Under the pieces are notes generated by a model. That model searched no databases. It saw only the letters and a program-made list of their open reading frames with translations, and had not been told where the DNA came from. From positions 32,792 to 96,791 of the IMG/VR virus record IMGVR_UViG_3300021139_001840: 64,000 bases of DNA. One strand, written 5' to 3'. Made by a program: the position numbers and the translations under genes. Every line of letters starts with the position of its first letter. Within the stretch, counting starts at the first letter, position 1. The DNA is from a virus. This document shows positions 1 through 64,000 of this stretch, one piece after another.

Positions 1-2
1 TT

Positions 3-131
3 ACTGTTGCCACCCCAGGATGGGGCGGAGCCGGTCACATTACTTTAGGTTCAACTGGAACTGGTTGTACACTTCAATATACCAATTCAGCTTGGTGGTG
101 TATTGGCAACAATGGTTGTGTGTTTGCCTAA
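3..131 (+). CDS. 3' end of a gene truncated by the window edge (probably a virion/fibre-type protein)
   Basis: Open frame TVATPGWGGAGHITLGSTGTGCTLQYTNSAWWCIGNNGCVFA* ending TAA 129-131. Confidence 0.55.
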   Translation, partial: TVATPGWGGAGHITLGSTGTGCTLQYTNSAWWCIGNNGCVFA

Positions 132-140
132 TCAAAACTA

Positions 141-169
141 TTGATTTACTGACAAAAATCCTATACAAT
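141..169 (+). promoter_or_regulatory. sigma70-type promoter, probably leaderless
   Basis: TTGATT-17nt-TACAAT; ATG at 176 only 6 nt after the -10. Confidence 0.6.
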
Positions 170-175
170 TAGGAT

Positions 176-409
176 ATGGACTACCCCGAACACCCACTAA
201 TTCCTAGCCTTGATGCTCTCACTACCGAAGAGCTCAGTGAAAAAATCACTGAATTAAATAAAAAACTTGCAATTGCTTATCGTATTGGCAATAATGATTT
301 ATGTAATCAATTGCGTATGTCATTGAACACTTATCAAACCAAATACACACAAAAAATGCGTACCGATCAAACCGGTACCGATTTTAATGGAATCATAGAT
401 ATTTCATGA
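176..409 (+). CDS. hypothetical protein (coiled-coil)
   Basis: 77 aa ORF behind a promoter, ATGA overlap with next gene. Confidence 0.7.
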   Translation: MDYPEHPLIPSLDALTTEELSEKITELNKKLAIAYRIGNNDLCNQLRMSLNTYQTKYTQKMRTDQTGTDFNGIIDIS

Positions 410-1023
410 ATGTGAGAATACAATTCCCTGTAAACTTTACAGCAGGCATTTTTTATAATGGAAAAATGCAAATGAACAATTACACAGCTAAAATTTACAT
501 GATGACTAATACTCCAGATGGAGATGCCAACAATGTAGCATTTGAACGTGTAAAGCATTTTATCTACAATGAACTTGATAGTTCTATTTTTATTAGCAGT
601 GAGTATGAAGAGCAATGTAAAAAATATTTAGAAGCTGGAATTAAAATTACTACGTTTCCCGGAGATCCTGTAGACCAACTAGTGGGTATTATGCTGCATT
701 TTAAATTATCTGCCATTGCGGAAGAACGACTCCTTGTTGGCGAGGTGGAATTAAGCAGCGTACTTGGTGATGGATTGATTTATGTACACAGTGAAATTGA
801 AAATATAAATGATGTAGAAGTACCTGAATGGTGGGATACTGTGGATTTGGTACATTGTGACACGGACTTGATTGATTCCGATAAAATTGTTACAATGCAT
901 CACAGTAGCGTTTGGCGTGAATTAGACCTACAATGGCCCGATATCAAAGACGTTGCCATTGATAAAGAGGAAGAAAACACAGTGGTATTTGCTGATTTTA
1001 AACGAAAAGATGAAACAGAATAA
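406..1023 (+). CDS. hypothetical phage protein
   Basis: 205 aa ORF in a coupled operon. Confidence 0.75.
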   Translation: MNVRIQFPVNFTAGIFYNGKMQMNNYTAKIYMMTNTPDGDANNVAFERVKHFIYNELDSSIFISSEYEEQCKKYLEAGIKITTFPGDPVDQLVGIMLHFKLSAIAEERLLVGEVELSSVLGDGLIYVHSEIENINDVEVPEWWDTVDLVHCDTDLIDSDKIVTMHHSSVWRELDLQWPDIKDVAIDKEEENTVVFADFKRKDETE

Positions 1024-1528
1024 TTACGGTGAAATGATTTTTGACAACAACGATGTAGCTGATTTGCTTATGCAAGGTCGTGAAGTTGAATCATTAAATG
1101 GCATGTTAGTAGACAGCACAGTTAATATTGAAAAAATAGTTGAATTTGTAGAAGACTTTCCCAACAAATTCGTTTATTATAATTATGTTGATGATGCACT
1201 TATTCCAGAATGGGATCATGTACAACAACAAAACTGGCATATGCCACAAGCGTACAAAGATTTAGACATTGCCGAATATATTTTGTCTTTATGTAGTAAT
1301 GAAACAGAGTTACAAAGATGCGCTGAAGAATTGCTATTATATCAGGAACGTGATTTATTCAATTTACTCAAATATTTGAAGTATTTGGTAGATTTAATGA
1401 CCAAAAATCATGTAATTTGGGGAGTTGGTCGCGGTAGCTCCACAGCTTCATATGTACTTTATAAATTAGGCGTACATAAAATTGACTCAATTTTTTACAA
1501 ATTAAATATCAACGAATTTTTACGTTAA
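1010..1528 (+). CDS. DNA polymerase III alpha (DnaE)-like fragment
   Basis: WGVGRGSSTASYVLYKLGVHKID matches the DnaE GxGRGS...LGIT.VDP motif; likely start ATG 1010. Confidence 0.75.
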   Translation: MKQNNYGEMIFDNNDVADLLMQGREVESLNGMLVDSTVNIEKIVEFVEDFPNKFVYYNYVDDALIPEWDHVQQQNWHMPQAYKDLDIAEYILSLCSNETELQRCAEELLLYQERDLFNLLKYLKYLVDLMTKNHVIWGVGRGSSTASYVLYKLGVHKIDSIFYKLNINEFLR

Positions 1529-1555
1529 ATACAACGAGAATTTAGGAGAAAGATT

Positions 1556-1945
1556 ATGACACAAAAAATTTACAAAAGTTCCAGAGGTAAAACAATTGAT
1601 ATGGGCGCTCTACGTCTTCAAAATGAACACGTTCGTGCTGTTGGTAATATGAGTGTTAATGCCCGCGGAGATCGTATTGACGCCCAAGGCAAAGTAATAG
1701 ATTCAAAAAGTCAGCAAGTAACACGACGTATTCAACGTCAAACTAATGTAACCGAAGGACCGGTACATACAAGCAGTCGCGATGCTGCCGCACATCAACC
1801 TGCTCCTACAGTAGTAAAAGCTCCTGTTGCTCCTGTAGTAGAAAATATTCCCGTTGAATCGGTCTCTGATTCAACGGATCCTAAAGAAACTGGCGGCTTG
1901 GCTGGTGCCATTGCTCGTTCCAAAAAACAAAAAGAAACAAAATGA
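1556..1945 (+). CDS. hypothetical protein (late-type promoter)
   Basis: TAAATA at 1526-1531, AGGAG RBS, 129 aa. Confidence 0.75.
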   Translation: MTQKIYKSSRGKTIDMGALRLQNEHVRAVGNMSVNARGDRIDAQGKVIDSKSQQVTRRIQRQTNVTEGPVHTSSRDAAAHQPAPTVVKAPVAPVVENIPVESVSDSTDPKETGGLAGAIARSKKQKETK

Positions 1946-2337
1946 AACCAGCATTTTCACCACACAAGTTACGCAAGGAACAAATTGTAGCAGTAAAAGA
2001 TCATATCCTAGTTTCAGATATGGCATTCGATGTGCGTATTACTAACGGTGGTATTTGGTTGCCAAACGATAACGGCAAAGGACATGGTATTCGCCCACGA
2101 TGGGGTCGCGTTTATGCCGTGGGTCCTAAACAACAAGATGTAAAAGTTGGGCAATGGATTCTAGTTGAACATGGGCGTTGGACTCGTGGCTTGGAAATCG
2201 AAGATGAAACGGGCGAGCGTACAATTCGCAAGGTTGATCCAAAATGTATTATGATGGTGTCCGATGAAAAAGAATGCCCAGACGTTGAAGGCATCTCTAG
2301 TGCGGTACACATCGAAAAACAAGAAATGCCAACTTAA
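1942..2337 (+). CDS. groES: GroES-like co-chaperonin
   Basis: DHILV..TNGGIWLP..GRVYAVGP..VKVGQWIL Cpn10 pattern. Confidence 0.8.
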   Translation: MKPAFSPHKLRKEQIVAVKDHILVSDMAFDVRITNGGIWLPNDNGKGHGIRPRWGRVYAVGPKQQDVKVGQWILVEHGRWTRGLEIEDETGERTIRKVDPKCIMMVSDEKECPDVEGISSAVHIEKQEMPT

Positions 2338-2383
2338 CCAAAGTTTATTGTAAAATAGGGTATTAGACAATATAATATACTTT

Positions 2384-2650
2384 ATGAAACAAGAAAAATG
2401 TACAGCTTGTGGGCAATTTCCAAAAATTAATTGTAATTGGAAACAAGGTCGATGCCCACATTTGCCACCATTAATTAAAGGAACTGTTATGAATCATAGA
2501 AATATTAGCCTCATTAAAAGTGTATTTAGAATTGTGGCTGGTCTAGCACTTGCTGGCGGTGGGTGGCTAGAAATGAATCCATATATTCAAGCGGCTGGGT
2601 ACATACTAGTGTTTGCTGAAATTTTAGGAATTGCCGAGGAATTGGTTTAA
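2384..2650 (+). CDS. hypothetical membrane protein
   Basis: Cys-rich N-terminus, two hydrophobic segments; TATAAT 7 nt upstream of ATG. Confidence 0.6.
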   Translation: MKQEKCTACGQFPKINCNWKQGRCPHLPPLIKGTVMNHRNISLIKSVFRIVAGLALAGGGWLEMNPYIQAAGYILVFAEILGIAEELV

Positions 2651-2826
2651 TGGCTTTAGGTGGTGATGGCGGCAAAGGTCATGGGCGCAGACCACAGCTT
2701 GCGCCAAATGACGTAGTTGAATCAAACTGGGAAAAAATATTTGGAACTAAAAAGCCCGACCCTAATAATAAAAAACAACCGCATAAGGAAAATATAAATG
2801 CAATCCCTTTGGACAGAAAAATTTAG
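2650..2826 (+). CDS. small hypothetical protein (not in ORF track)
   Basis: MALGGDGGKGHGRRPQ...NWEKIFG, 58 aa, TAATG coupling with upstream stop. Confidence 0.55.
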   Translation: MALGGDGGKGHGRRPQLAPNDVVESNWEKIFGTKKPDPNNKKQPHKENINAIPLDRKI

Positions 2827-3718
2827 ACCTAATACCACAGAAGGTTATGTGTTTACAGACGAAAGTCAACGGCAACAAGTTTTAGCATGGATTAAACAAG
2901 GTAGTATTCCTCACTTGTTATTATCCGGCAGTCCTGGCACAGGCAAAACTACATTAGCCAAACTTCTAATCAACGAGTTAGGTGTAGATGAATATGATGT
3001 TATGTCTGCTAATGGATCTAAAGATGCTCGCAAAGTTGAATGGATTGACAAACTAATTGGATTTTGTAGTACTATGCCATTTGGTAAGTTTAAAGTGGTA
3101 CTAATTGATGAAGCTGACTATATGAATATTAATTCTGTACAGCCAGCACTTCGTAACTTAATGGAAGACTATGCTGAATCAGTTCGTTTTATATTAACTT
3201 GTAATTATCCCAACAAAATTATGCCGGCCATACATAGTCGTTGTCAAGGTTTCCATATTGAAAAAACAGATATTACAGAGTTTACTGCTCGTGTAGCAAC
3301 TGTATTAGTGACTGAGGAAGTTGAATTTGATTTAGACACACTAGATTCTTATGTGCGTGCCACTTACCCAGACTTGCGCAAATGTTTAAATTTAGTACAA
3401 CCCAATAGCATGACCGGCACTTTAGTTAAACCAGGCGACAATGATCAGTCAGTTAAAGATTGGAAGCTAGACGCTGTAGCATTATTTAAAGCTGGTAAAA
3501 TTATAGAAGCTAGGAAACTGATGTGTAGTCAAGCAAGTACTGAAGACATGGATTCCATGTTTAGATGGATGTACGATAATTTGGATTTGTGGAGCACGGA
3601 TACGCACAAGCAAGATCAAGCAATTATAATCATACGCAATGGTCTAATAAATGTGCCTCTAGTCAGTGATCAAGAAATTAATATTTCGGCAACACTTACG
3701 GAATTATGCCAACTATGA
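2798..3718 (+). CDS. sliding-clamp loader ATPase subunit (T4 gp44/RFC-like)
   Basis: LWTEKFRP, Walker A GSPGTGKT, Walker B LIDEAD, SRC motif. Confidence 0.92.
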   Translation: MQSLWTEKFRPNTTEGYVFTDESQRQQVLAWIKQGSIPHLLLSGSPGTGKTTLAKLLINELGVDEYDVMSANGSKDARKVEWIDKLIGFCSTMPFGKFKVVLIDEADYMNINSVQPALRNLMEDYAESVRFILTCNYPNKIMPAIHSRCQGFHIEKTDITEFTARVATVLVTEEVEFDLDTLDSYVRATYPDLRKCLNLVQPNSMTGTLVKPGDNDQSVKDWKLDAVALFKAGKIIEARKLMCSQASTEDMDSMFRWMYDNLDLWSTDTHKQDQAIIIIRNGLINVPLVSDQEINISATLTELCQL

Positions 3719-4005
3719 GATATTTGTTTTTAACATACTATACGCAAGCTTCGGGTAAAATTGACGAAGCCATGACTGTGTCTAATAAAATTCGCACTCG
3801 AGACTGGCAAACAGTCAACGTTATATTAGATTTCAAGGAACAAAAAGTTATTAAAGCAGGAGTTAAAGATACTAGTATACCAAAAGATTGGGATCGTATT
3901 GTAGGATACTATTATCCTTTTTACACTAAAATCTTTGAACGATTGTTTGAAGAAAACGGCCATGCCCTTAGTATTAAAGCAGATGCGCCTACAACAGAAA
4001 GTTAG
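3715..4005 (+). CDS. hypothetical protein
   Basis: ORF coupled by ATGA to clamp loader. Confidence 0.7.
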   Translation: MRYLFLTYYTQASGKIDEAMTVSNKIRTRDWQTVNVILDFKEQKVIKAGVKDTSIPKDWDRIVGYYYPFYTKIFERLFEENGHALSIKADAPTTES

Positions 4006-4023
4006 TAAACACTAACATATCGT

Positions 4024-4052
4024 TTGACTTTTAATTCATTTTACATTATAAT
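4024..4052 (+). promoter_or_regulatory. sigma70-type promoter, probably leaderless
   Basis: TTGACT-17-TATAAT, ATG 6 nt downstream. Confidence 0.75.
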
Positions 4053-4058
4053 AGTAAT

Positions 4059-4670
4059 ATGAAATCAAAATATAGAAACAGAAAAAAATTAATCCTAACT
4101 GATGCTGACGGCTGTTTGCTGGATTGGGAGTGGGCTTTTAATGTATGGATGCAAGAACATGGTTTTGAAGAAGTTGCTGGGTCCAAATTAAACTATGACA
4201 TGGCTATACGCTATGGTATTCCTAGAGAACAAGTAGTAAAGCTGATACGCATTTTTAATGAATCTGCGGCTATTGGATTTCTTCCTGCCCAGCGCGATGC
4301 TATGTACTATGTCAAACGGTTAGTCGAAGAACACGGATATAAATTCCATTGTATTACTTCGTTAAGTCTAGATCCTAATGCGCAAAGACTTCGTGAGATG
4401 AATCTAAGTAAGTTGTTCGGTGAACATACATTTGAACGTATCGTATGTTTAGATACCGGAGCGCACAAAGATGACGCACTAGAAGAATATGAAGGCACTG
4501 GCCTCGTTTGGATTGAGGACAAGCCAGAGAATGCTGAGGCCGGATATAAGTACGGATTAAATTCCCTACTTATAGAACATGGTCATAATTTTGAATATGC
4601 CCATCCGCATATTAAATTAGTTAAAAATTGGAAACATATTTATAGTATAATTACAGGAGAACAGGGTTAA
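4059..4670 (+). CDS. HAD-superfamily phosphatase / 5'-nucleotidase-like
   Basis: DADGCLLD motif I and WIEDK motif IV. Confidence 0.8.
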   Translation: MKSKYRNRKKLILTDADGCLLDWEWAFNVWMQEHGFEEVAGSKLNYDMAIRYGIPREQVVKLIRIFNESAAIGFLPAQRDAMYYVKRLVEEHGYKFHCITSLSLDPNAQRLREMNLSKLFGEHTFERIVCLDTGAHKDDALEEYEGTGLVWIEDKPENAEAGYKYGLNSLLIEHGHNFEYAHPHIKLVKNWKHIYSIITGEQG

Positions 4671-5280
4671 GTTTGCAATTATCATTGTGCCATCGTACTA
4701 AGTGACTTGGTTGAAACATTCCGTTACAATGAATACACTTAAATCGTTCTCTGTTTTTTGCTTTATTGCTAAGTACAGCCCGATATTCTACCGATGATCT
4801 TGACTCTGCTTGTTTCTTAATATAATCTGGATCATTCCATAGAGCTTTTACGGAATTAGTAATATTATTAATTATCACTTTTCCAGCAGGAGTAGTATAT
4901 CGAGTTTGCCTTTCAATTTTCATAGTGTTGTATTGATCTGTATCCTGCCAACGGGCTATAGCACTTTTATGTTGAAGATAACTTGATTGCTCAGTTGAAT
5001 TATAACTTCTGCCAGTTCCACCTGATCGTAAATTATAACAGAGCGGATTGGATAAGTTTTCGTTAATAACTTTAATTTCCTGTTGATAGGCCTCACCCTC
5101 ATTGTCAAACTCAAACAGAGTTTCACGAACAAAGTTGTCTTTTCCGTATTTTTTGATTGCTTTTGCTAATAACGATCCAGACCCGTAATATCCGTCAAAT
5201 GATTCTTTAGATTGATTATGTTTGCCAATGTAAAATTTTCCATTGACTAAATTTGTAGTTTTGTATATAATAAATATCAT
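4651..5280 (-). CDS. GIY-YIG (Seg-like) homing endonuclease
   Basis: IIYKTTNLVNGKFYIGKH...YYGSG; C-terminal CxHC..RWHNDNCK. Confidence 0.9.
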   Translation of the reverse strand: MIFIIYKTTNLVNGKFYIGKHNQSKESFDGYYGSGSLLAKAIKKYGKDNFVRETLFEFDNEGEAYQQEIKVINENLSNPLCYNLRSGGTGRSYNSTEQSSYLQHKSAIARWQDTDQYNTMKIERQTRYTTPAGKVIINNITNSVKALWNDPDYIKKQAESRSSVEYRAVLSNKAKNRERFKCIHCNGMFQPSHLVRWHNDNCKLNPVLL

Positions 5281-5350
5281 TGCTGATTGCTCCTTTAAAG
5301 CGTTAGAGTCCCTGGGTGTTTCAGCACCGCGAGGGACATCTTTATTTAGT
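5281..5350 (-). ncRNA. conserved structured 5' leader of GIY-YIG gene (copy 1)
   Basis: TAAATA promoter, stem GTCCCT/AGGGAC with inner GGTG/CACC, then CTAACGCTTTAAAGGAGCAATCAGCA; covaries with copy at 21744-21812. Confidence 0.7.
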
Positions 5351-5352
5351 GC

Positions 5353-6084
5353 TTAATCGTACATCTTTAAGATATGCGTTATCATATGATGACGCTGAAT
5401 ATCCTTAGATTCAAACTCGCATAGACTAATGCCCTTTACACCCCCTTTCTTAAGTCTGGTTAGGATGTCGGCTAAGCCGTTTTTTGCGCCGGTTCGATCG
5501 GTCTGTTCGGTGTCCCCTGTCACTACTATCTTACTGCCTTCGCCAATGCGTGTTAGAAGCATGACCATTTGAGCAGGGGTCATATTTTGAGCCTCGTCAG
5601 CGATGATAAATGCTTTTTTTAGTGATCTGCCTCTCATAAACGACAACGGAGCAATTTCAATTTTCTGATCTTCGATCATCGCTGCAATGTCTTGCGGACG
5701 ATAATACTCTCTCAGTATGTCTGTAATTGGTTTAATCCACGGGTCCATTTTTTGATTTAAGTCACCCGGTAAAAATCCGTGATTTTCGTTTTCAACAGAA
5801 ACTGCTGGTCTAGTTAGTACTATGCGATCTACTTCTCCTTCTCTAAAGGCTTTTATTGCCGCCAGGACGGCAAGATATGTCTTGCCTGTGCCTGCCGGAC
5901 CCGCTGTTACGACAATATACTGACTATCGTCTTGTAAAGCCAATACTAACTTTTCCTGATTTCTAGTTCTGGGAACTATGTCAATCGGGCGTTGTTTTAC
6001 TGGTTTAACTTGGTCGAAGCGTATTGTGTTTTCTGGTTGTGCCATTTGGCGTTTTTGTGATTTTACTGCTCTGTGTCTACTCAA
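5353..6084 (-). CDS. phoH: PhoH-like ATPase
   Basis: GPAGTGKT, LTRPAV, GFLPG, FMRGRS, DEAQN, GD..Q.D; likely start TTG 6084 after GGAG. Confidence 0.93.
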   Translation of the reverse strand: MSRHRAVKSQKRQMAQPENTIRFDQVKPVKQRPIDIVPRTRNQEKLVLALQDDSQYIVVTAGPAGTGKTYLAVLAAIKAFREGEVDRIVLTRPAVSVENENHGFLPGDLNQKMDPWIKPITDILREYYRPQDIAAMIEDQKIEIAPLSFMRGRSLKKAFIIADEAQNMTPAQMVMLLTRIGEGSKIVVTGDTEQTDRTGAKNGLADILTRLKKGGVKGISLCEFESKDIQRHHMITHILKMYD

Positions 6085-6262
6085 TTTATACTCCATTGTA
6101 GTTGAGTTACTTCCGACAGCACCTTGCTGTCCAAAGTATTTACGACCCATGATTTTTATATTCTATGGGTGTTAATAAGTGTAATAGATAGCATAAGTAC
6201 ATACCCAGGCCCCAAAAATTCAAAATAACCCTAACCTTTCCATTTAACTAAATAATAGTACC

Positions 6263-6853
6263 ATGGCAAACAAACCTTTCGACTCGGACATATTTAAAGA
6301 CCATCAAGATTATTGGCAGGTCGCTAAGAATATTAAAGATATCTACATGTCTGAAGGATCTTTATTAACTTTGCTGGATTTTGAGCGGGTTTTAGATTCG
6401 CTTGATTTATATGCTTTTAAGAACTGGGATATTGGCGAGCTAGTTCAAGGCCCAACAATTACTAGATATAATGTGTCCTGTATATTTTTGTGGCCTGAGA
6501 ATTTAATGCCCGATCCACGTGGCGCACGTAGATTACTTCCATTTGATTGCGAAGTAAAGTTTAAAAAAACTAACATGAAGATTCCTATTAAAATTGAGGA
6601 TCCTACCGACTATCGCCCAGGTACTAAGATTGCTAGAATTACCGAAAAGAAAATATGGCTAGTTGAAATTACTATGCCCAAGAGTTTAATGAGTGATATA
6701 CGCACTGGCAGTATTGAAATGGAAGAACAAGAAATTGATTTGGCAGCTTTAGATAAAGCCTATACTCAAAATTTTGGAAAAGACCAACAACCTGATGAAA
6801 CAGAAAATGAACAACAACCAGCACAACCACCAGCCCAACCACCAGCCCAATAA
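6263..6853 (+). CDS. hypothetical phage protein
   Basis: 196 aa, TAAATA upstream, Q/P-rich tail. Confidence 0.75.
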   Translation: MANKPFDSDIFKDHQDYWQVAKNIKDIYMSEGSLLTLLDFERVLDSLDLYAFKNWDIGELVQGPTITRYNVSCIFLWPENLMPDPRGARRLLPFDCEVKFKKTNMKIPIKIEDPTDYRPGTKIARITEKKIWLVEITMPKSLMSDIRTGSIEMEEQEIDLAALDKAYTQNFGKDQQPDETENEQQPAQPPAQPPAQ

Positions 6854-7397
6854 CCCCAACTCTAATTTTATATTTGAAACTTTAACATATAAAGATATGG
6901 AAGGGTTGTTAAAACCTACAATTCATGTTGACGAGTTTACTTCCAAGATGGGCGAAGATGACGACATTATTGTTGTGTCATTTTTTGTTCGTGACGAAAA
7001 AGCCGCCAAAGACCTAATGAATTGGTTTGAAAAAGGCTATGATTTTGTTATTGACGCTGACCGTTCGCCAGGTGAAATTAAACCTAATCGTTACTTAGTA
7101 TACGTTGAAATTCGTCGACGCAGTACAGCAGGAGCACATGTACAACAATTATTAGATGATCTGGCAACGCTTACAGAATTTGAAGCAAAAGATTGGTCTA
7201 TGATATATGGTGGCAAAGAAACGCCATTTAGTCAAGAAGAATTTGAGCGCATAGTTCCACTATCGCCAAAAGAATACCGTAAAGAACACGATGAAGATTT
7301 AAATGAAGTGCGTGTTGCTGCCGGGTTACCTCCTCGAACATTTTACGAGCAGGATGAGGACATTAAGGCTCTTCAAAGCGCCGCAGGAATATTATAA
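6807..7397 (+). CDS. hypothetical phage protein
   Basis: Long ORF overlapping upstream tail; start uncertain (ATG 6807 plausible). Confidence 0.7.
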   Translation: MNNNQHNHQPNHQPNNPNSNFIFETLTYKDMEGLLKPTIHVDEFTSKMGEDDDIIVVSFFVRDEKAAKDLMNWFEKGYDFVIDADRSPGEIKPNRYLVYVEIRRRSTAGAHVQQLLDDLATLTEFEAKDWSMIYGGKETPFSQEEFERIVPLSPKEYRKEHDEDLNEVRVAAGLPPRTFYEQDEDIKALQSAAGIL

Positions 7398-7506
7398 TAT
7401 GAAAATTGGTGAAATTTTAAGAACTATAGCAGATGCTATGGAACAAGCATAAAACAGTACAAAAATGTAATAATGCTTAACTAAATAGTAGATAATACTA
7501 TCTACT

Positions 7507-8121
7507 ATGCCGATTACAGAACAACAATTACAGCAGTTTTTACCCAATAATTCCTATATTGCAGAGTGGTGTAACACTTTGAATACGTATTTTCCAACAT
7601 ATGAAATTGATAATACTTACAGAATAGCACAATTTTTAGCTCAAACTTATGTTGAATCAGAAGCATATACAGCACTAATAGAAAATTTGAATTATAGTGC
7701 TCAAAGTTTGATGCGGGAATGGCCCAATTATTTTCCTACTATTCAAATAGCCAATGAATATGCACATCATCCAGAACAGATTGCTAATCGTGCCTACGCT
7801 AATAGACTAGGAAATGGCGATGAAGCATCTGGAGATGGATGGCGTTATATAGGACGTGGGTTAATTCAAATTACTGGTAAATACAATTATAATTTATTTG
7901 CGCAAAACACTGATATGGATATTACACAAGTGCCAGCGTACTTACTTACATTTGATGGGGCAGTAGAAGTAGCATGTTGGGTTTGGTCGACAAACAACTT
8001 AAATCAATATTCAGATACTCAAAATACTAAGGAAGTAACTTATCTTATTAATGGTGGGTATACAGATTTACAACAACGCGAAGCTGCTTACAGCAACGCA
8101 TTAACTATATTGGAGCAGTAA
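7507..8121 (+). CDS. GH19 (chitinase-like) endolysin
   Basis: AQFLAQ..VES...ENLNYS, GDGWRYIGRGLIQITGK.NY, INGG. Confidence 0.9.
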   Translation: MPITEQQLQQFLPNNSYIAEWCNTLNTYFPTYEIDNTYRIAQFLAQTYVESEAYTALIENLNYSAQSLMREWPNYFPTIQIANEYAHHPEQIANRAYANRLGNGDEASGDGWRYIGRGLIQITGKYNYNLFAQNTDMDITQVPAYLLTFDGAVEVACWVWSTNNLNQYSDTQNTKEVTYLINGGYTDLQQREAAYSNALTILEQ

Positions 8122-8592
8122 ATGTTTACATTTTACGTTAATCATGTCTTAGCATATATTCCTACTTGGATGTGGCCAATTTTGGCAGGGGGTGGAGTAG
8201 CGGCTTTTTTCTTGGCAGGAGTTGGAAGTTATGTTCCAGCATTATCTCCGTATGCTAACTTCATTAAACCTATTAGTTTTATAACAATTTGTGTTAGTTT
8301 TTTCATGTGGGGCGGGGCTGGAGTACAGGATGTGTATCAAGCAGAAGTTAATGAGCAAAAAGCTAAAGCCGACGCAGCCGAACAAGCCAGTAAAGATACT
8401 AATAACCAACTTCAAAAAACATTGGTATCACAAAATCAAATCATTTTGCAAAAAACTAAAACACTAAATGACATCATAGCAAGCGAAGGCAATAGAATTA
8501 ATAAAAACTGCACTATAGACAGCGCCACAGTTAATTTATATAATAACATTGTAACAAATAGTATAACCACACCCGCAGGAGTAAAAAAATAA
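8122..8592 (+). CDS. probable inner-membrane spanin (Rz-like)
   Basis: N-terminal TM segments then coiled-coil with Cys, after endolysin. Confidence 0.6.
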   Translation: MFTFYVNHVLAYIPTWMWPILAGGGVAAFFLAGVGSYVPALSPYANFIKPISFITICVSFFMWGGAGVQDVYQAEVNEQKAKADAAEQASKDTNNQLQKTLVSQNQIILQKTKTLNDIIASEGNRINKNCTIDSATVNLYNNIVTNSITTPAGVKK

Positions 8593-8861
8593 TGAAAAAA
8601 TTTTTATTGAGTTTTTTATTAGTTTTGTCAGGTTGTGCTACTCATGTAGCGGCTCCAGGAGAAAATTGGCCAGCGGCGCCTGATACTTTATTAGATCCAG
8701 TTCCAAATTTAACTGTATTGCCAGAGGGTGATTCAAAACTTACCGATCTACTCTCTAATGTTAATCAAAATTATTCCGCATATTATTTGTTAAAAAATAA
8801 ATTTGAATTATGGCAGCAATGGTACAACCAACAAAAACAAATTTATAAACAATCACAATAA
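8592..8861 (+). CDS. probable outer-membrane lipoprotein spanin (Rz1-like)
   Basis: Lipobox LSGC, Pro-rich, follows i-spanin candidate. Confidence 0.65.
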   Translation: MKKFLLSFLLVLSGCATHVAAPGENWPAAPDTLLDPVPNLTVLPEGDSKLTDLLSNVNQNYSAYYLLKNKFELWQQWYNQQKQIYKQSQ

Positions 8862-9280
8862 TGAAAAAAATATTTTATATAATTTTACTATTGAATTGCT
8901 TGGTTGGATGTGCTGTGTATGATAATTATTTCAAAGCTGGTTATGATAATCAAGAATATGAACATATTGTTGAAATAAGACTGTTGGCCAGACAAGGAGT
9001 TCAGATGTGTGGAAATCCCTATAAAGTAACAAAAAGTAAAACAGCGGAGATTATAAGCCAGATGCTTGATAAAGCTGAATTATTTGAAATTTATGAAGAA
9101 CATAGGCCAAAAAATGATTCAGAATATGATGCCGCTGTTAAACTACGCGAAATTATAGAAAGTTTTAATAACCGATATCAAAAAGGATCAGTATCCTATT
9201 TTTATTGTAAAACTAAATTTGAAAGCATAGATTCTAGCGCAGGAGTTATACAATCAGTTATAGGAAATAGACCCAAATGA
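8861..9280 (+). CDS. putative lipoprotein
   Basis: Signal peptide with LVGC lipobox. Confidence 0.65.
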   Translation: MKKIFYIILLLNCLVGCAVYDNYFKAGYDNQEYEHIVEIRLLARQGVQMCGNPYKVTKSKTAEIISQMLDKAELFEIYEEHRPKNDSEYDAAVKLREIIESFNNRYQKGSVSYFYCKTKFESIDSSAGVIQSVIGNRPK

Positions 9281-9543
9281 CAATGGATGAAATTAAGCAT
9301 ACTTTGAATGCTTTACACACTTGCGGAGATCCAACATTTGAAAGAGCCGCAGAATATATACAACAACTCATACAGCGAATTCAAAGCTCTCAATTAAGTC
9401 AACAAGATGCCGCAGAATTATTGTTAGACGTTCAAAGACAGTTACAAATAGTACAAGATTCTCAAGAATTACACCATAAAGAATCATTGAATACTGCCAT
9501 CACTAGTTTACTATCTATACTGACATTAGGCAGCAACACATAG
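9277..9543 (+). CDS. hypothetical protein
   Basis: 88 aa, ATGA coupled. Confidence 0.65.
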   Translation: MTMDEIKHTLNALHTCGDPTFERAAEYIQQLIQRIQSSQLSQQDAAELLLDVQRQLQIVQDSQELHHKESLNTAITSLLSILTLGSNT

Positions 9544-9570
9544 TTATAAATACAAGTTACAAAGGATTTT

Positions 9571-10137
9571 ATGGAAAAAGCACAGCACCATAGAAAAAAT
9601 CGTGATGAAAATGATTACGTAGATGCGTCAGACGCTTGGATTTATACCAAATGGCGTCCAATGATGGCTTGGATGTATTTGGTAGTTTGTTTATTTGATT
9701 TCGTGCTTTTTCCAATTGGCTGGAGTTTTTTACAAGCTCTAGAACACGGGCAAATAGCCTCTCAATGGCAGCCATTAACATTGCAAGGAGGCGGATTATT
9801 TCATATTGCCATGGGATTAATATTAGGTGTAAGTGCTTATGGCAGAACTAAAGAAAAAATAGCTGGTGTAGCATCTCCGGGGTATTTAAATGATTTCTTT
9901 GGTGCTAACGCTGGCACCACTTATATTCCGCCAGGACAAGGGCAGGCTAATGTAAACAACACTAACCAGCCACCATATAATAATAGATTTTATCATTCAG
10001 ACAATCGCTATGATCCAGACGAAAATGGTAATTATGTAGCTCCGCCATTATTTGGTACAGCACCCAATAACACAACAAATAGTAAACCTGATTCAACTCC
10101 AGCTGGACCACCGATCCCCCCGTTCCCAGAAAAATAA
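9571..10137 (+). CDS. holin-like membrane protein (3TM/GTA-holin type)
   Basis: KWRPMMAWMY..FDFVLFP..WQPLTLQGGGLFH..LGVSAYGRT.EK; TATAAATA upstream. Confidence 0.7.
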   Translation: MEKAQHHRKNRDENDYVDASDAWIYTKWRPMMAWMYLVVCLFDFVLFPIGWSFLQALEHGQIASQWQPLTLQGGGLFHIAMGLILGVSAYGRTKEKIAGVASPGYLNDFFGANAGTTYIPPGQGQANVNNTNQPPYNNRFYHSDNRYDPDENGNYVAPPLFGTAPNNTTNSKPDSTPAGPPIPPFPEK

Positions 10138-10170
10138 TTGCAGTGACTTTAAAAATACATAATTAGTAAT

Positions 10171-10950
10171 ATGTCAGATCATTATCAAACACTAAATGTT
10201 CCCCGCGGAGCAACGCAAGAAGAAATTAAAAAGGCTTATCGCAAATTAGCCGGGCAATATCATCCAGATAAAGGTGGTGATAAAGTAAAGTTTCAGGAAA
10301 TTCAAGCCGCATACTCTGTATTAGGTGATGATCAAAAAAGAGCACAATACGATAATCCTGGACAAAATATTCATTTTGAATTTGGCAGTCCCGGAGGTTT
10401 TGATTTTAGTTCCATTTTTAGTATGTTTGGACAGCAAGTTCATCAACAATCACATCGTCAAAGTCATACACGCATGAGTTTGTGGGTAACACTACAAGAT
10501 GTCGCACAAGGCGGAAAACGCCCAGTTACTGTTGGTACTAGCCACGGTACTATGAATATTGAAATTGAAATTCCTTTGGGCATTGAAGATGGGGATAATG
10601 TTCAGTATCCAAAATTGGGGCCCGGCGGTACAGATTTAATTGTTAATTTCCGCATACATCCTAATCCTAAATGGGCACGAGCTGGGTTACATTTAACCAC
10701 TGAACATTCTATTAGTATTTGGGACTGTATGGTTGGTGGCACAACAGAAATACGTGATATATTAGGCAACCAAATTAATCTTACCATTCCTGCACTTACA
10801 CAGCCTGGCAGTTTATTGCGTTTAAAGGGCAGAGGGTTATCATCGCGTCAAGGAATCACAGGTGATTTATTGGTTAGAATTCAAGCCAAAATGCCATCAA
10901 ATATTAGCACAGAATTATCCGAACTTATTAAACAAGAACAAAAAAAATAG
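10171..10950 (+). CDS. dnaJ: DnaJ/CbpA-like co-chaperone
   Basis: J domain with HPD motif plus C-terminal DnaJ domain, no zinc finger. Confidence 0.9.
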   Translation: MSDHYQTLNVPRGATQEEIKKAYRKLAGQYHPDKGGDKVKFQEIQAAYSVLGDDQKRAQYDNPGQNIHFEFGSPGGFDFSSIFSMFGQQVHQQSHRQSHTRMSLWVTLQDVAQGGKRPVTVGTSHGTMNIEIEIPLGIEDGDNVQYPKLGPGGTDLIVNFRIHPNPKWARAGLHLTTEHSISIWDCMVGGTTEIRDILGNQINLTIPALTQPGSLLRLKGRGLSSRQGITGDLLVRIQAKMPSNISTELSELIKQEQKK

Positions 10951-11013
10951 CCATAACAGTTGTGTTTGCGACAAAATTGCTATATACTATTACAGTACCA
11001 AGCAAAGGAAAAC

Positions 11014-13293
11014 ATGCAGAATAATAAAGAAATTGAACAAATTGTTGCGCAGGCTGTCAAAATAGCTAAAGATCTTCAACACGAATACGTGTTAACCGAA
11101 CATGTTTTATTGGCGCTAATACGTCATGCTCCATTTCAGACTGTGATGGAAAATTTTGGTATCAATGTCAATATGTTAGACATGGAACTTGATGCTTATT
11201 TGCAAAGTTTAACAAATTTAGTCACTGACAAAAAAGATCACCAGCCTAGAAAAACAAATGCGTTGGAACGCTGTTTTAATCGAGCAATGACACAAGTTCT
11301 TTTTACTGGTCGTCGCTCTATGACTACTGGAGATTTATATCTTGCTATTATGGCCGAAACCAATAGCCATGCTCAATATTTCCTTTTAAAATATGGTGTT
11401 AAAAAAGTTGAGTTTTATGATTATTGGCAACAAAATTATAAACATGATGACATTAAACTTACAGGCACACAAGCGGATGAAATATTAAATGAATACTGTG
11501 TAAATTTGACTCGTTTGGCAACAGAAGATAGACTAGAGCCAATGATTGGACGCAGTGAAGAATTAGATCAAATGATTACAGCACTGGCAAGGCGTTTTAA
11601 AGCCAATGTATTAATGGTAGGCGATCCTGGCGTGGGCAAAACTGCTATTGTAGAAGGACTTGCTCAAGAAATTATTGCTAATCGTGTTCCTAAATTCCTT
11701 ATTGGACACGAAGTATGGTCGTTAGAAATTGGATCATTGCTTGCTGGCAGCAAATACCGCGGTGAATTTGAAGAAAAATTTAAACAAGTTATTGGTGCGC
11801 TTGAAGCTAAGAAAAATTGTATTTTGTTTATTGACGAAGCACATACAATGAAAGGTGCTGGTGCTAGTTCACAAAGTACTTTAGACTTTGCCAATATGTT
11901 GAAGCCAAGCATTACTAAAGGCACACTCAAAGTTGTAGCGTCAACAACATGGGAAGAATATTACGAATCATTTGAAAAAGATCGTGCTTTAATGCGTCGT
12001 TTCCATCGTGTGGCTATTGATGAGCCAAGTCCAGAAGTTACGGAACAAATTCTTATTGGATTAAGCCCACGTTTAGAATTATTTCACAATGTTATGATTG
12101 AAACAGAAGCCATTAAAACTGCTGTGGATTTAAGCGGCCGTTATATACATGACCGTAAGAATCCGGATAAGTCAATTGACTTATTAGATGGTGCTTGTGC
12201 TCGTGAACGTGTTAAAGATGCAGGCAATGTGCCTATTACTAAAGATTTAATTATGGCTCAGTTAAGTCGTGTAACTGAAGTGCCAATAGATAGACTACAA
12301 AACGAACGTTCTGCCAGCATAGTAGAGTTAGAAAGCAATATTAAAGAAAAACTATATGGGCAAGACGAAGCAGTAGATTCAGTACTTGAACGTGTCTACA
12401 TTAACTTTTCAGGCATTGGCAACGATTCTCGCCCCATTGCTTCATTTTTGTTCTTGGGTCCAACAGGTACTGGTAAAACGGAACTTGCTAAATTGCTGGC
12501 CAAGAATTTAGATATGCAATTATTAAAGTATGACATGAGTGAATATCAAGAAAAACATACTGTTAGCTCATTAATTGGTGCTCCGCCTGGTTATGTAGGA
12601 TTTGAAGATGGCAATGTCGGAGGTGGAAAACTTATTTCGGACATTTCAAAGAATCCATATTCAATTATTTTGTTTGACGAAATTGAAAAAGCACATCCAG
12701 ATGTTATCAACATTATGTTACAAATGCTTGATGAAGCTCGCATTACATCAGCCAATGGAAAAACAGTTAATCTCAAAAATACCATTATCATTATGACATC
12801 AAATTTAGGATCTCGTGATAATGAAAATAATAATATTGGGTTTGGGCAAGACTTAGAAAAAACTGGATCAGAAGAAAAAGCAATGAAAAACTTCTTCAAG
12901 CCTGAACTACGCAATCGTATTGACCAAATATGTAAATTCAAAAAACTTGATACATTGGCCATTAAGAAAGTTGTACTTAAATTTGTTGAGCAATTACAAA
13001 CAAGTTTAACTACAAAAAATATCAAACTTAATTTATCCGAATCAGTTATTGACATGTTAGCTGAAAAAGGATATGACAGTAAAATGGGGGCTCGTCCTTT
13101 GAATCGCAAAATTGATGAACTTATTCGTGTACCATTAAGTAAGAAAATTTTATTCGAACGGTTAACTGACTGTGTAATTAATGCTATAATGGTAGATGAT
13201 AAAATTGATTTTACAATTATACCAACAACTACATTTCCAGCTTTAGATAGTTCCGGAATAATTGTGCTGAATAATGAATCCCCTAACATTTAA
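11014..13293 (+). CDS. clpA: ClpA-like Hsp100 AAA+ unfoldase
   Basis: Clp N domain, two AAA modules (GDPGVGKT; GPTGTGKT), IGF ClpP-docking loop, GARPL; likely start ATG 11014. Confidence 0.9.
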   Translation: MQNNKEIEQIVAQAVKIAKDLQHEYVLTEHVLLALIRHAPFQTVMENFGINVNMLDMELDAYLQSLTNLVTDKKDHQPRKTNALERCFNRAMTQVLFTGRRSMTTGDLYLAIMAETNSHAQYFLLKYGVKKVEFYDYWQQNYKHDDIKLTGTQADEILNEYCVNLTRLATEDRLEPMIGRSEELDQMITALARRFKANVLMVGDPGVGKTAIVEGLAQEIIANRVPKFLIGHEVWSLEIGSLLAGSKYRGEFEEKFKQVIGALEAKKNCILFIDEAHTMKGAGASSQSTLDFANMLKPSITKGTLKVVASTTWEEYYESFEKDRALMRRFHRVAIDEPSPEVTEQILIGLSPRLELFHNVMIETEAIKTAVDLSGRYIHDRKNPDKSIDLLDGACARERVKDAGNVPITKDLIMAQLSRVTEVPIDRLQNERSASIVELESNIKEKLYGQDEAVDSVLERVYINFSGIGNDSRPIASFLFLGPTGTGKTELAKLLAKNLDMQLLKYDMSEYQEKHTVSSLIGAPPGYVGFEDGNVGGGKLISDISKNPYSIILFDEIEKAHPDVINIMLQMLDEARITSANGKTVNLKNTIIIMTSNLGSRDNENNNIGFGQDLEKTGSEEKAMKNFFKPELRNRIDQICKFKKLDTLAIKKVVLKFVEQLQTSLTTKNIKLNLSESVIDMLAEKGYDSKMGARPLNRKIDELIRVPLSKKILFERLTDCVINAIMVDDKIDFTIIPTTTFPALDSSGIIVLNNESPNI

Positions 13294-13987
13294 TCCTGTT
13301 CCTAAAGACAAATATTTTTACGACAAATATCGATATTGTATAGCGTTTGCTTTAGATGAAGTAAGTGCTATGAAAACACTCGACCATCAATATATTGATG
13401 CTGTTATTGAACGTAGAAAAGTTTGGCGCGAAGTCGCACAACAACGCTGGGTCAATGGGAAAAAAGGTGGTATTACTAGATCAATGCCTTCCATAGCAGG
13501 ATATCGTTGGAAGGAAATTACAGATAAAACTGTAGAAAATTTACACGAATTAGCCGACATATTAATGAAAACTTCTATAGATTTTAAATTAGTTACATCA
13601 GTTAATCAAGGTTGGGTGTATACAAATAGTGTTACATTAATTAAACGATTAACTTCCGTAAGTTTTCTTAAAGATATAGAGTATACCGAGTCAATAATTG
13701 TACGTCCTAGAAATACTATTAAGTTAACAAATCCTACGCACACTCATCGTAGTTATTTTAAAGGTACAAAATTAACCGCCCAAGATAAAACAAATCTCAA
13801 TAACTTTTTTATCAATCAAACAGAATATATACGAATTAGCCCTGCTTTGAGCAAATGGTTAGAAAATCCCTATACCCGTACTCAAGATTATTTCTTTATA
13901 GATCATACAGGTGAAAGCTGGTTAATAATGTTATCTTTAGTTAGAGCAGGATTAGTGAGGAAAACTGCTGAAATTATACCAGCATAA
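13274..13987 (+). CDS. hypothetical protein
   Basis: 237 aa ORF. Confidence 0.7.
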   Translation: MNPLTFNPVPKDKYFYDKYRYCIAFALDEVSAMKTLDHQYIDAVIERRKVWREVAQQRWVNGKKGGITRSMPSIAGYRWKEITDKTVENLHELADILMKTSIDFKLVTSVNQGWVYTNSVTLIKRLTSVSFLKDIEYTESIIVRPRNTIKLTNPTHTHRSYFKGTKLTAQDKTNLNNFFINQTEYIRISPALSKWLENPYTRTQDYFFIDHTGESWLIMLSLVRAGLVRKTAEIIPA

Positions 13988-13997
13988 ATACTTGACT

Positions 13998-14363
13998 ATG
14001 ACTTTAACTACAGAAACACTATTACCCACAACCGTTTATGGTACCCCCTCGGGAAACTATGATGGATCTAGTACTACTTTTATTGGCAACGCTATTCCGG
14101 CTGCTAACTTTTACGGTGGACAAGGTTCCGCGCAAACTGCTATAATTGAAGTAACAGGTCTACTAGCCAATATTACAATACAAGGCAGTTTAAATGATTG
14201 GACCGAACAGGCTGTATGGTTTGACATTGAACGTTATGGTAATACTACAGTTCCAGTCACTGAAACAACTGCTATTAATATGGTGGGTAATTTTGTTTGG
14301 CTTCGAGCCGCTGTTACAGATTTTACCGCAGGCACCGTCAATTCAGCTAACGTAATATATTAA
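13998..14363 (+). CDS. hypothetical beta-rich protein, probably virion-associated
   Basis: TAAATA immediately upstream; T/G/N-rich. Confidence 0.65.
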   Translation: MTLTTETLLPTTVYGTPSGNYDGSSTTFIGNAIPAANFYGGQGSAQTAIIEVTGLLANITIQGSLNDWTEQAVWFDIERYGNTTVPVTETTAINMVGNFVWLRAAVTDFTAGTVNSANVIY

Positions 14364-14376
14364 GCTAAATATTACA

Positions 14377-15201
14377 ATGCGTACTATTGTAATTTACCCC
14401 GGTCGTTATCAACCCCCACACAAAGGTCATAAATCTTCTTATGATTATTTGACAAAAAAGTTTGGTGAAAATAACGTTTTTGTAGCCACGTCAGATGTTG
14501 TTGCTCCAATGACTAGCCCTTTTAGTTATCCAGATAAAGTAGAAATGCTTGCCAAATTGGGAATTCCAGCTAGTCACATTGTGCAAGTTCGGAACCCATA
14601 TCAAGCGCAGGAAATTACACGTGATATTTCTAATCCTGAAGATACAGCATTGGTATTTGCTGTATCTGAAAAAGATATGACTGATGAAAAGCCACGTTTT
14701 ACGTTTGGAGTGAAGAAAAACGGTGAGCCATCTTACATGCAACCATATCCAGAAAATGGTAAAAAATTGCAACCATTAACTAAACACGGTTATGTTATGG
14801 TAACTCCGACTACTACATTTAAAGTTAAAGGAAAAGACGCCAATTCTGCTACAGCAATACGCAAACTGTATATAGATGGAAATGACAATGACCGTAAACA
14901 AATTATCCATGATTTATATGGTGTCGATGATTCAGCAATTAAAGATATTTTTGACAAGAAATTAGGCGTAGCTAAAAAGACTAAAGAAGTAGTATTACAA
15001 CCGCCTCCACTTGATGCCAATGTATTAGATACCCCGGCGCCATTGCAACGTGAAAATAAAAAATACCAAGCAAAAAAAGCACGTTTATTAGAATCAACTA
15101 TACTAGCTGAACGTAAAGCTGCACATTGTTATCGTTCCTATGACGAAGATTTAATACCTAATTACATAGACGAAAAAACAGGCAGAAAATTTTACCGGTG
15201 A
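14377..15201 (+). CDS. HIGH-motif nucleotidyltransferase (cytidylyltransferase-like)
   Basis: YPGRYQPPHKGH and SATAIR motifs. Confidence 0.8.
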   Translation: MRTIVIYPGRYQPPHKGHKSSYDYLTKKFGENNVFVATSDVVAPMTSPFSYPDKVEMLAKLGIPASHIVQVRNPYQAQEITRDISNPEDTALVFAVSEKDMTDEKPRFTFGVKKNGEPSYMQPYPENGKKLQPLTKHGYVMVTPTTTFKVKGKDANSATAIRKLYIDGNDNDRKQIIHDLYGVDDSAIKDIFDKKLGVAKKTKEVVLQPPPLDANVLDTPAPLQRENKKYQAKKARLLESTILAERKAAHCYRSYDEDLIPNYIDEKTGRKFYR

Positions 15202-15246
15202 TATAACTTCTGTTAAATATTAGGACATATTTTAACAGAGGAAAAA

Positions 15247-16206
15247 ATGGTATCCACAAATCAAGCAGTAGAAGCAAAAGCCCCCGAAGTAACTCCAACA
15301 ACAGAAGCCCCAGCTCAACAGGCACCTGGACCCGGTCAAGTACAAATCAATATTGATTTCTTAAAAACTACTAGAGTACACATCTGTATGCCCTGTTACG
15401 GTGGAATGTTAACAGAATCAACTTTCATGAGCTATATTAAATGGGCTAATACTGCTCGTCAATTGGGCATTGATTGGACTATGGAAACCATGACCAATGA
15501 GAGTTTAATCTCTCGTGCCCGTAATACTCTCACAGCCAAATTCCTCTCAAATCCAGATTCCACACATTTAATGTTTATTGATGCTGACATTGGTTGGGAA
15601 CCATGGCATTTGCTAGTTATGTTAAATCGTGATGTGGATGTTATTGGTGGACTATACCCGATGAAATCACTGCCAGTTAAATGGTGTGTAAACGGCTTTG
15701 AAGGTGCCGAAGAAGGTCCAGATGGTTTACAAGAAGTTACTAAAACAGGCACAGGTTTCCTCTTAATGAAACGTGGAGTATTTGAAAAATTAAATGCTCA
15801 CCCAGCAGTTAAACCATTTAACTCCGATATTGGTCTCCCACCAGAGTTAAATGTGTATATGAAAACTTATTTTGACACAGCAGTTCGCGAAAATCGCTAT
15901 TATAGTGAAGATTGGACATTCTGCGAAAACTGGCGCGATCTAGGTGGTAAAGTTTGGGTAGATAAACGAGTATTGCTACGTCATACTGGAACTTATGTAT
16001 TTGACTTTGCTACCCAAGATCAACTGTACAAAGATTTACATGAAATTGTGGTTAACAATCAAGCACAAGCACAGACTGTAGCACAGGCTACTGGTGCGGC
16101 TCCGGCACCAGCAATGGCAGCCCCAGTTGATACTACCGCTGTTCCTGCTCCGGCTGCTCCGGCTGCTCAGGTTATAGCAAGTAGTAAGGGAAAAAAGAAA
16201 AAATAA
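15247..16206 (+). CDS. GT-A fold glycosyltransferase-like protein
   Basis: ESLISRARN, MFIDADI, GTGFLL, SEDWTFC. Confidence 0.75.
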   Translation: MVSTNQAVEAKAPEVTPTTEAPAQQAPGPGQVQINIDFLKTTRVHICMPCYGGMLTESTFMSYIKWANTARQLGIDWTMETMTNESLISRARNTLTAKFLSNPDSTHLMFIDADIGWEPWHLLVMLNRDVDVIGGLYPMKSLPVKWCVNGFEGAEEGPDGLQEVTKTGTGFLLMKRGVFEKLNAHPAVKPFNSDIGLPPELNVYMKTYFDTAVRENRYYSEDWTFCENWRDLGGKVWVDKRVLLRHTGTYVFDFATQDQLYKDLHEIVVNNQAQAQTVAQATGAAPAPAMAAPVDTTAVPAPAAPAAQVIASSKGKKKK

Positions 16207-16231
16207 ACTGAATAGTTTATAAACGGGCAAA

Positions 16232-16266
16232 GCCGCTATCAGCAATGTTAGCGGTTTTGTTTTTTT
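16232..16266 (+). terminator. intrinsic terminator
   Basis: GCCGCTA..TAGCGGT hairpin followed by T run. Confidence 0.75.
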
Positions 16267-16281
16267 GCACTAAATATATTA

Positions 16282-18024
16282 ATGAACATTCAAGAACTTA
16301 AATCTTATAATCTAGCCGATGCAGTAAAGTTTCATGACCATCTTAATCCTTTATTGTGGGATAGGCAAGAACATTTACACCCCGAAATAAAGGATCAATT
16401 ATTAGCCATTGCCGCTGATTTTAGCGAATTTTTGGGAGTTAAAGATTTAGAACTTAAAGACATAACAATATCTGGTAGCAATGCCGCTTATTCTTATACG
16501 CCACACTCAGACATAGATTTACACTTAATTGTTGATTTATCCAATGAAGCTAATAACGAAGTTTATCGCGAGTTATTTGATGCTAAGAAATTTATATATA
16601 ATAGCGAAAATAAAATTACCATAAAAGGTATTCCAGTTGAGTTATATGTACAAGATGCTGGACAGGCGCATCATAGTCAAGGAATTTATAGTATTTTAAA
16701 TAATAATTGGATACAAGTACCTCGTAGAAAACATGCTGACATAGATGACATGAGTGTTCGTAGCAAATATCGAGATTTAAGCAAACGTATTCGAGAAGCT
16801 ATCAAAACTAATTCTACAGAAAAAATGTCCGAGGTTATGGATAAAATAAGAGCTTTGCGTCAAACTGGTCTTGCTGAACATGGAGAATTTGGTGCTGAAA
16901 ATTTAGCATTCAAACTGCTCCGCAATAAAGGTGATTTAGAAAAATTATCCAAAGCTCGTAAAGCAGCAAAAAGTCAAGAATTAAGTTTAAAAGAACGCGA
17001 ACGTACGCCTACCCCAGTTGTATATGGATATAAATCTGATCGAGATTACATTGATGAAGTAGGTATTACTCCTGATGGTACTGATCCTAGCACTTGTGAA
17101 TTTACCAATGAAGGACAATTAAACGAAGTAGGTATTACGCCTGATGGTACTGATCCTAGCACTTGTGAATTTACCAATGAAAATGATAATAATCAATCAG
17201 AAACAAATATCATTGATGACTTTGTAAAATTTTGTATTGACAAATTAAAATTAGATAATCCTCCTAAATTAAGATTACGCCGAGATCCAACATGGTCACA
17301 ACGCAATAAAACATTTGGAAGATTTAATCCTCAAACAGGTGAGTTAGAGGTGGCGGTAGGATCTAGACATATTATGGATACTCTTCGTACCCTGGCACAC
17401 GAACTTACACACCAACACCAGCACGAAACTATCGATATGCCAGATACAGCAGGAGAAACTGGAAGCGAGTTTGAAAATGAAGCTAATGCTCGCGCTGGCA
17501 TAATTATGCGCGACTATGGTAGTATGCATCCTGAATTGTTTACTGACAATATTATTGACGAAGGATACGGAGCCATTACACCTGCTGGCGAAAAAATTGT
17601 TAAATGGCAACAAGATAAACTTGCTGGAAAAGAATTTGCCATTCAAGGTTATAGAATTAAATTTACTGATAAAGGTCTTTTGATTTTTAAAGGTGCTGAT
17701 TTAATTTTTAAAAAACCCGGAGATTATTCCAATCCTACTAATTTGGATATGACCAAGGCTAGGCGATATATTACTAATTTGTCTAGAAATTGGAAACCAG
17801 ATCCTATAGTAAATGAAGCTACTGGCTATATCCCCACTGCCGCAGAAGCACATGATCCACGTTTTGAAATGGCACTTACTGTAGATATACGCCCAGGTGC
17901 GCTTGGCAAAAATGCCAATAAGTTATTATTAGATACTGATAGCCAAGGTCGTCCACAAGAACTACGTCCAGATGGCATAGTACATCGTATGATGGAAGAA
18001 TTAGAATTGTTTAAAAGGAATTAA
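16282..18024 (+). CDS. multi-module protein: Pol-beta-type nucleotidyltransferase + zincin (HExxH) metallopeptidase-like domain
   Basis: SGSNA..SDIDLH..VELY; TLAHELTH..ENEANA; internal peptide repeat. Confidence 0.75.
   Translation: MNIQELKSYNLADAVKFHDHLNPLLWDRQEHLHPEIKDQLLAIAADFSEFLGVKDLELKDITISGSNAAYSYTPHSDIDLHLIVDLSNEANNEVYRELFDAKKFIYNSENKITIKGIPVELYVQDAGQAHHSQGIYSILNNNWIQVPRRKHADIDDMSVRSKYRDLSKRIREAIKTNSTEKMSEVMDKIRALRQTGLAEHGEFGAENLAFKLLRNKGDLEKLSKARKAAKSQELSLKERERTPTPVVYGYKSDRDYIDEVGITPDGTDPSTCEFTNEGQLNEVGITPDGTDPSTCEFTNENDNNQSETNIIDDFVKFCIDKLKLDNPPKLRLRRDPTWSQRNKTFGRFNPQTGELEVAVGSRHIMDTLRTLAHELTHQHQHETIDMPDTAGETGSEFENEANARAGIIMRDYGSMHPELFTDNIIDEGYGAITPAGEKIVKWQQDKLAGKEFAIQGYRIKFTDKGLLIFKGADLIFKKPGDYSNPTNLDMTKARRYITNLSRNWKPDPIVNEATGYIPTAAEAHDPRFEMALTVDIRPGALGKNANKLLLDTDSQGRPQELRPDGIVHRMMEELELFKRN
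17056..17181 (+). repeat. two 57-bp direct repeats (69-bp period) encoding EVGITPDGTDPSTCEFTNE
   Basis: 17056-17112 and 17125-17181 differ at one synonymous position. Confidence 0.95.
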
Positions 18025-18026
18025 CA

Positions 18027-19367
18027 ATGAAAGCTCGTGAATTTATTATCGAATCTGCACAGACAACACTAGGTGGATTTAAAGTCACTCCGTTACATAT
18101 TGAAGATCAAGGTGTTGAAGAATCTGACATTAGTGGGTTATTAGCAGCCGGCCAATTTAATAAACAATTTAGAATTACAGCAAATATATACGGTGTCATA
18201 AAACACTTTAAGGTCAAAGCTCAGAGCGCACGAATCGCACAACATAAAGTTGAGATTCACCACCCCGGGGCTAAAATTTTAAATGTAGAAGAAATTACAA
18301 ATGAAGCTATTGGGTTAAATGCTCCACATCGCCGAATGAGTCGCGATGAGTTACAAGGTTATACCGATCGTATTAAAACTGGTACTAAGACAAAGAAAGA
18401 TAGATTTGCTCCAATCATACACGGTAGCAATATCAAAGCAATTACTAAAGATGACGAAGGTACCGAATGGGATTTAGATGATTTAGCCCGACAAATCACT
18501 ACCCGCCCTCGTTCATTATTAGGCACTAATGCTAAAATGAGTAAGAGTGCTACAGAAGGCGAAATTGTTTATGACTTAACATTGCCAGCATTAAGCGGTG
18601 TTGTTGTGGACGAGGAAACAGGCGATTTTGTAGAAATTACTACTTGCCCTGGTGCTGGTGGTTGTCAATTATTTTGTTACGCTCGTAAAGGTGGATATGT
18701 AATGTTCCCTGCTAGTAGTATGTCAGCTGCACAAGCATTAAACTTTTTAGTCAATGACCCTGCTGGATATATGGCCATGGTTAACAAAGAAATACAAGGT
18801 CTTAAAGGCAAAGCAGACAAGCATGGTATTAGATTAGTTGTACGCTGGCATGATGCTGGAGATTTCTTTAGTAAAGAATATTTAGATCTAGCATTTAACG
18901 TTGCTCGTACTAATCCAGATGTAAAATTTTATGCTTATACAAAAATAGCCGCGGCTGCGACTGCCAACAAACCAGATAATTTTATTGTTAACTTTAGTTC
19001 GGGAAGTAAACGCGGTGAAGAAAAGCAAATTGAACTACACAAAGCTCAAGGAAACGCAGTGAAAGATGCTGTAACATTACCCAAAGACTTGTTCCGCACA
19101 TTGTTTGTTACGGATGCTAAAGGCAAATATGTTAAAGATACCAAAGGTCGTACACAAGTTAAAAGTCCTGAAGCATGGGAAGAATTTAAAAAAATGCTGG
19201 CCACTAGGTATAAAATTGATCCAGCATCAATTATCACATACGATCAAATGTTAACAATTCCTGAAGGCCCTCAACCTAAGTGGAATGTGGTTATATTTCC
19301 AGCAGGACACGGAGACCGTGCTGCCAACAGATTGGATGTAATTAACAGTTTTTTAATGTTCCACTAA
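18027..19367 (+). CDS. multi-module protein with Gp88-like (Cys-cluster, radical-SAM-like) domain
   Basis: TCPGAGGCQLFCYARKG, VRWHDAGDF, FYAYTK; N-terminus MKAREFIIE. Confidence 0.65.
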   Translation: MKAREFIIESAQTTLGGFKVTPLHIEDQGVEESDISGLLAAGQFNKQFRITANIYGVIKHFKVKAQSARIAQHKVEIHHPGAKILNVEEITNEAIGLNAPHRRMSRDELQGYTDRIKTGTKTKKDRFAPIIHGSNIKAITKDDEGTEWDLDDLARQITTRPRSLLGTNAKMSKSATEGEIVYDLTLPALSGVVVDEETGDFVEITTCPGAGGCQLFCYARKGGYVMFPASSMSAAQALNFLVNDPAGYMAMVNKEIQGLKGKADKHGIRLVVRWHDAGDFFSKEYLDLAFNVARTNPDVKFYAYTKIAAAATANKPDNFIVNFSSGSKRGEEKQIELHKAQGNAVKDAVTLPKDLFRTLFVTDAKGKYVKDTKGRTQVKSPEAWEEFKKMLATRYKIDPASIITYDQMLTIPEGPQPKWNVVIFPAGHGDRAANRLDVINSFLMFH

Positions 19368-19368
19368 A

Positions 19369-20244
19369 ATGATTTTAAACGATTTTATCCAACCTAAACT
19401 AAAGTTTAGTCGTGAAAAACTAGACGCAGTTCTTGTTGAGCTTTGCGATATGGTTATCGAAGGTCAACAAGATAATCCAGACTTTTATGGTATGGTAGCT
19501 GCCGCGGTATTAGATCCTCGAGGTAGATTAGTCACTGGTGTAAATTATCTATATGGAAATTCAAGAATCCATGCTGAACGAGCAGCCATAGACAAGTATG
19601 AAGAAGAGTATGGAGAATTGCCAAAAGGCAGTATTGTAATTACTACACTGAGCCCATGCTGTGAAGATACTGGCGATAATCGCTATGGTGTTAGCTGTAC
19701 AGATTTATTAAATGAAAAACATGTCAAATTAGCCTATTGTGGGTATCAAGATCCCACACAGGACAGTAAAAATAGTTTTATAGTTATTGTCACTGAAAAT
19801 GAAAAATTAAAATCACTCTGTAAAAAATTTGCTGATACATTTTTGGACAAAGGCATTACTGAAAGTGCTGAATCAAGTCGTGCCCAACAGTTTATTGACA
19901 GCGTATATAGTCAGTATCCAGATTGGCCTTATGGCCAAGCAGATAAAGTTATGGTATGGGGTGAGGGCGAAGATCAACAATTTGCCGCGTTCAAACTTAA
20001 ACCTGGAACGGCACCTGACACAGTAGAAATAGATTGGATTATGGCTGGCCCCGAACAGCGCAAAGGCGTTGGTAGTCGCGCTATTAAAGAATTACAGCGA
20101 CAAGCAAAAGAGGCCGGTATCAAATTAACATTATACCCTTGGGCTAAAGGCAATGTAAGTCAAGCATCACTGACTAGGTTATACAAACGTCATGGATTTA
20201 AACCTGTCGCAAAAGGTGCTAAGCCAATGCGCTGGAACTGCTAA
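19369..20244 (+). CDS. zinc-dependent deaminase (CDA/RibD-like) fused to GNAT-like domain
   Basis: HAE...TLSPC...C deaminase motif; QRKGVGS acetyl-CoA motif and LYKRHGF. Confidence 0.75.
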   Translation: MILNDFIQPKLKFSREKLDAVLVELCDMVIEGQQDNPDFYGMVAAAVLDPRGRLVTGVNYLYGNSRIHAERAAIDKYEEEYGELPKGSIVITTLSPCCEDTGDNRYGVSCTDLLNEKHVKLAYCGYQDPTQDSKNSFIVIVTENEKLKSLCKKFADTFLDKGITESAESSRAQQFIDSVYSQYPDWPYGQADKVMVWGEGEDQQFAAFKLKPGTAPDTVEIDWIMAGPEQRKGVGSRAIKELQRQAKEAGIKLTLYPWAKGNVSQASLTRLYKRHGFKPVAKGAKPMRWNC

Positions 20245-20847
20245 ATGAGATTTTTTGAAATAGCCCGCATACCAAAAAGCCAATTAGATGGGTGGGGCGA
20301 TGCAGATACCATAACCCCACAGCAAGAACCTGTAGGTTCAAAACCCTTGCCAGGTGGTAGTGGATACAAATATCACGTAAATCGCAAAGGCAACGATAAT
20401 ATAGAAATTACTTTGTATGACAAAGGAGAAATTATTGCCGAATTAGATTTAGAAGAATTAGGAGCTCCCATTCCACTTTGGCGAGTTGAAACTGTTGTTG
20501 CTACTCCCGAATATCAAGGTCGAGGCTTAGGTATGGCATTATATGGTATAGCATTAAGTATATTAAAATTAACTCTAGTAGCAGGCGAAACACAAACTCA
20601 ACACGGTGCTCGCCAATGGCTTAAACTAAGTCAGATACCCGGTGTAGAAGTTATGGGTATGAAAACTGCTCCTAAAAAAGATTATAACCCTGGACCAGAT
20701 AATCAAGTATTATGGTCGGGACCTGAATACCATACATATACTTTCCCTGTAGCACAAGGATCTAAATCAATGAAAAGTGCCCAGCGCGGTAATGGAATAT
20801 ATAATTCAGCTGGCGCATCTATGATTGCCAAATGGACTGGCAAATAA
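20245..20847 (+). CDS. GNAT-fold acetyltransferase-like protein
   Basis: PEYQGRGLGMALY motif A; QTQHGARQW. Confidence 0.7.
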   Translation: MRFFEIARIPKSQLDGWGDADTITPQQEPVGSKPLPGGSGYKYHVNRKGNDNIEITLYDKGEIIAELDLEELGAPIPLWRVETVVATPEYQGRGLGMALYGIALSILKLTLVAGETQTQHGARQWLKLSQIPGVEVMGMKTAPKKDYNPGPDNQVLWSGPEYHTYTFPVAQGSKSMKSAQRGNGIYNSAGASMIAKWTGK

Positions 20848-20876
20848 TACTAAAAATATAATACGCTAAATACAGT

Positions 20877-21164
20877 ATGACAAAACAATTTGTTCGCATA
20901 CTGAGTAATATTGACTGTGATTGGGAAGGTTTATCTCCCACATACAGACTATATGTTAACGATGAGTTATTTTCTGAACGTACTTGGCGCTGGACCGATA
21001 AAGTTTTACAGGAAAATTTACAAGTTGAGGCAGAACCTGGAATTTATGAATTAAAATATGAGCTGGTACCTCCTCATTTAGCCACTTTTAAAGTGGGCAG
21101 TTTATCTGTAGCTTATGGGCCAGCTGAGATCGTCGACAACACACATTTTAGGATTACAGCATGA
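20877..21164 (+). CDS. hypothetical protein
   Basis: 95 aa, TAAATA 4 nt upstream of ATG. Confidence 0.7.
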   Translation: MTKQFVRILSNIDCDWEGLSPTYRLYVNDELFSERTWRWTDKVLQENLQVEAEPGIYELKYELVPPHLATFKVGSLSVAYGPAEIVDNTHFRITA

Positions 21165-21367
21165 GATTACATGAATTTGTTAATTTGCAAGAAGAGGCAT
21201 CAGTTGGGGCAACTGCTAGCGGCAGTGTTGCCACTGTAGCAATGCCGCTAGGCGCTGTACAAAGAAGAATACCAGCAGATTCATTTTTTATCGGAGTTGA
21301 AACTATAGATTCTACTCCTAATACTCCTAAAGAGTATAAAACATATAAGGAAAAATCTAAAGTTTAA
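21161..21367 (+). CDS. small hypothetical protein, probably virion-internal
   Basis: MRLHEF..LQEEASVGATASGSVA. Confidence 0.65.
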   Translation: MRLHEFVNLQEEASVGATASGSVATVAMPLGAVQRRIPADSFFIGVETIDSTPNTPKEYKTYKEKSKV

Positions 21368-21743
21368 CCAATTTATTTCTTGATTTATTTCTTTGTATTG
21401 AACCAACACCACGATAATACCCCTCAGGGCATCTATCTGATTTAACACTATCTCTTCCTTTAACGCCGCCCGGCCCTCCCCCTGTTTCAGGTATACGATT
21501 TGCCCAATTATTGCTTTCGGCAACATTCCATAATTTGCTGTAGTATCTTCCAGCAGATTTCATTTCTTCTTTATTATCAGTTTCTAATAAAATTTCGGTA
21601 TCGACGTCATAACCATAATCTTGTATATGCAAAGTCCAATCAACACCCGAACCTTCATATTTAAATGGATTTTTAGATGGTTGACCTAAATATTGTAACC
21701 CTGTTATTCTGCGAGTCTTTTTGTAGAGATAGTAAATACTCAT
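21357..21743 (-). CDS. short, possibly degenerate GIY-YIG homing endonuclease
   Basis: YYLYKKT..TGLQYLGQ..NPFKYEGSG..WANRIPE; only 128 aa. Confidence 0.7.
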   Translation of the reverse strand: MSIYYLYKKTRRITGLQYLGQPSKNPFKYEGSGVDWTLHIQDYGYDVDTEILLETDNKEEMKSAGRYYSKLWNVAESNNWANRIPETGGGPGGVKGRDSVKSDRCPEGYYRGVGSIQRNKSRNKLVKL

Positions 21744-21812
21744 GCTGATTGCTCCTTTAAAGCATTAGGGTAGTTGGGGATTACAGTCCCGCGAACTACA
21801 CTTCTATTTAGT
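21744..21812 (-). ncRNA. conserved structured 5' leader of GIY-YIG gene (copy 2)
   Basis: TAAATA, stem GTAGTT/AACTAC with inner GGGA/TCCC, then CTAATGCTTTAAAGGAGCAATCAGCATG. Confidence 0.7.
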
Positions 21813-21852
21813 TAATTTAACTAAATAATAGATAATATATAAAGGATTTATA

Positions 21853-22293
21853 ATGCTTGCTGAATTATTAAAAGTGCTACTTGCTTCTACATTTACTTAT
21901 TACCTTAAAGCACACTTTTTTCATTGGTCAGTAGAAGGCAAAGACTTCTATCAATATCACAAATTCCTACAAAAAATCTACGAAGATGCTTACGGGGCTG
22001 TAGATACTATTGCGGAATTTATTCGCACACTAGACGAATATGCCCCGGGAAGCCTAACTCGTTATCAAGAACTATCACGTATTCAAGATCAAACTAAAGT
22101 GCCAAGAGCACAACTAATGATAGAAGAGTTATTGCATGACTCACATATTATGATTGAACTTCTCAATGAATGTTTTGCTGCTGCCACAGCAGAAAATAAA
22201 CAAGACATCGCAAATTTTATTGCTGAAAGATTAACTGCTACTAATAAGTATATCTGGATGCTATCAAGTTTTTTAAAAGAATCTAGAGAGTGA
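21853..22293 (+). CDS. dps: Dps/ferritin-like protein
   Basis: KAHFFHWSVEG..FYQYH..YE...D.IAE..R..W.L ferroxidase pattern. Confidence 0.9.
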   Translation: MLAELLKVLLASTFTYYLKAHFFHWSVEGKDFYQYHKFLQKIYEDAYGAVDTIAEFIRTLDEYAPGSLTRYQELSRIQDQTKVPRAQLMIEELLHDSHIMIELLNECFAAATAENKQDIANFIAERLTATNKYIWMLSSFLKESRE

Positions 22294-22294
22294 T

Positions 22295-23524
22295 ATGGAT
22301 AATGAATTTTACAGCATAGTAGAAAAATTAGCTATTCTTGAAGGACGTATTGCTCCCAAGGATAAAGAAACATTGTCTGCGGCAAAACAAAAGAAGCCAG
22401 CACTTTTTAATAATTTAAAAAAAGCTGATGAAAATGTTATACCTGATGTTGGCGGCGTTCCTGTTGCTGAAGCTAATATGGAAGAAGATGTAGTATCCAA
22501 AGTAAAAGCATCACTAGCTGATTATTTAAAATCTGCCGAAGAAGAATTAAAACAAGATTCAGATTTAATCAAAAAGAAAAAACAAGATTTAGATCTAAAG
22601 AAAAAAGAATTAAAGGATTTAGACTTACAACAAAAAGCTCATCAAGAAGTTGACGAAGCTGATGAAGACGATGAAGACGATGAAGAAGGTGATGACGATT
22701 TATTCTATGTTGTTTTACATGACCGCGATGATGACTCAACATTTGTTGGCGAAATTTATAAGCAAGATGGCCGTTGGCGCGAAGGCAATGTCAGTGGAAA
22801 TCCTCCATATAATTGGGGTGGATCACACACTTATATGAGTTATTTGACACCTCAAGATATCTGGCAACATATTCAAAATGATTTCCGTCGCGGGTTTGAT
22901 ATTGCTGGCCCATTTAGCGACCAGCAAAAAGCATTAGACTACGCAGAATATGAATTTGGAACTGAAGAATTAGACGAAGACCACAGAAAACTTGAAGTAG
23001 GCGACCGCGTTATGGTTATGGGACCAAATCATTATCAAGGTGAATTTGCTAAGGTTGAAGAATTTAGTCCGTCAGGTAAATTTGTTGTAGTAAAATTTGA
23101 CAATGGCGATGAAGCAAGTATGCATTTATCAGATGTTGAATTTCACAATGATCAAGAAGATGTCGAAGATTGGGAAGAAGAATTGGATGAAAACCCAACA
23201 GAAGCTCCTCCGCAATCAGCTTCAGGTGGTGGAGGGAATCCCACATACGCAGAAAGTACTACAGCGCCAGTAAAAACAGTTCATGTACCAGTGGAATGTG
23301 GCGATACTGCTATTGGCGGAGCAGGTGGAGCAGGCGGTGGCACACTATTAGTTGAACTACATGGTGATGAACGTGATGGATTTTGTATTAAACGTGCTGG
23401 ACGAGAATTACCAACAAGATTTAAAACATTAGCAGAAGCTGAATTAGCATTAGAAATGTATGTAGCGCATCGTAAGACCAAACACGATGCTGAACAATCT
23501 ACTGATTATCTTGAAGAAAAATAA
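22295..23524 (+). CDS. acidic multi-module hypothetical protein (KOW/SH3-like segment)
   Basis: LEVGDRVMVMGP..GEFAKV; acidic linkers. Confidence 0.7.
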   Translation: MDNEFYSIVEKLAILEGRIAPKDKETLSAAKQKKPALFNNLKKADENVIPDVGGVPVAEANMEEDVVSKVKASLADYLKSAEEELKQDSDLIKKKKQDLDLKKKELKDLDLQQKAHQEVDEADEDDEDDEEGDDDLFYVVLHDRDDDSTFVGEIYKQDGRWREGNVSGNPPYNWGGSHTYMSYLTPQDIWQHIQNDFRRGFDIAGPFSDQQKALDYAEYEFGTEELDEDHRKLEVGDRVMVMGPNHYQGEFAKVEEFSPSGKFVVVKFDNGDEASMHLSDVEFHNDQEDVEDWEEELDENPTEAPPQSASGGGGNPTYAESTTAPVKTVHVPVECGDTAIGGAGGAGGGTLLVELHGDERDGFCIKRAGRELPTRFKTLAEAELALEMYVAHRKTKHDAEQSTDYLEEK

Positions 23525-23526
23525 AC

Positions 23527-25440
23527 ATGAATATATTTGATTTGTTCGAAGGCGACTCTGCTCGCGATAAATGGAATAAAGAATCCGCCAAACGTGATGC
23601 GGCCGCTAAAAAGCGTGAAGAAGAAATGACAGCACGACATAATCGAGGCAAAGAAGATATGTCAGGCGCAATTGATCGTTTAGAAAAACATTTAAATACT
23701 CCTGTTAAAGAACATGATATGTCGGAAGGCTGGAGTGACGCGATTGTTAGTCAAAGAACCGGCCGACCACGCACACCCTACTCAGTGTATATCAAAGGTA
23801 AGAAGTGGCGAGATTTTGAAAACGAAGATCATGCAGAAGCTGTAGCAAATAAATTACGAGCCAAATTCAAAGCTGACGGTCGTGACGCCAGTGTTATTAC
23901 TATTGCCCCTACTGACTATGATAAAGATATAGTAAAAAAAGAAGCAGCAGTAAACGACGTAAACTTTGGTCATACAGTAACTAAAGGTGCTTGGATTGTA
24001 CACCAGGATGGCAAGAAACCAATTAGATTTAAGACACACATCGGCGCTAAAAAATATGCTGAAAAAAACGGCGGCAAAGTTTACTCAAGTGAGTTCTACG
24101 CAGACAAGATTCAATCACAGGTTGATGAGCATGGTGGTGGTGTAAACGCTATGAATAAATATATTTCATGGCGCAATAGTGCTAACAAAGAACGTGGAAT
24201 CACAAAATACCAACCTGTAGGCAAACCTGCCGAAAGTTTACGAGAGTTTGCCCTAGGTGATGAAGGTGAGGAAGATACTTTACTCAAGTTTGCTCGCTTA
24301 TGGTGGAATGGTGACGAAGCTACACAAAATAAAGTTGAAGAAGTATTAGCCAAGATGGGTTGGACTATTGGTGAAAATGAATCTGGCGATGAAAACGATG
24401 CTTGTTTTGTTGTTCGCAATGGTGACATGAACGGCGATAGTTATATTGCGTTTGGCAAAGAAGATTTAAATGAAGGTTCAATGTCCACTGCCGCACATCA
24501 TCATGCTGGTCCAGAATTTCCAGGATATTGGAAAGGAACTGACTCTGCTAGTTTATCACGTAGACGTATGGTGGGTGATGATATAGAAGAAGGTATTGAA
24601 GGTAACATGACCGTTAAGTCCTCACCACTATCAGAGCCATTACGTAAACGTAATTTTGTTGCTAAAAATTCTCCCATTACCGGTGCTGGAAAACACACCA
24701 ATCAGTTAAAAAAAGCCATGGCAGCAGGCCGCAATGCCAAGCATAAAGCACAAACTATTCCATTCGATGAAAGTATGAATTTTATGGAGTGGGCAGTAAA
24801 CAATGACTATAATTTTGCAAAAAATCCCGCTGTTTACAAAGAAGCCAAAGAAGCATTTAAAAAAAAAATAAACGAAATATCTAAAGATAAAATTGAAAAG
24901 TACTACACTGATGTTATTAAAAAACAAGCTGACAACATTGGTATCCAGCCTAATATGTATAGCAAGCTAGAACCAAAACATCAACGTGGTATTGATAGAG
25001 CAAATAATCGTTTATACAAAAATAATGAAGAGCGCGGACCAATAGCGCCGCACGAAACATATTATGGCGCAATGGATGAAGCCAAAGGTTTAGGTACACA
25101 AGTTAAAATCATCAAAGGCAGTGATGCGGGCAAAATTGGATGGATTAGAGAAATTAAACTTGGTTCTTTTAAAGGAGCTCCAAAAACTTATTATATTGAT
25201 CTCGAAGATGGTGGGCAAGCAAATAATTTACCTGGCACTGCATTACGCATAATTAAAAACAAAGTAGATGAAAGTTTACAGCCAGGCGAATACTATGTTT
25301 GGACCGTATACTTTGATAATGGCGGTAAACAAAATATTAAAGTAACCTCAGATAATTTTGATCCAACAGCATATTATGCCAATCAAAACAAAGCGGTAGT
25401 AAATGTAGATTATAATTGGGAGAAACATAATGAAATTTAA
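23527..25440 (+). CDS. multi-module hypothetical protein punctuated by hydrophobic-x-Glu linkers
   Basis: 637 aa; repeated LFE/VKE/MSE/VDE/LRE/LNE/IEE/INE/MDE junctions. Confidence 0.75.
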   Translation: MNIFDLFEGDSARDKWNKESAKRDAAAKKREEEMTARHNRGKEDMSGAIDRLEKHLNTPVKEHDMSEGWSDAIVSQRTGRPRTPYSVYIKGKKWRDFENEDHAEAVANKLRAKFKADGRDASVITIAPTDYDKDIVKKEAAVNDVNFGHTVTKGAWIVHQDGKKPIRFKTHIGAKKYAEKNGGKVYSSEFYADKIQSQVDEHGGGVNAMNKYISWRNSANKERGITKYQPVGKPAESLREFALGDEGEEDTLLKFARLWWNGDEATQNKVEEVLAKMGWTIGENESGDENDACFVVRNGDMNGDSYIAFGKEDLNEGSMSTAAHHHAGPEFPGYWKGTDSASLSRRRMVGDDIEEGIEGNMTVKSSPLSEPLRKRNFVAKNSPITGAGKHTNQLKKAMAAGRNAKHKAQTIPFDESMNFMEWAVNNDYNFAKNPAVYKEAKEAFKKKINEISKDKIEKYYTDVIKKQADNIGIQPNMYSKLEPKHQRGIDRANNRLYKNNEERGPIAPHETYYGAMDEAKGLGTQVKIIKGSDAGKIGWIREIKLGSFKGAPKTYYIDLEDGGQANNLPGTALRIIKNKVDESLQPGEYYVWTVYFDNGGKQNIKVTSDNFDPTAYYANQNKAVVNVDYNWEKHNEI

Positions 25441-26005
25441 AAATATTGTAGCAATGACGCTAGTAGTATTTGCAGGCGCAGTTTCAGCCGAGCCATTACA
25501 CATTTGCAAAAACATTGACTATGCACTTTGTGCTGCTAGTCCAACAACACCAACAGGTAAAACTATGAAGGTTGATGGCAAAACATTCAAAGAAGGTATG
25601 GCAGTTTGTCCCATACTTCACGGCGATGCTGTAGCCAATTTGAGTTTAATGAATGGATCGTGTGATGTTCCTGGACCAGGTAAAATTTGGAGTTTGTTTG
25701 GAGTTCCGGCTCAAACAAACTATCCGCAACAACCAACATGGGCAGTAGCCCCAGCCGCATTTAGAAGTTTTACAATTGGCACAACATCAACAACCGGTAT
25801 GAGCAATATGTGGAGTTTTCCATGCGATATACAAGCACAAAAAGTCAATGGCGTAAAATTGGCATCTTGCTACGGTCCTATCATGGAAAGTCCTTGGACA
25901 AATGACCATGTCAAACCAGGCCAAATTGGATTTACGCAAGCCGCCGAAGGTGTAACATATCCTGTTGGTGGTAATGCTCCTGCTAATATCGTAATTAAAA
26001 AGTAA
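25430..26005 (+). CDS. secreted Cys-rich protein
   Basis: Sec signal peptide (AVSA), six Cys. Confidence 0.7.
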   Translation: MKFKNIVAMTLVVFAGAVSAEPLHICKNIDYALCAASPTTPTGKTMKVDGKTFKEGMAVCPILHGDAVANLSLMNGSCDVPGPGKIWSLFGVPAQTNYPQQPTWAVAPAAFRSFTIGTTSTTGMSNMWSFPCDIQAQKVNGVKLASCYGPIMESPWTNDHVKPGQIGFTQAAEGVTYPVGGNAPANIVIKK

Positions 26006-26006
26006 T

Positions 26007-26084
26007 ATGAATCCAAACGAGTATCCGGTATACCCAGAAGATGATGGGTATGACACTCCAAAAAATCCATTTTCTCCAGTTTAG
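26007..26084 (+). CDS. tiny acidic Pro-rich peptide
   Basis: MNPNEYPVYPEDDGYDTPKNPFSPV* fills the gap exactly. Confidence 0.4.
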   Translation: MNPNEYPVYPEDDGYDTPKNPFSPV

Positions 26085-26118
26085 TTGACTAGTCAAGATA
26101 AATATGCTATCATAGCAT

Positions 26119-27483
26119 ATGACACTTAAATCTACTAAACGAATTGGTATACTGGTTGCCCGCACTAACTTTGTTTATCGCGGGGTAGGTGCTTATGCTA
26201 AAAGTATTATTGATTGGGCATTAAGTTTAGGATACCACGTTGATGTCATTTCTGATGCTCCTGTAAGACGTGATGGTTTATTTGATCAATATGAATTACG
26301 GGTTCAGTGGATTAGTCCTCCTACTACCATAGATGATAATGTTTACAAAGAACTGGCTTCTTTTTCAAAACCATTTGATACCACACTGAGCATTAATTTT
26401 CGTAACGCATTAGTTTACGCATTGCGTCATCATACTTACGATATGATAATTACAAATACTGGCGAAGCATTGGATGCTGTAACTGGTATTGGTGTACACA
26501 AATATTGCACAGTACTACATCCTACGCATCATGAATCCGAAGCTGGAGTTAAAGTTAAACATGACATTTTTGCTCCTGGTGTAACCGATCGTTATCGCGC
26601 TTTATGTAACTTACCCGATGTACTACTGGCTTGCCAAAGTGATTGGATACAAGAAAATGCTCAAACACAATATCCTGACAAAGTGACTGAATGTTTAGTT
26701 GTGCCTCCATTAGTTCCAGAAAAAGAATTACTTGATTTTAGCACATTGCCAACAGAACGTTGGGGAGTAGGATTTGTTGGCCCTTGGGAACCACGTAAAA
26801 ATCCCGAAGCATATATTGCCGCACTTAAAGCCTCGGGATTACCTGGCGTAGTACTGGTGCCATCAGAAACATCTGCTAAGAAATTTAAGGAACGTTTTAA
26901 ACAAGAAGGTATTGAGTATAAAATTCACGTGGGTGTCACTGGCGCGGAAAAAACAAGAATTATACAAAGTTTGGCGGCTGCATATCATCCAGCAGTTAGT
27001 GAAACTTTTGGATTAGGAGCATTAGAAACTGCTCACAGTTGCCCTACTGTATTACTATCTAAACATGATTGGAGCTACGCACATAAAGACTATGCTGTTA
27101 TAGTGGAAGAAAGTGAAGCCGCTGATGTACTTAAATCAGTATATGGAGCAGGAGTTATCAAAGAAGTACAAGACATATTAACAGCACGTCATAAAACTAT
27201 TAGTGAGCAATTAGTCAAATTGGCTACCCGAAAAAAAATCACAACCGTTCACAAAAATAACTTTCACACAGAATTGGGAACCGTGGGTTTAATAAATCAT
27301 AAAGAATTTACTGATACTCATAATTCTTTTTGTACAGATGAAATATATAAAATGTTACGACTACCGGCGGTAGAAGCTGTAGAAGTGTTACATAGTTATA
27401 ACGAAACATATTATAGAAATCGAGGAAGTAACTTGTTGCCGGAGGAAAAATCAGATCCTAGCAGTTTGTTTACTTTCGAATAG
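26119..27483 (+). CDS. GT-B (family 4-like) glycosyltransferase
   Basis: GVGAY, FVGPWEPRKN, SETFGLGALE motif. Confidence 0.8.
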   Translation: MTLKSTKRIGILVARTNFVYRGVGAYAKSIIDWALSLGYHVDVISDAPVRRDGLFDQYELRVQWISPPTTIDDNVYKELASFSKPFDTTLSINFRNALVYALRHHTYDMIITNTGEALDAVTGIGVHKYCTVLHPTHHESEAGVKVKHDIFAPGVTDRYRALCNLPDVLLACQSDWIQENAQTQYPDKVTECLVVPPLVPEKELLDFSTLPTERWGVGFVGPWEPRKNPEAYIAALKASGLPGVVLVPSETSAKKFKERFKQEGIEYKIHVGVTGAEKTRIIQSLAAAYHPAVSETFGLGALETAHSCPTVLLSKHDWSYAHKDYAVIVEESEAADVLKSVYGAGVIKEVQDILTARHKTISEQLVKLATRKKITTVHKNNFHTELGTVGLINHKEFTDTHNSFCTDEIYKMLRLPAVEAVEVLHSYNETYYRNRGSNLLPEEKSDPSSLFTFE

Positions 27484-27486
27484 AAT

Positions 27487-27573
27487 GGCCTTAGGACCGG
27501 TAATTCGTTACCGTAGGCTGGGCGGCTACTGCCTTGAGTAATCCGATTCGCTACCGGAACCTCTAAAAGTAGC
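27487..27573 (+). ncRNA. candidate structured non-coding RNA
   Basis: GC-rich intergenic region, UUCG hairpin CGGTAA/TTACCG, further stems and a possible GCTAC/GTAGC pseudoknot. Confidence 0.5.
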
Positions 27574-27636
27574 ATTACCAATTTACTACAATTTAATTAA
27601 TTAATCGTGTATAATACTACATCAAAGGAGATTTAA

Positions 27637-27897
27637 ATGTCAGACAGAATTTTTACCGCAGAACAAACTAATAAACTTACTCAAGTCATTAATGAAGGCA
27701 TGCAGGTTATGCAAGAAATTGAAACACTGACTGGCGGATTAAGTGACACTGTCAAAGCAGTTGCTGAAGAATTGGAAATCAAACCCAACATTCTCAAAAA
27801 AGCCATTCGCTTGGCACATAAATCTGAATTTGGTCGTGAACAAGATGACCATGCTTTACTTGAACAAATTCTCACACAAGTTGGTAAGACACTATAA
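27637..27897 (+). CDS. small DNA-binding protein (T4 DsbA-like)
   Basis: 86 aa helical; IETL..LSDTVKAVAEELEIKP..LKKAIRLAHK. Confidence 0.55.
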   Translation: MSDRIFTAEQTNKLTQVINEGMQVMQEIETLTGGLSDTVKAVAEELEIKPNILKKAIRLAHKSEFGREQDDHALLEQILTQVGKTL

Positions 27898-27973
27898 ATA
27901 TTATAGTTAGAAGTAAGAGTCGTTCACTTAAAGAACATGAGACACGGCTTACCGGCCATAAACGGAGAATAAT

Positions 27974-30631
27974 TTGAGTTATGTAGATTGTCTATACGAT
28001 CGCGAACATGATCGTATCCATGTTGTAGAACGTGTCAACGGCGAACGTGTTTACAAAGAATATCCAGCTGATTATATCTTTTACTACAACGATCCGCGTG
28101 GTAAATTTACTTCAATATATGGCACTCCTGTTGCTCGTTTTTCCAGTCGCAACGCCAAAGAGTTTCGAAAAGAAGTTGCTATCCAACGTGGCAAACAACT
28201 TTATGAATCGGATATCAATCCTATATTCCGTTGTTTAGAAGAAAACTATAAAGGCAAAGATGCTCCTGAGCTTCAAACAGCGTTTTTTGACATTGAAGTA
28301 GACTTCCACAAAGACAAAGGATTTTCTCCTACCACTGATCCGTTCAACGCCATTACTGCCATTTCAGTTTACCTACAATGGATGAATCAACTGGTTACTT
28401 TAGTTGTTCCGCCCGCACATATGAGTTTGGCAACAGCGCAGGAAGTTGCCGCTGACTTTGAAAATTGTATTGTGTTCGAGCATGAAGCTGATATGCTTAA
28501 AACATTCCTTGACTTAATTGAAGATGCTGATGTTATATCCGGCTGGAATAGTGAAGGATATGACGTGCCATATACTATCAATCGTATTACTAGAATACTA
28601 AGCAAAGACGACACCCGTAGATTTTGTTTATGGGGCCAATACCCTAAACAACGAGAATTCGAACGCTTTGGCGCCACTAGTACAACTTATGATATTGTTG
28701 GTCGTGTACACATGGACTACATGCAATTATATCGCAAATACACATACGAAGAGCGACATAGTTACAGTTTAGATGCTATTGGTGAATATGAATTAAGTGA
28801 AAGTAAAACAGCATACGAAGGTACGCTAGATCAATTATATAATCAAAATTTTAAAAAGTTTATTGAATATAATAGACAAGATACATTGTTACTTGACAAG
28901 TTAGATAAAAAGTTGCGGTTTATCGAATTAGCAAATGAATTAGCTCACGCCAATACTGTATTACTTCCAACTACAATGGGAGCGGTGGCTGTAACTGAGC
29001 AAGCTATTATTAACGAAGCACATGAACGTGGGCTTGTTGTGCCAAATCGTAAACAAAGATTAACTGATGATGAAACTGCGGCTGCTGGTGCCTATGTTGC
29101 GTATCCCAAAAAAGGAACACATGAATGGGTAGGTGCTGTAGACATTAACTCTCTATATCCAAGTGCTATCCGCGCACTAAACATGGGAATGGAAACAGTA
29201 GTTGGGCAACTAAGACCTGTAATGACTGAACGTTATATCGACGAATTAGTATCTAAAGGAAAAACATTTGCCGCGGCTTGGGAAGGTGTATTTGCCAGTT
29301 TGGAATATACAGCAATCATGGAACAACAGCGTGGCACTGAAATTACTATTGACTGGCAGGACGGGGAACATTCAGTACATTCTGCTTCTGAAATATGGGA
29401 AATGATTTTTAATAGTAATCAACCTTGGATGTTAACAGCCAATGGCACTATCGTTACTTACGAAAAGAAAGGTGTCGTTCCTGGATTATTAGAGCGTTGG
29501 TATGCCGAACGAAAAGAAATGCAAGAAAAGAAAAAAGAAGCTACCGATCCTAAAGAAATTGCATTTTGGGATAAACGACAACTTGTAAAAAAGATTAACT
29601 TGAATAGCCTATACGGGGCAATTCTTAATCCGCATTGTAGATTTGCGGACAAACGTATTGGACAATCAACCACATTATCTGGACGCAGTATTGCTCGGCA
29701 TATGGCAGGTTATATCAACGAATGTATTACCGGCAAGTTTGATCATTTGGGTGATGCTATTGTATATGGCGATACAGACTCGTGTTATTTTAGTGCCTGG
29801 CCCGTTCTCAAAAAAGAAGTTGCGGCAGGCAATATGGAATGGAGCAAAGAAATTTGTATTCAATTATATGATTCAATTGCTGAACAAGTAAATTTATCGT
29901 TTCCAGCATTTATGGAACAAGCGTTCCACTGCCCTAGAGAAGCTGGTGAATTAATCAAAGCCGGTAGAGAATTAATAGCATCTAACAGTTTGTTCATTAC
30001 TAAAAAACGTTATGCTGTATTAATTTATGATTTAGAAAATAAACGTCTTGACATTAATGGGTCACATGGCAAAATTAAAGCTATGGGCTTAGATTTAAAA
30101 CGAAGCGATACACCAAAAGTTATTCAAGAATTTTTGTATGAAATTTTAGAAAAAGTATTGACAGGTACTACGAGAGATGAAATCGTAGACCGTATTCGAG
30201 AATTTAAATATGCGTTTGCTGAGCGTCCAGCCTGGGAAAAAGGAACTCCTAAACGTGTCAACAATTTAACCAAATATGGAAAAGCCGAAGAAGCTGAAGG
30301 CAAAGCAAATATGCCAGGGCATGTTCGAGCAGCATTGAACTGGAACAATATGCGTCGCATGAACAGCGACAATTATTCTATTGCGGTAGTTGACGGAATG
30401 AAAACCATTGTGTGTAAATTAAAACCCAATCCCATGGGATGGACTAGTATTGGATACCCAACTGACGAACAACGATTACCGGATTGGTTTAAAGAATTAC
30501 CCTTTGACGATGGATTAATGGAAGCTACTATTGTAGATCAAAAAATTGACAATTTATTAAGTGTATTAAACTGGGATTTAGCAAGTGCTACTAACACAGA
30601 AAATACATTCCAAACATTATTCGAGTTCTAA
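27974..30631 (+). CDS. family B DNA polymerase
   Basis: ExoI FDIE, ExoII GWNSEGYD, motif A DINSLYPS, motif B KINLNSLYG, motif C YGDTDS, KKRY; TTG start. Confidence 0.97.
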   Translation: MSYVDCLYDREHDRIHVVERVNGERVYKEYPADYIFYYNDPRGKFTSIYGTPVARFSSRNAKEFRKEVAIQRGKQLYESDINPIFRCLEENYKGKDAPELQTAFFDIEVDFHKDKGFSPTTDPFNAITAISVYLQWMNQLVTLVVPPAHMSLATAQEVAADFENCIVFEHEADMLKTFLDLIEDADVISGWNSEGYDVPYTINRITRILSKDDTRRFCLWGQYPKQREFERFGATSTTYDIVGRVHMDYMQLYRKYTYEERHSYSLDAIGEYELSESKTAYEGTLDQLYNQNFKKFIEYNRQDTLLLDKLDKKLRFIELANELAHANTVLLPTTMGAVAVTEQAIINEAHERGLVVPNRKQRLTDDETAAAGAYVAYPKKGTHEWVGAVDINSLYPSAIRALNMGMETVVGQLRPVMTERYIDELVSKGKTFAAAWEGVFASLEYTAIMEQQRGTEITIDWQDGEHSVHSASEIWEMIFNSNQPWMLTANGTIVTYEKKGVVPGLLERWYAERKEMQEKKKEATDPKEIAFWDKRQLVKKINLNSLYGAILNPHCRFADKRIGQSTTLSGRSIARHMAGYINECITGKFDHLGDAIVYGDTDSCYFSAWPVLKKEVAAGNMEWSKEICIQLYDSIAEQVNLSFPAFMEQAFHCPREAGELIKAGRELIASNSLFITKKRYAVLIYDLENKRLDINGSHGKIKAMGLDLKRSDTPKVIQEFLYEILEKVLTGTTRDEIVDRIREFKYAFAERPAWEKGTPKRVNNLTKYGKAEEAEGKANMPGHVRAALNWNNMRRMNSDNYSIAVVDGMKTIVCKLKPNPMGWTSIGYPTDEQRLPDWFKELPFDDGLMEATIVDQKIDNLLSVLNWDLASATNTENTFQTLFEF

Positions 30632-31549
30632 ATGCCTTTAAGCGATATTGTACTTGTAAAAACACAATTAGATAAATTATCGGCTATTCCAATTCAAAAA
30701 GTAGCTGTTCATTCATTAAATGAAATTACACAATTATCCAACAGACTGAATGATACAAAACAAACCATAGAACAAGCATTTGATAATTTTGAACATGAGC
30801 TTGACCAAGTTAAATTAGGAATAAAAAAAGACATAGAAGAAAGTGAAAAACACTGGTTTCAAGAAAGTTATAAATCTTATAAAGAAGTAATTGAATGGGA
30901 GTTATCTGAAGATCCTGATACTATATTTAAAATTAGAAAAGGGTATGTTGAGGATATGGAATTGTTGCGTAGTAGATTACGATTATACGTAGATTGGAAA
31001 TATGCCGCTATCGTTATTCATCCAGGACAAGAAGAATTTATAGAAGATATGGTAGGATTTGATCCATTATACATAATAGACGTAAAACACGATTTACTGT
31101 TATCAGCATTAGGAAAATTCCCTGAACAATATCAAAATCGATTACGCTCTTATACCATTACTGAAAATTTTGATAAAGATATTTTAGATAAGATACCCGA
31201 TAGTCAATTTGGGTTATGTTTGGCCTATAATTATTTAAATTATCGTCCGTTTGAAATGATAAAAAAATATTTAATTGAAATTTATCAAAAACTCAAACCA
31301 GGCGGAACATTTATCTTAACTTTTAACGATTGTGATAAAACAAGTGCTGTTAAACTAGTAGAAAAAAATGAACGGCCTTACACACCAGGGCATTTGATTA
31401 AAAGTTTTGCTGGGAGTTTAGGATACCAAATTGTATATACTGACAATACCGACCAAGCCAGTACTTGGTTAGAATTGTGTAAACCTGGTGAATTAACAAC
31501 AATAAAAGGTGGTCAAAGTTTGGCAGAAATAGTTTCAAAACCGTTGTAA
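30632..31549 (+). CDS. class I SAM-methyltransferase-like protein
   Basis: C-terminal YL.EIYQKLKPGGTFILTF pattern. Confidence 0.55.
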   Translation: MPLSDIVLVKTQLDKLSAIPIQKVAVHSLNEITQLSNRLNDTKQTIEQAFDNFEHELDQVKLGIKKDIEESEKHWFQESYKSYKEVIEWELSEDPDTIFKIRKGYVEDMELLRSRLRLYVDWKYAAIVIHPGQEEFIEDMVGFDPLYIIDVKHDLLLSALGKFPEQYQNRLRSYTITENFDKDILDKIPDSQFGLCLAYNYLNYRPFEMIKKYLIEIYQKLKPGGTFILTFNDCDKTSAVKLVEKNERPYTPGHLIKSFAGSLGYQIVYTDNTDQASTWLELCKPGELTTIKGGQSLAEIVSKPL

Positions 31550-31598
31550 AATCTAAATAAAGCTGTTATACTATTAACATTACATAAAGGAAATATAA

Positions 31599-32321
31599 AT
31601 GCGTGATAATCTTTTGGACTTAGTTAGTCATACTTTTGACTTGGGTTGTATTGATCAAGTTAAAGTTGTTGGAACTGATAAAGAAACAAGCATCAGTGGT
31701 TTAGCTGAAGACCGTTCAGTTGTAGTAGAGGGAACTTTGTCTAACCCAGTGGCTGAATTTATTGGTACATTTGGCATGCCAAATTTATCCAAACTTAAAA
31801 TTCTTTTGAACTTACAAGAATATAAGGAAAATGCCAAGTTAACCATTAATCGTAAAGATACTGGTGCTCCAGATCAACTTAACTTTGAAAATAAATCTGG
31901 TGACTTTAAAAATAGCTATCGTTTTATGGCGGCAGAAGTTGCCAATGAGCGTATTAAAACTGTTAAATTTAAAGGTGCTAAATGGAATATTGAATTTGAG
32001 CCAACAACGGCTGCGATTCAGCGTTTGAAAATGCAAGCGGCTGCTAATTCAGAAGAAAATAATTTTCAAGCTAAAACAGAAGATGGCGACTTAAAGTTTT
32101 ACTTTGGCGACCATTCAACTCACGCTGGTAATTTTGTATTTCAAACTAACGTAGAAGGCACACTTAAACGTGCTTGGTCTTGGCCAGTTAAAACTGTGAT
32201 TGGCATTCTTGATTTGTATGGCGATAAAGTTATGCGCATTAGTGATGATGGAGCGGCACAGATTACTGTTGATTCTGGGCTTGCTGTTTACAACTTTATT
32301 TTACCAGCACAATCTAAGTGA
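31599..32321 (+). CDS. probable DNA sliding clamp (gp45/PCNA-like)
   Basis: 240 aa, two-domain alpha/beta pattern, ends YNFILPA, near PolB; clamp loader present. Confidence 0.55.
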   Translation: MRDNLLDLVSHTFDLGCIDQVKVVGTDKETSISGLAEDRSVVVEGTLSNPVAEFIGTFGMPNLSKLKILLNLQEYKENAKLTINRKDTGAPDQLNFENKSGDFKNSYRFMAAEVANERIKTVKFKGAKWNIEFEPTTAAIQRLKMQAAANSEENNFQAKTEDGDLKFYFGDHSTHAGNFVFQTNVEGTLKRAWSWPVKTVIGILDLYGDKVMRISDDGAAQITVDSGLAVYNFILPAQSK

Positions 32322-34042
32322 TCAAAGAAAACACCCCAACACCTGAACCAATAGTACAGGACGATCTTACTGCCAAGCAGTCGGACTATGCATTGTTCCT
32401 TCCGGCTCTTAGCGGCTTCTATGGTACTTTTATTGGCAAACAGCGTAGTGGACCTTTTGTAGCTCCTACTCGTATGCCTGCAAAGATCAAAGATATGGAA
32501 ATGCTTAACTGGTTAAACAAACAAAAAGGATTATTTCCATACAAGTGGAGTTTGTATTCGGCTGGTCATGCCAACTTAGATCTCACTAAGCAAGATTGGA
32601 ACGAAGATATGATACGAAATCGTGACCGTGCTAATACATTTGTATTGGGTGATTCGGGTGGTTTCCAAATTGGTAAAGGTGTGTGGGCCGGTGAATGGCG
32701 TGATCCCAATGGACCAGAAGTTCGAGCTAAGATGGCAGAAGCTCAAGCTAAAGGCATTGAACAAGTTCCTGCGCTTAAACCAGATGGCACACCCAAACAT
32801 GATAAAAATGGTAACACCAAGTACACTAAAATTGATCACGTAAAAGATTATCAAAACAAATTAGATGCGGCACAGAAAAAACGTGAAGCGGTCCTCACTT
32901 GGATGGATGGTATTATGGACTATGGCATGGTTCTTGATATCCCGGCTTGGGTAGAACGCAGTCCGGCGGGTCGTAAAGCAACAGGTATTGAATCATATCA
33001 ACAAGCGGTTGAAGCTACCAAATATAACAACGAATACTTTATTAAACATCGCAATGGTAACTGTAAGTTTTTAAATGTACTACAAGGTGAGAATCACGCA
33101 CAAGCAGATGACTGGTATGCACAAATGAAAGACTTTTGCGATCCAAACATCTACGGTGATAAAGCATTTAATGGTTGGGCCATGGGCGGCCAGAATATGT
33201 GTGATGTAGACTTAGTCTTGCGGAGATTGGTAGCCTTGAAGTTTGATGGATTGCTTAAAGAAGGGCAACACGATTGGATGCATTTCTTAGGCACAAGTAA
33301 ATTAGAATGGGCATTACTATTAACAGATATTCAGCGTGCCATTCGCAAGTATGTAAACCCAAGTTTTACTATATCGTTTGACTGTGCCAGTCCATTTTTG
33401 GCAACTGCTAACGGTCAAGTGTATCATCAAATAGATATTGAAGACAGACAAAAGTGGTGTTATCGTATGAGTTTTATTGCTGACAATAAAAAGTACTCCA
33501 CTGATACACGTTCATACCGCGATGCTGTGCTACAAGATGGATTAATTGGTCATTTTGATGATAGTCCTGTTAGTAAAAATTTACAAATTAAAGATGTTTG
33601 TTATTATCAACCAGGAATGCTAAACAAAATTGGTAAAGAAGGTAAAACCTCTTGGGATTCGTTTAGTTACGCATTACTAATGAGTCACAATGTTTGGTTG
33701 CATTTAGAATCGGTACAACGTGCTAATCGAGAATACGATGCTGGCAAATGTCCCAATATGCTTGTAGATGAACGCTTTGATACTGTATACTTTAAAGATG
33801 TAATAGAAGCTATATTTTCTGCTCCAGATCGCGAAACTGCCATTGCTATTATTGATTTGTATGATAAGTTTTGGCAAAGCATTATTGGCACCCGCGGGGC
33901 TACAGGCAAAAAAACTGTTAATGCTAGTACCATGTTTAGCAATTTATTTGCTGCAGAAGAACCAGAGCCAGATGAACATTATCTTGATGATTCTGGATTA
34001 GATGAATCTAAACTTGATGAATTGGAAAATAGTAATGCCTAA
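32318..34042 (+). CDS. dpdA: DpdA-like 7-deazaguanine DNA transglycosylase (TGT family)
   Basis: LGDSGGFQ, MVLDIP, LNVLQG, GWAMGG, HFLG, SFDCAS; folE/queD/queE nearby. Confidence 0.8.
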   Translation: MIKENTPTPEPIVQDDLTAKQSDYALFLPALSGFYGTFIGKQRSGPFVAPTRMPAKIKDMEMLNWLNKQKGLFPYKWSLYSAGHANLDLTKQDWNEDMIRNRDRANTFVLGDSGGFQIGKGVWAGEWRDPNGPEVRAKMAEAQAKGIEQVPALKPDGTPKHDKNGNTKYTKIDHVKDYQNKLDAAQKKREAVLTWMDGIMDYGMVLDIPAWVERSPAGRKATGIESYQQAVEATKYNNEYFIKHRNGNCKFLNVLQGENHAQADDWYAQMKDFCDPNIYGDKAFNGWAMGGQNMCDVDLVLRRLVALKFDGLLKEGQHDWMHFLGTSKLEWALLLTDIQRAIRKYVNPSFTISFDCASPFLATANGQVYHQIDIEDRQKWCYRMSFIADNKKYSTDTRSYRDAVLQDGLIGHFDDSPVSKNLQIKDVCYYQPGMLNKIGKEGKTSWDSFSYALLMSHNVWLHLESVQRANREYDAGKCPNMLVDERFDTVYFKDVIEAIFSAPDRETAIAIIDLYDKFWQSIIGTRGATGKKTVNASTMFSNLFAAEEPEPDEHYLDDSGLDESKLDELENSNA

Positions 34043-34214
34043 CACTCGACTTAAAAAATTAGAAGAAGAACATATAGCACTCAACAAACGAATTGATGGT
34101 TTGGAAAGTACAGGCGTGTTTGATGATGTAACCCTTGAAGTTTTAAAAAAACAAAAATTACATTTGCGTGATAAAATTCTTAAATTAAAATATAACCACG
34201 AGTCCAACGATTAA
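34035..34214 (+). CDS. DUF465/YdcH-like small coiled-coil protein
   Basis: LEEEH..L.KRI...LKKQKLHLRDKI. Confidence 0.65.
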   Translation: MPNTRLKKLEEEHIALNKRIDGLESTGVFDDVTLEVLKKQKLHLRDKILKLKYNHESND

Positions 34215-35101
34215 TGAAAAGTCTTATTGTAGGAATGGGTATTGGTCAGTTATACAAACAGGTATTAACTGAACTTGGACATGAGATTGTAACTGTAGAT
34301 CCAGATATTAGCCGCGGTGCTGATTTACCATCAGTTATGGCAGCTATTCTTGCTCATGATCGATTTGATACTGTACATATTTGTACTCCCAACTTTACGC
34401 ACGAAGAAATAGCAAGACAAGTAGCACCATATAGTCGTGTTGTGTTTATTGAAAAACCAGGATTAGAATCTACAGTAGCTTGGCTTAATATAACTGAAGA
34501 CTACCCCAAAACACGTTTTATAATGGTCAAAAATAATATGTGGCGTGATAACTTAGATGAATTGCGTAGCTATGTTGACAACAGTAATACTATAAAATTT
34601 AAATGGATTAACAAAAATCGTATTCCTGGTCCAGGTACTTGGTTTACTACTAAGTCATTAGCATACGGCGGAGTTAGTAGAGATTTACTTCCACACTTAT
34701 TGAGTTTGTACATAGCACTTGACAATAATTGGACTATGACACATGTGACTGGTTATGAATCGCGCCAAGTACACGCATTAGATACTATTGGTGATACTGA
34801 ATATGGCGCTGTTGATAAAAACGGCATATACGATGTTGATGATATGTGTAAAATTAAATTTATGAGTCAACATAAAACTTGGAAATTAGAAGCCAACTGG
34901 GCCAGTGGTAAAGAAGACGATCGTGCTATAGAGTTTGAATTAAATGATGGAACAATAAAAAGATTTGAATTAGGATTATGTCCAGAATCCGCTTATCTAA
35001 ATATGATTAAAGATGTTGTTGCCAATATTGATAACGATGAGTTTTGGCAAGACCAGTTAACCAAAGATTTGTGGATCCATAAAAGAGTAGAAAACATATG
35101 A
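34214..35101 (+). CDS. Gfo/Idh/MocA family oxidoreductase
   Basis: IVGMGIG, ICTPNFTH, IEKP, GGVSRDLLPH. Confidence 0.85.
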   Translation: MKSLIVGMGIGQLYKQVLTELGHEIVTVDPDISRGADLPSVMAAILAHDRFDTVHICTPNFTHEEIARQVAPYSRVVFIEKPGLESTVAWLNITEDYPKTRFIMVKNNMWRDNLDELRSYVDNSNTIKFKWINKNRIPGPGTWFTTKSLAYGGVSRDLLPHLLSLYIALDNNWTMTHVTGYESRQVHALDTIGDTEYGAVDKNGIYDVDDMCKIKFMSQHKTWKLEANWASGKEDDRAIEFELNDGTIKRFELGLCPESAYLNMIKDVVANIDNDEFWQDQLTKDLWIHKRVENI

Positions 35102-35991
35102 GAACTCGAATTTTATATACAGACGGTAAAGGTAAATTTGTAGAAACTATTTACGATAAACCTGATTGCGGTGAAAATGAAATTGTAGTCAAGGCTTTAA
35201 TGACTGGGGTATGTCGATCAGACATTGACATGATGCAGGGTAATTTTGGACCATTGCCACTTGATATGAACGGCCACGAAGGCATCGGGGAAGTTATAAT
35301 TGTTGGGGCAAATGTTAATGATATATCCATAGGAGATTATGTTGCTACCCGTGGGGAACCTGCCTATGCTGATTATTACAATGTTAGAGATGGCGAATTT
35401 GTTAAAATACCAGAAGCACATCCACGCTACATATTAGAACCTGTGGCTTGTGGTATGAATGTGGTACGTCAAGCAAGTAAAGAGATTGAACTACGCTCAG
35501 GTCCAGGTAAAAAATTATTGATACTAGGTAGTGGATTCTTGGCATGGGTAGCTTATCATACATTAAAGATTGAAGGTTACGATATAGAAGTTGATGTAGT
35601 AGGATCATCTAACATAGATATTTGGGGTGACATACTATTACTAGGTACAACTGAAAAATATGATGTAGTCATAGATCTCAGCGGAAAAGATGATGTATTC
35701 AATGGTGATTTATTAAACGAAGGCGCATTAATCATTATGGGTGCGCAAAAGAAAGTTACTACAGATTTTGGTAATTTACTTTGGAAAGCCTGTACAATGA
35801 TATTTCCAAGCCCTAGAAATCCAGATTTCCTTTATGCTATGAAACGAGCAGAATATTGGATAACTTCTGGTAAACTAAATGTTGATTATTTTTGGACCAG
35901 AAGTTATAATAGAAATACAGAATGGCAACAAGCCTTCGACGATGGCTTAAATCGTCCTAACAATTATAGCCGCGGCTACATTGTTTGGTAA
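35098..35991 (+). CDS. MDR-family (zinc-type) alcohol/sugar dehydrogenase
   Basis: GVCRSD, GHEGIG, EPVAC, ILGSGFL. Confidence 0.85.
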   Translation: MRTRILYTDGKGKFVETIYDKPDCGENEIVVKALMTGVCRSDIDMMQGNFGPLPLDMNGHEGIGEVIIVGANVNDISIGDYVATRGEPAYADYYNVRDGEFVKIPEAHPRYILEPVACGMNVVRQASKEIELRSGPGKKLLILGSGFLAWVAYHTLKIEGYDIEVDVVGSSNIDIWGDILLLGTTEKYDVVIDLSGKDDVFNGDLLNEGALIIMGAQKKVTTDFGNLLWKACTMIFPSPRNPDFLYAMKRAEYWITSGKLNVDYFWTRSYNRNTEWQQAFDDGLNRPNNYSRGYIVW

Positions 35992-35996
35992 ATTAA

Positions 35997-36512
35997 ATGT
36001 TAGATACAAATGAACGACAAGCGGTAACTTATTTTGTAGGGTATGAAGTAGAACATACTATTTGTCATGGTATGAAAACACTATTTGTAGTTGGTACACC
36101 TCCTGTTGATGAAATATTAGACAAAGCCAAAGCCAACGATTGCAAACATATCTATTTTGGAACTAGTCAAAGTTTTAACCCGGTCGCTGTATCGCATGAA
36201 GAATATAGAGCATGGGATTTAGTAATTGTTTCCTGTTTAGAGGCAGACTACTGGGTAACACTAGATTTTGATGTTAAACACGCAGAAGGTATACTTGAAT
36301 CTAGTTACTGCGAATATCAAAAGTTTGTTCCTATGATTAGCGTAAAACTTCCTTATATTAATCAATTTAATTACAACGCTACAATTAAATTAGATGATTT
36401 AACTTGGGGCAAAACTAACCCTGGTGTTTGGACACATCAGCTCAATGAATTAATGACTAAAAACAAATATACATATTGGGATCAATATACTCAAGATGAG
36501 GAAATCAAATAA
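35997..36512 (+). CDS. hypothetical protein in the deazaguanine cluster
   Basis: 171 aa; G.EVEHT..GMKTLFVVG..HIYFG. Confidence 0.7.
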   Translation: MLDTNERQAVTYFVGYEVEHTICHGMKTLFVVGTPPVDEILDKAKANDCKHIYFGTSQSFNPVAVSHEEYRAWDLVIVSCLEADYWVTLDFDVKHAEGILESSYCEYQKFVPMISVKLPYINQFNYNATIKLDDLTWGKTNPGVWTHQLNELMTKNKYTYWDQYTQDEEIK

Positions 36513-36808
36513 TGTTACCACGTAAATGGAGACTCGCTATGTTAAACTGGCTCGGTGCTGGCTACATGACTATAGAAAAAAACGACGATTTTGACTCTAT
36601 TGCGATTGAAGATTGTTCAGGCCCATCAATTGAAATTGAGGGATTGACTTTTAATGTAATGCCGGCACAAGGAGGTACTATTGTACAACTTCGCAAGTAT
36701 GATGACAAGCTCAATCGTAATAGTTATTCCACGCATATTATCGCAGAAGGCGAAGATGTGGCAGAAACAATTGGTAAAATCGTAGCAATAGAACTTTGGA
36801 AGGCTTAA
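36512..36808 (+). CDS. hypothetical protein
   Basis: 98 aa coupled ORF. Confidence 0.65.
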   Translation: MLPRKWRLAMLNWLGAGYMTIEKNDDFDSIAIEDCSGPSIEIEGLTFNVMPAQGGTIVQLRKYDDKLNRNSYSTHIIAEGEDVAETIGKIVAIELWKA

Positions 36809-36809
36809 C

Positions 36810-37262
36810 ATGGATCAAAGACAACAGATATTAGCAGAAACAGCTATTCGTATTATGGAAAAAGCTGAACGTAAAATTTGGGTTACGTTTCGCAAAGAAG
36901 GGATGCATCGCTATCCAGCGGCAGCCACAGATCCAAACTTATGTACAGCGGGAGAATATGATGTATCGTTCCTTGCTAACGCTCACCGCCATATTTTTCA
37001 TTTCAGGGTCTGGATTGATGTGTTCCATAATGATCGCGATTTGGAGTTCATACAATGTAAACGCTGGTTAGAAAGTTTGTATAGCAAAGATATTTTAGAA
37101 CTCGATTTTAAGTCATGTGAAATGATAGCCGATGACTTGTATGTACAAATAGCCGCCAGGTATCCTGAACGTGCTGTATGGATTGAAGTAGCCGAAGATG
37201 GTGAGAACGGTTGCCTCATAAAGTATGAACTTTCTCGCCCAACAAATAGTATTAAATTTTAA
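36810..37262 (+). CDS. QueD-like T-fold protein (DpdL-like)
   Basis: LANAHRHIF (LxxxHRHxF), RDLEFI, SCEM, EDGENG. Confidence 0.65.
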   Translation: MDQRQQILAETAIRIMEKAERKIWVTFRKEGMHRYPAAATDPNLCTAGEYDVSFLANAHRHIFHFRVWIDVFHNDRDLEFIQCKRWLESLYSKDILELDFKSCEMIADDLYVQIAARYPERAVWIEVAEDGENGCLIKYELSRPTNSIKF

Positions 37263-37271
37263 GGAAATATA

Positions 37272-37493
37272 ATGGGTAAGCAACAACACAAACCCAGTGC
37301 TCGCGCACTCGCTGTACATGATGATCTAGGTAAGTTTTTGGATTTCTGTGTTGAATACGGATACAGATATAATGAAAACGATTTGTATAATTTCAAAGCA
37401 TATGCTTGGCAACAGTATAACAAATTTGTTCAAGGCAAAAACGCTAAGAATATGTGGGTTGAAGATGCACGCCGTTTAGGAAGAGCAATTTGA
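37272..37493 (+). CDS. hypothetical protein
   Basis: 73 aa with AAGGA RBS. Confidence 0.7.
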   Translation: MGKQQHKPSARALAVHDDLGKFLDFCVEYGYRYNENDLYNFKAYAWQQYNKFVQGKNAKNMWVEDARRLGRAI

Positions 37494-38563
37494 CCGTTTT
37501 TTTAGTCGATCTCGAAAGTGTTTCCACTCGTTATACTTGCGAGTGGAAAACTCACTTACCAACACTTTTACGCAAGGCAGGACACAATGTTCAAGTTATC
37601 TCTGGGCCTGAGGATATTCCTTCAGCCACTACTCCTGGTGCTTTTCTTAATTTTGGTGGCACCAATATATACAAGTCTAGTCAAGTTGAACAAATGGGGC
37701 GTCTATTTTGCGCCGGATCAGTACAGCCTGGCGATCACTTCTTGTTTACCGATGCTTGGCATCCTGGTGTCATCAACTTAAAATACATGAGTGAGTTATT
37801 ACAGATTCCTGTAACACTACACGGTTTATGGCACAGCGGTAGTTATGATCCTGAAGATTTTCTAGGGCGTTTAATTGGAGATAAACCTTGGGTTAGATTC
37901 GCTGAGAAGAGTTTCTTTGAAGCATTTGATCATAACTACTTTGCTACCGAATTCCATATCAATATGTTTTGTAAGAATTTGTTACATATTGGAATGACAC
38001 AAACTATTGATGGTTTTAAAGAGTTAGGAAAGATTGTACAAACAGGATGGCCAATGGAATATATGGAGGAAACGTTGGCTCCATATAAAAATTTACCTAA
38101 ACGCGATTTAATCGTATTCCCGCACAGAATCGCTCCAGAAAAACAAGTTGAAATATTTAGAGATTTGGCACATTGGTTACCAGACTATGAATTCGTTGTT
38201 TGTCAAGACCATCAATTAACTAAGCACGAATATCACACATTGTTAGGTGAAGCAAAAATAGTATTCAGTGCCAACTTACAAGAAACATTGGGAATTAGTT
38301 GTTACGAGGGAGCCATATTAGATTGTATTCCTCTTGTTCCCGATAGATTAAGTTATCGAGAAATGTATCAAGATAATTTTAAATATCCCAGTGCTTGGAC
38401 CAAAAACTTTAAATCATATGAATTACATCGAGCAGATATATGTAAAACTATATTTGAAGATATCGAAACATATGATATTCGAAGACCATACATTGCTAAA
38501 CAAGCCAAAAGTTTAACCGAACGATTCTTTTCGGCGACAAATTTATTAAACAATTTAAAATAA
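37490..38563 (+). CDS. GT-B glycosyltransferase
   Basis: FPHRIAPEKQ, LQETLGIS..EG..PLVPDRLSY. Confidence 0.8.
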   Translation: MTVFLVDLESVSTRYTCEWKTHLPTLLRKAGHNVQVISGPEDIPSATTPGAFLNFGGTNIYKSSQVEQMGRLFCAGSVQPGDHFLFTDAWHPGVINLKYMSELLQIPVTLHGLWHSGSYDPEDFLGRLIGDKPWVRFAEKSFFEAFDHNYFATEFHINMFCKNLLHIGMTQTIDGFKELGKIVQTGWPMEYMEETLAPYKNLPKRDLIVFPHRIAPEKQVEIFRDLAHWLPDYEFVVCQDHQLTKHEYHTLLGEAKIVFSANLQETLGISCYEGAILDCIPLVPDRLSYREMYQDNFKYPSAWTKNFKSYELHRADICKTIFEDIETYDIRRPYIAKQAKSLTERFFSATNLLNNLK

Positions 38564-38614
38564 CAGTTGACAAGAACCTAAATAAACCTGTATAATGTAT
38601 TACACGGAGAACTT

Positions 38615-39415
38615 ATGACATCATTTACAACAGAAGATAGAATTAACGCAAATAAACTAGTTGAAGAAGCCCCGTATCATCCTGGATACGAAGATGCCGC
38701 AATGAATATGAGCGACAAAGGTTACAAAGAAACTAACCTAGCAGACGCTATCCGCTTTAAAATGAAGCGTGATAAAAAACGTTTTTGGGCTGGTGATAAT
38801 ATTAGTGATTACTTACACGAAGGTGATAAGGAAATCCTAATCAAGGAAGCCACAGAAGCTTTTGAAAAAGTGTTGGACACACTATTGATTGATCGTGAAA
38901 ACGATCCTAATAGTCACGGTACAGCCAAGCGACTAGCTAAAATGTATTTTACCGAAATCATGGCTGGTCGCTATGAACCTGCCCCAGATTGTACAGCATT
39001 TCCAAATAATAGCAAGGATAGATATGAAGGTATGTTGGTTGTACGGAGTGAGCTCCGTAGTATGTGTAGTCATCACCATCAGCCTGTCGTTGGGGTCGCT
39101 TATATTGGGATCATTGCTGCTGACAGGCTTATTGGACTTAGTAAGTATACTCGCATTGCTCAGTGGTGTGCTCGCCGTGGTACACTTCAAGAAGAATTGT
39201 GTAACGACATCGCAAGAGAAATAATGAAAGCAACAGGTAGTAAAGATGTAGGGGTTTATATCGAATGTGAGCATGGCTGTTGCATTAACAGGGGCATTAT
39301 GGCTCATAGTTCGTTAACACAAACAGCGGTACTACTTGGGGCTTTTAATAGCGATATGGGTACTAAGAAAGAGTTTTACGATAATATTAAACTACAATCA
39401 AGAAACGGCAAGTAA
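38615..39415 (+). CDS. folE: GTP cyclohydrolase I
   Basis: SMCSHH, GLSKY.R, LQE, H.C...RG. Confidence 0.95.
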   Translation: MTSFTTEDRINANKLVEEAPYHPGYEDAAMNMSDKGYKETNLADAIRFKMKRDKKRFWAGDNISDYLHEGDKEILIKEATEAFEKVLDTLLIDRENDPNSHGTAKRLAKMYFTEIMAGRYEPAPDCTAFPNNSKDRYEGMLVVRSELRSMCSHHHQPVVGVAYIGIIAADRLIGLSKYTRIAQWCARRGTLQEELCNDIAREIMKATGSKDVGVYIECEHGCCINRGIMAHSSLTQTAVLLGAFNSDMGTKKEFYDNIKLQSRNGK

Positions 39416-39732
39416 TCCGAACCCATTATCTCTCCAAGTTTTTGTTGGATCGATATTTAAGTGATTGATTTTTTTGCTTGCCCTGCCGTTTTAGTTGATT
39501 TTATTTTATTAAACCTATATAATAGTTTTATGATTAAACTGGATGTTGTGACAAATGAGAAAAGTTCCACTAAGTCAGCAAAAATGTAAGTATAAAGGTT
39601 GCAAACACAAGCGGTTTTTAAGGTTGTGGGCAGTTGGGTATTGCTACGAACACGCTTTTGAAAACTTAAAGAAATCTAAAGAAAGAGTTTATGGATAATA
39701 TTAAATTACAACAGGACTTCGCACCAAGATGA
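39416..39732. pseudogene. decayed insertion ending in a displaced duplicate of the folE 3' end
   Basis: 39679-39732 encodes KKEFMDNIKLQQDFAPR*, versus folE KKEFYDNIKLQSRNGK*; spacer lacks an intact ORF. Confidence 0.6.
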
Positions 39733-39815
39733 TTGATCAAATTTTACACGAAATTTATGTATATTGGATTATGCTTATCGCATTTATCCAGCATCTTTTT
39801 TCATAAGGAAATAAC

Positions 39816-40040
39816 ATGGACAATATAAACATTCTAGCTAACAGAGCTATCGAACGAGCAAAAAACTTACAAGAGTTTTTAGTTTTTCGAGATATGGATG
39901 AATTAGTGTTTGATGGCAATCCTATGCCGTACAGTATTAATCATGTTATGGGCGGTCCTGTAGAAATTATGGTTCCTGCTATTAGTCAAGAAGAAGCTGA
40001 ACAACGAGTCAATAATTGGTTAAAAGGTCAACGAGCTTAA
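39816..40040 (+). CDS. hypothetical protein
   Basis: 74 aa, AAGGA RBS. Confidence 0.7.
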   Translation: MDNINILANRAIERAKNLQEFLVFRDMDELVFDGNPMPYSINHVMGGPVEIMVPAISQEEAEQRVNNWLKGQRA

Positions 40041-40119
40041 ATACAGTTAGCGGTCTTTCGGCGTCATCCCGCTTTACAAATTCTGCCGCCTATGCTATAA
40101 TTTAACATAGGAGAAACAA
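40038..40119 (+). promoter_or_regulatory. structured queD leader with nested late and sigma70 promoters
   Basis: TAAATA 40038; AGCGG/CCGCT stem; CGGCG/TGCCG pseudoknot; CCTATG/CATAGG over RBS; TTTACA-17-TATAAT. Confidence 0.6.
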
Positions 40120-40623
40120 ATGGCAAACCAAGCAATTCAATACAAATATACAAGTACCAAAGAGTATCACAACGCATTTCCTTGCGCTTATCGTCAATGG
40201 AGAGCAGACAGTCATTGTAACTTAATTCACGGCTACGCATTTAGTATGAAGTTTTATTTTGGCACAAACGACTTGGATGTGCGTAACTGGGCAGCCGATT
40301 ATGGTGGCTTGAAAGAACTTAAAGGTATTTTAGAAAGTCAATTTGATCATACTTTACTAGTAGCAGAGGATGATCCAGAGCTAAACTTTTATAAAGAAAT
40401 GGAAAAGCGTAAATTAGCCAAACTTACTATCCTTCCTAAACTTGGGTGTGAAGGTCTAGCAGATCAACTTTACAAATATGTCAACGGTGTTTATATTCCA
40501 GATATGTGGGGTAGTGCTGAAGCTGACCGTTTATGGTGCTATCGTGTGGAAGTTCGCGAAACACAATCAAATATGGCTTTTAGAGAGGGGCATAGATGTT
40601 GGGACGAAGACCTTTTTGCATAA
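40120..40623 (+). CDS. queD: 6-carboxy-tetrahydropterin synthase
   Basis: SHCNLIHGY, DYGGLK..FDHT, CEGLA, VRET. Confidence 0.88.
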   Translation: MANQAIQYKYTSTKEYHNAFPCAYRQWRADSHCNLIHGYAFSMKFYFGTNDLDVRNWAADYGGLKELKGILESQFDHTLLVAEDDPELNFYKEMEKRKLAKLTILPKLGCEGLADQLYKYVNGVYIPDMWGSAEADRLWCYRVEVRETQSNMAFREGHRCWDEDLFA

Positions 40624-40685
40624 TTTTATCACAATGTCCCTAACAAAACGCACATTTTGTATAAATACCAGTAAGGAGATCAAAA

Positions 40686-41369
40686 ATGTTCTATTACTTG
40701 TATGAAATTAAAAATACCGTAAACAATAAAATTTACGTAGGCGTCCATCAAACAAAAGATATAAATGATGGATATATGGGAAGCGGGACTGTCATAAACA
40801 GAGCGTATGAAAAATACGGAAAAGAACAGTTTGTTAAAACTGTTCTTGAATATTTTAATACTCGTGAAGATATGATTAGTCAAGAAATAGAAATTGTAAA
40901 TGAGGATTTCTTATTAAGAGATGATACTTACAATGTAAGACGCGGCGGAACTGGAGGGTTTGATTACATCAACAAAAACGGATTAAACATAAATCACGCA
41001 CCTAGGTCTGATGAATTTAAGAAGAACTTGTCTGAGAGGATGAAAAACGATAATCCGAGTAAACGACCAGGGGCTAAAGAGAGAATGAGTGTAGCAACAA
41101 AAAAAGTAATGGAGCAAGGAACTCATCCGTTTTTGGACCCAGAAAAGCAAAGAGAATTATCTAACAGGCCGAGAAAAGATGGTAGAACCAAATCAGAAGT
41201 TTCAAAGGAAACAGCAAGTAGAATGGTAGAAAATGGAACTCATAGTTTTTTGAAAATGAATTCTGAAAAAATACCATGTGAGCATTGTGGTAAGGTGATA
41301 TCTTACCCAAACTACAAAAGATGGCACGGAACAAAATGCCGTGAATGGAACGAGGACTTGTTTGAATAA
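40686..41369 (+). CDS. GIY-YIG (Seg-like) homing endonuclease
   Basis: YLYEIKN..NKIYVGVH..DGYMGSG; TATAAATA upstream. Confidence 0.9.
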   Translation: MFYYLYEIKNTVNNKIYVGVHQTKDINDGYMGSGTVINRAYEKYGKEQFVKTVLEYFNTREDMISQEIEIVNEDFLLRDDTYNVRRGGTGGFDYINKNGLNINHAPRSDEFKKNLSERMKNDNPSKRPGAKERMSVATKKVMEQGTHPFLDPEKQRELSNRPRKDGRTKSEVSKETASRMVENGTHSFLKMNSEKIPCEHCGKVISYPNYKRWHGTKCREWNEDLFE

Positions 41370-41637
41370 TAAAATTAACGAAATACTCGACATACTCCAA
41401 GAGGAGTGTGCCGAGGTTATACAGGCTGTTAGTAAGTGCCGCAGATTTGGTATAGACGAATTACATATCAAGTCAGGGACAACTCAACGCGAACAATTAG
41501 TACAAGAGTTAGGCGATGTTACCTTACTAATCGAATTGTTGAATTCTTACGAATTATTTACAAAAGAAGAATTACATCTCGCCCAAGCAAACAAGGCTTC
41601 AAAATTATCAAAATGGTCTAGAATTTACGAAGACTAA
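41362..41637 (+). CDS. MazG-like nucleotide pyrophosphohydrolase
   Basis: LQEECAEVIQAVSK..RFG..L.QELGDV; start uncertain (TTG 41362). Confidence 0.75.
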   Translation: MNNKINEILDILQEECAEVIQAVSKCRRFGIDELHIKSGTTQREQLVQELGDVTLLIELLNSYELFTKEELHLAQANKASKLSKWSRIYED

Positions 41638-41694
41638 AAATTATTAAGTGCTCATATTATCCAGTAAATAGTACAAACGTACACAAGGATAACA

Positions 41695-42534
41695 ATGGCA
41701 AAGTCTAAAACACTTAAAGTTAATGAATATAAAATAGCAGTATTGCTACCCACTCGTGGTAGAACAACCGCACTAAAATTAAGTGTAATCAGCATCTTTA
41801 ATCGAGTATTAGATTTAGATAGCGTACAACTTATACTAGGTTTTGATAATGATGATGAAGTTGGATTACGTTATTTTCAACAAAGCATACAACCTTGGTT
41901 GGAAGAAAAAGGCGCACATTATACAGTCATGTTATTTGAGCCCATGGGCTACATTGGGTTAAATCGCTACTATAACGGGTTGGCAAAAGAAGCTACAGCC
42001 GATTGGTTATTTGTTTGGAATGATGATGCTCTCATGGAAACTACCGGATGGGACAAAATTGTTACCGGCCACGACGGAGAATTTAAACTATTAAAGATTC
42101 ACGTACACCGTGAACATCCATATTCTATTTTTCCTATATTTCCAAAAGAATGGTTTGACTTATTTGGATTCGTTACTAGACATCAAATGACCGATGCTGA
42201 GCTTAGTCAAATAGCTTACATGCTTGACATAATGGAAATAGTTGAAATTTATGCTACGCATGACAGACATGACTTAACCGGAAGCAATCAAGACCTCACA
42301 TATAAGAATCGAAAATTACTGGAGGGAAATCCTAATAACCCAGAAGATTTTCATCATGTTTCTTTTGGGCAGGGAAGGCTTCAGGATACTGAAGTAATAG
42401 CAAACTATTTAAAATCCAAAGGAAAAGATACTTCATTTTGGGGAAAAGTTAAAGCAGGACAACAAGATCCCTGGCAAAAACTTCGGGAAAATGATGTTAA
42501 CAAACAAATGATACAAACTACTATAAAACAATAA
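41695..42534 (+). CDS. GT-A (family 2-like) glycosyltransferase
   Basis: VLLPTRGR, FDNDD, FVWNDDA. Confidence 0.75.
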   Translation: MAKSKTLKVNEYKIAVLLPTRGRTTALKLSVISIFNRVLDLDSVQLILGFDNDDEVGLRYFQQSIQPWLEEKGAHYTVMLFEPMGYIGLNRYYNGLAKEATADWLFVWNDDALMETTGWDKIVTGHDGEFKLLKIHVHREHPYSIFPIFPKEWFDLFGFVTRHQMTDAELSQIAYMLDIMEIVEIYATHDRHDLTGSNQDLTYKNRKLLEGNPNNPEDFHHVSFGQGRLQDTEVIANYLKSKGKDTSFWGKVKAGQQDPWQKLRENDVNKQMIQTTIKQ

Positions 42535-43763
42535 TGAGTAAAATAACTGAAAGCGCACATTTAGACCGCTGTTTGATTACAGGCGAGTTCGTTACAAAAG
42601 TTTTAGATTTTGGTCAACACGCTTATGCCGATACATTTATTGCAGAAGATCAGTTGCGTATGTCTGAACCAGTCTTCCCACTACAACTACATTTAAATCC
42701 TAGCTCAGGTGGATTACAATTGGGTTATGTTAGTGACGCAGAAGATCGTTACAATTTGTATAGCTATAGTTATACTTCCAGTAACAGCAAAACTGCCCGA
42801 AAACACTGGGATGAATATGCCAATACCATTAAAGGTAAATTCAACACAGAAGGTCTTGTAGTAGAGATTGGCAGTAACGATGGATATCTTATCGGCCAGT
42901 TTAGTAACGAAAAAACTAAGGCTATTGGTATCGACTCTAGTGCCGCTATGTGTGCCATAGCCAAAGAGCGTGGAGTAGAAACTATTAACGAATTGTTTAG
43001 TAAGGATGTTGCGGCGGCACTTGAAATAGCTGAAGGTCCAGCTAGTGTTATTATGGCAAACAATGTATTCAATCATGCTAACGATCCAGTTGCGTTTGCT
43101 AGTGCTGTAGCTGACTTACTAGCCAAGGATGGTGTATTTGTATTCGAAGCTCCATATTGGGCTAGTATGATTGAAAGTGAACGATTTGTTGATATGGTAT
43201 ATCACGAACATATCAGTTACTTTACTGTTAAAAGCATTTGGAACTTGTTACAACAAGTGGGATTAGAAATAGCAGACTTTGACGTTGTTGATTATCACGG
43301 AGGCAGTCTTCGTGTTATTGCTAGACACAGTACTGATAACGGAATGCCGTTTTTAGTTCGCGGCACTATTGAAAACGAAACTGCCATGGGATTATTTGAT
43401 ATTAAATTTTATGAGAAATTACAAACTAAATTTGAAACTCAACGTAACAAGTGGCTATTAAACTTTTATGAAATATTGGATAAAGAACCAAAAGCTGTTA
43501 TTATTGGGGTAGGAGCTGCCGCCAAAGCTAATACATGGTTAACTTGGCATGGACTTAACAAAACACACTTGAATTGTATCACCGATGCTAGTGAGTTTAA
43601 ACAAGGAAAGTATACTCCATTAAGTCGTATTCCTATTCGTGGCGATGATGAATTTGCCCAACACACTAATCCTTATGCTTTGGTACTAAGCTGGAATATT
43701 GGCGAGTCACTAAAAAACGCATTACTCAAAATCAACCCTAACACAAAGTTTATATCACAATGA
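42534..43763 (+). CDS. NDP-hexose C-methyltransferase
   Basis: VEIGSNDG, NVFNH, YHEHISYF, HGGSLR, GAAAKA, KQGKYTP, LSWN. Confidence 0.88.
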   Translation: MSKITESAHLDRCLITGEFVTKVLDFGQHAYADTFIAEDQLRMSEPVFPLQLHLNPSSGGLQLGYVSDAEDRYNLYSYSYTSSNSKTARKHWDEYANTIKGKFNTEGLVVEIGSNDGYLIGQFSNEKTKAIGIDSSAAMCAIAKERGVETINELFSKDVAAALEIAEGPASVIMANNVFNHANDPVAFASAVADLLAKDGVFVFEAPYWASMIESERFVDMVYHEHISYFTVKSIWNLLQQVGLEIADFDVVDYHGGSLRVIARHSTDNGMPFLVRGTIENETAMGLFDIKFYEKLQTKFETQRNKWLLNFYEILDKEPKAVIIGVGAAAKANTWLTWHGLNKTHLNCITDASEFKQGKYTPLSRIPIRGDDEFAQHTNPYALVLSWNIGESLKNALLKINPNTKFISQ

Positions 43764-44170
43764 AACATTACAACATTTACAACAACACAGAACCTAAGTT
43801 AGGTCAATTTACAGACGACCGCGGAAGTATTACAGATATTTTCCATTTGATAGATATGAACTCTGGTTGCCTTATTACTAATACCCCAGGGGCTATTCGT
43901 GCTAATCACTATCACAAGTTAACCACACAGTACACTTACATACTGACAGGTTCTATTGATTACTACTCTAAACCTGTTGGTAGTGAAGAGCCAGCTAATG
44001 TTATTACAGCAGGTGCTGGTGAATTTATTATCTCTGAACCTAATGAAATACACGCTTGGCGTACAGGTCCAGAAGGTTGTACACTGATTGCTTTTGCTCA
44101 AGGCCCACGTGGTGGCGAGGATTATGAGTCAGATACTATCCGCGTAGAATCGATTATACCCAATGACTAA
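43760..44170 (+). CDS. cupin, NDP-sugar isomerase/epimerase-like
   Basis: DDRGSI, RANHYH, PNEIHA. Confidence 0.75.
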   Translation: MKHYNIYNNTEPKLGQFTDDRGSITDIFHLIDMNSGCLITNTPGAIRANHYHKLTTQYTYILTGSIDYYSKPVGSEEPANVITAGAGEFIISEPNEIHAWRTGPEGCTLIAFAQGPRGGEDYESDTIRVESIIPND

Positions 44171-44762
44171 ACGAGCAGTTATATTTGGATCTAGTGGCGG
44201 AATTGGATCAGCAACTTGCAAAGCATTTAGAAATGCGGGGTATCTTGTCACCCCGGTTAGCAGTGGAAATATTAATTTTGTTTATATACAAAGCCATACT
44301 CAAGTAGAAGAATTATTGGCTCAAACAGATCCGGATGTAGTAGTAAATTGTGTAGGGCATTTTGATAAATCAAATTTTGAAACACACTCTAATACTTTTG
44401 ATATCAATGTTGGATCTAATTGGTCTATAATTCGTTATTACATTAACAAGGAAGGTAACGATAAACCTGTTAAAATTATCATGGTAGGATCTAGTGCTTA
44501 TAAATCAGGTCGTAAAGATTATATTTTATACGCAGCCAGTAAAGCCGCACTATATAATATATGGCAAGGTGCTTGTGAATACTTTAAAGGCAATAATATC
44601 ACAGTAGGATTAATTAATCCAGTTAAAACACGTACCGCAATGATTGACGTTAAAACTTCGGCTGTATGTTTAGAGCCCGAAGATGTAGCACAAGAAATAT
44701 TAAGTATGGCATCAGTTAACTCTAATCAGTTAATTGATATGAAGTATCCAGAGGAGAACTGA
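44163..44762 (+). CDS. short-chain dehydrogenase/reductase
   Basis: GSSGGIG, YAASK. Confidence 0.85.
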   Translation: MTKRAVIFGSSGGIGSATCKAFRNAGYLVTPVSSGNINFVYIQSHTQVEELLAQTDPDVVVNCVGHFDKSNFETHSNTFDINVGSNWSIIRYYINKEGNDKPVKIIMVGSSAYKSGRKDYILYAASKAALYNIWQGACEYFKGNNITVGLINPVKTRTAMIDVKTSAVCLEPEDVAQEILSMASVNSNQLIDMKYPEEN

Positions 44763-45536
44763 ATGAAAATTGGAATTATAGGCAAAGGCACCGTAGGTAA
44801 AGCAGTATACGAAGGATTAAATCACTTAGGTCATCAAATGTCATTTTTTGACCCAGCGTATGAAGGGTCAACGCTCAATGACGTGATAGGAGCAGAGTGT
44901 GTATTCATCTGTGTGCCAACTAATCAAGCGCCCAATGGTGATTGTGATACAGGTATTGTTGAACGAGTGGTTGGGGAATTGGATGTTGCTGGATATAAAG
45001 GTTTAGTAGGTCTTAAGAGCACTTGTGTTCCAGGTACTTGTAATAAGTTAGCTGCGCAATACCCTAACTTGCGTATTTGCTCCGTTCCAGAATTCCTACG
45101 TGCTAAAACAGCATTAGCTGACTTCATGTATAATCATGATTTACTAGTAATTGGTAGCGATCGCGAAGAAGATTATATTATTGTTAAAGCCATTCATGGC
45201 AAATTACCACAAAATGTTGCTTGTGTAAAACCCGCAGAAGCAGAAGTTATCAAATATTTTAACAACGTTAATCATTCTGCACAAATTATTTTTGCTAACA
45301 TTGCGTATGATGTTTGCAAAGCATTAGGAGTTGATTATAATAATGTGTACGAAGCTATTATCAAAAGAGAGTGTTTTAATCCAGCATACTTGATGTGTAA
45401 TGATAACTTGCGAGGATTTGGTGGGCATTGTTTGCCAAAAGATACAAGTGCTTGGGCCAATTTGGTCAAGAATTTAGGTTTAAACTATTCTATGATCGAT
45501 GCTATACAAAAAGACAATGAAGGATTGGGTAAATGA
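44763..45536 (+). CDS. UDP-glucose/GDP-mannose dehydrogenase family (short form)
   Basis: GIIGKGTVG, CVPT, KST, PEFLR, GFGGHCLPKD. Confidence 0.88.
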   Translation: MKIGIIGKGTVGKAVYEGLNHLGHQMSFFDPAYEGSTLNDVIGAECVFICVPTNQAPNGDCDTGIVERVVGELDVAGYKGLVGLKSTCVPGTCNKLAAQYPNLRICSVPEFLRAKTALADFMYNHDLLVIGSDREEDYIIVKAIHGKLPQNVACVKPAEAEVIKYFNNVNHSAQIIFANIAYDVCKALGVDYNNVYEAIIKRECFNPAYLMCNDNLRGFGGHCLPKDTSAWANLVKNLGLNYSMIDAIQKDNEGLGK

Positions 45537-46423
45537 GTAAAATTTTAGTTACAGGTGCCAGCGGCTTACTTGGTACAGAATTCTGTCGTCAGTTTAAGGA
45601 AGCCGGACATATTGTTTATGCCATAGACAATCATAGCCGTAGCACAACTATTCCAAGTTGTGACGAATGGTACAGAATTGATTTAAACAATGTAGATGAT
45701 CTCAATCAACTTCCTACAGATTTTGATTACATTTATCACTATGGCGCTATCAACGGCACTACTAACTTTTATAAAATGCCTAACAAAGTATTGGCCAATA
45801 ATTTTGTTTGCGATTTAAATATTTTTAACTTTGCTCGCAAATGTGTTAATTTAAAGAGGTTGGTATACGCATCAAGTTCGGAAGTGGTAGCTGATGATCC
45901 TACTAGTCCTGTTTCCGAAAATACCAACGTTGTGATTAAAGATATACACAATGCTCGCTGGAGTTATCGATTAGCTAAAATTACTTCTGAAAATTATTTG
46001 GCCAATTCCGATCTGCCATATGTTACACTACGCTACTTTAATGTTTATGGAGAAAACAGTAAACAAGGACATTTTTTAGGTGATCAAATTAACAAAATAC
46101 AAAATGGTATTTTTACAGTAATTGGCCCACACGAAACTCGTAGCTTCTGTCATGTAAGTGATGCTACTCGTGCCTCCATTTATGTTGCCGAAAATATTGA
46201 CCGTCAATTAATCAATATTGGCAACGATAACGAAATCACTATTGGCGATGCGGTTAAAATTATTGCTAAAAACCTTGGTTATCCAAACGCTAAATTTGAA
46301 ATACTACCAAGTATGCAAGGAAGCCCTTCAAATCGTCGCCCAGATATTTCAAAATTACGTTCAATTATGCCCGATTATGAACCTATGAGTTTCGAAGCAG
46401 GAATTCAACAAATATTAGGTTGA
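45533..46423 (+). CDS. NAD-dependent sugar epimerase/dehydratase
   Basis: VTGASGLLG, SSSEV, YRLAK, RYFNVYG, RRPDI. Confidence 0.9.
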   Translation: MSKILVTGASGLLGTEFCRQFKEAGHIVYAIDNHSRSTTIPSCDEWYRIDLNNVDDLNQLPTDFDYIYHYGAINGTTNFYKMPNKVLANNFVCDLNIFNFARKCVNLKRLVYASSSEVVADDPTSPVSENTNVVIKDIHNARWSYRLAKITSENYLANSDLPYVTLRYFNVYGENSKQGHFLGDQINKIQNGIFTVIGPHETRSFCHVSDATRASIYVAENIDRQLINIGNDNEITIGDAVKIIAKNLGYPNAKFEILPSMQGSPSNRRPDISKLRSIMPDYEPMSFEAGIQQILG

Positions 46424-46477
46424 CAAATTTCTGTAGATAGTATATAATATTTAAATATATTACTCTATAGGAACATA

Positions 46478-46978
46478 ATGAAAAAAGTATTTTTAAGTTG
46501 GCGAAACGTAGAAAAACATTGCCAAGAAATCTTACGTCAAATTCATCTTGATAATTGGCAGCCGGACTATGTTGTAGGTATTACCAGAGGAGGGCTAGTA
46601 CCAGCTAATCTTATTAGCCAATATTTAAATATCCCAATGGAAACTCTTAAAGTAAGTTTGCGAGATGATAGTAGCCAGCCCGAAAGTAACTTATGGATGG
46701 CGGAAGATGCGTTTCAAGGCAAAAAAATTCTTATTATCGATGACATTAACGATTCTGGTGCTACCCTAAACTATATCAAAGAAGATTGGTCAAGTAGTTG
46801 TTTATGCAATCACCCAGATTGGAACAATGTATGGGGGGAAAGTGTTCGAGTGGCTACATTGATTGATAATGAATCGAGCAATTCAGAGCTTGACATTAGA
46901 TATTCTGGTGTTACAATAAACAAAGCCGAAGAAGATCAGTGGATCGTATTTCCTTGGGAAGATTGGTGGAAAAATTGA
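46478..46978 (+). CDS. purine phosphoribosyltransferase (Gpt-like)
   Basis: GITRGG, ILIIDDINDSGAT PRPP loop, WIVFPWE. Confidence 0.85.
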   Translation: MKKVFLSWRNVEKHCQEILRQIHLDNWQPDYVVGITRGGLVPANLISQYLNIPMETLKVSLRDDSSQPESNLWMAEDAFQGKKILIIDDINDSGATLNYIKEDWSSSCLCNHPDWNNVWGESVRVATLIDNESSNSELDIRYSGVTINKAEEDQWIVFPWEDWWKN

Positions 46979-47829
46979 GTAAATTAAAAGTAGCTGAGTT
47001 ATTTTATAGCATTCAGGGCGAAGGTCGCTATATGGGGGTTCCGAGTGTATTCTTACGTACATTCGGCTGCAATTTCCGCTGTTCCGGGTTTGGTATGCCT
47101 AAAGGTCAACTTAGCACAGAAGTAGAAGATATTGTCGAAGTTGTTCATATGTTTTCTTCATATGACGAGTTGCCGTTAGTTTCTACAGGTTGCGATAGTT
47201 ATGCTAGTTGGGACCCGCGTTTTAAAGATTTATCTCCGTTATTAGAAACAGATTTAATTGTTGAGCGCATAATGGAAATGTTGCCATTTAAACAATGGGG
47301 TGGTGAACATTTAGTTATTACTGGGGGAGAGCCTTTACTAGGGTGGCAGAGATCGTATCCAGCTTTATTAGAACATGAAAATATGGTAGACTTACAAGAG
47401 CTTACTTTTGAAACTAATGGCACACAGGCATTAACAGAAGAATTTAGAAATTATTTGTTTGAAGACTGGACCAGGTTTGGTCGTGATAGAGAAAAACTTA
47501 CATTTAGTGTTAGTGCCAAACTAAGCAATAGTGGCGAATCAAGGGAAGATGCTATCAAACCTGAAGTTGTTTGTGGTTATCAAGAAATTGGTCATACATA
47601 TTTAAAATTTGTAGTTGCCACCGAGGAAGACGTAGAAGAAGCATTGGCCGCAGCCAGTACCTTTCAAGCTGCAGGTTTTGGCGGATCTATTTACTTAATG
47701 CCTGTAGGTGGAGTTGAAAGCGTTTATTCACTTAACAATAAACGAGTAGCAGAATTAGCAATGGCAAATGGACTACGATATAGTGATAGACTTCAAGTTC
47801 CTTTGTTCAAAAACGCTTGGGGAACATAA
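46975..47829 (+). CDS. queE: 7-carboxy-7-deazaguanine synthase (radical SAM)
   Basis: ELFYSIQGEG..G.PSVFLR..GCNFRC...CDS, ITGGEP, ETNG; TTG start overlapping upstream stop. Confidence 0.92.
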   Translation: MSKLKVAELFYSIQGEGRYMGVPSVFLRTFGCNFRCSGFGMPKGQLSTEVEDIVEVVHMFSSYDELPLVSTGCDSYASWDPRFKDLSPLLETDLIVERIMEMLPFKQWGGEHLVITGGEPLLGWQRSYPALLEHENMVDLQELTFETNGTQALTEEFRNYLFEDWTRFGRDREKLTFSVSAKLSNSGESREDAIKPEVVCGYQEIGHTYLKFVVATEEDVEEALAAASTFQAAGFGGSIYLMPVGGVESVYSLNNKRVAELAMANGLRYSDRLQVPLFKNAWGT

Positions 47830-48194
47830 TGGGATTATTTGATATATTTAAAAAGAAAAAAATTGCCGCAGTAGCACTTGAACAACTTAAATCAGCCAAA
47901 CAAATTGCTACAGAAAAAGGCGAACCATACTTTGAAGTATTAAGCATGGAAATTGATCCTACTGATATAAACAATGGTTCATTTGAGTTTGATTGGAACG
48001 ATAAAATGATTGCTGATCTTATTAGACATGGTTATCAAATGGATCCTAGAGACACTGATGCTGATATTGTTGATAGATGGTTCACTGCTGTTTGTCGTAA
48101 TGTAGTTTTAGAAACTGCTGAACAATACGAAGCAATGTCTACCCGTGTAGTTAAATCCAAAGATGTTGGCGATGGCAGGAGTGAAGTTAGTTGA
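47829..48194 (+). CDS. hypothetical protein
   Basis: MGLFDIFKK..., coupled to queE stop. Confidence 0.7.
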   Translation: MGLFDIFKKKKIAAVALEQLKSAKQIATEKGEPYFEVLSMEIDPTDINNGSFEFDWNDKMIADLIRHGYQMDPRDTDADIVDRWFTAVCRNVVLETAEQYEAMSTRVVKSKDVGDGRSEVS

Positions 48195-48400
48195 TTGAAT
48201 TTACGTTGCCTGGCAAATACAATACTGTAATTGAGTGTTGTGAGAAATACATTAGCCCCAGAAAATACTGGCTTCATGATAAGGTAGGCGGTAACGGTTG
48301 GGAAGTAACACATAGTTCAGATTTAAATAAAGGATTTCAAGCTAAACTCAAAGTAGACGATGAGTTAATGGCTACATTTATTATGATAAAACTAAAATGA
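48191..48400 (+). CDS. hypothetical protein
   Basis: 69 aa ORF. Confidence 0.55.
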   Translation: MIEFTLPGKYNTVIECCEKYISPRKYWLHDKVGGNGWEVTHSSDLNKGFQAKLKVDDELMATFIMIKLK

Positions 48401-48443
48401 TGTAAGTAAATTTGACATTCTGTTTGCATCTAATAAATATAGT

Positions 48444-49160
48444 ATGAGCAGAAAACTAACAATAGAAGCAGTAGTACCGAGATTTAAAAAAGTTCACAAT
48501 AATTTTTATTCGTACGATAATGTAATTTATGAAAAAATGTTATCTAAAGTATCTATTACTTGTCCGGCACACGGAGACTTTTGGCAAACGCCTGCAGATC
48601 ATTTATACGCACATGGGTGTCCCAAATGCAAAGGTGAAAAGTCATCATGTAAATGGGATGATATTATAGTTGCGTTTAAAAAACAGCACAATAATTATTA
48701 TCAATATGATAAAAACACTTATATTCGTGATAGCGTAAAGATGAAAATGACTTGCCCAGTTCACGGAGAGTTCTGGCAAAAACCAGGAGCACATAAACGA
48801 GGAAGTGGATGTAAAAAATGTACGGCCAACGGCGGGCCAGGAAAATATTGCGAAACAATTTTTAACAGAAATCCAAAACTTAAAAATACACCCGGAACAT
48901 TGTATTTTATTAATCTAAAAGATATTGACGGTACTACATTTTACAAAGTAGGAATTACAATGTCGTTGCATAATAGATTTTACGATTTTATTAAAAAAAA
49001 CAATGGTAAAATTTGTTGGACTAAAGAAGATACGCTGTATAATTGTTTTTTATTAGAGCAATCTATTTTAAAAAACAATAATATATTTAAATATAAACCT
49101 CAACTATCTATGGCAGGTAAATCAGAATGTTTATCAGAGGAAATTAAAAATGATTTTTAA
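48444..49160 (+). CDS. putative homing endonuclease (two CPxHGxFxQ zinc repeats + GIY-YIG-like domain)
   Basis: ITCPAHGDFWQ..H..GCPKC twice; LYFI..FYKVGIT. Confidence 0.75.
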   Translation: MSRKLTIEAVVPRFKKVHNNFYSYDNVIYEKMLSKVSITCPAHGDFWQTPADHLYAHGCPKCKGEKSSCKWDDIIVAFKKQHNNYYQYDKNTYIRDSVKMKMTCPVHGEFWQKPGAHKRGSGCKKCTANGGPGKYCETIFNRNPKLKNTPGTLYFINLKDIDGTTFYKVGITMSLHNRFYDFIKKNNGKICWTKEDTLYNCFLLEQSILKNNNIFKYKPQLSMAGKSECLSEEIKNDF

Positions 49161-49629
49161 CAAGGTTGCTGAATTATTAAAGCAAGGTAAGAAAATTGGC
49201 ATTACTTTTAGTACATTTGATTTAGGCCCACACGCTGGACATGTTGCCATGTTGTCTGAAGCAAAAAATCATTGTGATTATTTAATTTGCGGACTACAAA
49301 CAGATCCAACCATTGATCGTGCCGATACCAAAAATAAACCTGTACAGAGCATTGTTGAACGTCAAATACAATTGGCAGCTTGTCGATATGTTGATGAAGT
49401 GGTGGTTTATCAAACTGAGCAGGATCTAGTTGATTTACTGCTGATCCTGCCCATTGATGTCCGAATACTAGGCGTTGAGTATGAAGATAAAGAGTTTACT
49501 GGCAAAGGCGAATGTTATCGTCGTGGTATCGAATGTATATTCAACGATAGAGATCACTCTTTCAGTTCAAGCAGTCTTCGTAAACGAGTAGCAGAAGCAG
49601 AAACATTTAAAGTTCTTAAAAAGCCTTGA
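49150..49629 (+). CDS. cytidylyltransferase (TagD/RfaE-like)
   Basis: TFDL.HAGH, P.QSIVER..L.ACRYVDEV, SSS.LR. Confidence 0.85.
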   Translation: MIFNKVAELLKQGKKIGITFSTFDLGPHAGHVAMLSEAKNHCDYLICGLQTDPTIDRADTKNKPVQSIVERQIQLAACRYVDEVVVYQTEQDLVDLLLILPIDVRILGVEYEDKEFTGKGECYRRGIECIFNDRDHSFSSSSLRKRVAEAETFKVLKKP

Positions 49630-50858
49630 CTACACATACCGTTGCTCGAACTAAACTAGCATATCTTTCTCCCATGCCGCCAGAACGCAGCGGCATAAGT
49701 GACTATAGCTATGAACTATTGCCCAAACTTTCACAGTATTACAATATTGATGTAATTGTGCCTGAAGATACAAAATTTTATCATGAAACCAATGACAATT
49801 ATCAATATCGCAATCTAGAATGGTTTAAGGCAAACCACAATCGATATGATAGAATACTTTATCATTTTGGAAACTCAAATTTACATTGCCACATGTTTGG
49901 TTTATTAGACAATGTACCGGGTATAGTTGTACTCCACGATTTTTTCCTAGCTGAGGTTATAACCGGATTAGACCTAAGTGGGGTCATGACGGGTGCTTTA
50001 AATGATGCTTTATATCATAGTCATGGCTACCTTGCGCCGCCTGGTGTCGCCAAACTTATTTTACAGGAACAAGATAATGAAAATAATGTTTTGAATATTA
50101 TTTGGAAATATCCATGCAACTTAGGTGTACTTCAAAAATCTTTGGGAGTAATTGTTCATTCTGAAAGTTCGCGTCGACTGGCTGTACAATGGTACGGCAA
50201 AAATGCAGACGATAATTGGGCTGTTATTCCCATTTTACGTGAACCTAAAATACGTATTGATCGAGCTAAAGCTCGGCAGATTTTAAATTTAAATGAAAAT
50301 GATTTTGTTGTTTGTAGTTTTGGTTTTATCGGAGCTACCAAATTAAATCATCGATTACTCGACGCATGGCTAGCTTCGATCCTAGCAAAAAATGCCAATT
50401 GTGTTTTAGTATTTGTTGGGGGAAATGCGCACGGAGAATATGGCAAAGACCTTATTAATACAATTCGGCAAAGTGGTATAGACATTCGTATCACTGGATG
50501 GGTAGATACTTCTACCTTTCATCATTATCTTTCAGCGGCTGATATTGGAGTTCAATTGCGTACTCATTCACGTGGAGAAACTTCGGCCGCAGTTTTGGAC
50601 TGTATGAACTATGGATTAGCAACTATTGTTAATGCCAATGGCAGTATGGCGGAGTTAGCAGATGATGCCGTATGGAAATTAACGGACGAATTTAAAGACG
50701 CAGATTTAATAACGGCGATGGAAATCTTATATCAAAATGCATCTAAACGGCAACATTTAGGTGCCAAGGCACAAGAGATTATTAGTACTCGTCATTCTCC
50801 AGAAAATTGCGTCAACCAATATGTACAAGCAATCGAAACAATTTATCAAAAAAATTAA
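49626..50858 (+). CDS. family 4 glycosyltransferase
   Basis: SPMPPERSGISDYS, VLHDF, QLR..SRGETS. Confidence 0.85.
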   Translation: MTTHTVARTKLAYLSPMPPERSGISDYSYELLPKLSQYYNIDVIVPEDTKFYHETNDNYQYRNLEWFKANHNRYDRILYHFGNSNLHCHMFGLLDNVPGIVVLHDFFLAEVITGLDLSGVMTGALNDALYHSHGYLAPPGVAKLILQEQDNENNVLNIIWKYPCNLGVLQKSLGVIVHSESSRRLAVQWYGKNADDNWAVIPILREPKIRIDRAKARQILNLNENDFVVCSFGFIGATKLNHRLLDAWLASILAKNANCVLVFVGGNAHGEYGKDLINTIRQSGIDIRITGWVDTSTFHHYLSAADIGVQLRTHSRGETSAAVLDCMNYGLATIVNANGSMAELADDAVWKLTDEFKDADLITAMEILYQNASKRQHLGAKAQEIISTRHSPENCVNQYVQAIETIYQKN

Positions 50859-50881
50859 CTTAGAAATTTTTAAATAAATTC

Positions 50882-50910
50882 TTGACTTCAATTGAAAGTT
50901 CTGTTATAAT
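50882..50910 (+). promoter_or_regulatory. sigma70-type promoter, probably leaderless
   Basis: TTGACT-17-TATAAT with extended TG; ATG 6 nt downstream. Confidence 0.75.
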
Positions 50911-50916
50911 CATAAT

Positions 50917-51918
50917 ATGAAATATGTTCTTGTAGATACTGCTAATTTATTCTTTCGTGCTAGACACGGTGCTTACCGAGCTGGATCAGCTGAAGAAAAG
51001 GCAGCCTTTGCTTTGCACATTACAATGATGGCTGCTAACAAAATGGCACGCCGATTTGAAGCAAATCATGTAGTTTTTGCTTTAGAAGGACGCAGTTGGC
51101 GCAAAGATTTCTATAAACCCTACAAAGCCAATCGCGCTGTAGCAAGACAAGCACTTACCGAAGCAGAACAAGAAGAAGATAAAATGTTCTGGGAAACCTA
51201 TGATTCGCTAACTAAATACTTGTCTGAAAAGACCAATTGTAGCGTAATACGTTGCCCCACAGCAGAAGGTGACGATATCATAGCTCGTTGGATAGCACTA
51301 CATCCACAAGATGAACATGTCATTATTAGCAGTGATACTGACTTTGTTCAATTAGTAGCGCCCAATGTCAAGCAGTACAACGGAATAACAGACGAATTAA
51401 TTACAATAGAAGGAATCTTTGATGCTAAAGGAAAAGCAGTCATCGATAAAAAAACTAAAGAACCTAAGCAAATCCCTAATCCAGAATGGCTACTCTTCGA
51501 AAAGTGTATGCGCGGCGATTCGACGGATAACGTCTTCTCGGCCTACCCGGGTGTCCGTACTAAGGGCACTAAGAACAAGGTTGGCTTACAGGAAGCGTTT
51601 GAGGATCGAGCGAAACAAGGATACAACTGGAACAATATGATGTTACAGCGTTGGACTGATCCAGATGGCATCGAACATCGTGTGTTAGATGATTATACAC
51701 GCAATGTTACACTAGTAGATTTAACAGCACAACCCGAAGAAGTTAAAGCAACAATTGATGCTAGTATAAAAGAACAAATTAGTCATAAAGATATAGGGCA
51801 AGTGGGGGTAAGATTTTTACAATTCTGTGGCCGGTATGAGCTGAATAAATGTAGTGAATCAGCAGAATTATTTAGTAGCTGGTTAAATGAAACATATAAG
51901 GGCGTACTAAATGGCTAA
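50917..51918 (+). CDS. rnh: T4-type RNase H / 5'-3' flap exonuclease
   Basis: LVD..N, SWRK..YK.NR, EGDD, SSD.DF.QL, GDSTDNV. Confidence 0.9.
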   Translation: MKYVLVDTANLFFRARHGAYRAGSAEEKAAFALHITMMAANKMARRFEANHVVFALEGRSWRKDFYKPYKANRAVARQALTEAEQEEDKMFWETYDSLTKYLSEKTNCSVIRCPTAEGDDIIARWIALHPQDEHVIISSDTDFVQLVAPNVKQYNGITDELITIEGIFDAKGKAVIDKKTKEPKQIPNPEWLLFEKCMRGDSTDNVFSAYPGVRTKGTKNKVGLQEAFEDRAKQGYNWNNMMLQRWTDPDGIEHRVLDDYTRNVTLVDLTAQPEEVKATIDASIKEQISHKDIGQVGVRFLQFCGRYELNKCSESAELFSSWLNETYKGVLNG

Positions 51919-52099
51919 AGATATATTTTGGATTACAGTAACCTTTGGTATTTTGATAGCTGTGTTGGCTTTGGCTTTTTGGCCATCAGATAAAAATCAT
52001 GTTACATTAAAATATGATTGCCGTATGTTAATGGGCGGTTGGCATCCTGATTTCCCAGCCAAGGTAATAGAAGAATGTAGGCAAAGGAGTAGTAAATGA
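51911..52099 (+). CDS. small membrane protein
   Basis: N-terminal TM, two Cys. Confidence 0.6.
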   Translation: MAKDIFWITVTFGILIAVLALAFWPSDKNHVTLKYDCRMLMGGWHPDFPAKVIEECRQRSSK

Positions 52100-52935
52100 C
52101 CCAACGAATATTAATAATGGGATTACCGGGCTCAGGTAAAACAACATTAGCAGTAGCTCTTAAAAAGTATTTAGAAGAAAATGGCGAGATTAGTTATGCT
52201 CGTGCTTTACAAGAGCATATTGGCGATTACAAGTGTCAAGTTAATTGGTTTAATGCTGATGACATCCGCCGCAAGTACAACGACTGGGACTTCAGTAATG
52301 ATGGACGCATTCGTCAAAGTATCCGTATGTTCCAGTTCAGTATGGAAGCTGGTGGGGACTATGTTATTTGTGACTTCGTTGCGCCCTTGGTAGAGATGCG
52401 TAATAACTTCAAAGCTGACTGGACTATTTGGGTAGATACCATTCGAGAAGGTCGATACGAAGATACCAACAAGGTATTTGTTGAACCAGAACAATACGAT
52501 TTCCGCATTCCGGAGCAGGACTGTGAAAAGTGGGCAGAGTTTATCGGTGAGCATATTATTGCCAATCGCCGACGTCCTACATTTGATTGGAAGAAGGAAA
52601 CTGTACAGATGCTAGGCCGCTGGCAACCTTGGCACGAAGGACATCGTGCTTTATTTGAAAAATTAATTGCTCGCACAGGACAAGTTGTTATTCAAGTACG
52701 TGATGTACAAGGATGGCAAGGAAGTAATCCATTTGAAGTAGAAAAAGTTAAAAACTTTATCAAACGTGATTTAGATCCTATCTATCAAGGACAATACGAA
52801 ATACAAGTAGTACCAAATATTGTACATATTGGGTGGGGTCGTGGGGTAGGATATACATCTGGAGAAGAAACTTTTGATGAATCTATAACATCAATTAGTG
52901 CTACCAAAATACGCAAGGAGTTAGGCCTTGAGTGA
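52096..52935 (+). CDS. adenylylsulfate-kinase-like P-loop domain fused to HIGH-type nucleotidyltransferase
   Basis: MGLPGSGKTT, NADDIR, DFS..GR; LGRWQPWHEGH, ISATKIR. Confidence 0.75.
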   Translation: MTQRILIMGLPGSGKTTLAVALKKYLEENGEISYARALQEHIGDYKCQVNWFNADDIRRKYNDWDFSNDGRIRQSIRMFQFSMEAGGDYVICDFVAPLVEMRNNFKADWTIWVDTIREGRYEDTNKVFVEPEQYDFRIPEQDCEKWAEFIGEHIIANRRRPTFDWKKETVQMLGRWQPWHEGHRALFEKLIARTGQVVIQVRDVQGWQGSNPFEVEKVKNFIKRDLDPIYQGQYEIQVVPNIVHIGWGRGVGYTSGEETFDESITSISATKIRKELGLE

Positions 52936-53131
52936 TACTTCAGTTAGAAGTCTAGCCAAAGCAATTAGTTGGCGAGTAACTGGAACTTTGGATACATTTA
53001 TAATAAGCTGGCTTATTACCGGGCAGGTATTACTAGCTAGCGGTATTGCGTTCACTGAAATAATAACCAAAATATTTTTATTTTGGATTCATGAACGTGT
53101 ATGGAATAAAATAAAATGGGGTAATAAATGA
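52928..53131 (+). CDS. DUF2061-like membrane protein
   Basis: RSLAKAISWR...K..L...HERVW. Confidence 0.75.
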   Translation: MSDTSVRSLAKAISWRVTGTLDTFIISWLITGQVLLASGIAFTEIITKIFLFWIHERVWNKIKWGNK

Positions 53132-53580
53132 GTTTAATAGCAAAACCAGTAATAGATAAACAGTTTTGGATCTTACAAGAAGATAATAATAAAATTGGCA
53201 ATATTGAAGCTTGCGATGGCGGGTATCAAGTAAAAATTAACAATCAAGTTATAGCACAGTATAAAACAATTAAATTAGTTGAACGTAACATCAATGTACA
53301 TTTTGAACCTGCAATTAAAATAGAAAAGAAAAAACCAGCATCTTATTCAGTACATGGATTCCCCACTACTAGTCGTGTAAATAATCCTATGTGGGACGTA
53401 CCACAGAAGCTACCTGTCTATACTAAAACTAAAAAAAGTCGTAGTTGGCATGCCGCTGGGTGGTACACAGTTAAAAAAGGGCGCCACTGGGAAACTATGC
53501 AAGATCCAAAATTAATTTTACTACAAAGATACCCTTATAAGGGTCCGTTTCATACACCAGAGGAAGCAGAACCAAAATGA
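53128..53580 (+). CDS. hypothetical phage protein
   Basis: 150 aa coupled ORF. Confidence 0.7.
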   Translation: MSLIAKPVIDKQFWILQEDNNKIGNIEACDGGYQVKINNQVIAQYKTIKLVERNINVHFEPAIKIEKKKPASYSVHGFPTTSRVNNPMWDVPQKLPVYTKTKKSRSWHAAGWYTVKKGRHWETMQDPKLILLQRYPYKGPFHTPEEAEPK

Positions 53581-53951
53581 CTAATCCATTTAGAGACAGC
53601 GACAAATTTATGACAGCTTGCGAACAAACTATTTCAGGCGTCAACGACGACCAGTTTAAATTGTATGCCAAATTAATTACAGAAGAATATGATGAGCTAC
53701 AAGTAGCCATTGCTAATAAAGATGCTGTTGAAACTTTGGATGCTTTGGTAGATATTCTTGTTGTTACCATTGGAGCAATTAATTCCATGGGAGCAGACGG
53801 AGAAGGCGCTTGGCGAGAAGTAATGTCTACTAATTTTGCCAAGATTGATCGTCAGCTAGGAAAGGTCCGCCGCCGTGACGATGGCAAGATTCTGAAACCA
53901 GAAGGTTGGGAGCCACCCAAATTACAAAATTTCTTAAAGAGAGAACATTGA
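53577..53951 (+). CDS. MazG/PRA-PH-like nucleotide pyrophosphohydrolase
   Basis: LITEEYDEL..D.L.D..V, V..TNFAK, R.DGKILKP. Confidence 0.8.
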   Translation: MTNPFRDSDKFMTACEQTISGVNDDQFKLYAKLITEEYDELQVAIANKDAVETLDALVDILVVTIGAINSMGADGEGAWREVMSTNFAKIDRQLGKVRRRDDGKILKPEGWEPPKLQNFLKREH

Positions 53952-54160
53952 GCTTATATATAACCAAATTTATCGAAAGACTACGCGGTGCCGAAGCTAG
54001 GGGCGGCCGAGATTTCATCATGCCTTTGTCTGAAGCCAAAGGTGTACACGCTGATTTAACTGAGCTATTACTTGAGCTTAGAGCCCTGCAAACAGCCGCA
54101 TTAAAGCCCCAACAGGACCAAGTTATCGAACTTAAAATCGAAGGTGGCGGGTTCAAATAA
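53948..54160 (+). CDS. hypothetical protein
   Basis: Coupled TTGA start; ends EGGGFK. Confidence 0.6.
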   Translation: MSLYITKFIERLRGAEARGGRDFIMPLSEAKGVHADLTELLLELRALQTAALKPQQDQVIELKIEGGGFK

Positions 54161-54198
54161 ATGAAATATATAGGTATATTATGACTAAATAATATACT

Positions 54199-54801
54199 AT
54201 GTCGAAACCGTTTAAACCTACCTGGTTGTACATTAAGCAACATAATACTACCGGTCTAAAATACTTTGGAAAAACTATACGGGATCCTAACAAATATTTA
54301 GGATCTGGCGTACACTGGCAGGCACATCTTAATAAACACGGTCTAGATGTTACTACCGTTTGGTGTCAGCTATTCGATAATAAAGAAACATTAGTCGAAT
54401 ACGCTTTAAAATTTTCTACAGAAAACAAAATTGTCGAGTCAGCAGAATGGGCTAACATTAAACCCGAAGATGGATTAATGGGAGGTAGTTACGGTACTGT
54501 AAAAGAGTCCACTAGACAAAAAATTAGAGAAAATAGTAAAAACTATAGACATACAGAGTCTAGTAAAGAAAAGATTCGAACTGCTAGAGCAAAACAAGCG
54601 CCTACTATGTTAGGAAAAAAGCATAGTGACGAAACAAAACAAAAAATAAAAGATGCTAGAGCTAAACAAATAATGGTTCCACGAAGTGAGGAATTCAAAC
54701 AAAAAATATCGTTGCTCCACAAAGGTAAAAAGCGTTCTCCAGAAACTTGTAAAAAAATATCTGAAGCACGAAAAGAACTATTCAAAAGGAATTCTAAGTG
54801 A
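54199..54801 (+). CDS. GIY-YIG homing endonuclease with NUMOD3-like repeats
   Basis: LYIKQH..GLKYFGKT..YLGSG; HTESSKEKI, GKKHSDETKQKI, RSPETCKKIS. Confidence 0.9.
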   Translation: MSKPFKPTWLYIKQHNTTGLKYFGKTIRDPNKYLGSGVHWQAHLNKHGLDVTTVWCQLFDNKETLVEYALKFSTENKIVESAEWANIKPEDGLMGGSYGTVKESTRQKIRENSKNYRHTESSKEKIRTARAKQAPTMLGKKHSDETKQKIKDARAKQIMVPRSEEFKQKISLLHKGKKRSPETCKKISEARKELFKRNSK

Positions 54802-55085
54802 GTCGCCCTAAACCCACAATCCTAGCAGAACTTACAAACAAGCAAACATACAAAACTGAGCAAGTATTAGCTTCGGCTGGCGTATGGGCTGTTTATTTTG
54901 ACGGTAAGCCTGTCAATTTAAAAACATCCAATATGTTAGTGCAATATCCTGGACCAAAATATAAAAAGGTGTCTTTTTCAAATCCAGGACATGCCATTAA
55001 CCTTGCCAAAAAACTTAACACACAATTTAAAACTAACAAATTTAGTGTGGTGTTACTTAAACAAGGCGAACAAATATACCCTTGA
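54798..55085 (+). CDS. hypothetical phage protein
   Basis: MSRPKP..YPGPKYKKVSFSNPGHA. Confidence 0.75.
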   Translation: MSRPKPTILAELTNKQTYKTEQVLASAGVWAVYFDGKPVNLKTSNMLVQYPGPKYKKVSFSNPGHAINLAKKLNTQFKTNKFSVVLLKQGEQIYP

Positions 55086-55092
55086 TATTACT

Positions 55093-55461
55093 GTGCGTAA
55101 CAAACTCAAACTTACAGAACAATTAGTAAATCAACTCCCGGAAGAACAACGCATTAGCGTAGAATCAGCTAGAGTATCATGGTGGTATAATTTGCGTCCA
55201 ACTGGCGGACTTAGATTAACTCAATTAGGTTGGTTTGCTTTAGCCGATACATTAGACCTTGAATTTTATGAATATCGCATTGATGATCCTATGAAGTTTA
55301 ATCAGCATACAATACTAGACCTTGATAGAAAACTTCAAATGCCTTACTATATTATAACTACTAAAGGTGTACCAAAGTCTATTGTTTTTTTTGGTAGTAA
55401 AGAAGCAGTATTAGCTAATTTGTATGGTAGTCTAGAAAAATTTCTTGACAATTATAGCTAA
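55093..55461 (+). CDS. hypothetical phage protein
   Basis: GGLRLT..G; start probably GTG 55093. Confidence 0.65.
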   Translation: MRNKLKLTEQLVNQLPEEQRISVESARVSWWYNLRPTGGLRLTQLGWFALADTLDLEFYEYRIDDPMKFNQHTILDLDRKLQMPYYIITTKGVPKSIVFFGSKEAVLANLYGSLEKFLDNYS

Positions 55462-55490
55462 CGATGTTATACTTACAATGTAGTAAAGAT

Positions 55491-55566
55491 GGCCCGGTAG
55501 CTTAAAAAGTAAAGCGTCGAACTCATAATTCGGGGAGTGTGGGTGCAAGTCCTACCCGGACCACCA
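55491..55566 (+). tRNA. tRNA with CAT anticodon (Ile2 or elongator Met)
   Basis: Cloverleaf, TCGAA-CTCATAA-TTCGG, encoded CCA; C3:A70 mismatch, T-loop TGCAAGT. Confidence 0.8.
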
Positions 55567-55608
55567 AATGTCTTTAAGTAACAAGGCCTACCAGTACTAA
55601 ATAGATTT

Positions 55609-55824
55609 ATGGAACAGAACAAAAAACCAGTTGAACAGTATTATTACTCTGAAGAAGAGTGGAGCAGATTAGGTTGTGGTCCATTGCCAGCAATTCGGAA
55701 CCGATCAATACTAAATATACCTACTAATGCTCAATTGAGTTTTAGAGTGGTTAGATATATTAAGTATCACGCTACGCTTGTTTATATCAAATTGGTTGAC
55801 AAAATAGGTAAAATAGTAGTATAA
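55609..55824 (+). CDS. hypothetical protein
   Basis: 71 aa, TAAATA 5 nt upstream. Confidence 0.5.
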   Translation: MEQNKKPVEQYYYSEEEWSRLGCGPLPAIRNRSILNIPTNAQLSFRVVRYIKYHATLVYIKLVDKIGKIVV

Positions 55825-55852
55825 TAGTTTTTAATAAAGGAAGTAAAGTAAC

Positions 55853-56056
55853 ATGGCAACAGGTAAAGTAAAGTGGTTTAATGATGCAAAAGGGTTTGGA
55901 TTTATTACCCCCGATGCTGGTGGTGAGGAATTGTTTGCACATTTTTCCGCAATTAGCACAAATGGTTTTAAGAGTTTAAAAGAGAATCAAGCGGTAACAT
56001 TCGATGTAGTGGCAGGCCCTAAAGGCAAGCAAGCATCAAATATTCTTCCGCTGTAA
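55853..56056 (+). CDS. cspA: cold-shock protein
   Basis: [15 protein letters not shown] (RNP1), LFAHFSAI (RNP2). Confidence 0.97.
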
Positions 56057-56106
56057 AGTATAGATCTAAGTAAAAAACAAGAATACTTAGACAAAGGGTT
56101 TAGTAG

Positions 56107-56500
56107 TGGCAGGCTTAAAAAGAGTATGCCACAAAACAGAAATTCGTTGAAGGTAGAAGTATAGCGATCAAGACTCGGGTGCAACTCCCGAATGGTCCAC
56201 CATAAGCATATTGCATAAAACCGGCTCACTCATCCGAGCGCAGGCAACCCAGTATGCTTTTGATGGGCCATAATTAGAATCGATTGGCGCTAAAGGGCTA
56301 CTGGAGGATCGGCAATGTAGAAGCCGTTAGGACTGGGGAAGCCTGGTCGGAGAAACAAAACTCGTAAATGCAAACGCAAATACAGGCGAAGTAACTGTTT
56401 CAGGTAAGAACGTTAAGTTCTCTGCTCGTACAGCACAACGCCAAACTTTAGCAGTTTAATCACTGCTTTGAGCAACTATGCTTCGAAACAGGAAATAGTC
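56107..56500 (+). ncRNA. ssrA: circularly permuted (two-piece) tmRNA
   Basis: Acceptor 3' piece GAC-TCGGG-TGCAACT-CCCGA-ATGGTCC-ACCA (to 56202) precedes 5' piece GGGCCAT (56265) with G3.U70; tag frame 56370-56459; outer ends approximate. Confidence 0.85.
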
Positions 56501-56501
56501 G

Positions 56502-56528
56502 AAAACGGCACTTAATTGTGCCGTTTTT
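56502..56528 (+). terminator. intrinsic terminator after tmRNA
   Basis: AAAACGGCAC/GTGCCGTTTT hairpin, T run. Confidence 0.85.
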
Positions 56529-56624
56529 GTTGAATATTGCGGTGTTTTGTGTTATAATTTACTGAGTTACAGGAAATAACACTAAATATTATTCTCCGTA
56601 GTACAACTTTTAAAAGGAATCAAA

Positions 56625-57113
56625 ATGAAAAAAGCAATCGTAGCATTAGCATTAGTAGCATTTACTGGTCTTGCATCAGCTGTTGAAGTTGGTGCGTTGT
56701 GGGATTGGGGTCACGGCACAAACGGTGGCACACGTCAAGCTGGCGGTGTATCTGTTGGTGACAAATTAGGCTCTTTAGATCCAAGTCTTGCTAAAGTTGG
56801 TGTTCAAGCAACTGCTGAACGTTCGACATCAGGTAGCCTTAATGTAAATCGTTATACAGCAAAAGCAAGTTATGATGTTATTACATTTGCTAACATTACA
56901 ACTAATGTTCACGCTGGTTTAGCATACATCGATCCGCAAAGCACCAGTTCTAAACTTGGTAACGGTACTTCTGCGTTAGTTGGATTTGGTTTTGCTTACC
57001 CAGTATACAAACAGGTTAGTTTGACTGCTGACTATGACTACCAAAAAAGCAACGGTGCCACTAAACCATTTAATGGCAACGTAATTACTACAGGTGTTAA
57101 GTACGCATTCTAA
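56625..57113 (+). CDS. outer-membrane beta-barrel protein (OmpA/Ail-like)
   Basis: Signal peptide ending ASA, amphipathic strands, C-terminal GVKYAF. Confidence 0.8.
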   Translation: MKKAIVALALVAFTGLASAVEVGALWDWGHGTNGGTRQAGGVSVGDKLGSLDPSLAKVGVQATAERSTSGSLNVNRYTAKASYDVITFANITTNVHAGLAYIDPQSTSSKLGNGTSALVGFGFAYPVYKQVSLTADYDYQKSNGATKPFNGNVITTGVKYAF

Positions 57114-57132
57114 TTTTATAATTAGAATATTC

Positions 57133-57156
57133 AAAAAAGCCCGCAAGGGCTTTTTT
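57133..57156 (+). terminator. intrinsic terminator
   Basis: AAAAAAGCCC-GCAA-GGGCTTTTTT. Confidence 0.9.
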
Positions 57157-57215
57157 GTTGACTTAAAATTCTATAGTACTTTAATGATACTGTTTAAGAT
57201 GTAAATAATTGCATC

Positions 57216-57470
57216 ATGCAAGCACTTTGGGATCGACATCCTGAATTACCTTATCGGGCTGTAGTACCTTGGCCCGAAATAGAACGCAACGGTAATTTAG
57301 ATTGGATAGCCAGTGTTGTAACTATACAGGATTGGCTTGAATCAACCGTAGGACCACATTATAGTCATTGGACTTGGGCCATGTGGACATTACATCAACC
57401 TAATTTATGTGGAGTTAGTTTTGCTCGAGATACTGATTCTACGCTATTTTTGTTAAAATGGAATCATTAG
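57216..57470 (+). CDS. hypothetical Trp-rich protein
   Basis: 84 aa, ends TLFLLKW. Confidence 0.65.
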   Translation: MQALWDRHPELPYRAVVPWPEIERNGNLDWIASVVTIQDWLESTVGPHYSHWTWAMWTLHQPNLCGVSFARDTDSTLFLLKWNH

Positions 57471-57483
57471 TTAAAAATAAAGG

Positions 57484-57512
57484 TTGACTAATAACCATAA
57501 ATAAACTATAAT
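57484..57512 (+). promoter_or_regulatory. composite sigma70 and late promoter
   Basis: TTGACT-17-TATAAT with TAAATA in the spacer. Confidence 0.8.
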
Positions 57513-57519
57513 ACATATT

Positions 57520-57642
57520 ATGAAATACATTAAATTAAATCATTCTTCGATACAACAGCCAACATTAGGCGGGCTAGGCTATTGGGCAGAAGATTGCTTA
57601 ATGATTAATAGCATTTGTGAACCAAACAAGGGTGTTAGTTAA
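57520..57642 (+). CDS. leaderless 40-aa leader peptide (candidate attenuator peptide)
   Basis: MKYIKLNHSSIQQPTLGGLGYWAEDCLMINSICEPNKGVS*; ATG 7 nt after -10. Confidence 0.6.
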   Translation: MKYIKLNHSSIQQPTLGGLGYWAEDCLMINSICEPNKGVS

Positions 57643-57701
57643 TAATATTGTATTAGTTATATTTTAATTAAAACCCTGAAATTAAAAACTTCAGGGTTTT
57701 T
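57629..57701 (+). terminator. overlapping antiterminator (57629-57677) and terminator (57670-57701)
   Basis: AGGGTGTTAGTTAA pairs TTAATTAAAACCCT; alternatively AAAACCCTGAA pairs TTCAGGGTTTT. Confidence 0.75.
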
Positions 57702-57722
57702 CATTTGTAAAAGGAAAGAAAG

Positions 57723-57905
57723 ATGACAATAGATTATAGTAAATTAAACAATCGTATTGTGGAACAAGCTCATCAGGCAGCTAAAAATTATTTTAGTTTA
57801 TCTGAAGACGAAAAGCAAAAATTGTTTCAGAATAAGATTGAGCGAGCGAAAACAATGCTTGAATTACGCGATAAAGATCCTGTTTATTTTCAAATTGAAG
57901 ATTAA
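57723..57905 (+). CDS. hypothetical protein
   Basis: 60 aa, AAGGA RBS, first gene after the terminator. Confidence 0.6.
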   Translation: MTIDYSKLNNRIVEQAHQAAKNYFSLSEDEKQKLFQNKIERAKTMLELRDKDPVYFQIED

Positions 57906-58021
57906 ACAGTATTAAAGTAGTAAAGTGTTATAGGAAACGAGATCCTGCTAGGCACTATAAACATCTGGCAAATGGGCGGCCTATCGGATGAAACTCCTTG
58001 TGTGGAGTGAAAAATGTTAGC

Positions 58022-58100
58022 GTAATAAAGTGTATTGCGTACCCGTTGTTGGTCGCTTACTCGCCAGAGTATTCCCTAAGCATACAATACACTTTATTAC
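58022..58100 (+). repeat. 16-bp perfect inverted repeat enclosing 47 nt
   Basis: GTAATAAAGTGTATTG / CAATACACTTTATTAC. Confidence 0.85.
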
Positions 58101-58125
58101 ACGCATTCTTAAGAGAGCGTTAAAT

Positions 58126-58214
58126 GGGTGCTATTCTCTGCGGGGGTCTGTAAAACCCTTGCCATAATATGCAGAGCGGCTGGCGATTAGGTTCAACTCC
58201 TTTAGTGCCCACCA
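58126..58214 (+). tRNA. atypical tRNA-Tyr(GTA) lacking a normal D-arm
   Basis: GGGTGCTA/TAGTGCCC-A-CCA, anticodon arm GGGGT-CTGTAAA-ACCCT, T-loop TTCAACT. Confidence 0.65.
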
Positions 58215-59113
58215 TCATATTCAGTAACCTGCAGAACAAGTTCCTTATAGGTTAAAGACGATTTGCCTTTTTTCTTGTTATTGTCAGAATGCGGCATTAG
58301 CTCGCAGTTAAGAGGATGAGTAATAAAATATGGATCGTAGTTATTTTTAATTGCTTCTGTAATAGATATTTTATGGTCTCTGCTTAGTCCGTTAGGATTC
58401 CATTTGCCGGATTTTCCACCAGGAGCATAAAATCCTACTGCGTTAAGTAAGTTAAGGTCGAACAAATCAGGATAGTCGTAAACATTAAATCGAAAACGAT
58501 ATTCGCTTCGTTTATTGGAATGATATTCTTTATGAGTATTACAGAATTGAAGGCTTGTCCTTGCTAAAAATTTAATGTGGCATACTTTGCAAGAACACTT
58601 GCGTAAGGGAGAGAAATCCCCTACAATTTCTACTTGTTCAGTCGGATTTTTTCTACCTCGACAATCTTCGTTGCAGAATCGGCGAGGAGATTTAGATAAA
58701 AATACTTTAGAGCATTTTTCGCAAGTATTTTTTGCTAACGGTGAAAAATCACCGCTTATTTCGATACCATACATAGTTGATTGAGTAGATAAGCGTTGTT
58801 GTTGACGAGATTCAGCGGAATGTGTGGAATTAGTAGCACTTGATGAACAAGATTTAGAACAATAAGTTAAGTGCCTTGATTCGTAAGGCAATGTAGTATT
58901 ACAATGAGCGCAAGTTGTTGGAGACAGATAATACTTAGTGATTCGATCATTAAGATTTTTTATGTTTGAATCTTTAGCAATCTTAAATCCAGCCATTGAC
59001 TTATCGTAGTGTTTCTTAGCATATTCTTTATCGTGTGCTATTAAAAAATGAGTGTGTATGCCTTTGGTAGATTTTACTTCGTGGCATGCAATACAAGAAC
59101 ATAGTGTTTTCAT
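58202..59113 (-). CDS. HNH-type homing endonuclease with zinc-ribbon repeats
   Basis: Many CxxC; SRDHKIS..HPLNCELM..DNNKK. Confidence 0.8.
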   Translation of the reverse strand: MKTLCSCIACHEVKSTKGIHTHFLIAHDKEYAKKHYDKSMAGFKIAKDSNIKNLNDRITKYYLSPTTCAHCNTTLPYESRHLTYCSKSCSSSATNSTHSAESRQQQRLSTQSTMYGIEISGDFSPLAKNTCEKCSKVFLSKSPRRFCNEDCRGRKNPTEQVEIVGDFSPLRKCSCKVCHIKFLARTSLQFCNTHKEYHSNKRSEYRFRFNVYDYPDLFDLNLLNAVGFYAPGGKSGKWNPNGLSRDHKISITEAIKNNYDPYFITHPLNCELMPHSDNNKKKGKSSLTYKELVLQVTEYDGGH

Positions 59114-59166
59114 ACTATTATTTAGCTGAATAAGCAGGTTCGCAAACTATTTTGCGCACCATATTC

Positions 59167-59222
59167 GTTGTAAAAATACAACACCTAATTTGGTTGACAA
59201 TTAATTCAACCGAAGCTATAAT
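59167..59222 (+). promoter_or_regulatory. palindromic site plus sigma70 promoter
   Basis: GTTGTAAAAATACAAC then TTGACA-17-TATAAT. Confidence 0.75.
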
Positions 59223-59269
59223 AGTTGTATAGTAAGTAATTAAAGTTCATTAACAATTTAGGTAGAATA

Positions 59270-59808
59270 GGGTACCCTGAGAAGGGTTGCTATATTGAAA
59301 CGTATTAGTGGGGGCAGATAGTTATGCCTAGGGCGCCCGTATACAAGATACATTAGTGTGTTTCAATATGGTAATAAGGTAAACCTGTGCCACTAGGGTG
59401 ACTCCAAGCTGTCACTGAAACAGACCGACAAGGAACGAATCAGCGGTGTTGGAGGCCATGAACGGAGGGCAGTTGAGAAAGTAATCCTTACAGCGGCAAA
59501 CTGTCTAAGGAGCATGGCTCAACAAAAAGCTCGACTGCGGTGGTAGTTGCAGGTTCGTAATGAGTAGTTCCATTAGAGGTTTGCCCCTCGCAAGTAACTA
59601 CAGCCTTACACCCCACCATTATTGTTAAGATTGTGAGCGAAAGAGTAAGCAATCCTAACTGTCAAGGAAGATAACCACCTTGTGCAACTTACTCCACGAG
59701 AGAACGCCGTATGCTGAGACGGCATAACGACCACAAGGGAACAACTGCCGCATGGTACCCAATCCATCCACGAGTTCTTAAACATACGACAGTAATCTTA
59801 ACAATAAT
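59270..59808 (+). ncRNA. candidate large structured ncRNA(s) in the tRNA array
   Basis: No ORF, raised GC, 24-bp helix with G.U pairs (59287-59374), 17-bp IR (59616-59810), many stems. Confidence 0.55.
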
Positions 59809-59886
59809 GGTAAGGTGGCAGAGAGGCCCAATGCAAGGGACTGCAAATCCCTAAAATCGTGAGTTCGAATCTCACCCTTACCTCCA
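59809..59886 (+). tRNA. tRNA-Cys(GCA)
   Basis: AGGGA-CTGCAAA-TCCCT, U73, CCA. Confidence 0.92.
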
Positions 59887-59892
59887 AACAAT

Positions 59893-59966
59893 CGCGGGAT
59901 GGAATATCGGTAGTTCGCTGGTCTCATAAGCCAGTCAGCCAGGTTCGACTCCTGGTCCCGCAACCA
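59893..59966 (+). tRNA. initiator-type tRNA-Met(CAT)
   Basis: CGCGGGA with C1:A72 mismatch, CTCATAA loop, CCA. Confidence 0.85.
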
Positions 59967-59971
59967 AATAC

Positions 59972-60047
59972 GGATTACTAGCTCAATCGGGAGAGCACTG
60001 CACTGTCACTGCAGAGGTAAGGAGATCGAAACTCCTGTAGTCCGCCA
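59972..60047 (+). tRNA. tRNA-Asp(GTC)
   Basis: CTGCA-CTGTCAC-TGCAG, G73, CCA. Confidence 0.9.
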
Positions 60048-60134
60048 AGTTTTAGGTTGACAATAAATTCAACCAGTGTTATACTAAGGATAGTTAAAAC
60101 AATGTAAAATAGAGGTTCGATACTAAATAATAGT

Positions 60135-60893
60135 ATGAAAACGTGTCCTAAATGTAATACAACACATAGTAAAGCAGGTATGTATTGTTCAAGAACTTGT
60201 GCAAACAGTAGATCCTGGTCCGAGGCTGATAAAGCAGTTAAATCTACCGCGGCGTTTAAAAGCGATAAAGTTATTAAAGCTACGACTATTGTTAAATCTT
60301 GCAAGTGCGGTGATACCTTCGAGACAAAACCATATCTTAGTAAAACATACTGTTCGCGTAAATGTTCGTCTAAGTATCAGCGCAAGGCACCAGGCGGATA
60401 TAGAGAAGGATCCGGTCGCAGTAAATCGGGTTACTACCGGGGAATATATTGCGGCTCTACTTACGAATTATGCTGGGTCATTTATAGCATCGAACACGAT
60501 ATTAAATTTACTCGATTCGATGGTGTCCTTGAACATAATAGTGTAAAATATTATCCCGATTTCTTGTTAGCAGACAATAAAACTATCATCGAGACTAAAG
60601 GATACGAGAAGCAAGATTCAGTAGATCGTAAGACTAAAGTAGCAGAGCACTTCGGATACAATGTAAAAGTATTGCGAAGAGATGATTTACAGTATGCGTT
60701 CGATTATGTAACGCAACAATATAACACTAGTGAATATTATACACTATTCGACGGATATAAACCTAAATATGAATATGTATGTAATCACTGTAATAACAGA
60801 TTTAGTAAAAATAAAAAATTAAAAACCGATGTAGTCTTCTGCTCGCGCACTTGTGCTGGTAAAGGACACAAAGGTAGAGTTATGTCCTCATAG
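60135..60893 (+). CDS. PD-(D/E)xK-type putative homing endonuclease with zinc ribbons
   Basis: YCSRTCA repeats; STYE, YYPDF..IIETKGY; stop lies inside tRNA-Glu. Confidence 0.8.
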   Translation: MKTCPKCNTTHSKAGMYCSRTCANSRSWSEADKAVKSTAAFKSDKVIKATTIVKSCKCGDTFETKPYLSKTYCSRKCSSKYQRKAPGGYREGSGRSKSGYYRGIYCGSTYELCWVIYSIEHDIKFTRFDGVLEHNSVKYYPDFLLADNKTIIETKGYEKQDSVDRKTKVAEHFGYNVKVLRRDDLQYAFDYVTQQYNTSEYYTLFDGYKPKYEYVCNHCNNRFSKNKKLKTDVVFCSRTCAGKGHKGRVMSS

Positions 60894-60960
60894 TTTATGT
60901 TGGTTAGAACCCCGGCCTTTCACGTCGGTAAGCCCGGATCGTCACCGGGTGAGGACGCCA
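60884..60960 (+). tRNA. tRNA-Glu(TTC)
   Basis: GTCCTCA/TGAGGAC, CCGGC-CTTTCAC-GTCGG, CCA. Confidence 0.85.
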
Positions 60961-60966
60961 AGTATT

Positions 60967-61042
60967 GCCCTTATAGCTCAGTTGGTAGAGTACCTGTTTT
61001 GTAATCAGGATGTCCCGTGTTCGAATCATGGTGAGGGCACCA
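60967..61042 (+). tRNA. tRNA-Thr(TGT)
   Basis: Canonical D-arm, TTTGTAA loop, CCA. Confidence 0.9.
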
Positions 61043-61049
61043 AAACAAT

Positions 61050-61127
61050 CTGTGTGTAATGTCAACCTGGTAGACGGCCTTGTTTGGAACGAGGAGGCTG
61101 GAGGTTCAAATCCTCCCACGCAGACCA
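61050..61127 (+). tRNA. tRNA-Pro(TGG)
   Basis: TTTGGAA loop, GGAGG-TTCAAAT-CCTCC, CCA. Confidence 0.88.
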
Positions 61128-61135
61128 CAATCTAT

Positions 61136-61214
61136 TCCGCAGAATCCGAGCTAGGCGCACGGACTTGACTGTTAATCAATGACTAGCTGGGTTCGAGCCC
61201 ACGCTGTGGAGCCA
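61136..61214 (+). tRNA. tRNA-Asn(GTT)
   Basis: TCCGCAG/CTGTGGA, CTGTTAA loop, G73, CCA; irregular T-arm. Confidence 0.8.
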
Positions 61215-61222
61215 GTAATAAA

Positions 61223-61315
61223 GGAAGGTAATGCAGTGGGGATGGTCCCGCGACTGGCCTTGAAAACCAGGTTCTGCCAAAAGCGGATGGAGTTCGACTC
61301 TTCTGCCTTCCGCCA
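61223..61315 (+). tRNA. tRNA-Ser(TGA), 8/4-type fold
   Basis: 8-bp acceptor GGAAGGTA/TGCCTTCC, 4-bp T-stem, long variable arm, CTTGAAA loop. Confidence 0.85.
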
Positions 61316-61321
61316 AACTAA

Positions 61322-61408
61322 GGAAGATGTGTTGCAAGGTGCGACCGAGGTTTGCTAAACCTCCGTTCAGAAATGGGCTGATAGGTTCGATTCCTATATC
61401 TTCCGCCA
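61322..61408 (+). tRNA. tRNA-Ser(GCT)
   Basis: GAGGT-TTGCTAA-ACCTC, long variable arm, G73, CCA. Confidence 0.88.
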
Positions 61409-61413
61409 GTAGT

Positions 61414-61487
61414 GCGGGTATGATGAAAAGGTATCCTGAATCCTTGCCAAGGATTATTTGAGAGTTCGATTCTCTCTACCCGCTCCA
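61414..61487 (+). tRNA. tRNA-Gly(GCC)
   Basis: GCGGGTA/TACCCGC, TTGCCAA loop, U73, CCA. Confidence 0.9.
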
Positions 61488-61493
61488 AACAAT

Positions 61494-61570
61494 GGGTCTT
61501 TAGCTCAATGGATTAGAGTTCTGGTCTTCGAAACCAGCGGTTGGGAGTTCGAGTCTCTCAAGACCCACCA
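61494..61570 (+). tRNA. tRNA-Arg(TCG)
   Basis: CTGGT-CTTCGAA-ACCAG, CCA. Confidence 0.9.
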
Positions 61571-61633
61571 GAATTGACAACAAAATACTTTTATAGTATA
61601 ATAGCATATTAACCATAAAGAAAGGAGCCGAAT

Positions 61634-62239
61634 ATGCCAGCAGTATTTTTAGTATCAGACACACACTTTGGTCATGCCGGTGTATGTCGCTTCACACGCG
61701 GAGATGGTGTTACAAAACTTCGCCCGTGGACAGATCCGGCGGAAATGGACGAAGCAATGGTCAAGGCTTGGAACGAAAGAGTACGACCTAACGACAAAGT
61801 TTACCACTTAGGTGATGTTGTTATGAATCGAAAAGCATTGCCTATTATGGATAGACTTAACGGAGACAAGGTTCTTATTCGTGGTAATCACGACATTTTT
61901 AAAGATGAGGACTACCGGAAATACTTCCGTGAACTTCGTGCATATCATGTGATGAATGGAATGATTCTTAGCCATATTCCTATTCATGAAGAATCGCTAG
62001 GTAGATTTGGTTGCTCAATCCACGGCCACCTCCACGCCAATCGTGTAATGAAGCCACGCGGAGTTGATGCCAAGACCGGCAAAATTCTATATAGCGACGA
62101 GATTGATCCACGATATTTCAATGTGTCCGTTGAACAACTACCCGACTTTGCTCCAATCTTATTTGAAGATGTATTAAAGAGGATTAAAGAGCAGGGAGGG
62201 GGAGTCGGATTTAAGAATGGGAATGGACCTGCAATGTAG
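61634..62239 (+). CDS. calcineurin-like metallophosphoesterase
   Basis: SDTHFGH, LGDV, GNHD, HGHLH. Confidence 0.9.
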   Translation: MPAVFLVSDTHFGHAGVCRFTRGDGVTKLRPWTDPAEMDEAMVKAWNERVRPNDKVYHLGDVVMNRKALPIMDRLNGDKVLIRGNHDIFKDEDYRKYFRELRAYHVMNGMILSHIPIHEESLGRFGCSIHGHLHANRVMKPRGVDAKTGKILYSDEIDPRYFNVSVEQLPDFAPILFEDVLKRIKEQGGGVGFKNGNGPAM

Positions 62240-62377
62240 TTCTGCCTCGGGTCCAGTCCGGACCTGGGCAGTCTTCGGACATTTTAGTTGTAATTCCGTT
62301 GGACCAGCATAGGTAGTAGGTAAATGGTGTATTGTTCATACTATTATTCAGCATTATCCACGGACATTTATACTTTT

Positions 62378-62432
62378 GTTGTGAAAATACAACACCGTTT
62401 AGGTTGACCGATAATCCCCAAAATGCTATAAT
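62378..62432 (+). promoter_or_regulatory. palindromic site plus sigma70 promoter
   Basis: GTTGTGAAAATACAAC then TTGACC-17-TATAAT with extended TG. Confidence 0.75.
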
Positions 62433-62463
62433 ATTACATACAGTTAGAATTTAGGAGCAGAAA

Positions 62464-62643
62464 ATGACACAAGACACGCTAAAACACTTGTTGGCACAGA
62501 GTGGAATCACTCTAAAGATTGACGGCACCTACTCAGGTGACTTGGCCGCATTTGGTCGCCTGCTGGATCTACACACAGATTGGTTGGATCAACTTGTGCT
62601 TGACGATCAAGCAAACTGGGCTCTTGGATACGGGATGAACTGA
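62464..62643 (+). CDS. hypothetical protein (not in ORF track)
   Basis: MTQDTLKHLLAQSG..., 59 aa, AGGAG RBS. Confidence 0.7.
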   Translation: MTQDTLKHLLAQSGITLKIDGTYSGDLAAFGRLLDLHTDWLDQLVLDDQANWALGYGMN

Positions 62644-62954
62644 TGAACTTGGCATTAGACTACGATGACACTTACACCAGAGATCCAATCTTTTGGGATT
62701 TGATGATCGATCTGGCGCAGAGTCGCGGACATAAGGTGTATTGCGTCACTGCCAGAAGTGATAGCCATTCAGACGAAGTATATGATGCTTTAGGCAGATC
62801 GCTCGGTAATGATGCTATCTTGTTCACATCCGGAGTCGCAAAAAGATCGTATGCTTACAGTCAAGGTATCAATATTGATGTTTGGATTGATGACAATCCT
62901 AATATGATTACTACAGGTATTAAAGTAGACGACGCTCACACAGGACTATGGTAA
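62643..62954 (+). CDS. minimal HAD-family phosphatase-like protein
   Basis: ALDYDDT, CVTAR, K, WIDD. Confidence 0.75.
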   Translation: MNLALDYDDTYTRDPIFWDLMIDLAQSRGHKVYCVTARSDSHSDEVYDALGRSLGNDAILFTSGVAKRSYAYSQGINIDVWIDDNPNMITTGIKVDDAHTGLW

Positions 62955-62966
62955 TAAAGGAAGAAA

Positions 62967-63176
62967 ATGAACACTAAACTTATTCAACAGCTGGCCCAAC
63001 AGGCCGAGGAATATGCTGATACTATGTGCTCGGAACGGACTTTAGTTCTTGACCCTGCTGGATGGAATTCTGTATTCCAGGAACGGTTTGTAGAGTTGGT
63101 ATTGCAGGAAGCCAAATCGGTATCTGATTACGACAGCGTTCGTAGAATTGATGATATTTTTGGAGTTGAACAATGA
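62967..63176 (+). CDS. hypothetical protein
   Basis: 69 aa, RBS. Confidence 0.65.
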   Translation: MNTKLIQQLAQQAEEYADTMCSERTLVLDPAGWNSVFQERFVELVLQEAKSVSDYDSVRRIDDIFGVEQ

Positions 63177-63361
63177 ATGCCGTTTATCCAACCACCACAA
63201 TCGAATCGCAGGGCTTACAATATGCTTCCATAATTGACATGGGCGATCGGGTGAGAATACAACTGTATCCCAACCAAGTGGATCGGACACGGTTTATCAA
63301 TATTGACAAACGAGTCATATCTGAATTGATTAAAGCATTAGAAAAGGTAGAACAATGGTAA
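63173..63361 (+). CDS. hypothetical protein
   Basis: ATGA coupled, 62 aa. Confidence 0.6.
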   Translation: MNAVYPTTTIESQGLQYASIIDMGDRVRIQLYPNQVDRTRFINIDKRVISELIKALEKVEQW

Positions 63362-63561
63362 TGAACGCAAATGAATTAGCTGATGAATTGGATTGGCATT
63401 GGGATAATGATTGCCGTAGTCCGGCTATCAGTAAATCGGCAGATATGCTACGCCAGCAACAATCTGAAATCACGGACCTACGACAACAAGTGGCATTCTT
63501 GGAAGACTATCGGGCAGTCTGGGCTCCGGTGATCCGCCAACATCAAGGATTAGACAAATGA
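63361..63561 (+). CDS. hypothetical coiled-coil protein (MNANEL...LRQQQ)
   Basis: TAATG coupled; paralogous to next gene. Confidence 0.65.
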   Translation: MNANELADELDWHWDNDCRSPAISKSADMLRQQQSEITDLRQQVAFLEDYRAVWAPVIRQHQGLDK

Positions 63562-63848
63562 ACGCAAATGAACTTACTGCTTTAATTTCAGAATGTTTGA
63601 GAGAAACAGACGACCACGAGTTTTTCTTAAAACTTGAATCTGTGCTACGCCAGCAACAAGCGGAAATAGATGCGTTACGAAAAGAACTAGATACAGCAAA
63701 CAAAGCCTATATGTGGATGGATGAAACATACAAAGGAAATTTAGCTGAAATAGAAGCGTTGAAAGCAAAAATTCAAGAATTAGAACCAAAGAAAACAGCT
63801 TTAGAAAAGAAGATGGAACTCCATATAAGAAAGGCACAAGAGAAATGA
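63558..63848 (+). CDS. hypothetical coiled-coil protein (MNANEL...LRQQQ)
   Basis: ATGA coupled; shares N-terminus and LRQQQ block with previous gene. Confidence 0.65.
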   Translation: MNANELTALISECLRETDDHEFFLKLESVLRQQQAEIDALRKELDTANKAYMWMDETYKGNLAEIEALKAKIQELEPKKTALEKKMELHIRKAQEK

Positions 63849-64000
63849 ACGTACAGATAAGAATCAACCGGGACACAGATGCTGTTGAAATCTTCACAGG
63901 TGACAAATGGGTTGCCACTTATGTTCAAGAAGACATTGACAAATTACAAGCTGAAAATGACTCACTGAAAGCTGATGCTGAAAGACTGGATTGGATATGG
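63845..64000 (+). CDS. hypothetical protein, truncated by window end
   Basis: MNVQIRINRD...KADAERLDWIW, open to edge. Confidence 0.55.
   Translation, partial: MNVQIRINRDTDAVEIFTGDKWVATYVQEDIDKLQAENDSLKADAERLDWIW

Follow-up and report, generated by a model that had tools for sequence, protein, structure and literature searches.

The genes between positions 16282 and 25440 of the window, a 64,000-nucleotide stretch of IMG/VR virus record IMGVR_UViG_3300021139_001840, probably encode cargo of the phage head, which would be targeted by N-terminal leaders, cut at module joints by a T4-type prohead protease, and delivered together with the DNA. We assign a probability of about 0.7 to this reading. 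The window is a fragment from an uncultured T4-like myovirus, none of whose close relatives has been cultured either. The proteins are probably packed, cut apart, and delivered because T4-style leaders occur together with module joints that carry the protease motif, and the interpretation of the first-pass annotation, which took the proteins for mix-and-match polyproteins, is supported. The packaging, docking, cleavage, and injection or ejection of the proteins, as well as the roles of the enzymes in the host, such as host takeover or anti-defence, are predictions from sequence. The features are as follows, with slashes marking the predicted cuts.

16256..16276, + strand: CTAAATA late-promoter-like motif; it directly follows an intrinsic terminator, and the ATG of 16282 is 5 nt downstream
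16282..18024, + strand: 580-aa polyprotein; weak leader (MNIQE); Pol-beta nucleotidyltransferase (NTase), aa 1-238, ending LKE/R; linker 239-300 with a duplicated peptide, IDE/V and LNE/V; minigluzincin-like HExxH domain 301-427, ending IDE/G; module C 428-512, ending VNE/A; module D 513-580
17056..17181, + strand: in-frame duplication, 57 nt, 98% identical, 69-nt spacing
18027..19367, + strand: 446-aa GP88 protein; leader MKAREFIIE/S (aa 1-9); conserved N-region 10-32, ending VEE/S; 57-aa insert module 33-89, ending VEE/I; then a TNE/A junction; GP88 Cys-cluster core 94-446
19369..20244, + strand: 291-aa deaminase-GNAT fusion; deaminase aa 1-165, ending ITE/S; GNAT 166-291
20245..20847, + strand: 200-aa protein starting MRFFEI (FFE/I), with a weak GNAT-like core, RGLGMALYG
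21161..21367, + strand: 68-aa leader protein starting MRLHEFVNLQE/E/A; phrog_17311
21853..22293, + strand: Dps/ferritin-like gene (PF00210, E 2e-20), without leader, first gene of the second operon
22295..23524, + strand: 409-aa protein; leader MDNEFYSIVE/KLAILE/G; N-module ending VDE/A (aa 121); acidic insert 122-228, ending LDE/D; Tudor/SH3-like module 229-354 (Tudor match sub-threshold); C-module 355-409
23527..25440, + strand: 637-aa protein; leader MNIFDLFE/G; several modules with bounds at LRE/F 240, LNE/G 316, INE/I 450, MDE/A 518, and VDE/S 582, including a KOW-like unit at 519-582

The N-termini quoted in the first-pass annotation were all found, namely MNIQEL (16282), MKAREFIIE (18027), MILNDF (19369), MRFFEI (20245), MRLHEFVNLQEE (21161), and MNIFDLFE (23527), and an additional leader, MDNEFYSIVEKLAILE, was identified at 22295. 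An N-terminus of about 10 residues ending in (L/I)-x-E, like the MKTYQEFIAE/A of T4 IPII and IPIII, is present at 18027 (MKAREFIIE/S), 21161 (MRLHEFVNLQE/), 22295 (MDNEFYSIVE/), and 23527 (MNIFDLFE/G), and the leaders at 16282 and 20245 match only moderately. The proposal that these starts are leaders holds for most of them but is not convincing for MILNDF, which has no Glu site and resembles the start of a deaminase fold. Two genes of the block, at 20877 and at 21853 (Dps), have no leader. For the NTase, the N-terminus may be partly fold rather than tag, because the NTase family likewise begins near residue 1 in Molly, a Maribacter phage outside the T4-like group.

Arrays of unrelated genes that begin with the same leader occur at about 90 related loci in IMG/VR, with up to eight consecutive genes starting with MRANEFIAE/A, MRAQEFITE/A, or similar sequences. 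The orthologues of the 21161 protein start with MKLFEIIGLKE, MRLYEIVGLQE, MRANEFILE, and MRAREFVRE. The strict leader 9-mer was found at 58 of 1345 ORF N-termini versus 1 of 6985 internal Met residues, and the leader is conserved as protein despite synonymous codon swaps (AGA and CGA, GAA and GAG, TTT and TTC). Most leader genes have no Shine-Dalgarno sequence and are stop-start coupled. The GP88-type member alone has at least 505 related loci in IMG/VR.

The short tripeptides quoted as joints in the first-pass annotation all exist, but many are chance occurrences, such as those at residues 172, 184, and 199 within the NTase helices, and with 1-3 Phi-x-E per 100 aa overall, the block proteins do not stand out from the genome median of 1.6. 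The position of the sites relative to the module borders, on the other hand, is far above chance and above the neighbouring genes, as had been proposed. Of the 20 well-supported homology breakpoints, 12 have an [ILVM]-x-E no more than 2 residues away (3.7 expected, p<3e-4), versus none of nine breakpoints in the neighbouring non-leader proteins. At the same 20 breakpoints, the control motifs Phi-x-D, Phi-x-K, Phi-x-Q, and non-Phi-x-E were not enriched, and [AGST]-x-E was enriched only weakly (8 versus 4 expected). The P1' residue is A, S, or G in 8 of the 12 junction sites, compared to 10 of 38 sites elsewhere. In addition, the P1 Glu and the P3 hydrophobic residue are kept at the junctions across many unrelated contexts, with variable flanking residues.

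The expected gain, loss, and movement of modules exactly at the motifs was likewise observed among the relatives. Phi-x-E/[AS] comes before module D in 11 of 13 contexts, Phi-x-E borders the KOW unit on each side in all seven of its contexts, and [ILV]-x-E/A stands just before the GP88 core in most of about 70 distinct homologues, despite variable inserts of 0-400 aa. The 580-aa protein has orthologues as short as 232 aa and as long as 1087 aa, which differ by modules gained or lost at motif sites, and in L009 and L044 its HExxH module likewise behaves as shuffled cargo, with a leader of its own. For the 446-aa protein, the 57-aa insert is missing in L004 and L005 and is located in another gene in L008. 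For the 291-aa fusion, the GNAT is absent exactly from the junction in L030, L004, and L005, and further modules follow it in L003. For the 409-aa protein, the insert 134-227 is missing in L004, L005, and L030 (breakpoints 122-125 and 227). For the 637-aa protein, module 241-316 was found inside the GP88 orthologues of L006, L007, and L057, and L009 has a fusion of the KOW unit to GP88. The duplication at 17056..17181, which encodes E-VGITPDGTDPSTCEFTNE with Phi-x-E preceding each copy, is recent; the repeat is present as a single copy in the orthologues. Some breakpoints lack a canonical site, for example 295-309 in the 580-aa protein and, in the 637-aa protein, 153-156 and 399-413; at two junctions, TNE takes its place.

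The AF2 model of the 580-aa protein consists of confident blocks at 8-237 and 306-421, with low pLDDT at 238-305 and 422-516, and the sites at 238, 259, 282, 427, and 512 are all within low-pLDDT linkers beside confident domains. The model of the 637-aa protein is poor, also around most of its junctions, with a confident C-domain beginning at 583.

The cargo named in the first-pass annotation was largely recovered. The Pol-beta NTase matches phrog_36119 (E 2e-47) and has the fold of CdnE, AadA, ANT, and MNT, with its match to Pfam NTP_transf_2 below the cut-off. The HExxH peptidase-like domain has a fold like that of the abylysin minigluzincin 4jiu (Foldseek probability 1.00, TM 0.57); its similarity to Tox-MPTase3 and M78 is weak and sub-threshold. 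The Gp88-like Cys-cluster domain is GP88 (PF17338, E 3e-35, 122 bits versus a cut-off of 24.4), for which a search by sequence found no solved relative. The zinc deaminase (dCMP_cyt_deam_1, PF00383, E 7e-8, 32.7 versus 25), in which the Zn-ligand spacing (SPCC...C) is atypical, and the GNAT of 19369 (Acetyltransf_1, PF00583, E 1.6e-5, 25.6 versus 20.7) both score above the Pfam gathering thresholds. Of the two GNATs proposed, the second (20245; phrog_15502) is sub-threshold (Acetyltransf_1, E 0.048), as is the KOW match of the proposed KOW-like units (E 7.6e-4).

The window's own contig, a 96.8-kb, 28%-complete fragment without head genes, contains no gp21-family protease (Peptidase_S77); the protease of the window phage would have to be deduced from a close relative, G001 (235,812 bp, rated 100% complete), which has the same cargo block. 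The Peptidase_S77 of G001 (E 5.6e-33) carries GELGHP and GVSSRGMGSL motifs that align to T4 gp21. The number of sites per 100 aa is 5.4 in the G001 scaffold, 4.7 in its protease, and 4.2 in its gp68-like protein, against a genome median of 1.6; the T4 values are 7.8 for gp22, 5.2 for gp21, and 4.3 for gp68. In the capsid protein of G001, the propeptide contains LNE/T shortly before the conserved VRR..PNLIA.D..GVQPM block, the T4 gp23 counterpart being LTE/A, and the capsid protein of the lineage is T4-type, with 62-65% identity to those of Melnitz, HTVC008M, and S-SRM01. In T4, cleavage by gp21 occurs after L/I-x-E, and the N-terminal 10 residues of IPIII are enough for packaging (PMC9026906).

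The CTAAATA late-promoter-like motif was also found upstream of 21853, thus before both operons, and in G001 TAAATA is enriched 6-fold within 45 nt upstream of starts, including those of tail and scaffold genes. This motif, the sole indication of timing, suggests that the block genes may be late; the copy before 16282 is only 5 nt from the ATG, an odd spacing for a promoter. DnaJ-like and ClpB-like genes are located just upstream of the block, with conserved synteny, and an NMNAT-like gene of the window (14377-15201) has no leader.

Published mass spectrometry of the virions of cyanophage S-CREM2 (PMC10665884) detected ORF156, ORF6, ORF14, and ORF154. ORF156 is a homologue of the window NTase (E 6e-34), and the other three, all of them virion-detected enzymes, start with the leaders MKDFDSFLEE (ORF6), (V)KRFDAFLTE (ORF14), and MKNFSSFLTE (ORF154); only four ORFs in the S-CREM2 genome fit the 10-mer. 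The authors caution that virion preparations may contain co-purified cytoplasmic proteins of high abundance.

In the proposed mechanism, an amphipathic leader of ~9-16 residues, M-[KR]-x-x-E-[FIL]-[ILV]-x-E, would correspond to the capsid-targeting sequence of T4 and would dock the cargo protein on the prohead scaffolding core. A T4-type serine prohead protease (gp21 family) would trim the leader at head maturation and would also cut between modules, at exposed [ILVM]-x-E/[A/S/G] linkers. The predicted products are the nucleotidyltransferase, the minigluzincin-like peptidase, the GP88-type Cys-cluster protein, the deaminase, the acetyltransferase(s), and the KOW/Tudor-like units, which would remain in the head and then enter the cell with the DNA. 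Because one short site bounds every module, modules could be gained, lost, duplicated, or transferred from gene to gene and still be processed, which would account for the mix-and-match architectures among the relatives.

The proteins could instead be packaged via the leader, with the leader alone removed and the multi-domain chains kept intact in the head, the Phi-x-E linkers being flexible acidic joints. The T4 IPs and Alt, in which terminal propeptides alone are removed, and polyvalent proteins such as N4 vRNAP, which are packaged unprocessed, are precedents. This is unlikely, however, given that the P1 Glu and P3 hydrophobic residue are conserved at junctions in unrelated contexts, that the motif is specific relative to Phi-x-D and non-Phi-x-E with A, S, and G enriched at P1', and that the sites are in predicted disordered, protease-accessible linkers. 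The proteins might also be accessory, scaffold-like components of the prohead core that are broken down and leave the head before the DNA is packaged, and so never reach the host, as T4 gp22, gp67, and gp68 go to the core and are cut into fragments that leave the head. We regard this as very unlikely, since the site density within the modules is ordinary (1-3 versus 4-8 per 100 aa in scaffold proteins), the modules fold as enzymes and retain intact catalytic motifs, and an NTase homologue was detected in mature S-CREM2 virions.

The lack of Shine-Dalgarno sequences in most of the stop-start coupled leader genes, together with the DnaJ-like and ClpB-like genes upstream, would fit cytoplasmic multi-domain enzymes in which the N-terminal motif has some other role, for instance in efficient SD-less coupled translation or in recognition by the DnaJ/ClpB-like chaperones, and the junction motif is a by-product of module recombination. 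This explanation is improbable, because the leader is kept at the protein level through synonymous codon changes and matches the experimentally defined T4 targeting sequence in length and pattern, leader-bearing enzymes are among the S-CREM2 virion proteins, and a 3-residue motif is too short for guiding recombination. Polyvalent proteins (Iyer et al., 2017) freed by their own embedded HExxH metallopeptidase, a release mechanism proposed for that class, would be consistent with the minigluzincin-like domain in one protein and its weak Tox-MPTase3 and M78 similarity. The peptidase, however, is present in only one of seven proteins and the junction motif in all seven, the scaffold and capsid protein of G001 have the motif as well, and the HExxH module is itself shuffled cargo behind its own leader; self-release is accordingly highly improbable.

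If the block proteins are leader-targeted, protease-cut head cargo, the T4 targeting and gp21 paradigm, so far limited to a few small coliphage internal proteins, would reach a large class of widespread uncultured aquatic T4-like phages, and a sequence rule would predict the enzymes delivered with the phage DNA, a first-minute arsenal against the host. It would also provide a mechanism for the kinases, NMNAT-like enzymes, and SAM hydrolase repeatedly found in cyanophage virions, for which no proposed targeting mechanism was found in the available part of PMC10665884, and a modular cargo format from nature that is of interest for engineering T4 for protein delivery. We lean slightly toward the broader view that the prohead protease is used like the polyprotein protease of an RNA virus, with the leader and the 3-residue joint forming a plug-in format for any small module. 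In that case, sequence could directly reveal which proteins thousands of uncultured phages inject, and the evolutionary unit of the arsenal would be the site-delimited module, not the gene.

Among known systems, the phiKZ-like giant phages (phiKZ, 201phi2-1, and SPN3US) also have many head-internal proteins cut after Glu by a gp21-related protease (gp175/gp245), with propeptides thought to target the proteins to the prohead. Their motif, however, is S/A/G-x-E with other determinants, and the proteins are paralogous families of that lineage that have no CTS-like decapeptide and are not described as shuffled enzyme polyproteins. Membership in a phiKZ-type inner body was rejected, as [ILVM]-x-E is strongly and [AGST]-x-E only weakly enriched and the capsid protein is T4-type. 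Polyvalent proteins (Iyer et al., 2017, PMC5512222) likewise combine at least two biochemically disparate domains per polypeptide, as do the chain of NTase, HExxH peptidase, and two further modules and the deaminase-GNAT fusion of the block; they are predicted to enter the host with the DNA, proteolytic domain release has been proposed for them, and a putative zincin-like peptidase domain occurs in one block protein. They differ in that release would be by embedded peptidases, not at sites for a trans-acting prohead protease, and in that a T4-type leader is not described for them; their hallmark domains (MuF, ART, ParB, DarB-type methylase/helicase, ArdC, and relaxase) were not detected in the block proteins by Pfam/PHROGs.

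For the T4-like cyanophages S-CREM2, S-CRM01, and S-SCSM1, PMC10665884 describes a virion kinase, SAM hydrolase, and NMNAT-like cytidylyltransferase, and places the NTase homologue ORF156 and its NMNAT-like neighbour in S-CREM2 virions; no leader or targeting mechanism was found noted in its available part. Three of these virion enzymes carry leaders of their own, with the pattern MKxFxxFLxE, but they are single-enzyme proteins, and the NMNAT-like gene of the window differs in having no leader.

The closest counterpart is T4 itself. Mullaney and Black (1996) are reportedly the source for its capsid targeting sequence and gp21 processing. T4 IPI, IPII, IPIII, and Alt carry this sequence and are processed by gp21 (reviewed in PMC9026906 and PMC3012670). 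In both systems, the N-terminal leader spans about 10 residues, follows one pattern, and ends in Phi-x-E/A or S, a T4-family Peptidase_S77 is present in the lineage, the cargo is diverse and poorly conserved outside the leader, and its genes lie apart from the head-gene cluster. Each T4 cargo protein, however, is small and single, and processing removes nothing but its terminal propeptides. The cargo of the block is mostly recognisable enzymes, strung together in multi-module chains that reach 637 aa (1841 aa in relatives); the protease motif marks the joints at which modules shuffle between genes, and the relatives have arrays of as many as eight leader genes.

The window spans positions 32792-96791 of a viral contig of 96.8 kb, estimated to be 28% complete (CheckV), and encodes a family-B DNA polymerase (27974-30631) with 42-50% identity to the polymerases of T4-superfamily jumbo phages. 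The same gene block is present in a close IMG/VR relative, G001 (235,812 bp, completeness rating 100%), and the G001 major capsid protein shares 62-65% identity with its counterparts in Methylophilales phage Melnitz, Pelagibacter phages Mosig and HTVC008M, and Synechococcus phage S-SRM01. These sequence matches indicate that the source phage is an uncultured aquatic T4-like myovirus of ~236 kb. A megablast search with the block gave zero matches among cultured phages, and tblastn with the GP88 protein of the block returned distant Streptomyces and archaeal-virus matches only, with no cultured T4-like carrier; its profile had no match among PDB sequences.

The block genes are closely packed on the + strand in two runs, 16282-21367 and 21853-26005, and the features discussed below are as follows.

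16282-18024, + strand: 580-aa protein with a Pol-beta nucleotidyltransferase (NTase), an HExxH domain and modules C and D
18027, + strand: 446-aa GP88 protein
19369, + strand: deaminase-GNAT protein, proposed joint after E165
20245, 20877 and 21161, + strand: three further block genes
21357-21743, - strand: homing-endonuclease-like gene (MSIYYLYKKT...) separating the two cargo operons
21853-22293, + strand: Dps/ferritin-like gene within the cargo block
22295, + strand: 409-aa protein
23527, + strand: 637-aa protein
25430-26005, + strand: 191-aa Cys-rich protein with a signal peptide (MKFKNIVAMTLVVFAGAVSA), overlapping the 3' end of the 637-aa gene

Every N-terminus and tripeptide listed by the first-pass annotation was found in the window sequence. 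Among the domains that it named, GP88, the deaminase and one GNAT exceeded Pfam thresholds, whereas the KOW-like unit and the second GNAT were sub-threshold, as was a match to a Tudor-like domain. The NTase was supported by a phrog_36119 match (E = 2e-47), with a concordant GS...DID motif and fold (CdnE, AadA, ANT, MNT), and the predicted fold of the HExxH peptidase-like domain is that of the abylysin minigluzincin (4jiu). The deaminase (19369-19863) has HAE and an atypical second zinc motif, SPCC...C rather than PCxxC. No family match was found for the 191-aa Cys-rich protein. The synteny of the Dps gene is kept in most relatives, and in its G001 orthologue the tripeptide [ILVM]-x-E, hereafter Phi-x-E, is unusually frequent (6.2 per 100 aa). 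The site at 21357-21743 is unoccupied in the related loci L004 and L005, and L001 has another reverse-strand gene there, of 193 aa; the position resembles an insertion hot spot for selfish elements.

The T4 internal proteins IPII and IPIII begin with MKTYQEFIAE/A, the slash denoting a cut after Glu. Residues 1-10 of IPIII are enough for encapsidation, and the prohead protease gp21 cleaves after L/I-x-E (PMC9026906). In the window, the GP88 protein starts with MKAREFIIE/S, and in related IMG/VR loci a similar leader is found on long arrays of otherwise unrelated genes: eight consecutive genes of L042 start with MRAxEF[IL]xE, L104 has the starts MRASEFIVEA, MRAKEFITE, MRANEFIAEA and MRANEFIIEA, and comparable arrays occur in L031, L033, L037, L050 and L061. 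In the non-redundant set from related loci, the strict 9-mer M[KR]xx[ED][FILV][FILV]xE was present at 58 of 1345 ORF starts versus 1 of 6985 internal Met residues. The leader codons differ (AGA/CGA, GAA/GAG, TTT/TTC) while the amino acids are constant, which argues for selection on the peptide and rules out selection at the RNA level. For the window itself, the leaders claimed at 18027, 21161 and 23527 are strong, with 22295 also strong, and those at 16282 and 20245 are moderate, whereas that at 19369 is unconvincing (MILNDF without a Glu site). Gene 20877 and the Dps gene lack a leader.

No prohead protease was found in the window's own contig (28% complete). G001 encodes a Peptidase_S77 (88086-88730; E = 5.6e-33) that aligns with T4 gp21 at its catalytic motifs. 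The G001 scaffold, protease and gp68-like protein contain 5.4, 4.7 and 4.2 sites per 100 aa, respectively (genome median, 1.6), and T4 gp22, gp21 and gp68 contain 7.8, 5.2 and 4.3, the head-core proteins thus being motif-dense in both phages. In addition, the G001 capsid protein has LNE/T just ahead of the conserved block VRR..PNLIA.D..GVQPM, the T4 gp23 counterpart being LTE/A. Together, the protease, the site-dense core and the capsid LNE/T suggest that the lineage very probably retains the T4 cleavage rule.

Comparison with related loci by tblastn and blastp revealed that the block proteins are mosaics. The NTase is standalone (232 aa) or carries one to many added modules, reaching at most 1087 aa. 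A 57-aa insert of GP88 is missing in L004 and L005 and is located in another gene in L008; residues 241-316 of the 637-aa protein lie within the GP88 orthologues of L006, L007 and L057; and in L009 the KOW-like unit is fused to the N terminus of GP88 and the HExxH module forms its own leader gene. In L030, a GNAT deletion runs precisely from site to site. The differences in the insert, module 241-316, the KOW-like unit and the GNAT bear out the expectation that orthologues gain or lose modules exactly at the motifs.

Breakpoints were called by clustering the end-points of BLAST segments (HSPs) blind to the motif, those with at least 2 distinct HSPs being taken as supported (n = 20). Phi-x-E lay at most 2 residues from 12 of these (3.7 expected; 0 of 3000 randomisations as high), and Phi-x-D, Phi-x-K, Phi-x-Q, non-Phi-x-E and charged-x-E were unenriched. 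By the same procedure, 0 of 9 supported breakpoints in four neighbouring non-leader proteins fell at Phi-x-E, so the proposed coincidence of motif and module border was seen in the block and not in these neighbours. An acidic-linker bias of the BLAST end-points was ruled out because other Glu-containing motifs were unenriched, and junction-guided recombination because the motif spans just three degenerate codons, which is too short. Directly after the proposed cut, position P1' is occupied by A, S or G in 8 of the 12 junction sites, versus 10 of the 38 remaining sites. Phi-x-E directly precedes module D (A[ST]GYIP...) in 11 of 13 distinct upstream contexts and flanks the KOW unit on both sides in 7 of 7; the NTase ends in L/M-S-[LMV]-x-E in 13 of 15 cases; and [ILV]-x-E/A precedes the GP88 core, with variable inserts of 0-400 residues, in most of ~70 distinct homologues.

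For the 580-aa protein, an AlphaFold model (input alignment of 16 sequences) was confident at residues 8-237 and 306-421, and its low-confidence linkers, 238-305 and 422-516, contain all of the proposed sites 238, 259, 282, 427 and 512. Sites 172, 184 and 199, modelled inside NTase helices, presumably arose by chance or are protected. For the 637-aa protein the model was poor (mean pLDDT 43.6), with most junctions beyond its reach; its sole confident domain, at the C terminus, begins at 583, after VDE582. A repeat search, but not TRF, detected an in-frame 57-nt duplication (17056-17181, 98% identity) of a linker peptide beginning after Phi-x-E, which would yield an extra ~23-residue peptide if the sites are cut.

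The NTase has a homologue in the T4-like cyanophage S-CREM2, ORF156 (36% identity, E = 6e-34), next to ORF154 and ORF155. In the published virion proteome, ORF156 was detected with 6 unique peptides, and ORF155, ORF154 (cytidylyltransferase), ORF6 (SAM hydrolase) and ORF14 (kinase) were also included; its authors warn of possible co-purification of abundant proteins with the virions (PMC10665884). The translated genes begin with MKNFSSFLTE/A (ORF154), MKDFDSFLEE/F (ORF6) and (V)KRFDAFLTE/E (ORF14). Only four ORFs of the S-CREM2 genome have this T4-like 10-mer, three of them virion-detected non-structural enzymes. MKxFxxFLxE leaders occur on cyanophage enzymes reported to be virion-associated: ORF6, ORF13, ORF14 and ORF154 of S-CREM2 (OR473000.1), and g127 and g129 of S-CRM01. 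The passages of PMC10665884 consulted contain no mention of the leader, which would supply a mechanism for the presence of these enzymes in virions. The NMNAT-like cytidylyltransferase of the window (14377-15201) begins right at the catalytic motif (MRTIVIYPGRYQPPHKGH), and its homologues in L012, L044, S-CRM01 (g127) and S-CREM2 (gp154, a virion protein) have a leader-like N-terminal extension of 10-30 residues; the leader has apparently been lost or gained.

(C/A)TAAATA is found upstream of 16282, immediately past a terminator, and of 21853. In G001, TAAATA shows a 6-fold enrichment in the 45 nt preceding gene starts, among them those for the tail tube, sheath and scaffold, a pattern that would be consistent with T4-type late promoters. 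In the window, the T4 late-promoter octamer TATAAATA is unenriched (4 versus 10.7 expected); the relevant element is the shorter TAAATA. Many genes have TAAATA 4-7 nt before the ATG without a Shine-Dalgarno sequence (window 16256-16281 and 20860-20876; G001 upstream of 84737, 134714, 209615, 216552 and others), and other late genes have the usual spacing and AGGAG. If TAAATA is a late promoter, the mRNAs of the former would be leaderless or nearly so.

Overall, the best explanation, with a probability of about 0.7, is prohead-core targeting, leader removal, joint cutting and delivery with the DNA. The leader, resembling the T4 capsid-targeting sequence (CTS), would target each protein to the prohead core, where the prohead protease would take off the leader and cut the exposed inter-module joints, and the separate small enzymes would travel with the DNA into the host. 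Their role in host takeover or anti-defence is speculation. A few genes upstream of the block (10171-13293) lie a J-domain protein (MSDHYQTLNV...) and a 777-aa ClpA/ClpB-like double AAA+ ATPase, a synteny conserved in L001, L004, L005, L008, L035 and L037; these phage chaperones might hold the cargo polyproteins in a loadable state.

The rival readings are that the proteins are packaged but not cut internally, that the tag acts in the cytoplasm, that the proteins have a scaffold-like fate, and that the HExxH peptidase releases them. Each fits less well with the specificity of the motif, with the ordinary density of sites found inside modules and with the virion data. The HExxH peptidase was rejected as a general processing enzyme because only one protein carries it.

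Previous work has established the CTS and the gp21 rule and has put forward the idea of the CTS as a means for T4-like phages to load varied proteins (PMC9026906, PMC3012670); polyvalent proteins, with a proposed release by embedded peptidases, have also been described (PMC5512222). In the literature searched, we found no published description of T4-type protease-jointed cargo polyproteins.

Follow-up and report, generated by a model that had tools for sequence, protein, structure and literature searches.

A permuted two-piece tmRNA gene with a long tag in an uncultured jumbo myophage

Permuted tmRNA genes in phages are an established category and not a new one. A two-piece tmRNA was described by Buchholz et al. 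in 2022 in the Methylophilales phage Melnitz, and 53 of 133 unique phage tmRNAs, mostly aquatic, were classed as two-piece by ARAGORN (PMC9004378). Huge phages with tmRNA, sometimes together with SmpB, were reported in 2020 (PMC7162821), and a tmRNA database from 2025 lists 79 phage sequences and gives 10 amino acids as the commonest tag length (PMC11915505). Phage tmRNAs are usually viewed as borrowed host parts; the tag family, the exchange of modules and the elbow variant described here argue for more.

The locus studied here lies in a 64,000-nucleotide stretch of viral DNA (the window), which comprises bases 32792-96791 of a 96,791-base IMG/VR virus record with a CheckV completeness of 28%. 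The original prediction had recognized in it a permuted two-piece tmRNA with an unusually long tag, supplied by a phage. We find that the gene is a genuine two-piece tmRNA, most likely a functional one given the conservation among its relatives, and that a functional circularly permuted ssrA gene of an uncultured jumbo myophage is the best explanation of the locus as a whole, with a probability of about 0.85.

The phage and its permuted tmRNA gene

Sequence comparisons point to an uncultured jumbo myophage of ~340 kb as the source. The nearest relatives of the family B DNA polymerase encoded in the window, at 42-50% identity, belong to jumbo myophages of 350-490 kb (Sinorhizobium phage Phosso, Agrobacterium phage Atu_ph07 and the Escherichia phage 121Q/PBECO4 group), and contigs bearing the same tag include ones of 340 kb (98% complete), 344 kb (direct terminal repeats, 100%) and 317 kb, several of the 63 tag loci described below being located on contigs of 230-344 kb. 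The viral record, the polymerase and these large relatives are the reasons why the assignment to a phage stands. The window also codes for a clamp-loader subunit, PhoH, DnaJ, a ClpA-type ATPase, GTP cyclohydrolase I and ten tRNAs, with tRNA genes flanking the tmRNA on both sides. No cultured relative was identified, as BLASTN of positions 56000-56600 against 50,697 phage records (INPHARED), at a sensitivity of 65-70%, detected nothing.

The layout that had been read from the letters was confirmed, every part lying at the predicted position or at most one base away from it (Table 1). The gene order is permuted, with the acceptor piece and its encoded CCA preceding the acceptor 5' strand across a short spacer, and alanine identity is provided by a 7-bp acceptor stem with G3.U70 and A73. 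The tag frame opens on an alanine resume codon in a UA-rich context and closes on a stop codon in a hairpin loop. Two covarying hairpins occupy the region between helix 2 and the tag, where no convincing pairing for a pseudoknot 1 was found; the acceptor piece's 5' tail was likewise examined for complementarity to the conserved 3' tail of the coding piece, with no convincing pairing. Minimum free energy folding of 56138-56305 recovered both segments of helix 2, the T arm and an acceptor stem running into the spacer stem, and the fold of 56303-56530 contained the two pre-tag hairpins, the stop-codon hairpin and a 12-bp terminator (z = -3.8). The spacer contains no open reading frame, and its length and sequence drift freely between relatives with identical flanks.

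Table 1. Positions in the window of the parts of the tmRNA gene and of two upstream features
Feature	Position	Strand	Details
Cold-shock-domain (csp) gene	55853..56056	+	Pfam CSD, E 2e-28; directly upstream, outside the RNA
Hairpin GTGGCA / TGCCAC	56106..56132	+	15-nt loop; just upstream of the tmRNA gene; from sequence
Acceptor piece	56142..56202	+	RF04321 alignment, ARAGORN brackets, MFE fold, T-stem and acceptor covariation; 5' end (56142) taken from the start of the Rfam match
Helix 2, 5' strands	GGTAG 56152-56; TAGCG-ATCAA 56162-71	+	In acceptor piece
T arm	56175-91 (TCGGG 56175-79 / CCCGA 56187-91)	+	Loop UGCAACU, G at position 55
Acceptor 3' strand ATGGTCC	56192-98	+	A73 at 56199; encoded CCA 56200-02
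Spacer, 62 nt	56203..56264	+	Closing stem AAGCATA 56204-10 / TATGCTT 56253-59 extends the acceptor stem
Coding piece, 5' part	56265..56369	+	Acceptor 5' strand, D-loop analogue, helix 2 3' strands, hairpins, resume context
Acceptor 5' strand GGGCCAT	56265-71	+	Pairs with ATGGTCC; gives G3.U70
D-loop analogue AAUUAGAAUCGA	56272-83	+	AG in place of the relatives' GG
Helix 2, 3' strands	TTGG-CGCTA 56284-92; 56298-302	+	In coding piece
Two hairpins, pseudoknot-1 region	CGGC/GCCG 56310-26; 56331-48	+	
Resume context CGUAAAU, then resume codon GCA	GCA at 56370	+	
Tag frame	56370..56459	+	29 codons ANANTGEVTVSGKNVKFSARTAQRQTLAV; stop TAA 56457-59; ARAGORN
Coding piece, 3' part	56450..56528	+	Folds; RNAalifold on 40 distinct relatives
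Stop-codon hairpin	AGCAGT 56450-55 / ACTGCT 56462-67	+	TAA in loop
Hairpin GAGCA/TGCTT	56470-83	+	3' of the stop hairpin
Conserved unpaired stretch YCGWAACAGRAAA	within 56450..56528	+	3' part of coding piece
Intrinsic terminator CGGCAC/GTGCCG	56506-23	+	U run 56524-28

The flanking sequence is less constant. Of 57 relatives, 13 have a cold-shock-domain gene upstream of the tmRNA, and in some of these (L021 and L040 among them) the acceptor piece follows directly on the stop codon of that gene; as a defining feature, csp-tmRNA synteny was dropped for this low retention. The stem of the upstream hairpin, at which the tmRNA call of ARAGORN begins, is kept by compensatory change in one relative (L014, GAGGTA/TGCCTC) and is 5/6 paired in another (L017); it might mark where the csp transcript ends, serve as a processing site or belong to the promoter region. 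A consensus scan of the region gave no promoter for the tmRNA, the sole sigma-70-like site on its strand (56530-58) being downstream of the gene and probably serving the next one.

The checks by covariance model and gene finder that had been proposed with the original prediction gave a divided outcome. The permuted tmRNA model of Rfam 15, RF04321, matched from end to end (model positions 1-213 of 213, at 56142-56402) with 66.3 bits against a gathering threshold of 47 (E 1.5e-10 over the whole window). Among the older lineage-specific models, alpha_tmRNA (RF01849) was the only one reported, and it stayed below its cut-off (41.1 bits versus 50), aligning through its tRNA-like core only (model positions 80-179 of 355), and the beta_tmRNA model RF01850 (cut-off 84) was absent from the reported matches of the window, in which one lower-scoring overlapping clan match is hidden; a close relative of the window copy (L034) scored 33.8 on it. 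RF01850 does match at full length (positions 1-331, 108-133 bits) in L011, L012, L018, L021, L024 and L026, all with the same long tag, and scores 90.9 bits in L032, which joins a window-type tRNA-like domain to a short tag. Since these relatives pass, the family is that of beta-type two-piece tmRNAs, with the window copy as a divergent member. ARAGORN called no tmRNA in the window at its default threshold, and at the relaxed threshold (-ps) it called a permuted tmRNA at 56106-56550 whose tag is exactly ANANTGEVTVSGKNVKFSARTAQRQTLAV, the one originally read. Because the default setting misses the window copy, such genes are likely to be under-annotated in viral metagenomes. The NVKFSAR stretch of the tag presumably resembles cyanobacterial tags; a cyanobacterial origin was nonetheless dropped, as the relatives fit the beta model and a literature search for such tags gave nothing usable. 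The Rfam scan of the window returned no riboswitch match.

Comparison across relatives indicates that the RNA structure is under selection. The acceptor stem occurs in at least ten versions, all fully paired and all with G3.U70, with covariation at pairs 4-7 (5' strands GGGCCAT, GGGCCTG, GGGCCAG, GGGCCCG, GGGGATG, GGGGGTG, GGGGGAG, GGGGCAG, GGGTCCG and GGGGAAG, each with its complement). The T stem is 5/5 paired in each of nine versions, and nine sequence versions of the 56331-48 hairpin keep all of their pairs (7/7). In an RNAalifold analysis of 40 distinct 3' modules, changes on both sides that preserve pairing were seen at four of the five pairs of the hairpin at 56470-83 and at all four scored pairs (4/4) of the terminator. 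Covariation is given here for the helices that align cleanly, MAFFT misplacing some rows in helix 2 and the spacer stem.

The elbow of the tRNA-like domain departs from the usual form. In canonical tRNAs, G18 touches residue 55 and G19 pairs with C56. The window copy has the T loop UGCAACU, with G55, against the usual UUCRANY, and its D-loop analogue AAUUAGAAUCGA has AG against the GG of relatives and of the beta consensus, so that the canonical elbow (a U54-U55-C56-R-A T loop together with GG in the D-loop analogue) is not found in it. ARAGORN calls across the relatives yielded 33 distinct tRNA-domain arrangements, 31 of them correctly parsed, and among these the two loops change together: a T loop starting TTC is accompanied by GG in the D-loop analogue in 20 of 20 arrangements, and one starting TGC or GGC by AG in 11 of 11, with no exceptions among the correct parses, a consistent co-variation and not a statistical proof, as the G55 forms may come from one or a few events. 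The elbow thus has the look of a compensated variant, in which the G18-55 contact has changed and G19-C56 is preserved, rather than of a loss, and is the probable cause of the low scores from ARAGORN and Rfam. We assume that a G55/AG elbow binds host SmpB. As a natural compensated tRNA-elbow variant, the paired T-loop and D-loop change is testable for SmpB and ribosome binding.

A long tag family restricted to viral contigs

Pattern scans of IMG/VR with an exact 28-mer from the T arm and acceptor (9 viral contigs), a degenerate 30-mer of the first ten tag codons (19 contigs) and an 18-mer of the stop hairpin (56 contigs) gave 63 independent loci with the long tag, a sample that carries the ascertainment bias of the tag and stop-hairpin patterns. 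ARAGORN -ps called a permuted tmRNA at 59 of the 63. The tag is present in 41 distinct nucleotide versions encoding 35 distinct peptides, of 29 residues in 34 versions and 28 in the other 7, the sole indel being of 3 nt. Frame 0 is open in 41/41 versions, with stops in frame +1 in 41 and in frame +2 in 32. The proposal of a 29-residue tag, about three times the usual length, is therefore upheld by a frame that is open and conserved throughout the family.

The tag looks bipartite: a core under selection is joined by 8-9 freely varying linker residues to an end that is fixed and hydrophobic. The core, codons 6-17 (GEVTVSGKxVKF), has pS 0.23, pN 0.06 and pN/pS 0.26, values that indicate purifying selection, and is possibly beta-hairpin-forming. 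In codons 18-26, replacement sites change about as fast as silent sites, and the alternatives include SARTAQRQ-S/T/P, RTLAAKGQS, SARSVKAES, SARSVKRQS and a one-codon-shorter form. All 41 versions end in [L/F]AV (Leu-Ala-Val in the window) and never in Ala-Ala, the last codons having belonged to one search pattern, the stop-hairpin 18-mer. The same codons form the 5' strand of the stop hairpin, and where L has become F (TTA to TTC) the opposite strand has changed with it; because of the hairpin and the search pattern, the fixed end cannot be read as a signal of the protein level alone. Unlike the usual acidic or neutral tags, this one is net basic.

Within the pattern searches run, the long tag is restricted to viral contigs. 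The degenerate tag pattern had zero matches in 185,579 bacterial and archaeal species genomes (one per species), searched with exact patterns that divergent bacterial relatives could escape, and the 17 bacterial matches of the stop-hairpin 18-mer are noise, since 17.3 are expected by chance and none has the tag upstream.

The pattern of similarity along the gene is that of a mosaic. In L003/L008, L004/L005 and L006, the acceptor piece is 97-100% identical to that of the window and the 5' part of the coding piece 85-88%, and these loci carry short tags (ANDELFAVAA, ANASNDEVFALAA and ANDELFYQERLAA) and unrelated 3' modules. Conversely, L016, L023 and L015 share the tag and 3' module with the window at 88-94%, with tRNA-like parts of only about 64%. 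Twenty discordant pairs of tRNA-like part and tag were found, and the switch point is the universally conserved resume region. These comparisons indicate that the tRNA-like part and the tag part are swapped independently, a natural experiment on which parts of a tmRNA must match the host. One locus, L011, combines acceptor halves of two types that do not pair with each other (4/7), suggesting that it is recombinant or was assembled as a chimera. No account of the long-tag family, its mosaic exchange or the elbow variant turned up in the literature searched.

Partners of the tmRNA and the fate of tagged proteins

The suggestion that the phage supplies its own ribosome rescue did not hold. No SmpB (PF01668) was found in the record of the window (28% complete) or in the records of nine relatives, three of which are CheckV-rated 98%, 100% and 100% complete, in searches whose positive controls gave matches. 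The tmRNA consequently requires the SmpB, AlaRS, RNase P and EF-Tu of the host.

In the mechanism that we favour, a single precursor would be made from an upstream promoter or by read-through from csp and would end at the terminator. Host RNase P is predicted to cut before G56265 and 3' trimming to halt at the CCA, so that the spacer would be discarded and an acceptor piece of about 60 nt and a coding piece of about 260 nt would be held together by the acceptor stem and helix 2. Host AlaRS would charge the acceptor piece with alanine through G3.U70 and A73, and the RNA would enter stalled ribosomes with host SmpB and EF-Tu, resume at the GCA codon and add an alanine plus 29 residues. We infer each of these steps, from processing through charging and tagging to the fate of the tagged protein. 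The tag would then mark proteins for proteolysis through readers that differ from the canonical Ala-Ala pocket of ClpX; a host protease or adaptor is a candidate, as are, where present, ClpX, ClpP, ClpS or ClpA-like proteins of the phage. A degron role is a guess, and to the favoured reading, of a tag that signals proteolysis to readers of changed specificity, we give about even odds.

The notion that tagged products are re-routed, raised in the original prediction, stays at the level of an idea, which fits an Ala-Val end that departs from the Ala-Ala read by E. coli ClpX. A rival reading is a degradation code private to the phage, in which the long tag would be read mainly by components of the phage itself (ClpP, ClpS, a ClpX whose tag pocket is altered, a ClpA-like unfoldase or an adaptor), and the products that bear it would be handled apart from those tagged by the host tmRNA. 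Several genomes with the tag have the parts for this: ClpX, ClpP (one or two copies) and ClpS are encoded in G001 (98% complete), G006 (100%) and G007 (89%), and ClpX and ClpP in G010 (45%), and the window itself encodes, beside a DnaJ gene, a ClpA-type unfoldase of 777 residues, which can be aligned with E. coli ClpA over its full length and in which the loop that docks ClpP is conserved as IGF. The ClpX proteins of the four relatives retain the pore-1 GYVG motif and the IGF loop; at the site of E. coli H230 they have V, S, T or Q and at that of T199 they have T, A, S or S, two of the six residues that Fei et al. (2020) found critical for reading Ala-Ala-COOH (PMC7652416). These altered tag-reading residues would fit a co-adapted reader, and the lack of any tag-bearing match among the bacterial genomes searched points the same way. 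Against this, G008 (235.8 kb, CheckV 100%) has the long tag without either the ClpX zinc finger or ClpP, which shows that phage ClpXP is not required and weakens any dependence of the tag on it; no ClpX or ClpP was found in the window's own record (28% complete), and the sibling contigs with short tags (LAA/VAA) are too fragmentary for judging co-occurrence with clp genes. We consider a private code of this kind unlikely.

It is also doubtful, in our view, that ribosomes are rescued and the tagged proteins spared, the Ala-Val tag being a poor degron or having another purpose; translation capacity would in that case be restored without loading host proteases. The terminal Ala-Ala is the main ClpX determinant in E. 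coli (PMC7652416, PMC10862746), where changing the last alanine of the ssrA tag raises KM (PMC7652416), so an Ala-Val end would be expected to bind an E. coli-type ClpX more weakly; the canonical Ala-Ala-COOH degron end is absent from the window tag and from every other version, and the net basic character is also in line with a spared product. Selection on the 12 core residues and the constancy of the hydrophobic C-terminus nevertheless suggest a recogniser, and a short neutral tag would suffice for rescue, two-residue tags being known (PMC11915505). That the RNA is a decoy, titrating host SmpB or displacing host tmRNA so as to disable quality control, is very unlikely: it would have to compete for the SmpB of the host, none being found in the phage, and a phage tmRNA form that lacks a CDS (DS6A) inhibited the endogenous tmRNA in E. 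coli (PMC11915505), but a pure decoy does not need a frame that is under coding selection and intact in every version. Temperate phages often carry ssrA fragments (PMC9004378), yet the idea of a non-functional relic or integration-site fragment of a host ssrA is effectively refuted by the pattern of conservation, for the tag and the two pieces are all complete, the 63 loci show extensive compensatory change as well as coding constraint, and the carriers are jumbo phages with tRNA arrays whose tag module occurs in no bacterial genome searched.

The most far-reaching interpretation would be an orthogonal tagging code of a large jumbo-phage lineage, in which a viral-only tag is read by phage Clp proteins or adaptors and the modules are mobile, the tRNA-like module being swapped to suit the SmpB, AlaRS and RNase P of successive hosts. 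Taken jointly, these elements make for a rather improbable whole. A viral-only tag with a selected core does suggest that phages may set the fate of proteins from stalled ribosomes during infection.

Comparison with known two-piece tmRNAs and long tags

The closest described system is the betaproteobacterial two-piece tmRNA (RF01850), with beta_tmRNA as a third permuted lineage. The order of acceptor piece, spacer and coding piece is the same, as are the resume context UAAAUGCNAACG and the UUCG-type terminator that follows. The window copy differs in scoring below the cut-off of that model, in its variant elbow and in having two hairpins where the beta model has one. From tag codon 5 to the terminator, the model spans 67 nt and a relative with the same tag module (L012) 119 nt, roughly 17 codons more. 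The consensus tag of RF01850 starts ANDE/D, and the short-tag siblings with a window-type tRNA-like domain end in AA.

Melnitz, the pelagimyophages and some cyanophages (PMC9004378) likewise combine a permuted ssrA with tRNA genes in large myophages. In contrast to these T4-like phages of ~140 kb with alpha-type genes, the carriers here are jumbo phages of ~230-344 kb with beta-type genes, with no detectable nucleotide similarity to INPHARED records, no riboswitch match and a 28-29-residue tag ending in Ala-Val.

With the E. coli ssrA tag AANDENYALAA, read by ClpXP, SspB and ClpA, the phage tag would share its role in trans-translation and a bipartite build, in which an upstream conserved element is followed by a hydrophobic tripeptide whose C-terminal carboxylate is free. 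The phage tag has three times the length, is net basic and ends in Val, and the likeness in sequence is limited to the first AN. Long tags of Mycoplasma and Mesoplasma are reportedly read by Lon, according to work by Gur and Sauer in 2008. The mf-Lon/tag pair has since come to serve as a tool (bioRxiv 10.1101/2022.12.20.521030). These tags, of about 27 residues, are unrelated in sequence to the phage tag and belong to one-piece bacterial tmRNAs; they do provide a precedent for a long tag evolving together with a switch of protease.

Joint switching at the elbow and variation at the acceptor end

The elbow of the tRNA-like domain varies in a coordinated fashion across the viral long-tag family, as U or G at T-loop position 55 switches jointly with GG or AG of the D-loop analogue in all 31 correctly parsed tRNA-domain arrangements; in the window the T loop is at 56180-86 and the D-loop analogue at 56272-83. 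Odder T loops, GGCAGTG and GGCGGAG, are found in some family members. The acceptor piece is variable at its 3' end, with an encoded CCA (tail ACCA) present only in some members while others carry the tail ACCG or ACCT, or A followed by AA (loci L012, L039 and L045). For members that do not encode CCA, a host CCA-adding enzyme would be required. In one family locus (L011:411-910, minus strand), the acceptor halves belong to two different family types, GGGGAAG versus CGGATCC, and only four of the seven positions are paired. This locus would be either an assembly chimera or a recombinant that is expected to lack activity.

Conserved unpaired sequence and the surroundings of the tmRNA gene

In the window (56484-56500) and in its relatives, the region from the last hairpin to the terminator holds a strongly conserved unpaired stretch, YCGWAACAGRAAAWAG, and the acceptor piece carries a similar sense-strand motif, AAACAGAAAUUCG, at its 5' end. 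In the related genome G004, the permuted-tmRNA model has a further, weak match of 18.3 bits (locus L035, G004:C1:86913-86957), which covers the T-arm/acceptor part only and sits approximately 3 kb from the genuine tmRNA gene.

Immediately 3' of the window tmRNA is the gene for the beta-barrel-like protein, with a putative sigma-70-like promoter of its own at 56530-58. The nearest phage relatives of the kinase-like protein are encoded by Xylella, Xanthomonas and Stenotrophomonas siphophages (34-38% identity).

Clp-related genes in the window and its relatives

Locations of protein-coding genes in the window and in related genomes
Feature	Location	Remarks
DnaJ gene	window 10171-10950	immediately 5' of ClpA-type gene
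ClpA-type double AAA+ protein, 777 aa	window 10960-13293	directly after DnaJ gene
P-loop kinase-like protein, 279 aa	window 52096-52935	APS-kinase-like N-terminus
Small outer-membrane beta-barrel-like protein	window 56625-57113	signal peptide; Pfam OMP_b-brl, weak, below cut-off
Phage ClpX gene	L038:1477-2685 (G001)	
Further phage ClpX genes of relatives	L102, L103, L104	

In the related genomes G001, G006 and G007, clpX is followed approximately 2-4 kb downstream by ClpS. The association of the tag with phage Clp genes does not hold in G008, the record of locus L069 (235,812 b; CheckV 100%), a complete genome that has the long-tag tmRNA and in which the ClpX zinc finger, ClpP and SmpB are all absent.

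The four tabulated ClpX proteins of relatives (L038, L102, L103 and L104) retain the GYVG and IGF motifs, their RKH loop keeps RK but has V, S, T or Q as its third residue, and the position of E. coli T199 is occupied by T, A, S or S. The ClpA-type protein of the window, whose counterparts in G001, G002 and G003 share 72-80% identity with it, can be aligned with E. coli ClpA over the full length, and its ClpP-docking loop is retained in the form IGF.

Follow-up and report, generated by a model that had tools for sequence, protein, structure and literature searches.

A putative ribosome-dependent attenuator with two mutually exclusive RNA helices upstream of tRNA genes in uncultured freshwater phages

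A compact and testable switch of approximately 240 nt, found upstream of the tRNA genes in uncultured freshwater phages, is probably a ribosome-dependent leader-peptide transcription attenuator heading an operon of a 60-aa gene, a structured RNA, and tRNAs. Judging from sequence comparison, we assign this reading a probability of about 0.7. By the comparison of its relatives, the regulatory element itself is real and strongly conserved. Its design is unusual in that the leader is leaderless, a single Trp codon is invariant, the antiterminator encloses the stop codon, and read-through is the predicted default. Little has so far been described of the means by which phages set the timing and level of expression of their tRNA arrays. 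For cellular tRNA genes, control is exerted at the promoter, and the targets of T-boxes are synthetases. In the literature searched, the coverage of which was limited, no ribosome-dependent attenuator is described in a phage or for tRNA genes, and the present unit, if the attenuator reading holds, would by that search be the first ribosome-mediated attenuator in a phage and the first to control tRNA genes. It would also illustrate that small ORFs conserved between phage genes can have a regulatory function.

The leader unit and its relatives

The window, i.e., the whole stretch of 64,000 nucleotides that was analyzed, belongs to an IMG/VR virus contig of 96.8 kb. The family-B DNA polymerase of this phage is 46 to 50% identical to the enzymes of Sinorhizobium phage Phosso and Agrobacterium phage Atu_ph07, and on the basis of this polymerase comparison the phage is placed in the T4-related Atu_ph07/Rak2-like jumbo group, which is also home to Rak2/PBECO4-like phages. 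Searches of positions 57200 to 58000 against deposited phages by megablast and blastn gave no useful match, and among public sequencing runs no RNA run was listed as containing the sequence.

The initial annotation had described a promoter, a 40-codon ORF, a terminator, and a pairing competing with the latter, and the positions assigned to all four proved correct in the sequence. Specifically, a sigma-70-type promoter on the plus strand, TTGACT-17-TATAAT (57484 to 57512; motif score, 11/12), carries a TAAATA motif within its spacer (57498 to 57503, read from the sequence) and is followed on the same strand by a leader ORF of 40 codons without an SD (57520 to 57642, from the ORF list and the sequence). 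As the ATG at position 57520 lies 7 nt past the -10 hexamer, the leader ORF appears to be leaderless or nearly so, with a transcription start site deduced from the promoter. The UGG codon of Trp22 (57583 to 57585) is a candidate control codon according to the peptide alignment of the relatives. In the duplex scans, the last five sense codons, the stop codon TAA (57640 to 57642), and the following 6 nt make up the 5' strand of the antiterminator (57628 to 57648). Its 3' strand (57660 to 57680, defined by pairing and alignments) is a shared one, including the 5' arm of the terminator at 57670 to 57680. The intrinsic terminator predicted by RNAfold (57670 to 57705) consists of the stem AAAACCCTGAA/TTCAGGGTTTT (57670 to 57680 paired with 57690 to 57700), a 9-nt loop, and a T-run, and the 9-bp core of the stem has a folding energy of -10.8 kcal/mol (RNAfold). 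A simple terminator scan missed this hairpin because it allowed loops of up to 8 nt. Further along the plus strand follow the SD (AAAGGAAAG, 57711 to 57719) of the 60-aa gene, the gene itself (57723 to 57905; 57711 to 57905 with its SD), which according to the ORF list and the promoter scan has no promoter of its own, and, 3' of this gene, a conserved structured RNA at the approximate coordinates 57930 to 58030 (RNAalifold).

The pairing of 13 of the last 14 nt of the ORF with positions 57664 to 57677, as annotated, was confirmed: the tail at 57629 to 57642 forms 12 Watson-Crick pairs and one G.U pair with this strand, leaving one mismatch, and the energy of the duplex is -13.1 kcal/mol compared to -5.9 +/- 2.2 kcal/mol for dinucleotide-shuffled tails (z, -3.3; P, ~0.003). 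The segment from 57520 to 57705 as a whole also folds more stably than shuffled versions (z, -2.9). None of the Rfam covariance models, those for the T-box and the Thr, Trp, and His leaders included, matched within 57484 to 57720. Elsewhere, at 57066 to 57159, the Thr_leader model gave a hit of 25 bits compared to a gathering score of 55 (E, 0.33).

The 84-aa and 60-aa proteins that flank the leader, and subsequently a profile built on the 60-aa protein, served as queries for relatives in viral and metagenome collections, resulting in 66 loci with 60-aa homologues 41 to 82% identical to that of the window. Searching the viral collection for the exact terminator yielded ten contigs, of which seven were new, and the layout was shared by 10/10. 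After removal of duplicates, 50 distinct units were obtained, all in uncultured freshwater phages. The order of the elements is the same in every unit: a terminator with a GC-rich stem and a T-run lies between the leader ORF and the next gene, and the 60-aa gene starts approximately 25 nt past the T-run (22 nt in the window). While the leader ORF ranges from 27 to 56 codons, the stop codon is separated from the terminator stem by 22 to 31 nt in all 50 units, which bears out the conserved position of the ORF stop upstream of tRNA arrays that had been suggested as a check; with a gap of this size, a ribosome terminating at the stop codon would leave the hairpin free to form. A relative that keeps the terminator and loses the overlap of ORF and antiterminator, which the initial annotation had named as a finding that would speak against it, was not found among the units. 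In one relative (L068), a frameshift carries the leader ORF through the terminator. Where the upstream gene is divergent, as it is in some relatives, transcripts can originate from the leader promoter only.

The ATG lies 6 to 11 nt past the -10 box of a consensus promoter in 42/50 units. Eight of the 50 have an SD-bearing leader and a homologous longer ORF; as these eight variants keep both the ORF and the pairing, translation rather than leaderlessness appears to be the constant. All relatives of the leaderless type possess promoters of the form TTGAC(A/C/T)-17/18-TA(T/C)AAT, with (T)ATAAATA or CTAAATA in the spacer of 37/39 units. In 17 of these 39 the ATG is located 9 to 11 nt from the -10 box, implying a leader of 2 to 5 nt. 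Leaders of this length lower leaderless translation in E. coli, and this count weighs against a ribosome-dependent attenuator. In the window, (C)TAAATA is found ahead of many gene starts, and since 12 other ORFs without an SD start 4 to 8 nt after this motif, leaderless expression seems to be normal for the phage. A second TAAATA is present at 57202, upstream of the 84-aa ORF that precedes the leader unit; between this ORF and the leader, neither the window sequence nor the terminator scan revealed a terminator.

Mutually exclusive helices and selection on the leader ORF

The hairpins had been annotated as excluding each other via a shared strand, and compensatory changes were indeed found in both of them, with changes on both sides in 8/11 pairs of the antiterminator and in 4/9 pairs of the terminator. 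To locate pairing partners, the terminator 5' arm together with 12 nt of its 5' flank was slid along each transcript (44 distinct sequences). The best partner was the 3' end of the ORF in 44/44 sequences, and the pairing includes the stop codon in 36/44. The cognate duplexes of tail and arm have a mean energy of -17.9 kcal/mol compared to -11.9 kcal/mol for non-cognate ones, and with shuffled tails as the reference the z averages -4.2. The sequences of the helix vary by clade (TTGAATA/TATTCAA, TAGTTAA/TTAAYYAA, ATGATTA/TAATCAT, CGAATA/TATTCG, and CAGATAAAA/TTTTGTCTA), and its G/C parts vary likewise (GGGGC/GCCCC, GAGGT/ACCTC, and GGGTC/GACCC). Covariation was counted on a MAFFT alignment built blind to structure. 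In this alignment the antiterminator is paired in 79.9% of the cells compared to 14 to 49% when the partner was slid, and both-side changes occur in 38 cells compared to 13.8 +/- 4.7 in shuffles, with 0/500 shuffles reaching 38. The terminator is paired in 98.6% of the cells. The G.U pairs assign the structure to the RNA of the plus strand. A stem for RNase III processing was considered and rejected; the duplexes comprise just 11 to 20 bp with internal loops.

Folding predictions for the 44 sequences describe how the two helices may succeed one another. If the nascent RNA ends at the terminator 5' arm, the predicted minimum-energy fold contains the antiterminator in 43/44 sequences; for the full-length leader, the terminator is part of this fold in 26/44, the two states being close, with an average difference of approximately 5.6 kcal/mol. 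With the ribosome modeled as a 30-nt footprint, the terminator is predicted as the minimum-energy fold in 40/44 sequences when the footprint is centered on the stop codon, and the antiterminator is predicted to form in 43/44 when it is placed on the Trp codon. The minimum-energy fold of the window features a hairpin at 57598 to 57643, and the alignment of the relatives revealed no conserved 1:2 pause or anti-antiterminator hairpin competing for the ORF tail. Given that no such upstream hairpin is conserved, the predicted ribosome-free default is read-through, unlike in the trp leader.

The reading frame of the leader is clearly maintained. In 35 distinct leaders totaling 1221 codons, the number of stops is 0 in frame compared to 134 and 81 in the other two frames, the lengths of the leaders differ by multiples of three, and the frame survives many indels. 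The pN/pS ratio is approximately 0.4 outside the last six codons and 0.6 to 0.9 within them, a pattern that would result from constraint on the RNA in the tail and on the peptide or codons elsewhere. By these measures, the leader ORF is under selection as an ORF and its peptide is under purifying selection. The initial annotation had predicted codon diversity without peptide conservation, which does not agree with the pN/pS of approximately 0.4 and the Trp that is invariant in 41 peptides. These 41 distinct peptides share a mean identity of 24%, and their invariant residues are Met1 and one Trp only. Leaders contain this single Trp, which is present in 50/50 units, or two Trp codons in one clade, and have no codon runs; the number of Cys residues is 0 to 2 per peptide, with no poly-Cys tract. 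The Trp codon is located 5' of the antiterminator strand and never closer to it than 21 nt, with exactly 21 to 22 nt in many of the 33-codon leaders, and 11 to approximately 30 residues separate Trp from the stop. As the peptide is conserved, it may be a small protein with a function in trans. A SecM-like C-terminal W-x6-I-R-G motif in some leaders was set aside as a by-product because the I-[RQK]-G portion is dictated by the G-run of the antiterminator.

Proposed switch and alternative readings

According to the attenuator reading, which we prefer, transcription from the consensus promoter would give an mRNA beginning at or a few nucleotides before the AUG of the short ORF, which we infer to be translated. 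The last 15 to 20 nt of the ORF, the stop codon included, would pair with the 5' arm and flank of the presumably functional terminator 22 to 31 nt further on. If no ribosome is present at the end of the ORF when the polymerase finishes the 5' arm, the antiterminator would form first, and the polymerase would continue into the 60-aa gene, the structured RNA, and the tRNA genes. A ribosome that keeps pace and is located at or near the stop codon would hold the 5' strand of the antiterminator single-stranded, such that the terminator hairpin could fold and the transcript would stop after approximately 180 nt. The switch would presumably work in the direction that slow or failed translation of the leader causes more read-through. 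A leaderless start may allow the ribosome to load as the 5' end emerges, which would suit a race over approximately 100 nt. With respect to the signal, pausing at the single invariant Trp codon is the most specific candidate, overall translation speed being the alternative.

The initial annotation had assumed a leader that samples nearly all codons, reports a shortage of almost any tRNA, and induces the array against anticodon nucleases. We consider such a broad sensor unlikely. Its count of 18 of the 20 amino acids in the window peptide (no F or R) is correct, but this diversity is unremarkable: at least 18 types in 40 residues are reached with a probability of 0.29 when residues are drawn at random and of 0.21 in actual 40-aa segments of this phage's proteins, and nearly complete sampling is thus not supported for the window. 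Across the family, leader peptides do contain approximately 1.8 to 2.3 more residue types than expected, an excess due in part to Trp always and Cys usually being present. Leader codons are not enriched for those read by the phage's own tRNAs (P < 0.05 in 1/14 phages), and the conserved peptide runs against the prediction as well. Moreover, a ribosome paused in the last five or so codons still covers the antiterminator strand, so that not every codon can report. The predicted switch logic, in which slow translation leads to read-through, would nevertheless fit a general sensor, the unit heads a tRNA array in 17/17 long contigs, and phage tRNAs rescue infection from tRNA-cleaving defenses according to two studies (PMC11555353 and PMC11464382).

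A narrower sensor, specific for Trp or for the nascent peptide, would free the antiterminator through a pause at UGG when Trp-tRNA is low or through arrest in the ribosome tunnel. Taken by itself it appears doubtful, even though Trp is the sole invariant residue besides Met1 at so low a mean identity and occurs in every unit, about half of random peptides of the same length lacking it. In the ribosome model, the spacing of UGG from the antiterminator strand would leave that strand free during a pause, and tRNA-Trp(CCA) is encoded in 15/17 arrays. On the other hand, most leaders have one Trp codon instead of the tandem codons of classical attenuators, the number of residues between Trp and the stop is variable, and tRNA-Trp is missing from the array of the window itself. 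Phage tRNA operons might be feedback controlled by a translation sensor, with a ribosome-polymerase race containing a Trp checkpoint deciding on transcription of the array. We put this forward tentatively; if true, host tRNA decay, a tRNA-cleaving defense, or starvation would cause the phage to make its own tRNAs on demand.

The unit might instead be an ordinary small-protein gene with a leaky terminator, the peptide of 27 to 56 aa being the product and the pairing serving mRNA stability or being a by-product. Purifying selection on the peptide and the invariant Trp would be explained in this way, and the promoter-like sites past the terminator in Phosso imply that the unit of that phage could stand alone. 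We nevertheless regard a mere small-protein gene as quite improbable, as it leaves unexplained why the stop codon is placed within a covarying helix incompatible with the terminator, why pN/pS rises in the last six codons while the pairing is kept, and why a promoterless gene always follows within approximately 25 nt. A dual role is possible, since trans-acting attenuator leader peptides are known, such as peTrpL (PMC7298713). The element could, alternatively, be a temporal switch based on promoter choice: early transcripts from the sigma-70 promoter, being leaderless, would be translated and terminate, and transcripts starting at TAAATA (in the spacer or at 57202) would carry the ORF behind an SD-less leader, leave it untranslated, and read through, turning on the tRNA operon late. 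The nearly universal TAAATA in the spacers, the occurrence of (C)TAAATA ahead of many gene starts, as would be the case for a T4-type late promoter, the T4-related group indicated by the DNA polymerase, and the lack of a visible terminator between the 84-aa ORF and the leader are consistent with such timing. However, the promoter role of TAAATA is an assumption, and if the switch required a leaderless start, the eight SD-led variants would not fit it; a control of this kind is improbable in our view. Very improbable indeed is a gene for a non-coding small RNA, comprising promoter, an RNA of approximately 180 nt, and terminator, with a fortuitous ORF. A strong promoter and a terminator do bracket a segment of this size, which folds better than its shuffles, but the absence of in-frame stops, the frame kept through indels, and the SD-led variants contradict it.

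Comparison with known attenuators and the downstream region

In attenuators of the trp and his type, a ribosome that reaches the leader stop codon masks the antiterminator and transcription terminates, and stalling of the ribosome leads to read-through. As far as can be read from sequence, the phage unit has the structural features of leader-peptide attenuators, namely, a selected short ORF, a terminator, and an antiterminator exclusive with it. As in the proteobacterial trp, his, leu, thr, ilv, and pheA attenuators, a short ORF close to the promoter precedes an intrinsic terminator that is located ahead of the first downstream gene, the antiterminator shares a strand with the terminator, a ribosome on the stop codon would be expected from the model to cover the 5' strand of the antiterminator, and slow translation is predicted to cause read-through. 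In contrast to these amino acid operons, the phage unit features one invariant Trp codon instead of tandem or clustered control codons, has no conserved 1:2 hairpin and a predicted ribosome-free default of read-through rather than termination, is phage encoded with a leaderless start, and precedes a 60-aa protein, a structured RNA, and tRNAs rather than biosynthetic enzymes. With antibiotic resistance attenuators and TnaC/SecM, the unit as proposed shares the principle that the pausing of a ribosome within a short leader ORF decides which RNA structure forms. Conserved leader residues matter in arrest peptides, including Trp in TnaC and SecM. In the phage leaders the Trp is invariant, but its spacing from the stop is not fixed, which makes a fixed-spacing arrest as in TnaC less likely. 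Furthermore, TnaC acts on Rho-dependent termination and the phage unit has an intrinsic terminator.

According to a preprint (Canestrari et al., bioRxiv 10.1101/834739), leaderless polycysteine sORFs of mycobacteria act on translation via sequestration of the ribosome-binding site. Both systems have a leaderless first cistron in which the position of the ribosome controls the downstream region through alternative structures, as described for mycobacteria and as proposed for the phage. The phage differs in that the competing structure is an intrinsic terminator with the SD of the next gene lying outside, and its leaders have no poly-Cys tract. In Sinorhizobium meliloti, two reports (PMC6614838 and PMC7298713) describe trpL (rnTrpL and peTrpL) as an alphaproteobacterial ribosome-dependent attenuator whose terminated RNA and peptide are functional, which sets a precedent for a conserved leader peptide. 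Unlike the phage unit, trpL carries Trp codons in tandem and regulates trp genes.

The two nearest cultured phages were inspected upstream of their main tRNA arrays, as single sequences without covariation. Atu_ph07 (MF403008.1) has an annotated, Trp-containing ORF of 42 aa (339118 to 339246, minus strand) with a terminator 31 nt past its stop codon, and a 10-bp perfect match between the 3' part of the ORF and the terminator 5' arm (-20.3 kcal/mol; z, -3.1). Phosso (PV764938.1) has a Trp-containing ORF of 54 aa (419754 to 419918) with a terminator 29 nt past the stop codon (near 419947 to 419975), and the corresponding pairing amounts to -24.1 kcal/mol (z, -5.2); here, promoter-like sites lie past the terminator. 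We treat both elements as leads, i.e., as apparent analogues. The recurrence of the design in cultured jumbo phages of Rhizobiales suggests that it may be general in the phage lineage, and Atu_ph07 and Phosso, together with their hosts, provide laboratory systems for studying the switch.

Lacking a promoter after the T-run, the 60-aa gene needs read-through and is the first gene to do so. Its product had no match in Pfam, PHROGs, PDB, Foldseek, or Atlas, nor in cultured phages by tblastn; AlphaFold2 predicted a two-helix hairpin (pLDDT, 82.6). The structured RNA, which is co-directional with the 60-aa gene and presumably co-transcribed with it, displays compensatory changes in 17/19 pairs (RNAalifold, 28 relatives) and matched no Rfam family. 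In the 17 long contigs, the tRNA genes are located downstream of the unit on the same strand, except for one tRNA-Met upstream, which adjoins the tmRNA in the loci checked. The arrays of these contigs comprise 2 to 28 tRNAs and, where checked, begin 200 to 400 nt past the 60-aa gene. In the window, nine recognizable tRNAs extend from 59809 to 61570. Between the unit and these tRNAs are an HNH endonuclease gene on the opposite (minus) strand (58202 to 59113, assigned by homology search) and the internal promoters annotated at 59194 and 60057, which the promoter scan identified as true matches (12/12 and 11/12, respectively). The claimed link of the unit to the tRNA array consequently holds as synteny in the 17 contigs and is weakened in the window by the HNH gene and the promoters. 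Internal promoters had been thought to restrict strict gating to the proximal part, and this agrees with the layout of the window, where the strictly gated portion would be the 60-aa gene and the structured RNA only. Because promoter-like sites lie between the terminator and most of the tRNAs both here and in Phosso, read-through would not be the sole route to tRNA expression. In some relatives, a TTGACA-18-TATACT sequence is located inside the structured RNA.

Conserved RNA elements near the leader unit

Between the 60-aa gene that follows the leader-unit terminator (positions 57723 to 57905) and the tRNA array, a conserved structured RNA is located at approximately positions 57930 to 58030 of the window. 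In the loci L017-L079, it lies about 20 to 150 nt 3′ of the 60-aa gene. A GGGCGG motif is conserved in it, as are the loop sequences AACGAG and CACTATAAAC of its hairpins, and 17 of the 19 predicted base pairs display compensatory changes. A comparison with Rfam revealed no matching family. In some relatives, a TTGACA-18-TATACT sequence overlaps the first hairpin of this RNA. Within the leader unit itself, the terminator has a 9-nt loop, ACTAAACAC, that hardly varies among otherwise divergent relatives (columns 107 to 115 of the leader-unit alignment), the version in the window being ATTAAAAAC (positions 57681 to 57689); this loop may serve as a protein or RNA contact.

A frameshifted leader ORF and possible analogues in cultured phages

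In a single relative, L068 (positions 1290 to 1500), the leader ORF is frameshifted near its 3′ end and extends across the terminator, resulting in 57 codons, which could reflect either decay or an assembly error. In two cultured Rhizobiales jumbo phages, Atu_ph07 (MF403008.1, positions 339040 to 339250, minus strand) and Phosso (PV764938.1, positions 419754 to 419975), the main tRNA array is preceded by a small Trp-containing ORF and a terminator. The 3′ part of the ORF is complementary to the 5′ arm of the terminator, with z values of -3.1 for Atu_ph07 and -5.2 for Phosso.

Promoters and neighboring genes

In the window, 12 ORFs with a length of 50 aa or more, e.g., those at 6249, 14366, 16271, 20867, 54186, 55598, 57202, and 60124, are preceded by (C)TAAATA 4 to 8 nt before the start and lack a Shine-Dalgarno sequence, which suggests that this phage commonly produces leaderless mRNAs from T4-type late promoters. 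The tRNA region contains two consensus promoters (positions 59194 to 59222 and 60057 to 60085) that share the spacer start AAT(T/A)AATTCAACC and adjoin the two HNH endonuclease genes (58202 to 59113, minus strand, and 60135 to 60893); these promoters may have been carried along with the HNH insertions.

Upstream of the leader unit, a CspA-like cold-shock ORF (positions 55853 to 56056) with a 12/12 consensus promoter ahead of it (55796) is followed by a permuted (two-piece) tmRNA (positions 56142 to 56402; Rfam RF04321, 66 bits) and by a 162-aa ORF (positions 56625 to 57113) whose start resembles a signal peptide and which weakly matches the OMP β-barrel family in Pfam (E value, 3.6e-4). ARAGORN located permuted tmRNAs at the equivalent site in the relatives L002, L003, and L030, each preceded by a tRNA-Met.
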